Positions 1-64,000 of a DNA stretch of 64,000 nt are shown piece by piece (within the stretch, counting starts at the first letter, position 1; each line of letters begins with the position of its first letter). A program made the position numbers and the translations under genes. The notes under the pieces are model-generated. The model saw only the letters and a program-made list of their open reading frames with translations, searched no databases and was not told the DNA's origin. Source of the DNA: Anthoceros angustus (lineage: Eukaryota; Plantae; Anthocerotophyta); the NCBI GenBank assembly GCA_010909165.1, contig MU008154.1:1353478-1417477 (forward strand). The letters run 5' to 3'.

Positions 1-2420
1 TAGATGCAGGAAATTGGGCTATTGGTACACATAAGGCTAACCGTTTCCACTTATTGTGGCATTGTATTCCCCACGCCTTCCCCATTCTAATTCAACGTCG
101 GTTTGCAATGGCGACGAATGCACGTACATTGATGCGTTATTTTCCCCATGCGCCATGTCCATTCATCTCATTATATGGCATTTCGCGTGCACATATCTAA
201 ACACCATTCGTTACCACACAAAAAGCGCTCCTTCATCGTACATGCGGGTGATTTAGCGAAAACAATTCACTTCTCAATATCTGCGATGCATGACACATTG
301 TGCAATGAAACGAAGGCCTTGTATTTTTGCGACTACAATTCGCATATGTACTTGCGTTTTGCACCCCCTTAGTCTCACACCGTTTTGAGTGGCATTTCTA
401 CAAATGGGTGGATCGCATTGTATTATGGGCTGACTCTATTTGGCTTTATCGCACCCCATCGACATATATAGCCCGGCACCGCCGCTGTGGGACACCCTCC
501 GCCCGGACCCAATTTTATGATTAATATATACTGTCATTCGCTTGATGTCTTTGAACTATTTTATACCTCATATTATTCTACTCCAATTTTCCTCCAAATG
601 CTTGGTGTGGTATAGCGAAAGGGCAACGTTGTGGACACTTTGTCTTTCCCTTGCCTCCCTGCGGCCTTCCATATATGGCATTACGCACTATGCTTTCATG
701 TGCGTGTCAGCGTCCCCAGAATGTAGAATAGATCAGGAAATTGGGCTATTGGTATAAGGCCTGCTTTCCACTTATTGTGGCGTATTCACGCCTTCCCGCA
801 ACGTATTCTAATTCAACGTGTCGGTTGTAAATGACAGGCGTAATGCACGTACATTGATCGTTATTTTCCCCATGCGCCATGTCCATTCATCTCATTATAT
901 GGCATTTGCGTGCATATCTAAACACCATTCGTTACCACACAAAAAGTAAGCGCTCCTTCATCGTACATGCGGGTGATTTAGCGAAAACAATTCACTTCTC
1001 AATATCTGCGTAAAAGATGCACATGACACATTGTGCAATGAAACCTGAAGGCCTTGTATTTTTGCGACTTCAATTCGCAGGCATATGAAGTACTTGCGTT
1101 TTGCAACTACGCTGCTTGCTCGACCTTGCACCCTCTCGGTATGGAGTGTATGAAGCGGCGAATGCCATTATGTGCTTGATTTTGGTTTTCAAAGACTCCT
1201 GATATGTGCATTCGTTAAGCGGGAACTACATTCGAACCCGCATTTGAGCGGAACGTCGCATAGACCTGGATTTGCTTCGTGCTCCTTCATGCGGTCGCGA
1301 TATCCTTGCCACCAATTTCGACCCTTTCGCATGACATGGATAACGATGTCGATTATGGTGCACATGCAAATTTGTGACATAAATGGATATGTGAGTTTTG
1401 AAAATGAGTCCACATGGCATTGCTACATATCTAAACACCATTCGTTACCACACAAAAAGGCGAAGCGCTCCTTCATCGTACATGCGGGTGATTTAGCGAA
1501 AACAATTCACTTCTCAATATCTGACACGATGCACATGACACATTGTGCAATGAAACGAAGGCCTTGTATTTTTAAGCTACAATTCGCAGGCATATGAAAC
1601 TTGCGTTTTGCAACTCGTTGCTTGCTCGACATGGCACCCTCTCGGTATGGAGTGTATGAAGCGGCGAATGCCATTATGTGTGCATTTGGTTTTCAAAAGA
1701 CTCCTGATATGTGCATTCGTTAAGCGGGAACTACATTCGAACCCGCATTTGAGGCGGAACGTCGCATAGACCTGGATTTGCTTCGTGCTCCTTCATGCGG
1801 TCGCGATATCCTTGCCGACCAATTTCGACCCTTTCGCATGACATGGATAACGATGTCGATTATGGTGCACATGCAAATTTGTGACATAAATGGATATGTG
1901 AGTTTTGAAAATGAGTCCACATGGCATTGCTACATATCTAAACACCATTCGTTACCACACAAAAGGCGAAGCGCTCCTTCATCGTACATGCGGGTGATTT
2001 AGCGTAAACAATTCACTTCTCAATATCTACAGCACGGCACACATGACACATTGTGCAATGAAAACAAGGCCTTGTATTTTTGCGACTACAATTCAGCATA
2101 TGAAGTTGCTTTGCAACTCGTTGCTTGCTCGACATGGCACCCTCTCGGTATGGAGTGTATGCACAAGATTATGCCATTATGTGCTTGATTTTGGTTTTCA
2201 AAAGACTCATCGATATGTGCATTCATAAGAAGCGGGAACTACATTCGAACCCGCATTTGAGTGCGGGCGTCGCATAGACCCCCGGATTTGCTTCGTGCTC
2301 AGTCTCGTCCTGATATCCTTGCCACCAATTTCGACCCTTTCGTGATGACATGGATAACAATGTCCAAGATGGTGCACATGCAAATTTGTGAACAAATGGA
2401 TATGTGAGTTTTGAAAATGA
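1..2420. repeat. Degenerate tandem repeat block: ~720-bp duplication at 1-1100 plus three ~505-bp units at ~920-2420; possibly transposon-derived
   Basis: Block ATCTAAACACCATTCGTTACCACAC recurs at ~196, 917, 1431, 1938. Block GCGGGAACTACATTCGAACCCGCATTTGAG recurs at ~1218, 1724, 2232. Copies differ mainly by small indels. Confidence 0.85.
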
Positions 2421-3134
2421 GTCCGACATACGGCAGATTATTCATTAATCAGCCTGACCAATTGTGCAATGGGCAATTGCAATGGTGCGTGTGTTTAAGC
2501 ACGGGCTTATGGGTCCATTGGTGTCATTCCTCGTCCTTCCCCAATACCTCCGCACTCCAAATGCGCTTGCTCGATCCTACATCCTCCTCGAAAACAAATG
2601 GATATGTGAGTTTTAAAATGAGTCCGGTACTTGGCATTGTATCATCGGGCTTGTCCCAACCATTGGTGCATGCGGCAAATGCAATGGCGCATCGTGTTCG
2701 CAACATGCATTGCATTGTCGGATGTTTCACCGCAGACCCGATTTCGTAGCCAAATGCCAAATGCGGTTTTGTGCCATTGCATCGGGCATTTGCTTTGTGC
2801 TAATTGGTGCGAACCCAATATAGGACTCCGCAACTTTGTGCATTGGGATATCATCGACAAAAAGAGTTACTACAATGGCCCCACTCCAGGGTGACAGAGG
2901 CGACCATATCCACAACCGCAAGACATGCAGTTTGGCGTAACACGAACCTTTATCTATCCCAAAGACCATGGAGTGCAGGTGAAGATCAAGAGTTCACTAG
3001 GGTAGTCACAGACCTTCAATGCAAAGAATCACCATGTCCATCCCGGTATCAACCCAAGGCCCGGAGATAAATAGGCAGTTGATCACCAATATAGCACTCC
3101 GCAACTTTGTGCATTGAGGTATCATCGACATACA

Positions 3135-5000
3135 GAGGTGAAGATCAAGAGTTCACTAGGGTAGTCACGATTTTCAATGCAAAGAATCACCATGTCCATC
3201 TCACGATGTCAACCCAAGGCCGGAGATAAATAGATGTTGATGCGAACCCAATATAGCACTCCCGCAACTTTGTGCATTGAGGTATCATCGATACGAGGTG
3301 AATTGGTGCGAACCGATTTTAGGACTCCGCAACTTTGTGCATCAGTTGTCACGACACAAAAAGTGGGGCCACTACCATGGCCCCACTCTCTAGTGTAGGT
3401 CAAAGAGACGACCATCCACAACCAGCACTACATCAGAAGCCTATGCAACAGAACCCGTCACAAGAATGGCCGCACCTCCTTGCCGACCGACCCGCATTCT
3501 TTGCATGGAGATAAAGTCACATTGGCCATTGGCCGGGAGGACAAAGAAAGTTCGCTTAGGCAAGGAACAAGCTCAAATGGAGCCTAACTCTCCCATGAGG
3601 TGAAATTAGAGTGGTTGCTGAGGCTCCATCCAGAAAGGTGGTTCCGTGAGGTCACAAGAGAGAAATGAGACATACACTAGGGACGGCATGGCTGCCTTTC
3701 CATTCATACAAACATCCACAACCAAGAATCCACTGGTGCCCACATATATAGGCAAAACCCTCGACCTCTTCACGCCCCTCCTCGTTCCTTTGGTAGGCAC
3801 TTAAGGTTTATTTATAATCCTACTTTCCTTGTCGAATAAGCAATGATGTTTATGTGCTCAACGACTTATTCGCCTTTTCCTTGAGTTACGATTTTAGGTG
3901 ATATAAATCCGCCTATATATGCATCATACCACGCCATATACATAACCATGTACATACATTACATGCGCCGACATCATCCATCAATATGTCCACATTCATC
4001 AAATGTCATCCATCCGCCATGCATACATGGACACAAGGTGAATAACAAGATTTGACTAGGGGCGAGTAGCTTCAATGCAAAGAATCACCATGTCCATCTC
4101 ACGATGTCAACCCAAGGCCGGAGATAAATAGATGTTGATGCGAACCCAATATAGCACTCCCGCAACTTTGTGCATTGAGGTATCATCGATACGAGGTGAA
4201 TTGGTGCGAACCGATTTTAGGACTCCGCAACTTTGTGCATCAGTTGTCACGACACAAAAAGTGGGGCCACTACCATGGCCCCACTCTCTAGTGTAGGTCA
4301 AAGAGACGACCATCCACAACCAGCACTACATCAGAAGCCTATGCAACAGAACCCGTCACAAGAATGGCCGCACCTCCTTGCCGACCGACCCGCATTCTTT
4401 GCATGGAGATAAAGTCACATTGGCCATTGGCCGGGAGGACAAAGAAAGTTCGCTTAGGCAAGGAACAAGCTCAAATGGAGCCTAACTCTCCCATGAGGTG
4501 AAATTAGAGTGGTTGCTGAGGCTCCATCCAGAAAGGTGGTTCCGTGAGGTCACAAGAGAGAAATGAGACATACACTAGGGACGGCATGGCTGCCTTTCCA
4601 TTCATACAAACATCCACAACCAAGAATCCACTGGTGCCCACATATATAGGCAAAACCCTCGGGACCTCTTCACGCCCCTCCTCGTTCCTTTGGTAGGCAC
4701 TTAAGGTTTATTTATAATCCTACTTTCCTTGTCCTTCAATAAGCAATGATGTTTATGTGCTCAACGACTTATTCGCCTTTTCCTTGAGTTACGATTTTAG
4801 GTATTTTCCGATATAAATGGCTGCCTATATATATGCATCATACCACGTGCCTTACATACATAACCATGTACATAGATTACATACCGACATCATCCATCAA
4901 TATGTCCACATTCATCAAATGTCATCCATCCGCCATGCATACATGGACACAAGGTGAATAACAAGATTTGACTAGGGTAGAAGCTTTAATGCAAAGAATC
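3135..5000. repeat. Near-identical ~900-bp tandem duplication
   Basis: Identical 70-aa ORFs at 3209-3421 and 4107-4319 (offset 898). Units are bounded by imperfect CAAGAxTTxACTAGGGTAG...TTCAATGCAAAGAATCA repeats. Confidence 0.9.
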
Positions 5001-5269
5001 AAGATTTATCTCGACGGTATGCTAAACCCAAGGCCCGGATAAAATCAAGTATAATGAATGAGCTTGTTCTAAAAGCGACATTTCCCAAGGCAGATCGAAA
5101 ACAATCGCTTGCGTGAAACACACCGCGAAAACGAGCACTTGGTAGCACGCGATATACGATAACACGCAGATATCTCATGTAATTGGAGGATGGAATACGA
5201 AGCTCAACGATTAAGGGAGATTGCATGACTCCAAAGCATGAGAAATAAAGATCAACATATTACTTGCGT

Positions 5270-5710
5270 ACATGGGGGGGTGGAGGGAGGGAGGGGGTTG
5301 CGCTTTGTAGGGTTGTGTATGACGGAACGGTCTCGTGAGGGCTGCCTGAAATAATGTATGTGGAGGAGGTGGGGGTATAGGGAGGGGTGGAGGGAGGGGG
5401 TTGCGCTTTGTAGTAGACGGAACGGGTCTCGGGAGGGCGGACGCCTACGAAATAGAAGGAGGTGGGGGTATAGGGAGGGGTGGGGGTATAGGGAGGGGGT
5501 GGGGGTATAGGGAGGGCGGATGTGGGTTTAGGAAAGGGCGGGTGGGGAGGGGTGGGGTGGAAGGACATGGACGCGAATAAAGGTGGGGTGGAAAGGAAGG
5601 GGAGGAGAGGGGTTGTAGAGGATGAGAGGAACGTGGAGGGGTGGGGAGGGGCAGGGTGGGAGAGGGACTAGATGAGGGTGAATGGCGATGGAGTGTGGGG
5701 GTGGGGGTGT
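5270..5710 (+). repeat. G-rich, purine-skewed low-complexity tract
   Basis: Dense GGG/GGGG runs and repeated GGGGGTATAGGGAGGG motifs; the Pro-rich antisense ORFs here are compositional. Confidence 0.8.
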
Positions 5711-5769
5711 GGTCTCAATATAACATTTCCCCGATGTGAAGGGTCGACGCAATTTAATATTTTTGAAAA

Positions 5770-6920
5770 GCGGCCATACCGCGGCCCCAAAGACGAAGAT
5801 CGTTATCACGGTGTGCACATCGTCGGGCGAAGGTCGTGGCGGCGGCTAAAGCCGAGGCGTGGTTCCACAAGATCGGCCGCAATGCATCTACAAAGTGGCT
5901 GTAGCTTTCCGTGATTGCGCTATGTCTCGCAAATCTATGCCATGTACATACATTGTGCGCTATGTCTCGCAAATCTATGCCATGTACATGCAGCGCGATG
6001 GCTTTGGCAAGGCACGGCCAAGACGTGTGCTGACTCTCACGGTGGTGGCGTTGAAGGTGTGTCATTTTTTAAACGCACCTGGCTCCGGAAGGCAGTGTGG
6101 ATGCAATAACCCACCGGGGCGCACACCACTGTGAAGACGATGCGTGTTTGAGGGCGCAGAATCCATGGGTTTTTTTTAACGATATCCGCGGTTTTCTGAT
6201 CACCGGTGGTCCTCGAGGAGGCATCATCGCGCCGCCAAAGGGTAATGGCGAGTGCGGACCCATGCGCGAAACAAAATGATCGCCCAATTCCTAACCAGTG
6301 CAATTGCGGGATTAGGCGGGAAGAGAAGGGCCACATGCCGTGGTCGAGCAACAAGTTTGTGGGCTGCTCGTTTCACGCTCCGTATACATAGGCGTTTTGC
6401 GAGGTTGCAATTGCCACCGCATATTCCATGAGCGTGGAACTCTTTTCACAGTGCAATAGTGGAACCGTGTGGTGCGCTTGCCATTTTCGCCGCATCCCGA
6501 ATTGCGGTCACCGCTTTGGGGCGGTGGACGGCGCCGAAAACATGATCGCCATTAGCGTACATCGCGAGACCGCCAAAGGGTAATGGCGAGTCGACCCATG
6601 CGCGAAACAAAATGATCGCCCAATTCCTAACCAGTGCAATTGCGGGATTAGGCGGGAAGAGAAGGGCCACCGTCGTGGTAGCAACAAGTTGTGGGCTCGT
6701 CATGCTGGCGCGTTTTCGACGCTCGTACACACCGCGATGCAATGCGAGGTTGCAATTGCCACCGCATATTCCATGAGCGTGGAACCCACACAGTGCAATA
6801 GTGGAACCGTGTGGTGCGCTTGCAGCCATTTTCGCGCATCCTCAATTGGTCACCGCTGGCGGGCGGTGGACGTTGAGCGAAAACATGATCGCCATTAGCG
6901 ACATCGCGAGACCGCCAAAG
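5770..6920 (+). mobile_element. Degenerate MULE/FAR1-type (Mutator-like) transposase remnant with SWIM zinc finger
   Basis: Pieced across frameshifts: LANLCHVHAARWL (CxxH end of MULE DDE domain), FFKRTWL, AESMGFFNDI (FAR1-like ESMN motif). The consensus of two internal copies reads CACSHFRRIPNCGHRLAV (SWIM CxC...CxH). Contains a ~340-bp internal duplication. Confidence 0.6.
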
Positions 6921-7469
6921 ACCGATCCGCGCCCATCGAAGGAGATGGCGCTTACACCCAAGCTCCTCCGACACCCATGACGATGCGGCCGTCAACCGCA
7001 GCCGCATACATGCGCTCGGCATACGACGCATTCTGTCCACTACGCGCATCGATCGCATTCGGACAAACGCCGGCGAGTGCCGGAGGTGCGCAGGATGGGT
7101 GGCCGCAACGCCCACGCCGGAATGGGGTCGAGTCGATCGCCCACACAATGTCGGGCCGACACGGACGCCGGCCGCCCAGCTGCAATTGTCGGATCCGCCG
7201 GAGGTTCAACGTGGCTGCCCCCGCGCCTGCTCGCGTATGCCGGACTGGCCGGCGAGTGCACCGCCGAGGGCATGTGGTACCCGCGAGCGGGGGCGGCATG
7301 GGGAGCCGGAGGCGGCAAGGCGGTGGGGACGATCCCATTCACGCAGCACGGAATCACGGATGCGCGACCGCCCGCAAAAGAGGCAGGAGCACGCACAAGG
7401 CTGGTGTGTGGCGGCACAACAAGCTCTGCGGATACAAATTCCACTCGACAAAGAATACTCCAGAGTGGA

Positions 7470-10400
7470 CCATGCAGAGGGTGGCCAAGTTGTGTTCATG
7501 TTCCGCCGATTGCACACAAGTGGAAGTTTCCGCGCCGTGAGCATGCCAAGAGCAACGCATAACGGAACACCGTCGCGGCGAACCGCGCAGCCCATCGCCG
7601 ACGCGGCCGCACTGCTCGACCGGGCACCGCGCCCAGTCGCTTTGTGCGGATGCCACCGGTTGCATCTCGACGCACAAGGTCATGTGATATACGATGCGTA
7701 TTCCTCCGGTGACCTCGTCGCGAGCGCGACCGCCGATGCGTATGTTGTACATATGGGATGTGCATGCGCGATTCACGCCATGGCGATTGCGGCGATGCAG
7801 AAAGCGGCGGGCGGCGGCCATCGAGGTGTACGACTTGGCGAAGGTGATCAAGACATGGAGGTGGCAGCAGGGTTACTGCGGACGCGGCGGGGAGGTGGAG
7901 GGTCGCGTCTTTGGAGGGAGAGTTCACGGCGGATGACGCCACCATCGCTGACGATGGTGGGATCCCGCAAGCACAGCGGCGACAAGCGACATGTGGGCAT
8001 CCGACACAATGCGCCCCAGGTGCAAGCTGCGGTGCGCATGAGTCGGCCATGTCTGCGGCAGCGGGCGCCGATCGGCGGATACGCGAGGCAGCGGCGCAGG
8101 GAGCATGGTGGTCGGTCGGCGGAGCAGGAGGAGTCTCTGCGCGCATGGCGTAAAACATTCTTGGCGGTGGAGGAGCTCCGCGCTGCACCGCGGGCAAGTG
8201 GAGGAAGGCATCCATCCCAGCGGTGGCCACCTGCAGATGAGGTGCTCTTTTCGAGATACTAGGTCGCGCGGAGAAATTTGGTATGGCCGAGGCAGCACGG
8301 CCGCCCTTACAGGCTGCGGTGATGCGAAGAGGCGCGAGCCGCGAACTCGGTGATGGGCTGGCGGCGGTGGTGCAAAGGATGGATGGGATGGAATTGTTAA
8401 ACCACCACCATACAAGGATTTTTCGCAAGGAGGGCTTCACAGTGCGGATTGATGCGGTTGTTGGAGGACACGGATGACCGACGACCTTGGGACGACCACG
8501 GAGGAAGAGTTGCGCAGGTCACGGAGGACCACTGTCGAGGTTCGCAATAGGCGAGGAGATGCTTCGCATGCGCCACATCACTTGGTGGAATCCAATGCAC
8601 ACCACGATCGATCGGAGATGGCCCAGCGGCGATGGTATCGGCGCTTCTGGAAGCGCCGAGGCGACAGTTGCGGTTTGCGGTGACGGATAAGGCACTGTAT
8701 GCAGTTCGCATCGAGCAGGAGCGGCGATTCGAGGACCACCTAACACTGCAGGTGGAAGCCGGCATGGAGTGTCAGCAGCTGTTCGACAATTTCCGCCTAT
8801 GGGAAGGAAGAGGCGGACCATTTCCACCGATGCGGGTGCTGTACAACACCAGGTATGGGGATCGAGGGGAGGTGTTCCAGGAGGTTGGCACTGTGGATGC
8901 CGGCGGGCCAACACGGCGGTGCATCAGCGAGGCATGGAGGCGGTTCTGGGAGTCGCCAGCATTTGTGGACGGTGTGTTTGAAGCGGAATGTCACGGGGCC
9001 ACCCAATACCACATCGCCAACGGACATCATCGGACCCTCGCACGCGGCATGGTAAGTTGCCACCATGCCCACGGAGCGCGACACTTGCACTGCGTGATGA
9101 TGCTGCGTATTAGTCCTGCAGCCTGTGTGTTCTTGACCACTGACATGGTGCTGGCCACCGGCATCTCGCACGCACAAGGTCAGTCGATATATACGGTCGA
9201 TTCCTCCGACAACAGTCAGCAGAGCGGACCGCCGATGCGTATGTTGTACATATGGGATGTGCATGCGCTCACACGGGCGCTAAGGCGGCGTCGAGAGCGG
9301 CGGCCATCGAGGTGTACGACTTGGCGAAGGTGATCAAGACATGGAGGTGGCAACCGAGGGGTTGCTGCGACGCGGCGGGGAGGTGGAGGGTCGCGTCTTT
9401 GGAGGGAGAGTTCAACGGCGGATGACGCCCACCATCGCTGACCTGGTGGTGGACGCCTGCAATCGCATGGAGCCGACAACGCGATGTGGGCATCCGGACA
9501 CAACGGGGCCTCCCCTGTGAGGTGCAAGCGAGCGGCTACCGCGCACTGCAGTCGCCATGTGCAGCAGCGGCCGCCGCAGTCCAACGATACGCGGGCGCAA
9601 GGGGAGCATGGTGGTCGGTCGAGGCGGGAACGGGAGGAGTCTCTGCTGGCCGCATGGCAGAAAACATTCTTGGCGGTGGAGGAGCTCCGCAGCACACTGC
9701 CGAACGCAGGCAAGTGGAGGGGGAAGGCATCCGCAAGCAGCGGCGGCCGCCCAGCTGCAGATGAGGTGCTCTTTTTCGAGATACTGGGTCGCCTGCAGGA
9801 GAAGGCTGGTATGGCCGAGGGAAGTGACGCGCCCCAGGCGCACGCAGCAGATGCGTAAGGGCGCAGTAACGAACTCTGATGGGCTGGCAAAGATTCACCG
9901 GTGCAAAGGATGGATGGGATGGAATTGTTAAACCACCACCATACAAGGATTTTTCAAGGAGGGCTTCACCAGCGGATTGCGATCGCTGGAGGACCGGATG
10001 TGACCGGACCTTGGGACCACGGAGGAAGAGTTGCGCAGAGAGGACCACCAACTGAGGTTCGCAATAGACGAGGAGGAGATGCTACAATGCACCGCACATC
10101 ACTTGGTGGAATCCAATGCACACCGATCCGTCAGGTGGCGACGGCCCGCCATGGTATGTAAAGCGCCAAGCGAAGAAGCGCACGAGGCAAAGACAAAGGC
10201 GAGATGCGCGTTTGCGGTGACGGATAAGGCATCAGATGCGTCAGACGAGCAGGAGCGCCGATTTGAGGACCACCTAACACCGCAGTGGAAGCCGGCATGG
10301 AGTGTCGCGTGTTCGACAATTTCCGCTATGGGAAGGAAGAGGCGGACCATTTCACGGCGCGGTGTCGTGTGCACTGTATGGGGATCGAGGAGGTGTTCCA

Positions 10401-11379
10401 GGAGGTTACCGTGGACGCCGGGCGGCCAACACGGCAGGCATCACGAGGCATGGAGGCGGTCGGGAGTCGCCGGCATTTGTGGACGGTGTGTTTGAACGGA
10501 ATGTCACGGGCCACCCAATACCACATCGCCAACGGACATCATCGACCCTCCGCAACGCAAAGATGGTAAGTTCTCGCCACCATGCCCACGGAGGCGCGAC
10601 ACTTGCACTGTGGATGATTACCTGCGGGCCCTCAGGCAGTAATGTTCTTCGCCACCGTCAGACATGGTGCTGGCCACCGATAGAGGTCACCGTCCCATGA
10701 CCTTTGCGACGCCAGCATGCTGTCAAAAGGATGGCGTGCACAAGGAGTGGAAGGACACAGCAGCGAAGACATTGAAGAGGGCTTTCAAAGTCGACATGTC
10801 GCCCACCCACCTCATTATGGCCACCGCTAAAGCGGAGCGCTGGGCGGGCGAGGAGTAAAACCATATCGACGGCAATCGCACTCATGGCGAAAGGTGCCGG
10901 ATTTCTTCAAGCACGTCGCCGACCAAGCCATCGCATGTGTTGGGGAAGCGGTGGCGCGCATCGACAAGTCGCAGGAGCAACACTTGTTCTCCAAGTGCAG
11001 CGCGTGGGTGGGTTGGTGGGAGGATTTCGACATGTGGTGCCATACCGATAAAGAAGCTAAGGCCGGACGCATAGGAGAGTGCACGCTTGAGAGTGTGAGC
11101 AGTTCTTCAATGCCACACATGGATGCAGACGATTTCAGCCCGCAAGTTCGACGCTTGCTTGCCGATCTTGAAGGACATGTTCGTGGAAACCGTGACGGAG
11201 ATGACATTCGAGAGCCGCGCTTGTACACCTTCATAACCGATGGTGTACTTCCTCCGGCTGCGATGGGAGGCAGCTTGAAAGCGAGTGGCAATCGCCAGCA
11301 AAGACGTGCTCCACACTCCTCCCGCCTTTATGTCTCAAAGCTGGTCATGGCGACGCTGGTGATGAAGCCATCCGCATGA
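7470..11379 (+). pseudogene. Frameshifted unknown, probably transposon-associated ORF with a ParB/Srx-like GHHR motif
   Basis: Protein-like segments recur in both duplicate copies (KTFLAVEELR, MDGMELLNHHHTRIF, EQERRFEDHLT, QYHIANGHHR) and continue in the 161-aa ORF at 10894-11379. Confidence 0.35.
7652..10679 (+). repeat. ~1.5-kb tandem duplication inside a degenerate GC-rich ORF region
   Basis: CCGCCGATGCGTATGTTGTACATATGGGATGTGCATGCG at ~7731 and ~9231. HIANGHHR is encoded at 9010-9033 and 10522-10545. GCCACCG occurs at 7652, 9154 and 10673. Confidence 0.85.
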
Positions 11380-13269
11380 ACTCTCTCGACGGAAACGCGT
11401 GAACGTTAGGTGTGCGCCAACCCGCATTGTTTCGAGGTTCCGCTTGTCTGCTTGGTAATGTGCATTTGTGGAAGGGCCGAGGCCGTGTTCAAGGCGGCGA
11501 GGCCCAATTTAGTGCTTCACCGCGAGCCATCGAATGAAAAGTGGATGAGATGCGACCCGCTCGTGACTGAACGGGAAAAGGCCACCGGAACCCCTACACC
11601 ACCCGCTCCCCATTGCGCTCATGCCCGATGGCGCCTGCGAGATGGAACGAGCGCGGGCGCCAACCAAGCCTGTAGGCGGCGGAAGTCGGGAAGTTGAATG
11701 TCGCGCAGGAGGCCTTGCATTTCGGGGTGCGCGACATTGAAAGGCGTGAGATGGGTGGCGGTGCGCAAAGGAAGGAAGAGGGCACCGCGATGTGGACGAT
11801 CGACCGTGCTTGGCGATGAGGGGAGACACATAGCACGACGCGGAATGTGGTGCCGGGCGACGGTGAAACACGTTGACATTACCAAGTTCGCTCGCATAAT
11901 GGATGCCAAAGGTGTGGCACATTGTTGAGCAAGAATACCGCATTTAAATGTGCGGGTGGAAGGCGCCACCGCAGACCGACTACGCCAGCATAAGTGCACG
12001 AGAGTGGCGAGGTATGGGCCATCGTGATTCGTCCGGTGCAGCCGGGCATGCGGCCGGATGGGTTTGCACGGCGGATGGAAGTGGGGCAAGCTGCAGTGGC
12101 GAGGGAAGCGGAGGGAAGGCGGTTCTGCGCTCCTTGAGGATTGGCTACCGCGACCGGCCCGCCGTTGTCCAATGAAGGAGCCATATCCGCGAGAGGCGCG
12201 CGAAGGTGGAGCATTGGGTAGAGCGATGCGACCCCATTGCATGGGATGATGGACAAGGTGTCGCTCAAAGGTTGCCGGGATTGTCAAGGGCGAGGATGAG
12301 GCGGCGGATGGGTTTGCAACCACAGCGGTGATAGTTTTGAACTTGCCGCCCATGGCGGTACCGCAGGTCGGCTATAGCAGCGCCACCGCTATGGGTTATA
12401 AGAGTGGTTGATGCGGCGGCGGTGGAGTGACTAGTGCGCCATATTAGCCGGAAAGGCGATGTTCAAGTAGGATGCAGCCTTGATGCCATGGAGCTACACA
12501 ATATGAAGCCTCACTTGTCGTACTCCAAATACCGGTGCTTGAGGTAGCCGCTACAACACATGGACCTGGCAGCTTTGGGTTGACACATGTGATGTTCAAT
12601 GCAAAGGAATAAAGTGGCATTATATAATGTATTTGGCGAAATGAGAAGGCAGAACGCCGCAACCGGGAAATGTGCATCGCGAGTGGCGGCATGGCGCCAT
12701 CAACGACGGCCGCTCAAAGCGGCAAAGGGAGTGGCATTGGCAACCGATCTTCAGGGCAAAAGGTATCGCCATGCAACCGCAGACCGAGGTTGGACAACGA
12801 GTACCGGCCGACCGGGAGCGCAATAAATCACATGTGCAACCGCCAAAGCCACCGGTAGGGGAGGCCATTTAAAATGCTACAAAACCACTTGGCATCCACA
12901 ACATTTATTGGGACGCAAGTTTTGAGAGCTTGCGGCCTTGGTACAAGAAGGCGCCTGCTGTGGAGTGTTCATCCATTTCCAACTGCAGGAAGGAGAGGAG
13001 GCATGGGCGGCGGCGGCGAAGGGGAGGAGATGGAGGTCGACGCGTGGGCGCCCGCGACCATGGCGTCGGAGGATTGCGCCATGGAGGAGGCTACACCAAC
13101 AGTGGGGGAGGTGGAGGGCATGGAGGACCTCCTCGGCTGGCGCGGGAGGAGGAGGAGGAGGCGCCGCGAGCGCCCCCACCAGCCGCAAGCGGCATGGCGG
13201 AGCACCGCGCCGCCGCCGAGGAGCAAGAAGACCACGACACGCCGCGCCTCTGCGGGCGACGGCGCGCAC

Positions 13270-13620
13270 CGCCAGCCCGGAGGGGAGATGGTGCTCGGAG
13301 GTGGCGGCGCGCCGCCGCATGCGGAGGTGCGGCAGCCGCAGCACCACATCGGCCACCGCATGGTGTGACACACAGGCCGAGGTGCCTTCCGCCGCACTGA
13401 CCATCCGGGCCGCAGTGCGGTGGGTGCACTGGCCGGGCGGCGGCAGCCCGAGGGGAGATGGTGCTCGGAGGTGGCGGCAGCCCGCCGCATGCAAAGGGGC
13501 GGCAGCCCGAGGCTTGGAGCCCGCCGCATCGGTGCAGCCGCATGGTCGCACACACAGGCCGAGGTGCCTCCGCACCCCACCGCAGCGGCTGCAGCACGAC
13601 ATACGGGAGGTTGAGTCACT
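13270..13620. repeat. ~170-bp GC-rich direct repeat (2 copies)
   Basis: GGAGATGGTGCTCGGAGGTGGCGGC at ~13284 and ~13454; CACACAGGCCGAGGTGCC also occurs twice. Confidence 0.7.
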
Positions 13621-14839
13621 GACAGTGTGGCGCCTGGAGCGACTCAGCCGCCAGGCAGCAGCAGCCGGCTGTCACCCCGGGAGGGAGGGCGGAGCTCCGC
13701 CCGGCCTCCGCACCGGAGGAGGCGGAGGGCGGAGGTGGCGAGGCCAAGACTTGGCGGCAGCGCCGGGCAAGGAGGTTGTGGCAGAGGCGCCCGAGGGGTG
13801 GATGCCACAAGGGCCTCGAGGGGAGGATGCGGGTGGGGCGGTGTTGAATGGCGAGGGAGGTGGAGGGCAAGGCGAAATCGAGGACTGACGTAAAAGCACA
13901 CCGCTTGGTGTTTGGTTGCATATGGGACTAACAACAATGCTAATAGGCGCATGATGGGTTGGTGGTTGCAGTGTTGAAGGCCGACGAGCAGCTACCGAAT
14001 CATCTATGATTCGGATGGTACTTCGGCCCGACTGCACACCGGCTGTGGAGCGCCGAAGATTGAGCTGCTTGGGGAGGCGAATCAAGGGCGAGGATGAGGC
14101 GGCCACCTAAGAGCAGAGTTGGCCGAGCTCACCGTGGAGCCGGAGGTCACCGGGTTTGTGGGCGGAAAAGAAGAGGGTGCACCAAGCCAAGGCAAAACCT
14201 AAGCCTCGAGGAGGACGCAAGTCGGGAGGGAAGATGGAGGGCCGAGGCCGAGGTGCGAACTCCGTGCCCGCTGAGAGCATTGCGCGAAAAGAAGAACGGG
14301 CACATCCCAAGGGCCTCGTGAGCCTCGCGCCGAGGAGTTTTGGGGCATCATGGCGACCACTCGAGCATCGTTGATTGCCATCGATGCGCCATGAGTGGCG
14401 CCGGGCCACGCCGGAGGTCGTGGAGAAGGTCCGCGACCTTAGGTTGCGCCGCAATGAGGTGGAGGGCATGTTGGAGAGGATGCCCCAAGTGCCCCTAACA
14501 TGCGTGTGGAAGCCCGAGTGCCGGGCTGCTCATGGATATCATGAACGAGCCTTGCAGGCATCAATGGTCAAGGAGTCGCAGACCGAGACCCTCCCTCCTC
14601 GCCACCGCCCACCTCTCCCTCCGCACCACCCTTTCCATTTCATGTGATGCTTTGCTCCACCTCCACCTCCACCACAAAGACGCGCGGCACCTCGCCTCGT
14701 ATGCCTCGCCGCAGTGCCCCTTCCTGCTATGGGCTCCTCCTCAGCCCGAGCCACCACCGAGCCCTGGGAGGAGGCCACTGACGGGGCACAAGAGGATGGA
14801 GGCCCCGTTCGACTCTTTCCAGAGTGAGCGGAGAAGATT

Positions 14840-14978
14840 GTAGGATTTTTGGTAGGTAGGTGTTTTGAGAAGGTTGTAGGATTTTTGGTAGGTAGGTGTT
14901 TTGAGGAGAAGGTTGTAGGATTTTTGGTAGGTAGGTGTTTTGAGAAGTTTGTAGGATTTTTGGTAGGTAGGTGTTTTG
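14840..14978. repeat. 36-39-bp minisatellite, 4 copies
   Basis: GTAGGATTTTTGGTAGGTAGGTGTTTT at 14840, 14876, 14915, 14951. Confidence 0.95.
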
Positions 14979-15689
14979 CGAACTTGAACATGTGCTTCTT
15001 GTGGTGTGGCCGCAATTGTGCAAGCTTGAGGACTGCACAAGTGTTGGCTTTTTGGTTTGTTTTGTTGCTTCAAGGTTGTGTTCCCCGCCTAGAGATTCCG
15101 ATCCTAAGGACAAGTAGATCAGAATCACCGCCAAGACACATCATTGTGACCTGCTAAATGTCGTTGCACTTGAAAATCTATCCTTTCCCGTCTGAGGCAG
15201 TGAATGCTGCATCAGAAGAGGGGTTCCTTCCTTTGCCGATGCTGTATGAGGGGGTCATCGGCGAAATCCTTGTCATGTTGCCTGAAAAGCAAGACCCTTG
15301 CACAATGTGAGTCCTAGCTGCCATGCTGCACAAAAACGAGAAACAAAGGTGGAACGGGCTAGGGAAACAACCCGCAGCTGCATGAATACCGGTGGCACTT
15401 GAAGATGTGTGTGTGAGCGTCGAATTTCCTTCATTTGCCGAGGTTGTATGAGCATCCCATTTGCGAAATCCTTCTCAATTTGCTCGCAGCAGGCACTTGC
15501 ATTCCAAGATCGGTCACCGAAACAAAAAAAAAGTGAAGCAAAGGAGCAACATACCGCCCGTCCATCACCTAATATGCTCTGCAGTGGAGAGTTCGGTCCC
15601 CACATGTACCGCTCCTAAGACACGCTGGTCGCTCACGCTAGATGCGATGAGGAAGAGGGTGTTGATGCTCGCCCACCCATGCCGTGATG

Positions 15690-16600
15690 CCGTGGATGCC
15701 GATGGAAGTGACGATCATCTTCGGTCTCGCTGCATACATCCACCGCAAGCACAACACAAGCATGTTAGTACAACCACAAAACGTAGGGACGCTCCCACAT
15801 CATCTCCTTCCCGCATATATAGTGATAGCAACATGTGAAAGCGGAGGATTTGCGCCGCCCACCTAGTACCGTGATGTGAGTGTGGATGCCGATGTAAATT
15901 ACGATCATCTTCGTCTCGTCGCATACATCCACCGCAAGCACAACACAAGCATGTTAGTCCGAACCACACCGAACGTAGGGATCGCCCCACATCATCTCCT
16001 TCCCGCATATAGTGAAAGCAACATGTGAAAGCGGAGGATTTGCGCCGCCCACCCAGCAGGATAAAGCATGCCGATGCAAATTACGATCACTGGTCAAGTT
16101 CCCATACATCCAACTGCAAGCACAACACAAGCATGTTAGTAGTCACACCGAACGTAGGGACGCTCCCACATCCCGTCCTTCCGCATATATAGTGAAAGCA
16201 ACATGTGAAAGCGGAGGACGGTGCCGCCCACCCAGTGGTGATAAAGCACTGCATGCCGATGTAAATTACGATCGCCCTGTCGCCCCATACATCCAATCGC
16301 AAGCACAACACAAGCATGTTAGTAGTCAAGCACACCAACGTAGGGATCGCTCCCACATCCCGCCCTTCCCGTGCATATATAGTGAAAGCAACATGAAAGC
16401 GGAGGATTTGGCGCCGCCCACCCAAGCATGCGATGAAGCATGCATGCCGATGTAAATTACGATCGCCGTCCGTCGCCCCATACATCCAATCGCAAGCACA
16501 ACACAAGCATGTTAGTAGTCACACCAACGTAGGGATCGCTCCCACATCCCGCCCTTCCCGCATATATAGTGAAAGCGATGTGTAAGCGGAGGATTTGCGG
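15690..16600. repeat. Satellite-like array, 5 units of ~182-193 bp
   Basis: GCACAACACAAGCATGTTAGT at 15749, 15938, 16120, 16303, 16496. Confidence 0.9.
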
Positions 16601-19600
16601 TGCGTGCGAACGCGGGCCATACCTGCGAACAAAAGTTCCTGTGTGTATGTGTTGCCCGCCATGTTTGTGTGTAGACCCGATGGAAACCCTAACACCGTCA
16701 TCAAAAAAAAAAGATCTGTATGACACCATCGGAACACCAGGCCGATGAACGTGTGATAGAATGTTTTTCCCGTACGAACCCGTGAAGCTGATGTGGCACG
16801 TATTATACGTGTATTATACGTGAGTATCGAAAAGATTCCGTGGCATATCCTCGTAGCGTACACCGAAAAAAAAGAAAGTCACACACACACTCCCGTGTGA
16901 CCAGATCGGTATTCCATAGTACCTACCTATACGTACGTAATTAAGTTCCAAGCCCCGATTCATTAGGCAAGGGCGAGAAATGTGGCATCTTTTAATTCCA
17001 TCCATGGACAGCATCGCCCCCAACGAACTACGGTCACCCCCACACCAAGGCGATGAAAATGGCAAGTTGGCAGCCTCACCAACCACACGCCTTGAAGCAA
17101 CGTCGCGTTCTGGCAGGTTGGCAGAATCCCAGACAGGCAGGTTGGCAGAACCTCAGGCAGGCAGGTTGGAAAATCTCCCATCAATAAACGGGTTGGCAGA
17201 ATCACAAACACACAGGCAGCGTGGTAGACAGAACTGGCAGTTGGAACATCATCAGCACCGTGAGCAAGTTCCAAACAGGTTGCAATCTTGCTTTCTCGCT
17301 CCTCATTCTCAACATGATCTCATCGATTGTGAGGCCGATGTGATCGTAGTTGCCGCACCCAAGCAGCAGCAGACTCCACATAGACGTCGACCTGGATCCA
17401 AAACCGGTTACTTCAAGCGGCAGATGGGATGAGAACGAACGAGCCGCATGGCCCAGGATTGCTTCCCCCACTATCCCCTTCCAAGGACGTTGATGAGAGG
17501 GAGCCCCATAGGGCCACGGGAGACGGATGGCACCCCATTCGAGCACTGATCCGTCCCAAGGACGTTTATAATATATATGTACTTTGCTACACAAGTAGGC
17601 AAGGAAATACTGGTACAACGGAATCCTGCACAAAAGAAAACGCGCGTGGCGGGTCAGGCGACGGCCACATGGTATGGCTGCCAAACGGCACCAGCTCATA
17701 CGCGTCTCCACCGGCTGAGCCTAACCATCATATGGCCAGGTGGTAGGGCCCGCCCTCACCATGCCATGATTCACGAGCCCCATCCATTCTCTTTCCTCGG
17801 GATAAAGTGTACAAAAGTACACGCTTGTACCTCGACCAGAAGGGGTCTCGAACCCGCCGGGCCACTGAGGCATTTGCGGACAAGAAGTCTATTCTAGATG
17901 ACTTGGATGGAAATTTTCGATCATGGGCAACTTTTATCATGGTGATCCTAACTTACTAACACCAACGACATCCACTCCTTTAACTACCGATGGAAGGGGT
18001 GTTATAAATGTGTGTCTATTTTTGTCTAGACCATTTGGAGAGCCGGCGCCGACGAGATGGAGGAATCGGTGGCGGTGTATGCTTTGCACTTGCAAATACG
18101 GTATGCCAAGGAGAGTACATAGATGAGAAGGCATGGAGTTCATGAGACATTGCATGGTAAAGCGGGCCCTACCTCCACCGGCCTGAGCCTTGTCCCATTA
18201 ACCTAACATGCATGCGCCAAGCCGTACGGAACCCACCCCATACCATTATGCAAGCCCTCTAATTTTGCCCATGTACGTACCCGGTACCAGCGAGATACAC
18301 GGTAGTGTGCTCGACATGATTGTGGCCGGAAGGGCCCCAGGCCCCCGCGGCCCTGCCCCCGCCACATATGTAATCTACTCCACCATTTATTTGGGAGATG
18401 GAGACTTTATTACGAAACCATTTATGTAGCGAGACCAACCCTCAGGGGATATGTGTGTATCAAGTCCCTGCCGCCTTCGGACAGCCCCCCGATAAGTTAG
18501 GGTTTGTAGTGGGCCCCGCTTCCCGCAGGTCGCAGGTAGGTACATATATGGCCTGGGGTACTGCATGCCCATGCATAGAGATTTTTTCAATCGCGCAAGC
18601 CGGTGGGTTGGTGGCCAAAACCACGTTCCTCCGCCTTCTCGCCCAACTCCTGCTTCCTCTTCATCATGCTTTAAACCACTTGAAGCCTTGCGTGATATGA
18701 TTCTTCTCGGGATCACCACACCCGAAACCATGTTCTTTCTATCGTCACGAAAGAATCATTAATATCGTATTGTATTAATATTTAATAAATATTCATGTCA
18801 TTTTAGCCTGAGTAGGAGTGAATTTTAGTGATATAAATTTTATTTAAATAAAATGTGAAATTTCGTTGATGGATGGGTAAATCGGTTTCTCACACTTTGG
18901 GTCGGATGAGAGATGAATGTGCTTCATGAAGCGAGTTCGGAGTGGAGGTTACACATGATGTGAAGTGAATGTGATTTCCCATGTTTAAAAAAATGAATGG
19001 AATATGCATATATTTGAGTGTGTTGAAGATGGGAGTTTAGGAGATGCGAATTTGAAGGGAGGCGTTTGGATTGGAACATTGTGATGGTGTTGATGCTGGT
19101 TTGGGCATCGGAGGCACCGAAAGCGGGGCAAAAGCGATGGTAAGATTTGGGTTGATGAGAGGAGGGCCGGGCGAGATTCGTGGGTTGAGGGGGTAGGGGA
19201 CAGGCAGCGCGGATTCCGATGTACGCCCTGGCGGATTCCGAATTTCCCTCACAACGCGGCGGCTTGTGGGCCGTCGGATGCTGCGCTTGTGTGGCGCGGG
19301 CCCGCGGGGCCGTGGCCTGACCTGATGATTGGCAGTGAGCCAGGCTGCCAAGGGACGGATACCCTCACCTGACCTGACCCGATGATTGGCACTGTGCCAG
19401 GCTGCCAAGTGCGGATGCCCCGCCCAGGGAAGGGAAGCGGACGGGGAAGGAGCGCCAGGCTGCCAAGTGCGGATCCCCCCGTCCAGGGGAAGTGAAGCGG
19501 ACGGGGAAGCGACAACGGTTCACCATTCACGAATGATGCACGAACCACGGTTCTGACTCACGCAGGCGCTGCTGCAGCTGCCTGGACCGGGCTGGTCTGC

Positions 19601-20147
19601 TGGCAGATGGGTTCATCTATGGCGCCCAGGCTGTAAATCTGTGAACGCGGGAATTGCCTTTCCCGGAGCCCCAGAGTCTCTCTCTTGGACGAGGCAGGCG
19701 GCCTTTTTGAGAGGCTGGGTTGGCTTTTGTGTCCGGCTGTCCGTCTGCCCGTCTGCCCGTCTGCCTCGGCCTGGGCCTCTGCTGTTGCTGTTGCTGGGCA
19801 GGAGCAGGAGCAGGAGCAGGGTCATCAGGGGAGGGTGATGCGACGAGGTGACTTGTTGGGTGGTGGGATCCAGTCGACCGGGCGCAGAGCTGCCGACAGC
19901 ACCCACCTCTGCCTGCTGGTGTCCTGCACCTTCCTGGCCTCCCCCCCTCCCGCTCTCTCCTCGGAGCTCGCCGCTCGCGCCCCAAAACCGGTGCATCAGC
20001 CCCCACCTGCCTTCAGCTGAAAGCTCAAAGAGAGAGACACCGGCCCACGAACCAGCCCGGCCTCTGTGAGCTTGTTTGTTTGACTTGCCTCGGCCCCTGC
20101 CCGTGCTGCCTACGAAGCTCCCCCTGCTCCTCCCCTGCCGGGCCCTT

Positions 20148-20490
20148 TTATCTCCCTCAGCCGGCATTATCTTCCTCAGCCGGCATTATCTCCCTCAGCC
20201 GGCAAGGATTGCGGCTGAGCTGCACCTCTCTTCAGTGCTGGGCGTTTCTTCTAGCTCTCTCGCTCTCTCGGGTAAGGCTCATGGGTTGTGGGCAGTAGGA
20301 AGCTCATGGGTTGTGGGCAGTAGGAAGCTTGTGGGTTGTGGGCAGTAGGAAGCTGGCTGGCTTGGTGGGTTGTGGGCAGTAGTAGGAAGGTGGCCGGCAT
20401 GGTGGGTTGTGGGCAGTAGGAAGCTCATGGCTTGTGGCTTGTGGGCAGTAGGAAGCTCATGGCTCGTGGGCATGTGGGCAGTAGGGAGCT
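20148..20490. repeat. Two adjacent minisatellites: 19-bp x3 and ~25-33-bp x7
   Basis: TTATCTCCCTCAGCCGGCA x3 at 20148-20204; GTGGGCAGTAG(GAAGCT) x7 at ~20285-20490. Confidence 0.9.
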
Positions 20491-21427
20491 TGTGGCAAGG
20501 AAGGTATTTTAGGAAGCTTGCTGGGATTTCAATCTGCGTGTGATGTTGTTGCGGGTGTTGTGTGAATGGACCTGATGTGTGGATGTTGTGATGGTTCTGG
20601 GTGGGGCAAAACACACTATGCAGGCCGCACCTCGCAGTAGGAGGTTGGTGGGAAGTGTCGAGCTGTCTTGCTTCTGGAAAGTCAGCCCAAGTCTTCCTCG
20701 ACTGCTTGCTTAGCATATTCTTCCGTACCCAGATAGTCTTATGTTTTGGATTACCCTCTCTCCCGAGCCCCGCACTCCGATTTGGCTACGCTCAGCTTTG
20801 ACTGCGTCCTGCCCATGGCCTGCAGCCTGGCCGTCTGCCACGCCAAGTCGTCCTCACTCGGCATTAGCTTTAAAGCTTCCTGCTTCCTGCATCCTGCTGG
20901 CCTCCGGTTGCGAGCTTCTCTTTTCTCTTCTGTTCTGCAGTCTCCGTGACCGGTCTTGCTTGCTTTCTGTTTGTGGTGCAGGCAGTTGTGGCGATCCGCT
21001 CTCCGGTTGTGGGCAAGGAAACGGCTGTGGTGTCGCCGTTAGATGGGCTCTGAGCTGACGGGGTGTGGGTGTAATAGTAGGAGGAAGGATCTTCCTTCAC
21101 CTGAGAAGGTTGTGGAAGGTTGCAGAAGCCTCGAGTTTGGAAGCTGTCGTATTGATGCTTTTTCTGGCTCGGACGTGCTGCACAACACACGGTTGATGGC
21201 AATGCTTGAAAGACGGAAGATGGAGTGGGTGGGGGATCTGCATACCCTGTTATGAGAGCCCACTTGGGTCGGAGCCAGAAGTTCCCTCTCAGGAGAGTGG
21301 CCTACGGCCTTTCCTTCTGCTTCTGTGAAGTGGCCTGCGGCCTTGTCTTCCTTGAAGCCCTGTCATCTGAGGAGAGTGGCCTGGGCACAAGGCCACAGGC
21401 GTGTGAAATCGAGGGAAGCTGGTGAAC

Positions 21428-23470
21428 ATGAGTGTGCAGTACCGGCCAGAGCTTGGAAGTATCAGCCTTATGCCCTGTTTTTCCTCGGACTCCAACTTCA
21501 GTACGGTGCGCACATCATCTCTGTCCGACTCTGGTCACCAAGGTTCCAGTGGAGGACATTCGAGTGGAGGGCAGTCCAGCTTTGGGGTTATGAAGTTCAG
21601 AAGCCAAGGCTCACCCATTTCTCCGCTTTCTCCTCAAGATTTATCCTTGGTTTCCGATGCTGTGTACTCAGGCAGCTATAGCTCGCCATCTCTTACCAGC
21701 AATATGTCGGGAAGAAGAGATCATGGGTACCTACAGCTGCCTTCTCTGCACCATGCTGATGGTGGGTATCACGGGAGCATGTCTGTGAACGGGGATATGT
21801 CTGTGTACAGCCCACCAATCCACAGTTCCATGACGGTGGATAGTCATGTGGGGTATGGTAACCAGAGTTCCAGCCCCTATAGTGGAATGCAGCTGGCTCA
21901 GGAGCACCCAAATCAGCGCTCTGCGAGCGTGGCGCAGATGTTGCAAAAGCTTGAGAGTGCATTGCTTGATGATGATGATACTGGCTTCTCGGGTTCCATC
22001 TGTGAAGGTCAGAGTTCTGTTGTGGACCCGACTCTCGCCTTCGACATCGACGAGATTCTGTACAGGGACTCTCCTTCTTCTCAGAACAATGTGGATGTTT
22101 CCAATGGCAGCTTTCTGTACAGGGGCTCTCCTTCTTCTGAGAACAACGTGGAAGCTTCTGATGGCAGCAGTGGAGGTGTGGTGCAATATGCTCAGGAGCA
22201 GCCCCCTGGCCCTGTTTCCAACAACAATGTGGCAGCTACTACTCCTCCCAGCTCTGATGCTAGGCAGGCAGCCGCAGAGGACAATGCAGCGGCTGTGACT
22301 AAGTCTCATGCTATGGAGGAGCTGCTGCCAAGCAAGGCCTTCTTTGGAAGAAACAAGCTGGAAGAACTGCTGGTGCAATGTGCTGAGGCTGTCTCTAACC
22401 ATGATTTGGACGTGGCCCATGACTTGATGAGCCAGCTCAATCAATCCGTCTCCATATACGGGGACCCCACGCAACGGCTGGCAGCCTACATGGTGGAAGG
22501 TCTGGTAGCTCGATTGGCATCTTCAGGGAGGCGGTTCTACCAGGTTCTAAAGTGCAAAGAACCACCCAGCTTGGACATGCTCTCTGCCATGCAGATCATG
22601 TACGAAGTCTGCCCTTACTTCAAGTTCGGCTACATGGCAGCCAATGGGGCCATAGCGGAAGCTTTCAAGGATGAAAAGAAGGTGCATATCATAGACTTCC
22701 AGATCACACAGGGAGTTCAGTGGTTCACCCTCATCCAAGCTCTTGCAGGTAGGCCAGGGGGCCCGCCTCATGTTCGTCTCACTGGGGTGGATGATCCTCA
22801 AAGCCAGTACTCATCTGGCACTCTTGAGAAGCTGGGGGAAAAGCTGGCCAGGCTTGCTAAGCATGTTGGGGTTCCTTTCGAGTTCCATCCAATCGCAAAG
22901 CAGGTCCAAGACGTGCAGGTTTGGATGCTGGATCTAAGGGAAGATGAGGCAATTGCCTGCAATTTTACCCTGGAGCTGCACCATGTGCCCGACGAGAGTG
23001 TCTGTACTACGAATCCTCGGGACAGGCTACTGCGGATGGTGAAGAGCCTGAACCCCAAGGTTGTCACCGTGGTGGAGCAGGAGCTCAACACCAACACTGC
23101 TCCTTTCTTCCCTCGCTTTCTCGAAGCTCTGAGCTACTACACTGCTATCTTCGAGTCCTTGGATGTGACCCTTCCACGAGAAAGTAAAGATCGGGTTAGT
23201 GTGGAGCAGCAATGCCTTGCCCGGGACATTGTCAATGTCATAGCCTGTGAAGGCACTGAGCGGATAGAAAGACACGAGGTGATCTGGAAATGGCGAGCGA
23301 GAATGACCATGGCAGGTTTCAAGCCTTATCCTCTGAGCTCCTATGTAAATAGTACCATTAAATCCTTGCTGGAGTCTTACTGTGACAAGTATCGATTGAA
23401 AGAGGAAGGTGGAGCTCTGTACTTGGGATGGTTGAACCGTGCACTGATAACTGCTTCTGCCTGGCATTAG
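21428..23470 (+). CDS. GRAS transcription regulator, PAT1/SCL1 subfamily (single exon)
   Basis: Uninterrupted ~680-aa ORF (first ATG 21428) with LHR I (LEELLVQCAEAV...GDPTQRLAAYMVEGL), EVCPYFKFGYMAANGAIAEA, VHIID (KVHIIDFQI), PFYRE and terminal SAW motifs. Confidence 0.95.
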   Translation: MSVQYRPELGSISLMPCFSSDSNFSTVRTSSLSDSGHQGSSGGHSSGGQSSFGVMKFRSQGSPISPLSPQDLSLVSDAVYSGSYSSPSLTSNMSGRRDHGYLQLPSLHHADGGYHGSMSVNGDMSVYSPPIHSSMTVDSHVGYGNQSSSPYSGMQLAQEHPNQRSASVAQMLQKLESALLDDDDTGFSGSICEGQSSVVDPTLAFDIDEILYRDSPSSQNNVDVSNGSFLYRGSPSSENNVEASDGSSGGVVQYAQEQPPGPVSNNNVAATTPPSSDARQAAAEDNAAAVTKSHAMEELLPSKAFFGRNKLEELLVQCAEAVSNHDLDVAHDLMSQLNQSVSIYGDPTQRLAAYMVEGLVARLASSGRRFYQVLKCKEPPSLDMLSAMQIMYEVCPYFKFGYMAANGAIAEAFKDEKKVHIIDFQITQGVQWFTLIQALAGRPGGPPHVRLTGVDDPQSQYSSGTLEKLGEKLARLAKHVGVPFEFHPIAKQVQDVQVWMLDLREDEAIACNFTLELHHVPDESVCTTNPRDRLLRMVKSLNPKVVTVVEQELNTNTAPFFPRFLEALSYYTAIFESLDVTLPRESKDRVSVEQQCLARDIVNVIACEGTERIERHEVIWKWRARMTMAGFKPYPLSSYVNSTIKSLLESYCDKYRLKEEGGALYLGWLNRALITASAWH

Positions 23471-23884
23471 CATTTCAACATGTGCGCAGGTGAGATGTGT
23501 CCAACCAAGGAAGAGGCTTGAACGGATCTAGTGGCCAAGATGGAGTTTCACTACATGCTGCTGCGAATTTATTGGAATACCTGGCCAAGAGATGATGTGT
23601 AAACATCTGAGTGTAAATGACATAGATGACTGTTTCAATGGTTGTAGAACCAAGACTTTCAGACGGTGTAGGGTGTGTAAGCTTGCATGTCAATCTGGCC
23701 TATGCTGTCTACCCAGTCTCACAGAACAATTCCACTGTTTACTCGCTTTGGAATCTCCTCGCTCCCTGATGGTCGGCGAGGTCGCAAGAATGTCTCAAAG
23801 TCGCAAAAATGTTTTAAAGTCGCAAATATGTTTCATAACTTGATACCACAGTCTTGGCACAAACAGTTCCCCAGCGGACCACTC

Positions 23885-26256
23885 TCAGGATTTCACGGGA
23901 GTCCTATGTCTTTGAGGACTGGCATCAGTCGGTTGCAGTGGTGAATTCGCAAACCTCACGCGCTGCTGGACTCGCTGCTTGATAGCGGGAGACCTCAAGG
24001 CCCCTTCAGCTGTCGAACACAAACAACCCGTGTCAGGTCAGTTTGTATGTGGTGGGGTGGACCCACCATAACAACAAAACAAGGCTAGCGAGCGGATGCG
24101 GATACCTTGCCACTCCCAAACAGTTCTGGATTCCCCTTTGATCAGCTTTGGATACTGATCTATACGAGAGTCTTCGTTCACCAAGCGCTCAACCTTTTAC
24201 AACGTAAACGACATGAGAAGTTGGCTACACAAGGCTATGGAATTTGCCTATAGGAAACCGGGCCAAAACTCGTACCTCACTCCAAAGACGACGATTCTTC
24301 CTCTCTTTGACCGACAATAAATGATCTCTGAGTCGAGAAGCTACCACCCATGGCACATGTTCTCGACCATCTGCATTCAATGCCTTGTCCTCCAGCTCCT
24401 CACATACCTGGTCAATTCAGATGATGACAGTTCGGTTCACATGCACCACATCCCCCTGAACACATTTGACGAGCCCTGACATCGCACCTGTACGTAGACT
24501 GCTAATGCCCGCGATGCAGTTTGCCACCTCCAGATCAACTTCAAGGTGATGGAGGAGCCAAAGATGACCTAGAACGAATCACAAGAAAAATACTTCCTGG
24601 ATCAGGTCCCGTGGGTCACCATGCGTTAGGCGTCAGACAACCGTGAAAAGGCACACACCACCCTCAAGGTGACTGAGTAAGCTGACAACTAAACTCAAAC
24701 TCAACTGGACTCACCAACGGAGAAAGAGCTATGAGGTAAAGAATATTGCGCCAAATCCACTCCCTAAGCCAACAGTCAAAAGGTTTGTATCTCTCCACCA
24801 AGTCACTGGGACACTGGAGTTGTTCTATCCTGAGATAAAAGCACGGTTATGGAAAATATGATCAGACATGACTGTATCTCAAGGGGTTCTCCTGCCAAAA
24901 GCATAGTCTGTCCAGCTAAACACAAATTGGCTGCAGCCATCGCTCATGATCACTTCTCCCAGCTGCGAAACCTTCTCCAAGAACAATACTAACCCAGCCT
25001 TGGTTCGTGTGATCAGCACGTTCTTGATCTCATTGAAAGCTCGACTTTGGACTAGTGACAAGCTCTTCTCATCCAAATCAACCTCTTGCTTCGTTATCTC
25101 TAAGAGCTCATCTTTTGGAATCTGCACAACTACAGCAGTCACGTTAGCATTGAAATCTTTCGGGCAGGAGGCTGGTTGGCTGTGTGGTATAGGTGCTGCT
25201 GTACTAGGCGTTCACTCACGTCCCCAGGCAACTATCGTCTCATACATTTCCTGCATTTGGCTAACCTATTTGAAGGGAAGTCTTGCCTGTCCAAAGGATC
25301 ACAATGCAACAATCAAGGGTCCAGTGTGGAGCCACACCCATGCGCTCCCAAATCCATCACAAAGGGCCTGGGCGTGCTGCTTGCAGACAAAGTCTTGAAT
25401 GAAACCGACCTGCAGGCATGGTCCAGATGCGGTCAGTAAGTCCCCTGACAGAACACAGTGAGCCATCAAGAGGTTCTTCAGCTCACAACCAAACTGGAAC
25501 CGACAACTACGGTTGGAGGAGCAATGTACCAGTTTCTGAGCATTTCGGTCAATCTGAGAATCAGGAACACACACCCTCCCCTGTCTCCTGTATCCTGGCA
25601 GACACTGCAGCTTTTGGTCTGAGCAGACGCCATGCTCTGGGCACGGAATGCATTCACCTGCACACAAAAGCTTGTCAGAACCGCACGAAAAGTTGGAGCT
25701 GATGAGCTGATCCATCAAACCACCTTCAGACAGCCGGAAACCTACCCCTCCCGTGTGGAGTGCAGAAAGGCTTGAAGAAATCAGAGATCCAGCCGATGAC
25801 GGAAAACCCGACGGTGGCAACCGCTGCTGCAATCACTAGAATAGCCACGATCTGCAGAATCTGCTCCTTCAAAGAAAGAGCCTCATCCCCCGAATTGATG
25901 CGACCATGGCTCTGTTGCTTCTTCTTCTGACGGCCTGACGGGGTGTCCTCCCTGTCTAGCATCCCTCGTCGTCTGTGAGAATGCCTGAATGGAGCTGACG
26001 AACAACACCGCAGCACACCCCTTGCTGAACTAGCACCAACAATGGAAACAGGTGAAATGGTAGATTTATGGCCTTCCCACTTCAGCTTGTCTGGAGGCGG
26101 AGACAAACGATCCTCAGCGGGCTCGAGTTCTCTGAACCTACGGCCCCTGCGGGTTAGGCCTGAAGTCCAGATGGCGTTTGCAGGATCAAATCCGAGAACA
26201 GAAGGGGAATTCTTTCTTCTGCTTCGACTTCGTATGGATCCTGCCTCTCTGGTCAT
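23885..26256 (-). CDS. Man1/Src1 C-terminal-domain inner nuclear membrane protein (multi-exon)
   Basis: ATG at 26256. Exons encode TM1 (ILQIVAILVIAAAVATVGF), luminal CIPCPEHGVCSDQKLQCLPGYRRQGRVCVPD, CPSDLVERYKPFDCWLREWIWRNIL (TM2), PWVVASRLRDHLL and EDSRIDQYPKLIKGESRTVWEWQ. GT-AG introns; some internal exon edges are approximate. Confidence 0.85.
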
Positions 26257-26546
26257 TTGGTAGCTGGAAATAGAATCTTCCACAAGCTTCTTTTTCATTG
26301 GGAGGTTGTTCACACCAGTGCTGATAATTCATCCATCACTCTCTTACGGGATGATGCTTCACAGCGAACCTTTCCTTCTCCTTGGCTTTCACGATTTGCT
26401 CTTGCTGCAACGCCCGACGAGGTTGGTTTTAGGTTATCTCCACGGAGGTTTAGGTCAACGAAGAGCTCTACATAGTCTGCGAAGTTGGGCGCTTGAATTC
26501 CTCGAAACCCAACAAGCTTTGATCGTGCCCGTGTTTCATCTTTGTA
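26257..26546. promoter_or_regulatory. Probable bidirectional promoter between the MAN1-like gene and PPAN
   Basis: Divergent start codons ~290 bp apart (26256 minus, 26547 plus). Confidence 0.6.
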
Positions 26547-28903
26547 ATGGCGCGTACAAGAAGAGTATGTTGCGAATTCTGCTTCCTGGGCTTGTCGACT
26601 CTCCTACAATTCCAGCTCCCTAGGGTTGGCACAGAGCGATCCTCTCACTACTGAGCTACCTTCTGAGTTGGTATGTTGATCCTGTTGTGCAGAAAAAGAA
26701 GCGCACTCAGGACCAGCTTCGGGACACTCAGGCTCCAAATCCGACTGACAAGACGGTCCCCAAAAGTTTTGTCTTGGCAAGGGGAAAGATTCCGCATCTT
26801 CTCAGACAGCTGCGTCAGGACCTTCGGAAATTGATGATGCCCAACACAGCTCTAAACCTCAAAGTTCGTTTTCGTCATTCTGACTCTCGTGTTTTGATGG
26901 ATTGTGTGCTATGGGACACCGCTTTGGGACACTTCGAATTTTGACTGTGGTTTCCGGTGGAAGCAGGAGTCGAACAAGAACAACTTGAAGGATTTTGTGC
27001 ATGTGGCCGGTCCTCTAGGAGTGTCTCATTTTATGATCCTGTCATGCACCAAGGAGGCGCCGTATCTGCGGGTGGCAAGAGCTCCACATGGTCCCACGCT
27101 GACCTTCAAGATTCATTCCTACTCGTTGGCAGCAGATGTTGCCAATGCCCAAATTAGGCCCAGGGCCCCTCCTGCCATTTTCAAGACCACTCCTCTGGTA
27201 TGTGTCTCCTGGAATGAGGGTGTTTGATGGTGGATTGTTGCCGATGTTGATGGTGACCGAAGTTTTATTTCTTAATTGGAAGAGTTAGTTTGCGTCCATG
27301 CACACTTGTTGAAGTGGGCTGCTCTTGTAGGTAGTGCTCAATGGCTTTAAGTCGGACGTGGAGCAGTTGAAGCTTGTTACCATCATGTTCCAGAACCTGT
27401 TCCCGCCTATTGACATTCGAACTGTAAACTTTCTGGCCACCACTGTATCAGAAGCATGCAGCAGCTCCAAGTTTTTGTGCTCAAACCCTTTTCTTACTAG
27501 ATACTGGATGCAGGTCAAACTGGCAACCTGCCAGAGGGTGTTGCTTCTGAACTACGATGAGGAAACGAGATGCATAGATTTCCGACACTATTCCATATCG
27601 GCTCAACCTGTGGGGGTGACTCGCACCGTCCGGAAACTTGTCCAGAGGAAATCTATTCCCAATCTGAGCGGGATGAGTGACATCAGTGAGTTTCTCACAA
27701 AGTAAGGTGTCTTTCTTTGCTCCTCTTGATGATGGATACAGGATAGGGGCCTGTATGGTAACAGAGCTGAGCTCGGAGGCAGCTTCCAAGCAACATGAGT
27801 CTTTGCTGGACTTGCAGATCATGACACCTTCTTCAGAGATCACTTAACACGTGTGTCCTTTTGGGTCAGGGATTGAAGTATTATGGATAGCATAGTAATA
27901 GTGTTGTTTAACTGTCATAAAGAGTCAATGTGGTGGTTTGTCATAGAATAGTTGAAACCTGTGCAGGCCAGGGTACGGCTCTGAGAGTGAGGCAGAAGAT
28001 GAAGCAGCAAGAGTAATTCTTCCTGATCACTACGGAAAAGGAAATGTTCCTTCCAACAAAAGTGCGGTGAAGCTCCATGAGATTGGTCCTCGGATGACCC
28101 TTCAATTGGTCAAGGTTGAAGAGGGTCTTTGTGCAGGAGCAGTCATGTTTCACGAATATGGTATGCCTTGCTCTCCTGCTGTGATCTGTATGCTCGCTTG
28201 TTCCGGCATGACTGAATTATTTTGGTCCTGTATAATATTTTTTGTAAACAGTCAAAAAGACATCCGAAGAAATTGCTGCACTACGGGATGCTGTGGAGAA
28301 AAGGGAAGCTCTTCGCAAGCAGCGAAAGGCAGAACAAGAGGCCAATGTGAAGCGAAAGGAGTAAGTTTCTCATCTTTTTCGTTTGTTTCTGGAAATAACG
28401 TTGAGCAAACATTCTTATTACGAGGTTGTAACACTATTTCATCTCAAATGCTCAGATTAGAGAGGCAAAAGCGGAAAAGGAAGAAGCCAGACTACAATGA
28501 GCCAGAACAGAAGGAAGCGGAGGAGGATGTTGATGAAGCTGATGCTGAGGCTGAGGCTGATTCCGAAAATGAGGCTCAGAAAGTGGACGACGAGGAAGAT
28601 GACGATGCAGAATGGTACCGCAAGGAAGTTGGGCAGGAACCAGATGAAGGTAATCTGCAGCTTTCTGTTGTCAGTTCTTGTCCTGACCAGCTGGATCTGC
28701 TTGGTTTGATGTCTTCACTCATACGTGCAGGCTTTGTGGCTGGAGCAAGGCCGAATGGGACCTTCTCAAATCGGTTTGGTAGGAGAGGTAGAGGTGGACG
28801 GGGTAGAGGTGGAAGGGGCAGGGGCAGGGGCGGGGGACGTCGAAGCGAAGGCGAACACAAGCGTTCAAGAACCGACAATGGGCGGAATCACCGTACTCAG
28901 TAG
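26547..28903 (+). CDS. PPAN: Peter Pan-like (Ssf1/Brix domain) ribosome biogenesis protein, copy A, apparently intact, multi-exon
   Basis: MARTRR exon, then PKSFVLARGKIP...DLRKLMMPNTALNLK, DFVHVAGPLGVSHF, GPTLTFKI, TCQRVLLLNY...IDFRHYSI, GYGSESE, VKLHEIGPRMTLQLVKVEEG; acidic and RGG-rich C-terminus; GT-AG introns. Confidence 0.92.
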
Positions 28904-29280
28904 GCAGACTGATTAATTTGTAATCACACCCGAGGCGGGCATCTCTCCGCCCGGCCAGTTGTCCATTTTTTGTACTTCAACCTAGCAAGCCCTCTTTGTA
29001 CCATCTCTTATGTGAAAGAGCCAGCGTATCGGTTGCAACTCTACTGCTGAAGATTCGAGCGGACAAACGGAATCACAAGAGTGCTAGTACTCAAGAGCTT
29101 AAAGAACAGCAGAATCCGCTTGACAAAACGTCTGCGCGACTCAACCTACCGTTGCAATTCACACAATAGTGCAACAAGACGATTTACTGTCACATGATCA
29201 AATGACATGTGGCCGTTCCTAATCAATGTTCCAAAACATCTGCCAAAATTTCATCCAACAGGTACAGAAGACTGCACCCT

Positions 29281-30093
29281 CTACCGCTTCTTCGACACTC
29301 CGACAGTTCTTCCACGTCTTCCAGTGGTCTTCGTGTGTTGTCCACGCACGCGCAGGCCCCAGTAGTGGCGAAGACCACGGTGATTCCTGCACATAGTATA
29401 ACGACCATAACACAATGAACAAACCATAATCCAACGTACATGGATTACTAAAACATTAAACAATCAAGCATCACAGGGAGGCACAATTCGGTCCATAGGA
29501 TTGCAGGAAACTGACCTGATCTTCTTGAGGCGCTCCAGGTCATCCCTGAGCTTCATGTCCAGAGCGTTGGACACCACCTGAGAGTATCGGCCGTCCTTGT
29601 GGTCCTTCTTCCTGTTGAGGAACCAGTCGGGAATTTTGAACTGCCTGGGGTTACCGACAATAACCATGAGGCTCTCCAATTCAGCCGCTGTGAGTTCACC
29701 AGCCCTGCAGAAATGAGCCAAGTGAGCTGAGAAGTACAAGACATCGAATTCCTGTACAGAGTGCTACACGGCGAGGGCACCATAGATCTGAAACCCTACT
29801 CCACAACCAGCGTCACTCGCTGCCTGATCAACCCCTCACCTCTTGCTCATGTCCACATCCGCCTTCTTGCAGACGAGATTGGCGAATCGCCGCCCCACTC
29901 CCTTGATAGAGGTCAGGGCAAACATAATCTTCTGTCTTCCATCAACGTTCGTGTTCAGCACACGAAGGATGTGCTGGAAATCTTCATTCGAAACCAGAGA
30001 CTGAGACGGCCAGCAGGGCGTTAGCGCACAGCACAATGGCACAGAAAACAAGATCACCTCACAGACTTCATTCACAGACGCGGCACGCACCAT
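29281..30093 (-). CDS. RPS18: 40S ribosomal protein S18 (uS13), copy A; 4 exons with ATG-only first exon; native promoter replaced
   Basis: [38 protein letters not shown]...[10 protein letters not shown]...[14 protein letters not shown]...[33 protein letters not shown]-stop; splice sites intact. Confidence 0.95.
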
Positions 30094-30181
30094 CTTGTCC
30101 GGGGGCTGGCAGGGACGCGAAACCGCTGCAGATCCGAGAACGCGGATTCTGTTGTTTTTTTAGGTCTTGAGTATTGGCACT

Positions 30182-30414
30182 CCTTGTTGAACTAGCACCA
30201 ACAATGGAAACAGGTGAGATGGTAGATTTACGGCCTTCCCACTTCAGCTTGTCTGGAGGCGGAGACAAACGATCCTCAGCGGGCTCGAGTGCTCTGAACC
30301 TACGGCCCCTGCGGATTAGGCCTGAAGTCCAGATGGCCTCTGCAGGATCAAATCCGAGAACAGAAGGGGAAGGTTTGCTTCTGCTTCGACTTGGGATCCT
30401 GCCTCTCTGGTCAT
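30182..30414 (-). pseudogene. 5' fragment of the MAN1-like gene (duplicate) with an early 4-nt indel
   Basis: Matches 26020-26256. CTTCGTATGGATCC in A is CTTGGGATCC in B, giving a 32-aa ORF (ATG 30414, TAA 30318-30316). Confidence 0.85.
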
Positions 30415-30703
30415 TTGGTAGCTGGAAATAGAATCTCCCACAAGCTTCTTTTCATTTGGAGGTTGTTCACACCAGCTCTGATAATACATTCAGCTCTCTC
30501 TCACGGGATGATGCTTCACAGCGAACCTTTCCTTCTCCTTGGATTTCACGATTTGCTCTTGCTGCAACGCCCGACGAGGTTGGTTTTAGGTTATCTCCAC
30601 GGAGGTTTAGATCAACGAAGAGCGCTACATAGTCTGCGAAGTTGGGCACTTGAATTCCTCGAAACCCAACAAGCTTTGATCGTGCCCGTGTTTCATCTTT
30701 GTA

Positions 30704-32957
30704 ATGGCGCGTACAAGAAGAGTATGTTGCGAATTCTGCCTCCCGGGCTTGTCAATTCTCCTACAATTCCAGCTCCCTAGGGTTGGCACAGAGCGATCCC
30801 CTCACTACTGAGCTACCTTCTGAGTTGGTATTTTGATCCTGTTGTGCAGAACAAGAAGCGCACTCGGGACCAGCTTTGGGACACTCAGGCTCCAAATCCG
30901 ACTGACAAGACGGTCCCCAAAAGTTTTGTCTTGGCAAGGGGGAAGATTCCGCATCTCCTCGGACGGCTGCTTCAGGACCTCCGGGAATTAATGATGCCCA
31001 ACACAGCTCTAAACCTCAAAGTTCGTTTTCGTCATTCTGACTCTCGTGTTTTGATGGATTGTGTGCTATGGGACACCGCTTTGGGACACTTCGAATTTTG
31101 ACTGTGGTTTCCGGTGGAAGCAGGAGTCGAACAAGAACAACTTGAAGGATTTTGTGCATGTGGCCGGTCCTCTAGGAGTGTCTCATTTTATGATTCTGTC
31201 ATGCACCAAGGAGGCACCGTATCTGCGGGTGGCAAGAGCTCCACATGGTCCCACGCTGACCTTCAAGATTCATTCCTACTCGTTGGCTGCAGATGTTGCC
31301 AATGCCCAAATTAGGCCCAGGGCCCCTCCTGCCATTTTCAAGACCACTCCTCTGGTATGTGTCTCCTGGAATGAGGGTGTTTGATGGTGGATTGTTGCCG
31401 ATGTTGATGGTGAACGGAAGTTTTATGGCGGAATTGGAAGAGCTAGTTTTCGTCCATCCACACTTGTTAAGTGGGCTACTCTTGTAGGTAGTGCTCAATG
31501 GCTTTAAGTCGGACGTGGAGCAGTTGAAGCTTGTTGCCATCTTGTTTCAGAACCTGTTCCCGCCTATTGACATTCGAACTGTAAACTTTCTGGCCACCAC
31601 TGTATCAGAAGCATACAGCAGCTCCAAGTTTTTGTGCTCAAACCCCTTTCTGACTAGATACTGGATGCAGGTCAAATTGGCAACCTGCCAGAGAGTGTTG
31701 CTTCTGAACTACGATGAGGAAATGAGATGCATAGATTTCCGACACTATTCCATATCGGCTCAACCTGTGGGGGTGACTCGCACCGTCCGGAAACTTGTCC
31801 AGAGGAAATCTATTCCCAATCTGAGCGGGACGAGTGACATCAGTGAGTTTCTCACAAAGTAAGGTGTCTTTCTTTGCCCCTCTTGATGATGGATACAGGA
31901 TAGGGGCCTGTATGGTAACAGAGCTGCGCTCGGAGGCAGCTTCCAAGCAACATGAGTCTTTGCTGGACTTGCAGATCATGACACCTTCTTCAGAGATCAC
32001 TTAACACGTGTGTCCTTTTGGGTCAGGGATTGAAGTATTATGGATAGCATAGTAATAGTGTTGTTTTACTGTCATAAAGAGTCAATGTGGTGGTTTCTCA
32101 TAGAGTAGTTGAAACCTGTGCAGGCCAGGGTACGGCTCTGAGAGTGACGGTGAAGCTCCATGAGATTGGTCCTCGGATGACCCTTTAATTGGTCAAGGTT
32201 GAAGAGGGTCTTTGTGCAGGAGCAGTCTTGTTTCATGAATATGGTATGCCTCACTCTCCTGCTGTGATCTGTATGCTTGTTCCGGCATGACTGAATAACT
32301 TTGGTCCTGTATAATATTTTTGGTAAAGATCAAAAAGACTTCCGAAGAAATTGCTGCACTACGGGATGCTGTGGAGAAAAGGGAAGCTCTTCGCAAGCAG
32401 CGGAAGGCAGAACGAGAGGCCAATGTGAAGCGATACGAGTAAGTTTCTTATCTTTTTCGTTTGTTTCTGGAAATAACGTTGAGCAAACATTCCTATTACG
32501 ATGTTGTAACACCATTTCATCTCAAATGCACAGATTAGAGAGGCAAAAGCGGAAAAGGAAGAAGCCAAACTACAAGACTCAGAAAGTGGACGACGAGGAA
32601 GAAGAAGATGCAGAATGGTACCGCAAGGAAGTTGGGCAGGAACCAGATGAAGGTAATCTGCAGCTTTCTGTTGTCAGTTCTTGTCTTGACCAGCTGGAGC
32701 TGCTTGGTTGATGGTTTTCACTCGTACATGTAGGTTTGGTGGCTGGAGCCAGGCCGAATGGAACCTTCTCAAATCGGTTTGGTAGGAGAGGAATAGGTGG
32801 AAGGGGTGGAGGTGCAAGGGGTGGAGGTGGGAGGGGTAGTGGTGGAAGGGGTAGAGGTGGAAGGGGTAGTGGTGGAAGGGGTAGTGATGGAAGGGGTGGA
32901 GGTGGAAGGGGTGGTAATGGAAGGGGTAGTGGTGGAGGGCAGGAGCGGGGGACGTAG
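30704..32957 (+). pseudogene. PPAN: PPAN copy B, frameshifted
   Basis: 74-bp deletion at 32147/32148 (A 27991-28064) inside the GYGSESE exon; 75-nt deletion of the acidic tract near 32575; missense changes; expanded RGG tail. Confidence 0.85.
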
Positions 32958-33385
32958 AAGCGAAGGCGAGCATAAGCGTCCAAGGCTGACAATGGGCGGA
33001 ATCACCGCACGCAGTAGGCAGACTGATCAATTTCCAATCACACCCGTGGCGGGCAGCTCTCCGCCCGGCCGGTTGTCCATTTTTGTACTTCAACCTAGCA
33101 AGCCCCTCTTTGTATCATCGCTTATAGTAAAGAGCCAGCGTAACTCTACTACTGAAAATCCAAGCGGACAAACAGAATCACAAGAGTGCTGACACTCAAG
33201 AATTTAAAGAAGAACAGAATCCGCTTGACAAAACGTCTGCGCGACTCAGCCTACCATTGCAATTCACACAATGGTGCAACAACACGTTTTACTGTCACAT
33301 GATCAAATGACATGTGGCCGTTCCTAATCAATGTTCCAAAACATCTGCCAAAATTTCATCCAACAGGTACAGAAGACTGCACCCT

Positions 33386-34198
<813 letters not shown>

Positions 34199-34561
34199 CT
34201 TGTCCGGGGTCTGCCGGGGACGCGAAGCCGCTGCAGATCCGAGGACGCACCGCAGAAAGCAGCTGGCAGCGGCAGCAAAGGGGTTCGCTACAGAGAGAGA
34301 AGGAGAAAATATACGAAGAAACCCTAACAGAGAGAGGCTGGCAAGGAGTAATCGGGTAACCAGCCTAAGACAAGAGGGAGTATATATAGACTCTATTTGA
34401 CGAGCCCTCGGTATCAGATATGGTGAACCCATCGTTTCTCTCGGTATATTCTGGTTAGGGTTTGTGAAAACCCTAACGAGACGATACCGAGAGACGATGG
34501 GTTCAGAAACTGTGTCGAGACATACTGAAGAGGCGATTTTGAAGGTCCGTCGGCACAGGAT
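34199..34561. promoter_or_regulatory. Probable bidirectional promoter RPS18-B/SCAI with telo-boxes and an 82-nt hairpin
   Basis: AAACCCTAA at 34319-34327 and 34468-34476; TTAGGGTTT at 34455-34463; inverted repeat 34424-34505. Telo-boxes are typical of plant translation-machinery promoters. Confidence 0.7.
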
Positions 34562-36487
34562 ATGGCGTACCCTGCCGGAGCTTCCGGCATCACACCAATA
34601 GAGGAATACCGCGCCCTGGTGGACAAGGCATATAGCAAGTTTTCTCGGCTGCGGGAGTTTCCTCCTTATGGGCGGAACAAATGGGAGTTTTATTTTCACA
34701 AGGCTTTTCAAATCTACTCCAGGCTATGGAGATTTCAGCAAGAGAACCGGCAGAAGCTGGTGGACTCTGGGTTGAAGAGGTGGGAGATAGGCGAGATTGC
34801 TTCCCGGATCGGGCAGCTATACCACAGCTACTATTTGCGGACCAGCGAAGCTACTTTCCTGTGCGAGTCCTACATCTTTTACGAGGCCATTTTGCACCGG
34901 GAGTACTTCAAGGAGACGGGGAAAGATCTGACATTGGCCAACAAGCAGCTGCGTTATTATGCCCGCTTCATCGTCATATGCTTGTTGTTGAACAAGCGGG
35001 ATGCTGTGCAGAATCTGGTGAAGCAGCTGCGCGCTCTGGTGGAGGAGTACTCTGCCGCCTTTCAGGGTAGCGATGGTAAGGAGTGGAAGATCGTGTATCA
35101 GGAGATTGCCAGGTTTCTGAAGGCCGATGCTCCGTGTGAGAATACTCGGCCTTTGAGGTATAGCTTGTTGCTGGACCCGCACCCAAGCTCGTTGCCGTCG
35201 CCTGTGAGCTTGGAAGGACTGGAGCCGCTGAAGTTGCAGGATGCGGTTCTTGCTAGCTATTATCATAATGAGGTGAGGTTCAGCGAGCTGACGCTGGATA
35301 CCTTCAGGATGCTGCAGGCCATAGAATGGGAGCCGAGCGGTGCGTTCTATCGGATGAGGAACTTGGATGCGGCTAATGCCTCAGCTTCGAACGGGACCTT
35401 GCCTCCTCCGCACAGGGTGGATGACATCACTGATCCCAGTTTGCCTGCGAATCCGCACAAGTATATTCTCTACCGTCCGACTGTACCACAGCTCCTGATT
35501 GTACTAGCTACAGCTGTGGAGGAGCTCTCATCCAATTCTATCCTCCTCCTCTACTTGTCGGCTTCTGGAAAGGCAGCGAAAGGGTCTGCTTCGCACCCGA
35601 CGTCTTTTTCGAACTCCTCGAGCAGCTTGAGTAATTTGTCACACGATGTCGTCGCTGAGGAGGTTGTGGTTGAGCGGAAGGATGTGGCTGAGAACAGGGA
35701 TAGCCACGTGAAGGGAGCTGCTGCGGGCGGTTTGGTTGACGGGATATGGCTCGGGTCACGTAGAAATCCTTCCCTGAACTATCTGTACCCCAGTGATATT
35801 CTCCCCTTCACAAGGAGGCCTCTGTTTGTCATCATCGACAGTGACAACAGTTCTGTTTTTGAGAAAATCAACGGCGAGGAGAGAGGAGAACCGGCCTTGC
35901 TACTGCTGTCTCCTACCATCCAACCTTCTGATGACAGAGGATCATTGGCATCTTCACTTGGGAGCGGGAGTCTGTTCACCTTCTTTCTCACTGCACCCCT
36001 GCTGGCTTTCTTACGGCTTCTGGGCATCTCCATCGGTCAATTGTCACAGGCCACGTACGAACAATTGGAGAAGACTATTCAATCTGTGTTTGCCGAGTGG
36101 GGAGAGATTCTTGCAACGTCGACAAGCATCAATATCCTGTGGGCTCGTATCCTGCTAGACCCTTTCCTCAGGCAGCTGGTTCTCAGGTTTGTCTTCTGTC
36201 GAGCTTGTTTCTCCCTGCATACAAGTTCTCGGGACGGGCCTGAATACATTCCCCGATGTCTGCCACCATTGCCGGAGGAGTTGATACCCCGCTCGAACGC
36301 TGTGGAAGCTGGCTTGTTGGAACTATCCCAGAGTCTTGGAATGGCAGAGCAATTCACGTTTTCCGCGGCCACTGAGGCAGATCCAGCACCGGGCCCAGCT
36401 GTTGCCAGCAATGGAAGTATGGCAGAGGATCAGATGATTGAAAAGAAGTTGTCTGACCTTGGAGTAACCAGGAAGGACGTAAGATAG
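34562..36487 (+). CDS. SCAI: Protein SCAI homolog (single exon, 641 aa)
   Basis: [36 protein letters not shown]...YLRTSE; [12 protein letters not shown]; [34 protein letters not shown]; [11 protein letters not shown]; [16 protein letters not shown]. Confidence 0.93.
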
Positions 36488-38310
36488 CAATGCTGCCTGC
36501 AGTCTTGTAACTCGCCCACAATTACCATCCATTGTTAAAAGATGTTCAGTTCGCGGGGGCTCATTGGGAGCTCTGCTCGTGATAGTGATCAGCCGCATTT
36601 CACTCTACTGGATTCGACAAGTGGACAACTGTGATGATTTCAAGCAAGGCAGCAAGTTTACTGGAAGTGTGATTTGGGTTGTCCTTGCTGGATTGGTCGT
36701 CATCGCCGCCTGTGGATTGGTAAGCCACTCTTTGATTTGACCTAGTGAAGTCTTCAAGGCTGGACATAATGTGAAGCGATACAAGGCTGGAGCTCTGATA
36801 TCTGGCTTCGGTGACCAGTTCCGGAAGATATGTTTCACCAGGCGGAACCACGCTTAGATTTGGACGTGGTGAACACCTTTATCCCTTTTGGGTGGTGCCA
36901 TTTCAGCACCCCTGCTATCGGCGAAGGCAGTTTGAGGCCAGCAACATAATTGTTTGAACATAATGTAATAAATTTATTAATAGGTAGATAGAAATTTGTA
37001 GGTACTAAGCATCCGGACACTATGCGGCACTGTCTACATGGTTATATTTCAATTAGCTTTTTATATACATAGTATCAGATTAGGTATATAATTTGTTATT
37101 CTACTAAGGTATATTTATACGTCATTAATCTTCATGTGCTAAAGTTAATCTATTAATTTAAATTTACTTTATATAGTGAATTTAATTGTGCATTTAATTT
37201 AGAGTAGGTATACCATAACCCCGTAGGGCTTCATACAACAGGTGGCTGTCGCGCCACAGCTGCATAGCGGGCATGGCACCGAAAGTTTCACATCCAAGCA
37301 ATCACCCACCCTAAACCAAACCTAACACACTGTCTCAAGCAAAACCCGTGAACAATAAATGACGGTTCTAAGTTAAACACTGAAATGGCAAAAATCGATT
37401 GTGTCCCCTTTGGGCTTATCTGTCGACACTCCCTTTTCTTCCAAGAGCCTCACATCCACCGCCACCACGGGAGCTGTATGGTTGTCCTTCCTACCGAACA
37501 AACATCAGCAATCCGCCTCTCCCCGCGGATTGTTGCCCTTTTGATGCCCCCGCTTGGCGCCGTCCGCGATTAATCAGGCGATCACTTAGGGAGAGACGGC
37601 ACTGGATTCCGCGAGCGAAATCTCGCCGTAATTACACACGGCTTGGCGCCTCATGCTTGGCTTCCGGCTACTTGCCGATCTTTGGTCGGCCACCGCCAAG
37701 CTGCCGGTTGCTCCTCGGCCTGCGCTCCTAACACTCCTAACACTACCGCTGCTCATTACTCAGTACTGTACTAGCCCCGCATCACCACCGGCCTTGACAA
37801 GTACACAGGTCCCATGAACCTGTAGTGATCGGTGGTCCGGTGAGATTGCCCACAATTGAAGCCCGACAGACGGTGCATTGGCATGTGCTTGGCGATCAAG
37901 AGCGCCACACATCACCAAGATGCCTCCACAGCCTTGCAACATCGACGGTGACACACGGTCTTGCTGGCCCTAAGTTGCGAGCTGGCCAGCCTTGCAACTT
38001 TGGTGAGCAGCTCAGTGGGCGCTCACGCTGCCTTTTTCCGTGCCTCCGGCGCAACCACAATTGTTCTCTTTTCACCCCCAGCAACTCACAGACTCTATGC
38101 CTTGCGGACTGAGCCCTTGATCAACTGCCCGCTGCCCTAGGCACCTGCAGCCGTCACACACCTCATCGTTAGTCACGCTTCGCCCACGCGATTTCCAATT
38201 CCCCTTTGCCTCTGTTTGCGTGCAGTGTCGCCACGCTCCTGCTCCGGATCACTCCGCCCCACGCTCTCGCTACTTGCGTGTCGGTGCTGTACGTAAAACG
38301 CACACGGGCT

Positions 38311-39504
38311 TTATGCACTGCTTGCCCTAATGACATGGTTTTCAGAAGCCGTGTCCACGGCATGCCATTCATCCGGCCCCCCAGCCATTTTATCTGGTCT
38401 CTGGATGGCACATTGGTGACAATACCACTCACCATCTGGTATCACCTTGAGTGGAGGGCGCAGGCAGAACACATGATAGCCTCTGTTACATTTATCACAT
38501 AGTATCATCAGCTCTAGGTCCGTGATGTGACCACCAAATTTGCAAGGCAAGTCAATCGGTGGCTTCCAAGCCTGCGGTTGTGTCCTCGTATCTAGGTTGG
38601 GCAGGTGACATGGTGCCAAATGACGCATGTGCTCCTTGCACCGTCGTCCATCCTGTCCTTCCAACTCAATGACTCCCTGCTCACCCACACTCACCACCCG
38701 TAAAATCAGACGTCTAGAACTCACATCCAACGTGCCTGAAGGCCGATGCTGTAAGTACACAAAGTCCCCCACTTCAAACTTCCTCGCCTTGGGTTTCCAT
38801 GAGCCACCTCGCGTAAAGGCATACCGGAGTTGGTCTCGGTGTTGTGCGATCGCTAAGTTGTCCATCGCCATTGGGATTACTCGCTGAAACAGCTTGGCTC
38901 GGTGTTGCAACTCCAAGAGACACTCTTCTGGACTCTGTGCCCAGTCTATCGGTTGAGAATAGGTATCCGCAACAATATTTGGCATCACAGCGTTCCGTCC
39001 AAACATAATGTAATACGGGTTGAAGTTGCCCAGTGCCGCTTGTACACTGATCCTATATCCCAATGCCACATATGGTAACAACTCATCCCAGCAATCGGGT
39101 TCAACCTCAGTGCAGTATTTGCGGAGAGAATCCTTGAAAGTTTGTACTAACCGTTCAGCCAACCCGTCAGCTTGAGGATCGTCCCGGGATGTGCGGCGAT
39201 GGTCTATCAGGCTCCGGTCCAACAATGCTTGGAATTCACCACGAAACTCGTTGCCTTGGTCCATCAATACTTCTGCACAGCTCCCATATCTGCTGATAAC
39301 ACACTGTAGAAATGCCCGGGCCGTATACTTGGAGCTTCTGACCGGAAGAAAAGCCATCTCGACCCACTTTGAAACGTGCTCTATCATCAACATGCAGTGC
39401 TTGTTGCCCTGGCTTGTCACTGGCAGTTCAGGCATCAGATCAACGGACCATCTGAAAAACAATCCCTTAATAGGCAGCGAATGTAATACCATCATCACAA
39501 ACAC
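38311..39504 (-). CDS. Retrotransposon integrase core, GPY/F-like region and C-terminal PHD finger
   Basis: 397-aa open frame with DDE core; KFEVGDFVYL; CKFGG...MILCDKCNRGYHVFCLRPPLKVIPDGEWYCHQC at 38411-38544. Confidence 0.88.
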   Translation of the reverse strand: MFVMMVLHSLPIKGLFFRWSVDLMPELPVTSQGNKHCMLMIEHVSKWVEMAFLPVRSSKYTARAFLQCVISRYGSCAEVLMDQGNEFRGEFQALLDRSLIDHRRTSRDDPQADGLAERLVQTFKDSLRKYCTEVEPDCWDELLPYVALGYRISVQAALGNFNPYYIMFGRNAVMPNIVADTYSQPIDWAQSPEECLLELQHRAKLFQRVIPMAMDNLAIAQHRDQLRYAFTRGGSWKPKARKFEVGDFVYLQHRPSGTLDVSSRRLILRVVSVGEQGVIELEGQDGRRCKEHMRHLAPCHLPNLDTRTQPQAWKPPIDLPCKFGGHITDLELMILCDKCNRGYHVFCLRPPLKVIPDGEWYCHQCAIQRPDKMAGGPDEWHAVDTASENHVIRASSA

Positions 39505-40332
39505 TTACCTTCACTTGCATCGTGCCACCACATCGGCCTTCCCGACCCGAGTATGTATTCTTCAGCATGTGGTGTGTTCTCTTAACACCAAAGTGCCCCA
39601 GCGTCTTGTGCACCTTGGTCACCAATGGTCTTCTTTCTTCCACGGGTGGCACCTCCTTGCTCACCCCTCGATCAATCACAAGCACCTTACCGTCCTTGTA
39701 GGTATAGCGAGCGATTCTTCGTTGTAACTTCTGAAGAGCCATTGCGTCCAAACCAGCTACATGCCCATCCCACAACAACTGAATGGCATGCTCGAGTTTC
39801 CATATGTCTCGACCCCCTTTTGATAGCTGTTGTTCGCTTCCTGGTTCCATGGACATCAATGCCAGGTACATGCTGGGCACGTGCTGAGTAAACCCGAAGT
39901 CTTGTCTGGCTCTAGTGGTGTCTCCTGCCCCACACATCGGATTTGTGCTGAGCCCATCGGCATTGAGATGCACCTTCCCTGCCCGGTGCACAATCTGCAT
40001 GTCGTATTCTGACAATAGCAAAGCCCATCTACCAAGCTTCCCGCTCAGTTTCATATTTGTCATCAGCCAGTGCAATGGCTAATGATCCATGACTAGCTGA
40101 AAACTTCGGCCAAACAAATATACTCAAATGCGAAGCGCCCTGACGAGACACTCTCCTTCATAAGGCAGGTAATTAGCCTCGCAGGTGTTGTTAGATCTGC
40201 TTTCGCATAGGCGACGACCTGCTCTCCTTCCTCTGTCAGGCACGCACCGATGCTCAAGCTGCACTCCAATCATATACAAGAGAGGCTTGCGAGGTGGGCC
40301 TTTTAAGCATTGGTCTCTCGCCAATTGTTCCT

Positions 40333-40994
40333 TTAACTCCCACGCTTGCTCACATTCCACCTCCCATTGCTAAGTGGGCTTAACCTTTCGTACAATGGCT
40401 TGCAGATTCCGCTCATGTTTCTGATAAACCGATGATAGTAATTCACCAGCCCCAGGAACGCGTTCAAGGCGGCCACATCTTTGGGTGTGGGCATGAGACT
40501 CACCGCCTGTACTTTGGCCAACTGTGGCAGCACCCGCCCTGGTACAATCTTATGCCCCAAGTACTCTATCTCCCTGTATGCGAACTTACATTTCCTTGGG
40601 TGGGCCTTCAGCCCAGACTTGGCCAATCGCTGCAGCAGCACTTCTAAGTGCTCAAGGTGTTTCTCCAGACTATTGCTGAACACTAGAATGTCATCTATGT
40701 AGCACTTGACAAACGACAACCCTTGTAGTTCCAAGTCAGCCACTCGTTGAAAGTATATGGATGCATTCTTCAAGCCAAACGGCATGGTTTCCCACTCCCA
40801 CAGCTGCTCTTTGCCCCAAAACGCTGTCTTGCATTTGTATTTCTCTTCAATCACAATCTGATTGAAACCGGATCGAAAATCAAGTGTGGCGAAGTATTTG
40901 GCCTCTCCAATGGTGTCAAAGATCTCATCCGGAGTGGGCATGGGATACCGTTCTATGGGAGTTATTTCATTCAAGGCTCGGTAATCTCCACACA
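40333..40994 (-). CDS. Reverse transcriptase domain (3' part, downstream of the CACTA insertion)
   Basis: CGDYRALN...YPMPTPDEIF...TLDFRSGFNQI...KTAF...MPFGLKNA...YIDDILVFS...FLGLVNYY. Confidence 0.93.
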
Positions 40995-43857
40995 TACTAC
41001 TAGGAAAACCAGCACTTTACTACCCCTTCAAAACTAGAGAGAGGGGGTTTTTAGACGTCTGTTCGTTTTACAACGGGGTTTTCAGCCCATGTATTATTTT
41101 TGTATAGATTTTAGCACTTTACAACATGGGTTTGATGTTTTACAATGTGGGGTATTTTTTTACGGTATATTTTGACAACGTGGCACTCTTTAGGAGTTTT
41201 TATAATGAGGGTTTGCAAGATTATAACAAACTATAGTTTTCAACATGGGGTTTATACAACGCGGGCTGCCATAATTACAACACAATGTCTTACAACGATA
41301 GCGGGTGTTTTACAACTCGGGGTATATAACGTCGTCTATTCTAATTACAACACGGTGTCTTTTACAACCTTGGCTCATGTTTAACAAAATGATTTTTACA
41401 ACACAGAATATGCTTTTTACAATGGGGCTTCTTTTACAGCAATAGCTTGAATTTTACAACATTGCTTTTACAACACATGAATGTATATTTACAACACAAT
41501 ATTTTATTTTTAAAACTATCTCTGACTTAGATTTGTAATTTGCATAGTAAAGAGTTTCTGTTGTATAGGGCCACGTCCATTTTACAACTAGGGTCATTAT
41601 AATTTTAAATAATTTAGATTTCTCCTTGTAACTTGCGGTGTAAAATGTAGATGTTGTAAAATTATAAATCTTTTTTACAAGAAGTATCAGTAAAATAATT
41701 TCGTAATCAAAATTTCAATTGTAAACCGCATTGTAAATCGTGGGACATAGTTTGCTAGTGCAATGTTTTGTCTTCTTACAACACTTTCTTTTTCTTAACT
41801 AAAGAACTTTAAGGTTTTAAACAAACCGTTTACAAGAGATCAAACTCAAAGAGAGTGTATGGGTTACATGGACAAGCTATTAAAGCTGGAACCAGCAGAA
41901 TGTACTTATTCCTTCTAAAACAAGTCATTTTCCTCTTGCACTAGTCCGAGCAACCATCTTATTGTCATAGAGATCCATCGACGGATGGGCCACACTTGCG
42001 GACGTGAAGTGGTGCTGGGCTTATTCACCATAGTAAAAAAATAAGGACGAGGAAGTACCGTAGTGAAAAAATAGAGACAGAGAGGTGATGTCGTGGTTGT
42101 TCTACAAGGTAAAACAAGTAGCATTTACTACTTAAATAAATGACATGAGGTGTACAAATGTTCACATGGATAAAGGCTTCCCGTATCTCAATGTCCCGCG
42201 GAGGAGACGGGATTCGAGCTCGCGCCCCGGCGCTCACCACCATTAGGCTCTACCACTCCAGTAACTCGTTTACTTACAGATGACTGTCATTAATTTTATT
42301 ACAATTTTAAACTACGAAACGCTTGTCTCCTTTTTCTTTATCTGTCCAGACGTTGGACTTGAGTGCAAGGCTCGGGATCGAAAATCAAGTGTGGCGAAGT
42401 ATTTGGCCTCTCAATGGTGTCAAAGATCTCATCCGGAGTGGGCATGGGATCTGGATTCTATGGGAGTTATTTCATTCAAGGCTCGGTAATCTCCACACAT
42501 ACTACTAGGAAAACTGACTTTACTACCCCTTCAAAACTAGAGAGAGTTTTAGATGCAGTTCGTTTTACAACGGGGTTTTCAGCCCATGTATTATTTTTGT
42601 ATAGATTTTAGCACTTTACAACATGGGTTTGATGTTTTACAATGTGGGGTATTTTTTTACGGTATATTTTGACAACGTGGCACTCTTTAGGAGTTTTTAT
42701 AATGAGGGTTTGCAAGATTATAACAAACTATAGTTTTCAACATGGGGTTTATACAACGCGGGCTGCCATAATTACAACACAATGTCTTACAACGATAGCG
42801 GGTGTTTTACAACTCGGGGTATATAACGTCGTCTATTCTAATTACATGTTGTCTTTTTACAACCTTGGCTCATGTTTAACAAAATGATTTTTACAACACA
42901 GAATATGCTTTTTACAATGGGGCTTCTTTTACAGCAATAGCTTGAATTTTACAACATTGCTTTTACAACACATGAATGTATATTTACAACACAATATTTT
43001 ATTTTTAAAACTATCTCTGACTTAGATTTGTAATTTGCATAGTAAAGAGTTTACATTGTAGGGTATCCATTTTACAACTAGGGTCATTATAATTTTAAAT
43101 AATTTAGATTTCTCCTTGTAACTTGCGGTGTAAAATGTAGATGTTGTAAAATTATAAATCTTTTTTACAAGAAGTATCAGTAAAATAATTTCGTAATCAA
43201 AATTTCAATTGTAAACCGCATTGTAAATCGTGGGACATAGTTTGCTAGTGCAATGTTTTGTCTTCTTACAACACTTTCTTTTTCTTAACTAAAGAACTTT
43301 AAGGTTTTAAACAAACCGTTTTACAAGAGATCAAACTCAAAGAGAGTGTATGGGTTACATGGACAAGCTATTAAAGCTGGAACCACTGACAGAATGTACT
43401 TATTCCTTCTAAAACAAGTCATTTTCCTCTTGCACTAGTCCCGACAACCATCTTATTGTCATAGAGATCCATCGACGGATGGGCCACACTTGCGGACGTG
43501 AAGTGGTGCTGGGCTTATTCACCATAGTAAAAAAATAAGGACGAGGAAGTACCGTAGTGAAAAAATAGAGACAGAGAGGTGATGTCGTGGTTGTTCTACA
43601 AGGTAAAACAAGTAGCATTTACTACTTAAATAAATGACATGAGGTGTACAAATGTTCACATGGATAAAGGCTTCCGTATCTCAATGTCCCGCTGGAGGAG
43701 ATGGATTCGAGCTCGCGCCCGGCGCTCACCACCATTAGGCTCTACCACTCAGTGCTAACTCATGATGATTATTAATTTTATTACAATTTTAAACTCGAAA
43801 CGCTTGTCTCCTTTTTTCTTTATCCGTCTGGCAGGACTTGAGTGCAAGGCTGGATCG
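40870..43857. repeat. ~1.5-kb tandem duplication spanning the RT/CACTA boundary
   Basis: Second copy of ~125 bp of RT plus the CACTA left end at 42375 onward; GGATCG at 40870, 42375 and 43852. Confidence 0.9.
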
Positions 43858-45376
43858 TGCGCGGCCGGGGCCGGCGAGCTCGCGTGGAGGCGGCGGGAGG
43901 CGGAGGAGGGTGTGGGCGCATCAAGCCAGTAGGGTTTGGCGGCTTAGGAGATGGCGGATGATGCATCGCCACGGCAATGCCTCGCCAGCAGCCTCTTGCA
44001 CTGGGCAAGGCGGTACTGTTGGACTCCCTCTCATGGTGTGGTGCTGTAAGAGCTACAAGGAGCTCTGCATTGTCTAGCATTTTAAGATGGTGGTGAAGGT
44101 ATCTTGGTGATTTTCCATGGCTATTCAGAGGCTCGCTTGAGCGGGAGGGAAGGACCCGCCTGCATGAGGCGGGATGTGCGTGAGGTTACGTCTGCAGCCC
44201 GTCACGAGGACCTAGCCGATTTGAGGCGAGCTCTGCCATATCTCACGCCAGACGGAGCGGATCTGGGCAGCACGCTCTGATACCTCTGCTGATTTCTTTA
44301 TAGCTACTGCAGCCGGGTGCAAGGACGGTTGCAAGGCGACAAATGGTAACATGTGTGCTTGGACTTGAGGGTGCTGTGGGAACTCTAGGTCTTGCTATGA
44401 GAAGAGAACACATCATCAATTATGGGAGACCGTGGACTCAACGCTTTGCATTTGAAGGTAACACATAAATTGCATGTGCTAATTGGGGCTTGTTGCTAGT
44501 TGCAGCTTGCTGCTTTCCCAAGCTACTTCTGCTGACATCTCAGCTTCTTGCATAGGATCACTAGGCTTATTTATCCCTTTCCAAGAACTTCATGTGGATG
44601 TCTCACAGATTCTTAGAATAGCCTTCCGATGTTTTGGCCGTGTTGTTGCAACAGATTGGGCAAATGTATCCATCGTTGAAATGTTCACAATATGACTCCG
44701 CAGTATCCCTACCCTTGTTTAGCCCTGTAGGTAGTGTTTGAATAACTTATATTGTTATTTTACAACGATAGCTTTTATAAGGGTTTGAATTTTTTGGCGG
44801 GAAAAGATTTATAACGGTTTGCATTTTTTGGCGGGAAAAGGTTTACAATGGTTTGCATTTTTTGGCGGGAAAACGTTTACAACAGTTTGAATTTTTTGGC
44901 CGGAAAAGGTTTACAACGGTTAGAATTTTTAGGGGAAAATATTTACAACCATGGAAACCATTATAATGGTTTGAATTTTTTTGGGGGGAATATTTACAAC
45001 GATTTGAATTTCTTTGGGGGAAATATTTACAACGATACAAACCATTTACAACAGAATTTACACTGGTTAATAAACCCTAAATATTTAACTAAAATATTTA
45101 ACTGTGGTTAATAGAACCCCAGTTATAATACCAGAGTTAATATATTGTAGTTACTTAACCTGACTATAATGACTATGGTTAGCCTGTACAATACGATCAT
45201 ATAAAATACTTGTATACCATACGTAGGAATATATACATCTAGTATATACACTTTGAGAAAATTACAACGCAAATTACTAAGGGGTGTTTACAACAGTCAT
45301 TCTACAACGGTCGTTGTAATGCTGCTGTAAAGTCCGTTGTAAAGTCCATTGTAAAAGGCTATTTTTCCTAGTAGTG
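40995..45376. mobile_element. Non-autonomous CACTA (En/Spm) element inserted in RT
   Basis: Left TIR TACTACTAGGAAAA (40995-41008), right TIR TTTTCCTAGTAGTG (45363-45376), 13/14 match. 3-bp TSD ACA at 40992-40994 and 45377-45379. Many TTTACAAC subterminal repeats. Removing it restores KDRRMCGDY in frame. No transposase ORF seen. Confidence 0.92.
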
Positions 45377-45879
45377 ACATCCTTCTATCCTTCCACTCGC
45401 CAGGTTCATCCTTCTTGAGTGGCAACACTGTAGTCAGCAAAGATATTGCGATCGATCAGCCCCAAAAGCAAGCTCCTTGCACCGCTTGTCTACGATGTCC
45501 CATTCCATGGGGCTCAATTTGTGTCTTCTCCGGAACACAGGTTCATTGGTGGTGGTGGTAATCTTGAGCTTGATGCGATCATACCACCCCAGCTCGGCCA
45601 AACTTAATGCAAAAGTGCCTCGATTTCTGTGTAACATGTCCCGGATCTTCTGCTGCTCAGCCGGTTGCAAATCTTCACATATTTGCCAGTCATCGATCGG
45701 ATTCTCGTGGTCCTCTCCTCGCGGCGATGAAACGGGCACTGCCGCGTGTGCGGCATGTTTTCGTTTGTCGGGTGTAGGTGTGTGTTCCTCTTCTTCATCA
45801 CGTATCAGCAGAGGCTCCCTGCCGTCCTTTCGGCACATGGCCATCTGTATGGCCAAGCCCACACTTACCAACCATCACA

Positions 45880-46807
45880 TACAAGCTATGTCGAAGGCTT
45901 GCCCGATCAACCTGCACCGGAATGATTCAGACACACCAGCTGTGAGAGTACCACCTGCGCCAAACCCCATGGCCCGTTCTCGCTCTATTATTGTAGGCTT
46001 CCCTACTTCATTTCCGTTCGTGTCCACCACCATGCCTTCTCCTCCTTTCCTAAACGCATATGATTGTACGGTCCTGACGAGTGTGGGCCATGCCCTTCTC
46101 GATTTTCCCACCACGTTCACTGGGTAGTGTGGTAACTTATCTCCCTTGCGCACTTGCTGTGAATGTCAACCTGGATCCAAGATGTCGTCTACATAGCGTT
46201 GTTCCGGTACCGTCAACTGCCGGTGATGCCTCAGGGCTGTCACACTGCTCACATTTGTCCAGAAGCTCCGCACCCGATGCGCGTACGAGCCTGTCTGCAC
46301 GGCATCTATGATAAACTCCTCCCCCAACTAGCTTCTGAGTTGCCCATATTGTTTCCTGATATGCTCACGTTTGTCGAAAGCACCACACACATTTTCGAGC
46401 ACATACCAACAGGATGGGTTAGTCGCCTGCACTTCCCGCAAGATCCGAATGACTTCCATTGCCAATTCCATACCATTGCCTGTGCCACGACCGGCTGTGG
46501 AGAAAGTTTTGCATTCCCATCCTGCGATCAACATATCTACTGGGCACCTAATAGCTTCAATCTGTCGCTTTCCTACCAACAGAATGTCCGCAGGCAACCT
46601 GCTCTGGCATCCTTTGATTGCCTCCCTACTCAACAACTTGGGGTTTTCCTTCTGCAATCGAATGACTTCCATTGCCAATTCCATACCATTGCTGCACGCC
46701 CTCTCATCCAGCTCGACACATGTATATTTTCTTTTCTGAATTCCACTCTTGAGCACTGCCTCTAACCCGCTGTTGATCCCAGAGCACAGCTCTTTGAGAT
46801 GAATGCC
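45880..46807 (-). pseudogene. C5 cytosine DNA methyltransferase domain within the retrotransposon pol frame
   Basis: Motif I LKELCSGINSGLEAVL; motif II YTCVELD; motif IV VDMLIAGWECKTFSTAG (Cys codon 46511-46513); motif VI YVLENV (46388-46396); motif VIII DAVQTGSYAHRVRSFWTN; motif IX/X ERERAMGF...RCRLIGQAFD. One frame with two internal stops (46328-46330, 46166-46168). Confidence 0.85.
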
Positions 46808-48281
46808 CCGCCTGTCCGCTTTCCAATGAATTACCTCACTGTTGATCCGCAGCTTAGTCTAGTTCAAGACCGGCATTTTAGGAAGACTGTTTTCTGGGCA
46901 CAGACTGGTCACGAGACACTCTTGAGCCTGCTCTTGTCCGATGTGTTCTCTTGCTAACGCCTGTACCAACTGCCGGGTTTTTCTGACATACATGAAAGCA
47001 CTTGTCCCGTGATCATCCAATAACAGTGTTTCTCAGCATAGGGGTTTGTCTCCGACCCCCATTTTGGCCCCAACCATCTAGAAATGCACATGTCTCATTT
47101 CACTGTTTTCAATGATTTGCGAACCTACAACCCATGCATCCGAGCCCAAAAGAAGACCTAATGTGCCCACCGTCCGTACAAATGCCGGACATACATTTGT
47201 ACCAAGTGGTCAGATGATCAGCACTTATGCTCCAAAGAGACCTAATGTGCCCACCGTCCGCACTTATACTCCAAAGAGGTGCAATACACGGTTTGGAGAG
47301 GTTGCGTCAATACTTGTGTAGGCAAAACACTTTCGTTCAAGTTGCTTGTGCACACTTGCCACCGCACCAACACTCACATCAATTCTCTTTTCAAACCCCG
47401 TGATTGAGCAATCCAGACGGCGGGCATACCTGTCGACTCGGCCCCTCCGTGTCGAGATAAGCGCACTTAGATCTCGCAGATTAGGCTCAGCAGAATTGGA
47501 CAAGGTAAAGGATGGTGAGGCCTCCTCAACCCTTCTTGATCAAACTCTTCGTAGCTTACATTTCTTCTTGTCAAGTCCGCATCGCTTTCAACCTTAATCT
47601 ATCCATGGGTGGCACATGGAGCAAGTCGATCTTAAATTCAAAATCTCCGCAAAGCTTGGCTATAGTTCGCTCGAACACCTAGCCGCGCCATACCGTAGCT
47701 ACGGTATAGACAGTCCTCCTTCGAGCCTCACCGAAATACTCACCATTTGGTCAAAACCCCATAGGGCGACCCTCTTTCTTCTTCTCACCGGCTCACTAGG
47801 GGCAGTGCATGCTCTCTTATACTTGTGTTCGATCGCATCCGATGCTTTCATTACTCAAGGACAAATCATCTATTCTATTTATTTTCTTACTTCTCTGCAA
47901 AACATTGTAAAACATTGTCGACTTCAAAAGGTTGGCCATTACAAACCACCATCATACATGTCAAATTTTGGAAAATGTAGCTCATATAGAGACCAATGCC
48001 CATGCATCTATACGTGCATCAAACTCGAATAAGCCGGACATTTGGCGCACCAATCAAAAAGATCCAGCTGCAAGTCATCAGTAGGGGCATATACAGTAAG
48101 GGCCAAAAAGGTTTTACATGTTGTATACAAAGCGAATGTGGGAACATAACATCAACCAACAAATGATTTTCAAAAATAATATTCATGACTTTACTCCTAG
48201 ATACCGGGATGATTTACAAATTTTTCAAACCACTAAAAATCAACACTCCATCTTGGTACTGATCCGCCTCTAGGTTGCTAA

Positions 48282-49100
48282 CTAGTGGAGTTGTGACAAA
48301 ACGTGAAGGAGCATTTTCCGAGCGTCCCCCTTCGATGTGGGCATCGAATTTATCTTCAGCAGAATAGAAGTGGAGAGGAGTTGGAAGATTGTTGTCATCG
48401 CTGAGTCGGAAATCTTGAAGCGCTCTTGCAGAGTTAGGAAGGCCAGTGCACTAGATAACCGTGTGTGATGAGACTCATCCGGCGCTAAAACAGTCCACAA
48501 GGGCTTGCTTGCTTTCGATTCCAAGCCGGCCTGGGCATCCTGCGGCACACCGGCCATGAACTGCCGAATGGCCTCTGCCAAGCGGTCAGCATCCCCAATT
48601 TCCTGAACCATGCTCACACCCCTGGCGACGCAAGCATCGGAATGGCCTCGTCTTCTATCATTTGCGTACCCGGGTTTGTGGGAACATGTTGAGGTGAATT
48701 GGGGCAGGAGGCGGCGTCAAGGGCTGCAGGTGCAACTTGCGGGAAGGCCGGGTCAGCATCGGGCATCGGGCATCGGGCATCGGGCATCGGGCATCGAGGG
48801 GTAGATGTGTGCATGTGTAGAGTGGAGGTCACCGTCGTCTGGCCGCACCTGCAGCACAGAAGATGGGTGGTGAGGAGCTCATCCATCCAGTCAAACAAGC
48901 CCCACACATCTGCCACAATTTCCAAAAAACAGTGATGGTGCCTAACCTCCATGAGGAGCCGCACCCAAGATCTCTCATGTCGCGCTGCAATGTCCGCATG
49001 AATTGGGCGAGTGTTTTCCGCGCATTGAGGGCATTGGCATAGCACTCGAGGGATCTGCCAATTTGAGCAAGGGAGATCCATGGGCTGCCGACGAGGGTTC
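48282..49100 (-). mobile_element. Probable CACTA/En-Spm TnpD-like transposase N-terminal remnant
   Basis: VLCQCPQCAENTRPIH (transposase-associated zinc-like motif), followed by RLSSALAFLTLQERFKISDSAMTTIFQLL...MPTSKGDARKML, which resembles the TnpD N-terminal helix region. Confidence 0.5.
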
Positions 49101-49504
49101 CGCATCACGTTTGGTCTGAGGGTATGGACCAGTGAAGTAATTGGAGCTGTCGAGAAAGCCGTTGGATTTTTTGACGGTCCGTTGGCAGACCCCAACGGAT
49201 AACCTGGAGTCATGCACCCGGCGGAGAGGGGAGAGGGGTTTGATAGATGACGGTACATGTGCAAGCCAGGCCAGACGTTGGTGGCACATGCTGCCGGGTC
49301 AGTGTTGCACGGTTCCGCCCGTCGGTCTAAACAAGCGCGTTGGGCAGACCAACGGGTGCACGGTAACCAAACTTCGGTTGGCAGGCAGGTTGGGTAACCC
49401 TCCGATAAGCGTAGTTGGGAAGGACGACATTAAGACGAAAGTGCACCACATCATATTGGATGAATGACGACCCAAGGTAATTGTCTTAACCGCCCAGTAC
49501 TGTC

Positions 49505-52500
49505 ATATTTAAATGATGAAAATCACCCGTCATAGGGATTGTCTTATATGGATTGTCATATTCGACTGCATTTTGTAGTAGTGAGTCCATTGTGCAGACT
49601 CTGGCCTCCCACAACTCCCAACAACACAGCATGTCCACCACAACTACATAGATGAAACACGAAGAATGAAAGACCAACTGAGACATATCAAGGAAGTGAG
49701 TGATATGCTTGGTAGCGTCTTTGGAGCCATTCTCAACCATTTTGTGTCCTTTGTGTTTGATGAGGCGCAAAGCAAGCTCAGGCGCACAATCTTGTCCTTG
49801 ACATACCACGAAACAATGTCATTCCGTGTCTTCCTAACGCACCACCGCGTGACCACAATTCACCATGTTGATGCCCTTGCGAGAGTTTAGTGCACGATAT
49901 AGCCTCCCTCGAGCTCCTGCTCTGTAGAGGCGGTGAGGAAACGAGATGGCTCTCATGGATGTCCTCCTACGGTGATGTTGAATAGTGTGTTCCTGGCCCT
50001 CAGGTGGTCTCCAAATTGCACACCCTTTAGACTTGTACATGCATCCGTCACATTCTTCAATATCAAGGCTACAAAGTGGCTATCCTTTGATCTGTTCAAT
50101 ATTTGAATGGTACTCCTTTATGAGGGCAAGTGGCCAAAAGTGCCAAGATGTCCTTCCCGCATGATGATGTGTACGCAGAAGTGAGTGACAAAAAATGTTG
50201 CCCAAGTCGGCAAGCTACTCGTTGTTTTGCACGGAGAGAGCACTCTCGACTCCCCCTGGAGGCAGAATAGCTCACTCCACTTTCGGGGCGTTATGTCGGC
50301 GGGTTTGCACAGCCACCACCCTCATGTCATCCCTCCCCTTGAGGGCATCTAGCCCTTGTTGTTCATCCTCCTCGATAACTTCTTTGGATGTTTTGCATTG
50401 CGGTTGTTTAGGCCTGCCTTTCCCTCGGCCAGCCACCGACCCATGCTCACCCTTTGGTGGCGGGCGACCACAACACCATCATCGGCGTACCTCGCATACT
50501 ACCTCCATGACTCTACACTTTACCAAAAAAGCTTGAGTTTAGCTGTGAACATGAAAAATCAAGACCCAACATGTAAGAGCGACGCAAGCTTGCAGGCATG
50601 CGACGCAAATTACCACAATGTCGGCAATGAAATCTAGTCCCGGACCACACACCGCAGCAACAATAACATGGGGCCTTGACCTAGGCAAGCAGTGAAAACA
50701 ACACAACTCTTGAATCTGCGGAGGCCTCTTGTGGGAGAAGCGGTAACCAAGAGGAAGCGCAACAAATTCCCACTACGGCGACGCCGAGCCAACCAATACA
50801 CGGCAATATCAACGAGCGTAATAGCACCAACATCTGGCGAACCTAGCATCTCGCATCCACCACTAGATCAGCAACAGCTCATCATCCATAGGTGCACTAG
50901 CATCAACATCCATCCTGCCAAAACCTGGCAGTCTCCTTCACTCAATGAGCAAATCTGGCTGGATGCTGGTTTGGTTGCAACATAGTTTGACCACAGCGGA
51001 GAGCAACCACGCCTTGGGTTCTTGAGTGTTATCACCCACGAGTTCCCTCCTTCTCCACATCGGACAAATGGCAGTGCACAGTGCCTCATGTAGCGACCTT
51101 CGCTAGAGCGTGAGTTCCCAACCACGATTTCCTCGGCCTTGGCGGTTCTCGAGGTTGACTCGTTAATACGAGTTGAGCGATGGTAATCAACCCGATCCAC
51201 CGGGTAAATAATTCAATTCAAATTCCCGCCATAAGGTGGCGGGCCACTGGCAGTTCATCCCACAATTGTGGCTAAACGAACTTTGTCGTGGACAAACCGT
51301 ATAAGGCGAAACGGTTGTTTATGTGAAATGGATATTATAATAATCTATATATTTTCATAAATTAACCCCAAATAAAACAACTCTTGTACTATAAGCTCTA
51401 AAAAGTTAGATACATCCGAGGGCGAAATGAATTACATATATTTAAATGATGAAAATCACCCGTCATAGGGATTGTCTTATATGGATTGTCATATTCGACT
51501 GCATTTTGTAGTAGTGAGTCCATTGTGCAGACTCTGGCCTCCCACAACTCCCAACAACACAGCATGTCCACCACAACTACATAGATGAAACACGAAGAAT
51601 GAAAGACCAACCTGAGACATATCAAGGAAGTGAGTGATATGCTTGGTAAACGTCTTTGGAGCCATTCTCAACCATTTTGTGTCCTTTGTGTTTGATGAGG
51701 GGCGCAAAGCAAGCTCCCAGAACTGCACAATGCTGTCCTTGACATACCCTGAAACAATGTCATTCCGTGTCTTCCTAACTGCACCACACCGTGACCACAA
51801 TTCACCATGTTGATGCCCTTGCCGAGAGTTTAGTGCACGATATAGCTGCCTCCTACTGACTCCTATCTGCCGAGACAGTGAGGAAACCAGATGGCTCTCA
51901 TGGATGTCCTCTGTCAGACTGATGTTGAATAGTGTGTTCCTGGCCCTCAGGTGGTCTCCAAATTGCACACCCTTTAGACTTGTACATGCATCCGTCACAT
52001 TCTTCAATATCAAGGCTACAAAGTGGCTATCCTTTGCAGTCTGTTCAATATTTGAATGGTACTCCTTTAGCAAGGGCAAGTGGCCAAAAAGTGCCAAGAT
52101 GTCCTTCCTGCATGATGATGTGTACGCAGAAGTGAGTGACAAAAAATGTTGCCCAAGTCGGCAAGCTACTCGTTGTTTTGCACGGAGAGAGCACTCTCGA
52201 CTCCCCCTGGAGGCAGAATAGCTCACTGCTCAGCTCTCCACTTTCAGACGCGTTATGTCGACGACCGTTTTGCCTGGCCACCACCCTCATGTCTGTCCTC
52301 CCCTTCGAGGGCATCTAGCCCTTGTTGTTCATCTTCCTCCTCGATAACTTCTTTGGATGTTTTGCATTGCGGTTGTTTAGCTGCCTTTCCCTCCGACGCT
52401 TACGGCCCATGCTCACCGTGGCTTCTTTGGTGAGGCGAACCACAACACCATCATCGGCGTACCTCGCATACTACCTCCATGACTCTACACTTTACCAAAA

Positions 52501-53453
52501 AGCTTGAGTTTACTGTGAACATGAAAATCAAGACCAACATGTAAGAGCGCAAGCTTGCAGGCATGCGACGCAAATTACCACAATGTCAGCAATGAAATCT
52601 AGTCCCAGACCACACCGCACAGGAGCAACAATAACATGGGGCCGCGGCCCTAGGCAAACGTAGAAAACAACACAACTCTTGAATCTGCGGAGGCCTCTTG
52701 TGGGAGAGCAGTAACCAAGAGGAAGAGCGCAACAAATTCCGCACTACCAGCAGCATCGGGAGCCAACCAATAACACCAGCAGCCAATATCAGCAGAAGCG
52801 TAATAGCACCAACATCCTGTAGCGAACCTAGCATCTCGCATCCACCACTAGATCAGCAACAGCTCATCATCCATAGGTGCACTAGCATCAACATCCATCC
52901 GCCCATGCCAAAACCTGGCAGTCTCCTTCACTCCAATGAGCAAATCTGGCTGGATGCTGGTTTGGTTGCAACATAGTTTGACCACCGCGGAGAGCAACCA
53001 CGCCAGGTTCTTAGTGTTATCACCCACGAGTTCCTGCTCCTTCTCCACATCGGACAAATGACAAGTGCACAGGTCTGCTCATGGCAACGACCTTCGCTAG
53101 AGCGTGAGTTCCCAACCACTGATTTCCTCGGCCTTGGCGGTTCTCAGAGGTTGACTCGTTAATGCCAGAGTTGAGCGATGGTAATCAACCCGATCCACTG
53201 GGTAAATAATTCAATTCAAATTCCCGCCATAAGCTGACGGGCCCTGGCCGGTTCATCACAATTGTGGCTAAACGAACTTTGTATCTGTGGACAAACCCGT
53301 ATAAGAGAACTGAACAGTTGTTTATGTGAAATGGATATTATAATAATCTATATATTTTCATAAATTAACCCCAAATAAAACAACTCTTGTACTATAAGCT
53401 CTAAAAAAGTTAGATACATCCGAGACGAAATGAATTACATATATTTATATGAT
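49505..53453. repeat. ~2-kb tandem duplication carrying a degenerate minus-strand, probably DNA-transposon-derived ORF
   Basis: Copies start at 49505 and 51438; ORF 51489-52226 (RKTRNDIVSGYVKDSIVQFWELALRPSSNTKDTKWLRMAPKTFTKHITHFLDMSQ) is broken by indels in copy 1. Confidence 0.85.
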
Positions 53454-53868
53454 CATAGAGAGGACAAATTAAGAGTGTTTCTTCCGTTCTCCTACCCTAA
53501 TTCATAGCTAAGGCAAGATTCACTAATCTAATGAATCGCAGAGAATATCTACAATATTCTTATAGCCGACTAGCTTGTATATGCAATCAGCTATATCTAT
53601 CAATCACCCTATATACGAGAGCTTTAGCATGACAACATAACTTTAGCCGGTTTTCTTTTTCTTTAATTGCCCATAAATAAAAGGTTATTATTGAAGGTTT
53701 GTTAAAGATTTTATATTAAAATTATTTTAATATAGAATAGTTCCTATGTCCTAAAGGCTCAATTTTATCTTTTTGAACTGTTAAGGGTTAACTAGCTGAT
53801 GGATGCACAATTATTGGAGTATACTATAGAGTTTGCATAGCTATGTGCAACAATTGTTGCACAACTAT

Positions 53869-55367
53869 TCAACCTTGGTTTGTGGTGAGGGGATAGTGCG
53901 CATAGATATAACTCTCCACATCCCACAAGAAGCTACCAAATGCAACAGCCTCCATCAGCAGTCTTCTTTGCGTAAAGTAGTACAAACTGAGATAATCATC
54001 CTTCCCGATTATCAGCTTCCCATCTGGTCCAACCTTGACATCAAGCTCGCCAAACAGAGCGTCAACTTGCCTCTTTATCAAATCGAGACTCTCCTTGGTC
54101 CTCACGGTGGCAGCTCTATGGAGAGATTCCGCATTGAATGACATAATATACGATCTCAACTTGCAAGAGTACCCTTGGAATGCCAAAATGCCTTTGGCAC
54201 GAGCTGACAAATTATGCCACGCCATGTTTTGCATATCCTGAACTAGCTGGGCTGCCAGCTGGTCACCTTTAGTCAAAGGGTGTTGGTTGCCAAGGGTTTG
54301 CCTAGAATCCGCAGCTTGAGCAAAATAGGGCGTCGGCATCTTCATCCAGCTCTTCTCAAGCTGGTATCTTTGATCCACCCGCCTCAAGAAGTAGCCAAAC
54401 AAGATGGAGGTGGCATACACCTTGCCATATGATAGCTTGCTAATCGTATTCGGGATGTGTTGATTCACCCAATCGGACGATTCATCCCCTTTTATCACGT
54501 AGTATAAATGCTCTTTCACCATCTCAAGGGCTTCAGCCGAGTGCATGCACTCCAACTCGTTCACCATATGGGGCCCCAAGTGCACCAACACAGGTTCCTC
54601 TCCCACCTGCTGCGGCAGCTTCGTCACCATAGGCAACTCGCATTCTAGAAACTTCTCTACCACCAACGCGTACATCGTCTCCTCAATAGCTTGCCTCCTT
54701 CGATTAGTACGCTCAACATCTGCAATGCTCCTGCTAAACAAAACAAATAACTCACACCCTCAGTACCCCGCTCCAACAACCCCAAAATCCACGAAACAAG
54801 CAACACATTTTCACTGCAGACTCACTTGCACAACAGTAGTTCTGTTCGAAATGGGCTGGCGTCCTGCGAAGAAGCGGCATCCCTCTCCATGGCTAGATGC
54901 TCCAGCTGAGAATCCACAGCAACACGGAGCAGATGCGGGCACTTTTCCAACAACATGAGAAGGAACTGGCCGATGTTAGAGCTCGGCATTAGAGGCGCAA
55001 CAGACTTCTTATCCTCCTCCTCCTCTGCCCCTGGCCCTCCACTGGTGGCCACACTCATGACACTCCTCGATTTGGCCAAGCCTTTGCTCTTCTTCCCAAC
55101 GGGGACTCCAAATAACCTCTTTGTCTGCACATCTCAAACAAACCCAACTAACCAAATGAGTACATTCACACTCCACCACATCCATTTTCAACTCTAAGAC
55201 TCGATTGCCATCCACCTCACCTTGATCCCTGCCACGAAGAGCCTAGAGAAGCTTGCAGGCGCGAGCTTGGGCATGGACACCCGAGATGAGCCATTGGCTT
55301 GAAGCATAGAATTGGTCCCAAAAGCTGGCCCCACCTTCACAATAGCAACCATACGCAGGGCAGCCAT
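53869..55367 (-). CDS. DUF760 / UV-B-induced At3g17800-like protein, probably plastid-targeted (3 exons)
   Basis: Ser/Ala-rich N-terminal exon (ATG 55367); APLMPSSNIGQFL...AVDSQLEHL; RRQAIEETMYALVVEKF; HSAEALEMVKEHL; YATSILFGYFLRRVDQRYQLEK; LRSYIMSF; EAVAFGSFLWDVESY; GT-AG introns. Confidence 0.88.
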
Positions 55368-56119
55368 GACCGTGCACATCAATCTAGTAGAACCTCAGTG
55401 GTGGAGACTGTGGACAGAATTCATAACGCGTATTGTACATGGTAGGAGGAAAGAGAAAGGGGAGATGTATGTGGCATGGACTCACACCAACCACCAGCAT
55501 GTGCAGCAATGTTCGCCATAGGTTTGAGGACACAACTTTTCCCCTTTCATAAGTAGTTAAACAAGTAATTTATAAGCTCTCTTCTTCACATGTTCTTAAG
55601 ACCTACCTTCTTGGCTATTATATAAGGGGAGTCTGCACCCTAATAAGCAGTGTATTATAATATAGAATCTTCATAATTAATATCACAGTAATCCTAGAAT
55701 AGTATATTCTTTTTATGGTGAATAGATCGCATATTTAATTTCCACTTATTTTAGGGACCCGCGACCGCTCTTACAACAATGGAGATAACTGACCAGGAAT
55801 TGCTTTACCATTTACATACTTGATTATAACTATTTTTCATCTTTAGTTTCTAATATAAAAACCACGCTATAGTGGATTATAACTAGTTTTGGACTATATA
55901 GGTGTCGGCTTGTGGTTTTATATATGACCTTTCGTTATACATACCAACCATTTCTTCCTCTTCTTCTTTAGTAATATAAGCATTCACAATAAGTCCGATT
56001 TTTTCCATGAAATGCATAACTATTTACAATAATTCTTGTTTCTTCATGAACGCACATTTTAGATGTTTGGTGAACAACTTGACTTTCCATAATTTTGCAA
56101 GTACCTTTAGTAAATTTTT

Positions 56120-56710
56120 AAGAGAAGAAGATTGCCTACCTTGTTCTCTTGAATCAAAAGTTCTAACCCTAATTAGATTCGAATCTCAATCAAAATTCTA
56201 ATTCCAATCTAATTTGAATCGAAACATAGAAGAAATATTAGGCCAAGAGGTGGAGAATGGGTTGATGGGAAAAGATATGTACATTTGCAAGTACCTTCTA
56301 TAATTTAGAGAAGAAGGTTGCCAAACTTGTTCTCTTGAATCAAAATCCAAACCCTAATTAGATTCAAATTTTAATCAAAATTCTAATTCGAATATGTGCA
56401 CACACACCAGCGGGGATAAGAACTCCGTAGTTAAGTAACCCGCGGACGGATCAGTATCAGAATGGAGTGTTGTCCCCTTGGTAGTTTGAAAATTTTGGAA
56501 GATGAGATGATGTTCCCTTGGTAGCTTGAAAAAATTGTAGGATGGGGTGCTTCCCCCTTGGCAGTTTGGAAAATTTTTAAATCAACCTAGTATCTGCGTA
56601 TGTTAGCCTCCATCGTGTGAGGTCTCAAGTGCAAGATGAAGTATTGTCCCTTTGGTAGTTTGAAAAATTTGTAAGATGGGGTGTTACCCCCCTGGTAGTT
56701 TGGAAACTGT
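56120..56710. repeat. ~185-bp direct duplication followed by 5 dispersed CCCTTGGTAGTTTGAAAA-type repeats
   Basis: TTGTTCTCTTGAATCAAAA...AACCCTAATTAGATTC at ~56140 and ~56326; short repeats at ~56476, 56514, 56554, 56646, 56688. Confidence 0.75.
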
Positions 56711-56736
56711 GTAATGGGCCATCTCACATTTTAGAC

Positions 56737-57720
56737 TTGTATAAAACTTTATTTGATTTGATTACTAATAATCAACCTTTGAAATGGTTGATAACAAGTG
56801 AAAAACTCATTGGGAAACTAGCCATATGGGCATTAATTATCCAAGAGTATAATTTCACAATTGAACATAGGGCACGTATTAATCACACTAATGCATATGT
56901 TTTATCCAGAAATCCATTAATTAACATTGATCTAGGAATCCATTAATTAACAGTGATGACTCAATTGGGGCAAGGCAAGATTTTGATGAGGAAAGTAGCA
57001 TGAATGTACACATGGTAATATCTAGATGGTCCCCTAGTGCATATTTGTTGATTTAGTGGAGACATCAAATGTAGATGTTCATGTAGACATTCGGGATGAT
57101 TAAAACACATTAGAGAGGGTTGAAACTGGTGACAATAAAATGCTCTAACTTTGAAGGAACATGACAAAGTATCAAAAAGAAGTAGAAGATATAAATGGGC
57201 AGATGATAAATTACTCTTTGTGGATAATATGAAAGTAGTACCAAAACCACATGTCAGGGTAGCATTCACACGCAAAACTCATGAAGACATGAGACATTTT
57301 GGTACAAAAAAGACTCTTATTTTGCTTATGAATAATTGTTATTTGAAGGGAATGATGAATGTGGTTGATTTAATGGTATCAACATGTGAAGTTTGTGATA
57401 GAGTTAAAGCAAGCTTCTCCAATAAAACAACTAAATTACATCCTTTACCAATAAGAGGTATGTTCTATAGATGGAGGTTGAATTTAGCAGGTAAATTACC
57501 AACAACAAGAAGAGGGTACAAATATGTTTTGGTAATGATTGAACATTTTTCCAAATGGATTTTCTTACTACCATTATGGGATAAGAAATCTGGTGAAATT
57601 AGTGAAGCATTTCTCAATCATGTTCTGAGTGTGTTTGGAGCATGTGCAGAAGTCCTAACAGATCAAAGAACATAATTCATGGGAGAATTTGATGATCTTT
57701 TGAATCAATACTCAATTGAT
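56737..57720 (+). mobile_element. AT-rich decayed Gypsy RNase H/integrase fragment of the same lineage as the 38-47 kb element
   Basis: QPLKWL...GKLAIWALIIQEYNFTIEHRA; H..MRHFG; CEVCDRVK; LHPLPIRGMFYRW; MIEHFSKW; ACAEVLTDQ; truncated at ~57720. Confidence 0.85.
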
Positions 57721-59119
57721 GCCCTAGAGATGTCGTCGCGGGCCTGCTAGGAGCGCGTCCAGTGTTTTCTAGCTTCTCAAGCCGGAATAGTTTGGACACA
57801 GAGTGTGCTTGAGAGTTGTGTGTGAGCAGCATTTGATTTCAGATTTCGTGTGCAATAGCAGCAGCAGCAAACTGTCTGCTTGCATCCCGGTTGCAGTGTG
57901 CGGTCTATTTTCTTTTACTCACAGTAGTTGGTGGCAGCATGGCTGAAAGGAAGTGTGGAGGGCGCAAGCTAGATGTGTTTGTGGTGGATAGTGTCAGCAA
58001 GCGGGTTTGCCACCACTGTCTTCATGAAACAAGGGCACAAGGGCGTCCGCAAATTGTGGATGATGAGAAGGTTGCAAAGTGGCAGCAGCCCTTTTGATGG
58101 GCTTACCAGGTGGACAGGCCCATGGTGCCGGAGTAGTCCTATGCAGAGCTCACAAAGTTTTTGATGCGGATTGAGGGTCATCATGGCCGTTGTCCCATCG
58201 TGTTCTAGGTGCAAGCATCATTTGGTGCTCAATTTGGTGAGTAATGGTTGAAACATCCTTCTTTTGTCCTCTTATACTGAATATAATTATATAAAATTGA
58301 TTTCGTTTCCAAATGGTCTGGTATTTTTATACCTAATAGTATTCTTATGTATGTATCTGAGGTTAAAATATGAAACTAGATTATGGAAAAAAAAACCTTG
58401 AAAAAAAAACCCCCAATCCAAAGACGCTAGGACGGCGCAAACAAGGCTTGTAGGTGATGGTGATGGCGCCTAGGGAGTGCATCATTCGAAGCCACAAACA
58501 AGTTGGCAATGTCAAGGTAGGCATCTACACGCAACAATCTGGATGCATCATGAGACACAACCTTGGAGAAACAGCCGTTGCTGCGATTGCCTATTGGGCG
58601 CGAGTGGTGGGTGGGTGAAATAGGGTAACATTTTAAGAGCTGCTGCCCTATGCACCTGCTTATAGCTCTCTTTTCTCTCTCTTTAGAGCAAAATAAAAGT
58701 TACCAGTTTTTTAACTTTCGCATTTTATAGTAAATGTTCGAGCCATTCTCAATCATTTTACCACAGTACTTTCATAGTTTTACGGATATGCTGCATACTT
58801 TCTAGGTATATTCTACTGGGTTGAAGGGGTGTACACCGGTGATTTTGGATGTGCCTTGTCTTCAGAGTAATATTTCTTTTTCTACTCATTGTACGGTCCA
58901 AATAGAAAGTTTATCATTTCCAAGATCTCGTCAAAACGGGAATATTTCTACAAGCAATGGTAAGTGTAAGAAATTTTAGATATTTGAATACAACCACTAA
59001 AAATCTCATATACTAACCTCAAACAGTGCAAACAACTCTTTTTGATTCTTCGATAGCTACAAACGAAGGTACAAACAGGGTTTAGGGTTTAGGGATTCAG
59101 TGGCCCCTCAGTTGTAGGG

Positions 59120-61195
59120 CATCGTGCCAAGTGATTGTGATCAGACATCTGAAGTTCAACATGACAGAAATATGGCTATATTGCCATCTTTGGATATAGT
59201 ATTGCAGCATGGGACTGCGAATGGAAATCCAAGCAGTTTTGAGCAGCGACTTGCTGAGATCTCCCGAGAACGGGAGTTGGGGTATGATAGACAGAAACAG
59301 GAAAGGGAGTTTCAATGGCAAAAGGATTTGGAGGCACTGATTGAGAGGTAGGCGTACATTTGAATTACAGTGTCAAGCAAGAGAGAAAGCTCTTGAGATT
59401 CAGAGGCGAAAAAATGTGGAGAGGAGACAAGAGCACTTGAAACATTAAGAAAAACTCAATCAGCAGTAGAAAGAGCAGCAAGAGATTCAAAGATTGCACC
59501 ACGAAAGACAACAGGAGCAGAAGAATGATAATGTGCCTCGAGAAATGCCCACTGCCATCCGCGAAAATCCGTCAGGATCAGTAAGTGTTGTTATGCTCTA
59601 TTAAATCACTTTCAGCAGATTGAAAACTAATTGTAGTGTTCTATTAGGTTGTGACCTTACGGAAGGCGGACAATTTCTTGAAGCCCTCAACTTCATCACT
59701 TTCGGCCAACTATGATAATGTTGGACAAGTTGTATAATCAAGTCAAGTGGTCGTGAAAATTACATTTTCGAATTGTACAATTACAGTCAATTTCCCAAAA
59801 TAAGGTGAGTATCATTCCTTAAGTATACATGGTTATCTTGAATATTTCCTGTTCCCTAGTTATCTGACCTATTTTGCGTTTTGTCCTAACTTATGTTTTA
59901 TTGTAGGTTTCAAATGGCAGAAATGGCAGTAGTAGAGTTCAATCTATTCTGGTATTTACTCTACATTATTTTAATTTGTATTTCATGCCATTCTGGATAT
60001 ATAGGAAACTCTGCAAAGAGGTATATCTTGGATCCGCATGAATATTACTTAACAGAAAATGTTTTTGCTAGAGAAAGAAGTCCCTTGCCAACAGTGGTGA
60101 AGGGTACTGCTAACAAACGAGTGGTTGCAGATGATGTAAACCCTGTTGGTGTCCCATCTCTCGGTCTACCGGATGGTGATTTCTCAGAACCTCAACCTGA
60201 GCCTATTTCTGCTCATGTTGAGGAGTCCCCAAGAGAAATTCCAGAAAATTGCTTGGACTTGGATATGAAGGGCCCAAGGGGCCCTAAAAGAAAGCGAGAC
60301 TGGGATCTTGAACATGAGGTCCTGGATAGCCATCTGCATGAATTTGGTGAGTTCCATCGGGCCAGTTGAAATCATGATTGCGTTATTTGTGATGGACTAT
60401 TTTGTTCAGTCCTGTGGTGTTTTATTGTAGGATTCATCTTGAGAGACTCTCCATCATTCTTTCCCATGAAAGATAGAGCCTATTATGTGCTGAAGGCATT
60501 TTGCAATCCTTTAATCCATCCTTTTTGGGAGCAAAATGTTGCCACATTGCAGCTTGTGGAATCAAGTCTCCGGAAGACTATTTCAGGTCCTTGGACGTTT
60601 CATTGTGTTGTTCAATGCTTTTAAGTCCTAACTTACGATTTTGGAGGAATAATGTAAGGAATGAGGCTCGGCACTATTTGAAGGGTGAGAAGAAAGTCAA
60701 GACATACTTGCCAAAGAGCAGAAGAGGAATAAGAAGTATTCTTGAAAGAGGAACAGTAGATTGGCGTCATCGAAATAACAAAAACTTCTTTGCTGAAGAG
60801 CAGAGGTTGCTAGCAAGCCTTATAGCCACTATGGATTTGGAGGTCAACGACAGTTTGTGGATAGGTTCAAGGGTAGGTTTGGTAGGGACCCATCGTTGGA
60901 GGAGATCAGTGCTGTTGGGTCCAAGCCAGGACACTGGCTCAAGAAGCTACATGCATTTTGGAAGGCTAGCCAAACTGCAAGTCCTCCATTGGGGACTGAG
61001 AAGGATGTAGTAGGGAAGTTGGACAAGGCTGTGAATGTATGGAATCTTTTACATGAAGCAGGGTATGAGAGTGAAGAGTGTGATGAAAAAGTCATGGAGG
61101 CAATTCTTCAGAAGAATGTTTTGGATGAAGGCTTCATGGTGGAGCATTTGCTTCCTCAAGCAGTGGCAAAGAAAGCAAAGAAATCCACTGGCTAA
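59120..61195 (+). other. Degenerate multi-exon ORF, probably transposon-derived (TnpA-like?)
   Basis: Coiled-coil segment (RQKQEREFQWQKDLE) and RFKGRFGRDPSLEEI, loosely like the PTTA/En-Spm motif; frameshifted. Confidence 0.3.
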
Positions 61196-61450
61196 TCCAC
61201 GGTGAGAGTTTACACTCAATACCTTATCCTTGTTCGTTTAGGGTTTATTAGTGCTCTGATTAAGGTGGAAATTGTGTGACGCTTAGCTGGGGGACACTTT
61301 CTATTTTGCAGAGTTGGCTAAACTTGTGAACTGAGCATGCTCGAGACTGGAGGGTGGACTGGAGAAACTTGCTTGTTAGGTCTGTGGGTAGAAAGTGAAT
61401 AGGCTGCCTGTATTGCATTTGTAGAGTTTCAAGTTCAAACTAAACCAAAT

Positions 61451-62057
61451 GACATTACTACGGGCCCCTGGACTATAGTGTTTTGTTTACTACGGAACTA
61501 AACTTTACAACGAAATAAAACTTTACTACAACCAAGTGACCTTTACAATGCGACTAAAGCAGGGCCCTCTTACACGAATTGAACTTTACAACGAGGTGCA
61601 CATTACAACGGAGGTGCACATTACAAGTGACCTTTACAATGGAGATGTACATTACAACGGATAATGTTGTAAAGAGTTTTACAACGCCAAGAGGGTTAGT
61701 TAACTGGGTTATCTAACTAAGGTTTAGGGTATGAATCCGAACCTTGGTTAGCCAACTTGATTAACAAGACTAGAGTAAACTAACCATGGTTGGAGGAACC
61801 CTAGTATTTAAAGCTGGAAAGTAGTAAGCAACTTTGTCTGATAAATAGTAGAAGATGTTGTAAAGGCTAGCAGATCACATCGGGTTTAGGTACACCACAC
61901 ATGCGCCCATCTACCGTATCTGAATACATGTGAGCCTTTACTACAGACTAAACTTTACTACAGACTAAACTTTACTACAGTGTTTTACTACAACCTTAGT
62001 AAAGTCATAGTAAAATGTAGTAATGTCCGTAGTAAAAGGGCCCGCTTCCTAGTAGTG
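61451..62057. mobile_element. Truncated CACTA-derived element related to the 41-45 kb element
   Basis: Right TIR TTCCTAGTAGTG ends at 62057; TTTACAAC/TTTACTAC subterminal repeats; left TIR not found. Confidence 0.7.
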
Positions 62058-62059
62058 TC

Positions 62060-63500
62060 CTCTCGCCGTTCCCTCCTGCTTCCGATCTTCTTGAGCAGAT
62101 CCGCCTTCCTTTCCCCTTAGGCCCTTCCTCCTCTCTCATGACCCTCATTTTAGTCGTGGCGGGCGCCCGGCGGCTCGCCCTCCCGCCTCATGCGATGGTG
62201 CCTTGGAGGCCCACTCCTGAGTGTGGCGCGGCCGGTAGGCAGCGCCTGATTCCTCCGACTTCAAAGCCTCGCATCGAGCACCCCCCGGCCATGGCGGCTC
62301 TGAAGCGGCGCCTCTACCACCTCCGGTGATCAGCAACCCCGGTGTTTCATAAGGCATGAAAACCCGCGCCACTGTCGTCTGTGCGTCCGAATTTTCTTCA
62401 TCCGAATGTCCCAGATATCGTGCATTGGCCCATAGTCTTCATCCTCGGGATGAGTCGGTGCCCTCCTCGTTATGCATCCTTCTTCTCCTCCTCGCGTCCT
62501 GGCTCTTGGCTCTTAGCCATGACCCTCCTGTGTTGAACGACTGCTTGTGTGATTTCGCGCGCGTCACGATGAACGCATTCCCCAAGGCCTGGCGATGAAC
62601 AATGCTCGATGTTAGAGACAACCACAAATGAAGCAAAACATTGGAAAGCGGTGGATCGAGTTGCAGTCTGGGTTAACAAGCTTGTTAAAACGGTTCGCTT
62701 TGGCGGTTGGCACTTGATCACAAGATTGTTGAACGATCTCGAACATTCGATAGCTCGGGACCTGGCACCGCATCAAATTCTTGGGGCCTTGTAATGCGAG
62801 CAAGCGTACTGAGATCCCCATTCGACATGTCCAATGTTGCCCCACCTGACCGACCCCTTGCCCGTTGATTGGCGGTGCATCCTTGTAACCCATAATCCAC
62901 GGCTTGTATAGCGTCAAAACATGCTCGTCTCGTGGATCCCGAACAACCATCCAATCCTTGTCCAAGACCTTCACGCATCCATCCGAGCTCCCGTCGATAT
63001 GTTGTCTCCTCGCGTATGGCGAAGGAATAGGAACCACCCTCTTCCCACCCTTCTCCACCTTCTCTCCATGGCCTCCTCGATTTTGTTGTGGAAGCCTTTG
63101 CCCAGGCTTCGGACTTGATGGCCCGCTGCGAGCTGCCCTTTCTGCCCCAGCTAGCATGTCCTCCCAAAGGCAGGTCTTCCACCGCATCGCGCCTTCGCGT
63201 CTTTGCTTTCCGCTCACTCTCGTTTTCTTCGTCCTCTGCCGACAGATCCGGATTCAAGTCATACGATCCTTCTTGCTTTCGCCCATCGCCATCACCTTCA
63301 TTTCGGCAGGCCAATTCGGATGGGCCTTCCTTCTCGCTAATCAATTCCGGAACAAAGCGTCGATGGATTACAAATCGGTGCAAACACGGAAAGTGAGAAA
63401 ACCACAGCGGTAGCGTCGGTCTCCCTCGCCCAATTTCTCCAGCGTTCCGCAATCAAGGGGTTAGAGATGGCGCTCGCACTCTCATCGCGCTCGAGAAGTC
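62060..63500 (-). other. Unidentified degenerate ORF remnant (likely transposon)
   Basis: Overlapping 200-240-aa frameshifted ORFs with low-complexity acidic and basic segments; no recognisable motif. Confidence 0.2.
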
Positions 63501-64000
63501 GGACCCGCTCAGCGCTCCGTCGCGCAAAGCTTGCTCGCCGTTCTTGAGGGTAGTTCGCTCACGCCGGTTTTGTATGCCCGTTAAACTTGCTTTTTTAAGC
63601 GCCCGGCCATAACTCGTTCACCTCTCCAGTGAATAATTACTTTAAGTTAGGGTTTCCTGGTTGCTCCAACTAGCCGATGGTTCGAACCCCGGTGGGCACA
63701 TTATTAACGCCGCCATGTTGTACCTACAGGTTAACGTCTACCGCTTTTTCCCATTGCGGTTTGTTTTAATTACAAACCATAATGACTTTCCCGTTACTTG
63801 CCTCCACTGCAAGCATTAGTAACTTAACGACGTTTTCTTCAACAATGGTTTTATATGGTTGGTGACTGTTATTCAGCAAACGGCCTCCCAGGAAGGCTTA
63901 GACATTTCAGCGTATCTGATGTTAGAATGAACCTTGCCTTCTTTCAATTCCTCCACTATCGTCCTACCTCGGAAGACGCCCAACAAAATGCTTGGCCACT

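Follow-up and report, generated by a model that had tools for sequence, protein, structure and literature searches.

What is a DNA methyltransferase doing inside the coding frame of a retrotransposon? The question is raised by a locus in the hornwort Anthoceros angustus, where a sequence-only reading of a 64-kb stretch of DNA (the window, meaning the whole stretch that was analysed) had proposed a Ty3/Gypsy element whose pol frame includes a C5 methyltransferase, shared by a family of elements and present in a land plant. A profile match and uninterrupted relatives bear this proposal out. In our reading, to which we give a probability of roughly 0.8, the locus is a dead, 5'-truncated hornwort Ty3/Gypsy element with a DNMT3-type enzyme before the reverse transcriptase (RT), and active relatives likely methylate their own new cDNA. 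The identity of the element, a Ty3/Gypsy with a DNMT3-type methyltransferase, is highly probable; the inferred cDNA-methylation mechanism stands at about even odds. The window copy itself is a fossil, and it is the uninterrupted relatives that make testable why a transposon carries the enzyme class that silences it.

A decayed methyltransferase frame and its surroundings

The single minus-strand frame without a frameshift that had been traced from ~47090 to ~45480 was recovered from 47089 to 45464, with no frameshift and six in-frame stops (47080, 47035, 46861, 46330, 46168 and 45877). Each of the C5-methyltransferase motifs quoted in the sequence-only reading could be located in this frame in canonical order, with the catalytic Cys (IV), the Glu (VI) and the RxR (VIII) all present, and the frame runs on into the pre-RT linker as had been described (Table 1). 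The proposed comparison with the Pfam profile PF00145, made with the stop-masked frame (X at stops), gave a significant match (E 5.7e-6; 26.4 bits versus a curated cut-off of 22). A family profile of 19 relatives, with the window row left out, found a single site in the window's six frames (E 8e-96).

The extent originally given to the element, 45380..47090, holds from ~46882 downwards. Because similarity to relatives starts at ~46882, membership of 47090-46883 in the element lacks support. The local frameshift placed before the RT is present, although more than one shift lies between the methyltransferase frame and the RT, within ~45470-45431. The RT is split by a 4.4-kb CACTA-type insertion between ...KDRR and MCGDY...; removing the insertion (45376-40995) rejoins it as KDRRMCGDY, as anticipated; six frames of 43800-44800, the sole part of the insertion scanned, gave no Pfam match. 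The window element has the Ty3/Gypsy order RT, RNase H and DDE integrase, and its integrase/PHD frame ends at 38311.

The window copy is a dead, 5'-truncated fossil. Three of the stops (46330, 46168 and 45877) lie inside the methyltransferase domain, the loop after motif IV is damaged and neither gag and protease nor terminal repeats accompany the element; the copy is therefore dead. The sequence-only reading had rightly called it so from its stop codons and CACTA insertion, and had overlooked a 34-bp duplication. Upstream of the element, tblastn with relatives gave no match to gag or protease, and six frames of 46900-49600 gave no Pfam match. No terminal repeats were found on either side of the element, and no target duplication of this copy was found within the 64-kb window; the absence of gag, protease and repeats is consistent with truncation. 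The adjoining sequence at 47100-49500 (minus strand) has no Pfam match, and parts of it, judged by eye, resemble a decayed CACTA-type transposase.

Three tandem near-duplications occur in the window (26016-33441, 40870-43857 and 49505-53453), with blocks 88-100% identical and many small indels. This pattern suggests a noisy long-read assembly, and some lesions of the element may therefore be assembly errors. The near-duplication at 40870-43857 is either real or an assembly artefact.

Table 1. Features of the window element, with three relative loci in the last rows. Positions refer to the window unless a locus is named.
Feature	Position	Strand	Evidence
Linker remnant before methyltransferase; 5' limit of likeness to relatives	46811..46882	-	tblastn with relatives
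Predicted DNMT3-type C5 cytosine methyltransferase domain in pol frame; motifs I, II, IV, VI, VIII, IX, X	45860..46810	-	Pfam, profile, structure comparison
Motif I	46792-46766	-	
Motif II	46717-46703	-	
34-bp exact duplication, one copy; matches 3 extra residues after motif II	46659..46692	-	
Motif IV, AGWEC	46525-46511	-	
34-bp exact duplication, other copy; matches 3-residue gap in loop after motif IV	46446..46479	-	
Motif VI, ENV	46396-46388	-	
Motif VIII	46291-46253	-	
Motif IX	45985-45962	-	
Motif X	45913-45890	-	
Methyltransferase-to-RT linker and first RT residues; open to ~45464, local frameshifts after	45377..45859	-	
Pre-RT linker EPVFRRRHKL	45544-45515	-	
CACTA-type insertion splitting RT; CACTA end, 25-nt inverted termini, TGT 3-bp target duplication, 33-34-bp subterminal repeats	40995..45376	.	
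Tandem near-duplication (40870-42380 / 42375-43857, 95%); spans the insertion's end and ~125 bp of RT	40870..43857	.	
RT, RVT_1 E 1.7e-29; YIDD at 40701	40333..40994	-	Pfam
RNase H region, frameshifted	39842..40300	-	tblastn with relatives
Integrase: H2C2 zinc-binding part and rve core (E 4.8e-9); approximate boundaries	38545..39650	-	Pfam, tblastn
PHD finger, E 2.4e-10; end of integrase frame	38410..38544	-	Pfam
Integrase-type element with split A-coding-B-A-B repeats, TG..CA ends and 4-bp target duplication	L018:5637-14951		
Integrase-type element, same features	L028:5274-14943		
Integrase-type element, same features	L063:5256-14775		

Enzyme type and kinship with published elements

Among solved structures, the family profile ranked DNMT3A (1e-25) ahead of DRM (5e-16) and, last of these, M.HhaI (2e-10), and the single window sequence likewise placed DNMT3A first. 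An AlphaFold model of the domain (pLDDT 86) had DNMT3B/3A as its top Foldseek matches (E 5e-14, TM 0.67), at ~20% identity in the structural alignments. By profile ranking and fold comparison, the enzyme is thus predicted to be DNMT3-type and not permuted, with DRM, DNMT2 and bacterial enzymes less similar; the Dcm-like enzyme that had been suggested for comparison gives way to DNMT3. Animal DNMT3A and DNMT3B are the nearest solved sequences and folds, but these and plant host DNMT3 (PMC6453930) are host genes, whereas the window domain is part of a polyprotein.

The sequence-only reading had raised the case that all family members might lack the Cys and ENV residues. In the best 150 homologues, all 137 rows that cover the catalytic Cys keep it, all 146 that cover the ENV Glu do so too, and the motif VIII Arg pair is kept in 147 of 149 and 147 of 148. 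Directly before the catalytic Cys, 79 of the 137 covered rows have Glu and 48 have Pro; EC is therefore a family trait, and the Glu-for-Pro change in motif IV was rejected as a sign of decay. In motif I, 24 of 115 homologues have Cys in place of Phe.

A bacterial or phage origin was considered and rejected, the phage matches being weak (28-33% identity, E down to 7e-18, for the best 15 of 733 records). None of 25 candidates among the viral contigs searched held the element. Among prokaryote genomes, one of 393 candidates did: a 9.3-kb contig (L081:1-9285) in a cyanobacterial genome bin, which holds the element's coding region between identical 127-nt ends and is probably eukaryotic contamination of that bin. 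A feature search of the ESM Atlas was non-discriminating: two clusters made up mostly of phage tied with a streptophyte cluster at 0.96.

DNMT capture by retrotransposons in Symbiodinium and Klebsormidium had been cited as already known and is indeed published (PMC5890265), SymbioDIRS-Dnmt3 and KnitGypsy-Dnmt3 being treated there as independent captures. According to the available text of that paper, KnitGypsy-Dnmt3 of Klebsormidium nitens has the Ty3/Gypsy domain set, and its pol holds a DNMT3-type domain that is intronless and not rearranged, keeps its catalytic residues and is under purifying selection; all of this is shared here (the last in relatives). Its reported A-coding-B-A-B repeat layout recurs in relatives of the window element and is lost in the window copy. 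The K. nitens protein GAQ93235.1 is among the family matches, at ~34% identity to the window element. The two differ in host, which here is a hornwort, and in that the window domain leads on into the RT linker; of nine Klebsormidium-like proteins, eight stop 10 residues past the methyltransferase domain. A PHD finger, present in the window element, has no mention in the main text of the KnitGypsy-Dnmt3 paper (PMC5890265); in the main text of the REXdb paper, PHD, methyltransferase and methylase are all without mention (PMC6317226).

SymbioDIRS-Dnmt3 of Symbiodinium likewise has a DNMT3-type domain in the RT frame, but with a DIRS tyrosine recombinase in place of the DDE integrase (PMC5890265). 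The available text reports de novo CG methylation in yeast by the SymbioDIRS-Dnmt3 domains and no methylation in yeast by the KnitGypsy-Dnmt3 domain, a result its authors deem inconclusive (PMC5890265). EpiLTRs of Cymbomonas and Euglena are LTR retrotransposons that also combine a cytosine methyltransferase with a chromatin reader; they differ in a DNMT sister to DNMT4, an extra adenine methyltransferase and a chromodomain instead of a PHD finger (bioRxiv 10.64898/2026.05.21.726589). As hosts, the available text of later papers gives only 'streptophytes' (PMC12344493; bioRxiv 10.64898/2026.05.21.726589). The literature searched, in its accessible parts, holds no description of this kind of element from hornworts or any other land plants; supplementary trees of the later papers could include some. 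Judged by these sequence comparisons, the window element appears to belong with the KnitGypsy-Dnmt3 type, a kind already published, to which it adds a hornwort host.

Relatives, layouts and stop contexts

A phmmer scan of 1.84 billion protein representatives returned 850 clusters at E<=1e-3 and 109 at E<=1e-30. A word-seeded search with a 176-aa open stretch gave no match, whereas the full HMMER scan found these relatives. The best match, P0002, is an uninterrupted 2188-aa zf-CCHC-protease-DNMT-RT-RNase H-integrase protein whose residues 968-1392 align as a single block to window positions 46825-45470 (tblastn). This collinearity and the uninterrupted fusion in relatives confirm that the methyltransferase belongs to the pol frame family-wide rather than being a separate insertion. 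The family-wide layout shown by the relatives is gag-protease-DNMT-RT-RNase H-integrase-PHD. Among the best 150 homologues, the DNMT stands before the RT in 14 and after RNase H in 79, and 57 are too short to tell. The closest identities found to the window element are at most 40% for the domain and 53% for the RT, and Pfam overlooked the methyltransferase domain in 7 of 24 polyproteins. Two post-RNase H relatives, P0028 and P0044, have further domains: a Tudor domain of PTM/DIR17-like type that follows the PHD finger, and a G-patch domain.

A metagenome scan confirmed at least 294 stretches, of which 80 were kept; together with the locus from the prokaryote bin they make 81 loci. The methyltransferase is pre-RT in 74 of these, 26 have DNMT-RT-RH-INT-PHD as in the window and in 10 the domain is without a stop, counts that are biased by the pre-RT type of the query and come from partly redundant loci. 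Few of 30 proteins looked up had an organism: those from Klebsormidium nitens and Closterium are pre-RT or gag-protease-linked, and those from the chlorophytes Scenedesmus and Hariotina have the methyltransferase behind RNase H. The proposed land-plant lineage thus has a member in a land plant, but with named relatives in these four algae the family is not land-plant-specific.

An RT tree of 27 chosen rows (unrooted, without outside references) splits the window element and 11 other pre-RT elements from 15 post-RNase H elements with support 100/99. The K. nitens protein was left out of this tree because it has no RT. In the methyltransferase trees, post-RNase H rows lie on one side of a branch (SH-aLRT 94 and 91) and the window row has no supported position; in the integrase tree, the window row lies closest to a post-RNase H element, a position that has no support. 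The trees use subsets of the relatives' proteins under the simpler LG+G4 model. A second decayed Ty3 fragment in the window, at 56752-57738 (plus strand), has RNase H and integrase akin to the same polyproteins, with no adjoining methyltransferase seen.

Purifying selection on the methyltransferase is shown for relatives by codon-level estimates; comparisons with the window copy are saturated. The domain's dN/dS was 0.07-0.12 in four of five within-subfamily pairs (two of them near saturation), similar to the RT; the unsaturated pairs gave 0.115 and 0.087 for the domain, with 0.108 for the RT in one of these two. The fifth pair, of decayed copies, gave 0.74. A-coding-B-A-B repeats are complete in 3 of 17 relative loci examined (Table 1), partial in at least four more and absent in the truncated window copy. 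TG..CA ends and 4-bp duplications were found in three of four relative loci checked, the fourth being without the last repeat. Directly after the PHD finger, the window copy has a six-G run (38377-38382, minus strand), and relatives have a G run before repeat B; it is a possible polypurine tract.

In one subfamily (48 loci), no conserved stop interrupts the join of domain and RT, the arrangement also seen in the window; the three loci with complete A-coding-B-A-B repeats belong to this subfamily. In two others, an in-frame stop lies between domain and RT. In one of these (the L002 group), 16 of 17 loci have CAA CCY after a TAG or TAA stop; in L001, L003 and L081 the context is TAG CAG TTA in two loci and TAG CAA TCA in one. 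CARYYA 3' of a stop is a known readthrough signal (PMC4132726), from which the larger stop-bearing subfamily is one base off. The conserved stop is likely a readthrough site, predicted to separate gag-protease-DNMT from RT-RH-integrase-PHD. If readthrough operates, the enzyme would be made at gag level in the stop-bearing subfamilies.

Possible role and competing explanations

We envisage that the polyprotein of an active relative would be packed into a virus-like particle and cut by the protease, and that the methyltransferase, with SAM, would methylate double-stranded cDNA before the integrase inserts it, most plausibly in the CG context by analogy with SymbioDIRS-Dnmt3. The best solved matches of the PHD finger are CHD4, ATXR5, WSTF, DPF3, BAZ2A and KDM5A, which we take to be mostly readers of unmodified H3 tails. 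Through this resemblance, the finger may guide integration towards chromatin whose H3 tail is unmodified, so that insertion would be biased away from active promoters. A new copy would then arrive pre-marked like host DNA. The lack of methylation by the KnitGypsy-Dnmt3 domain in yeast speaks against this mechanism (PMC5890265), as does the absence of extra CpG loss in the window element.

Alternatively, the enzyme might accompany the integration complex and be directed by the PHD finger to methylate the target site or flanking host DNA rather than particle cDNA. The finger's similarity to presumed readers of unmodified H3 tails would suit this, the ADD domain of animal DNMT3 being such a reader, as would the adjacency of domain and integrase in 79 of the best 150 homologues. 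We nevertheless consider it unlikely: in the polyprotein of the window element a long stretch separates the domain from the integrase, four pre-RT polyproteins have a full integrase but no PHD finger, and in two subfamilies a stop parts the domain from RT-integrase, which points to a capsid-level role. Somewhat less likely again is retention of the domain for a non-DNA role, for example RNA methylation or nucleic-acid binding. Such a role would fit the inactivity of the KnitGypsy-Dnmt3 domain in yeast (PMC5890265) and the frequent EC for PC in motif IV and Cys for Phe in motif I, but hardly any homologue departs from the catalytic Cys, ENV Glu and RxR, the fold is that of DNMT3 rather than DNMT2, and DIRS-borne DNMT3 domains do methylate DNA (PMC5890265).

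That the element came from an alga or moss through horizontal transfer, or that it is a contaminant or mis-assembled piece, would account for the want of a close relative and for the signs of noisy assembly. Against this improbable explanation, no near-identical partner was found among algal or metagenome sequences, and the element lies between the plant genes SCAI (34529-36487) and DUF760 (53869-54759). Its decay and the later CACTA-type insertion with a target duplication indicate that it has resided in this genome for some time, though it may have arrived by an old transfer. A GRAS gene of the window (21431-23467) has 74% full-length identity to a Nothoceros aenigmaticus protein, the next full-length match reaching 52%, and pairs with Nothoceros at SH-aLRT 100 (one gene, one hornwort reference), in agreement with a hornwort host. 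Finally, a host DNMT3 retrocopy or separate insertion might have come to lie beside a Gypsy remnant by chance, as the missing gag and protease upstream could suggest. The same order and spacing in uninterrupted polyproteins and most of the 81 loci refute this, and linker homology reaches as far as the RT, leaving the chance explanation scarcely any probability.

The reading that we prefer, cDNA methylation by active relatives of a dead Ty3/Gypsy copy, can be extended to a broader picture that we offer tentatively, at well short of even odds. An old, green-plant-wide Ty3 clade may carry a writer-reader kit (DNMT3 and PHD finger) and may have spread from streptophyte algae to bryophytes, the enzyme having shifted between a pre-RT position in streptophytes and a post-RNase H position in chlorophytes, its dose tuned by fusion to pol or, via readthrough, to gag-protease, and new copies being born methylated. 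A DNMT3-bearing Gypsy had previously been described from one alga, with a putative function. The hornwort copy, the Closterium, Scenedesmus and Hariotina relatives and the 850 clusters show the family to be large, old and under-counted by routine annotation.

Transposons of Anthoceros agrestis are methylated in CG and CHG contexts, with CHH methylation nearly absent (PMC10952607). CpG depletion was considered as a trace of self-methylation in the window element and rejected: CpG observed/expected is 0.70 and 0.63 for the element versus 0.42 and 0.69 for two host genes. Since the element's CpG is no lower than that of the host genes, composition gives self-methylation no support. Elsewhere in the window, 48199-48292 is similar to 56421-56674 in inverted orientation, and 200-4400 and 15696-16599 hold families of repeats, both dispersed and in tandem, one being a 190-bp satellite-like array.
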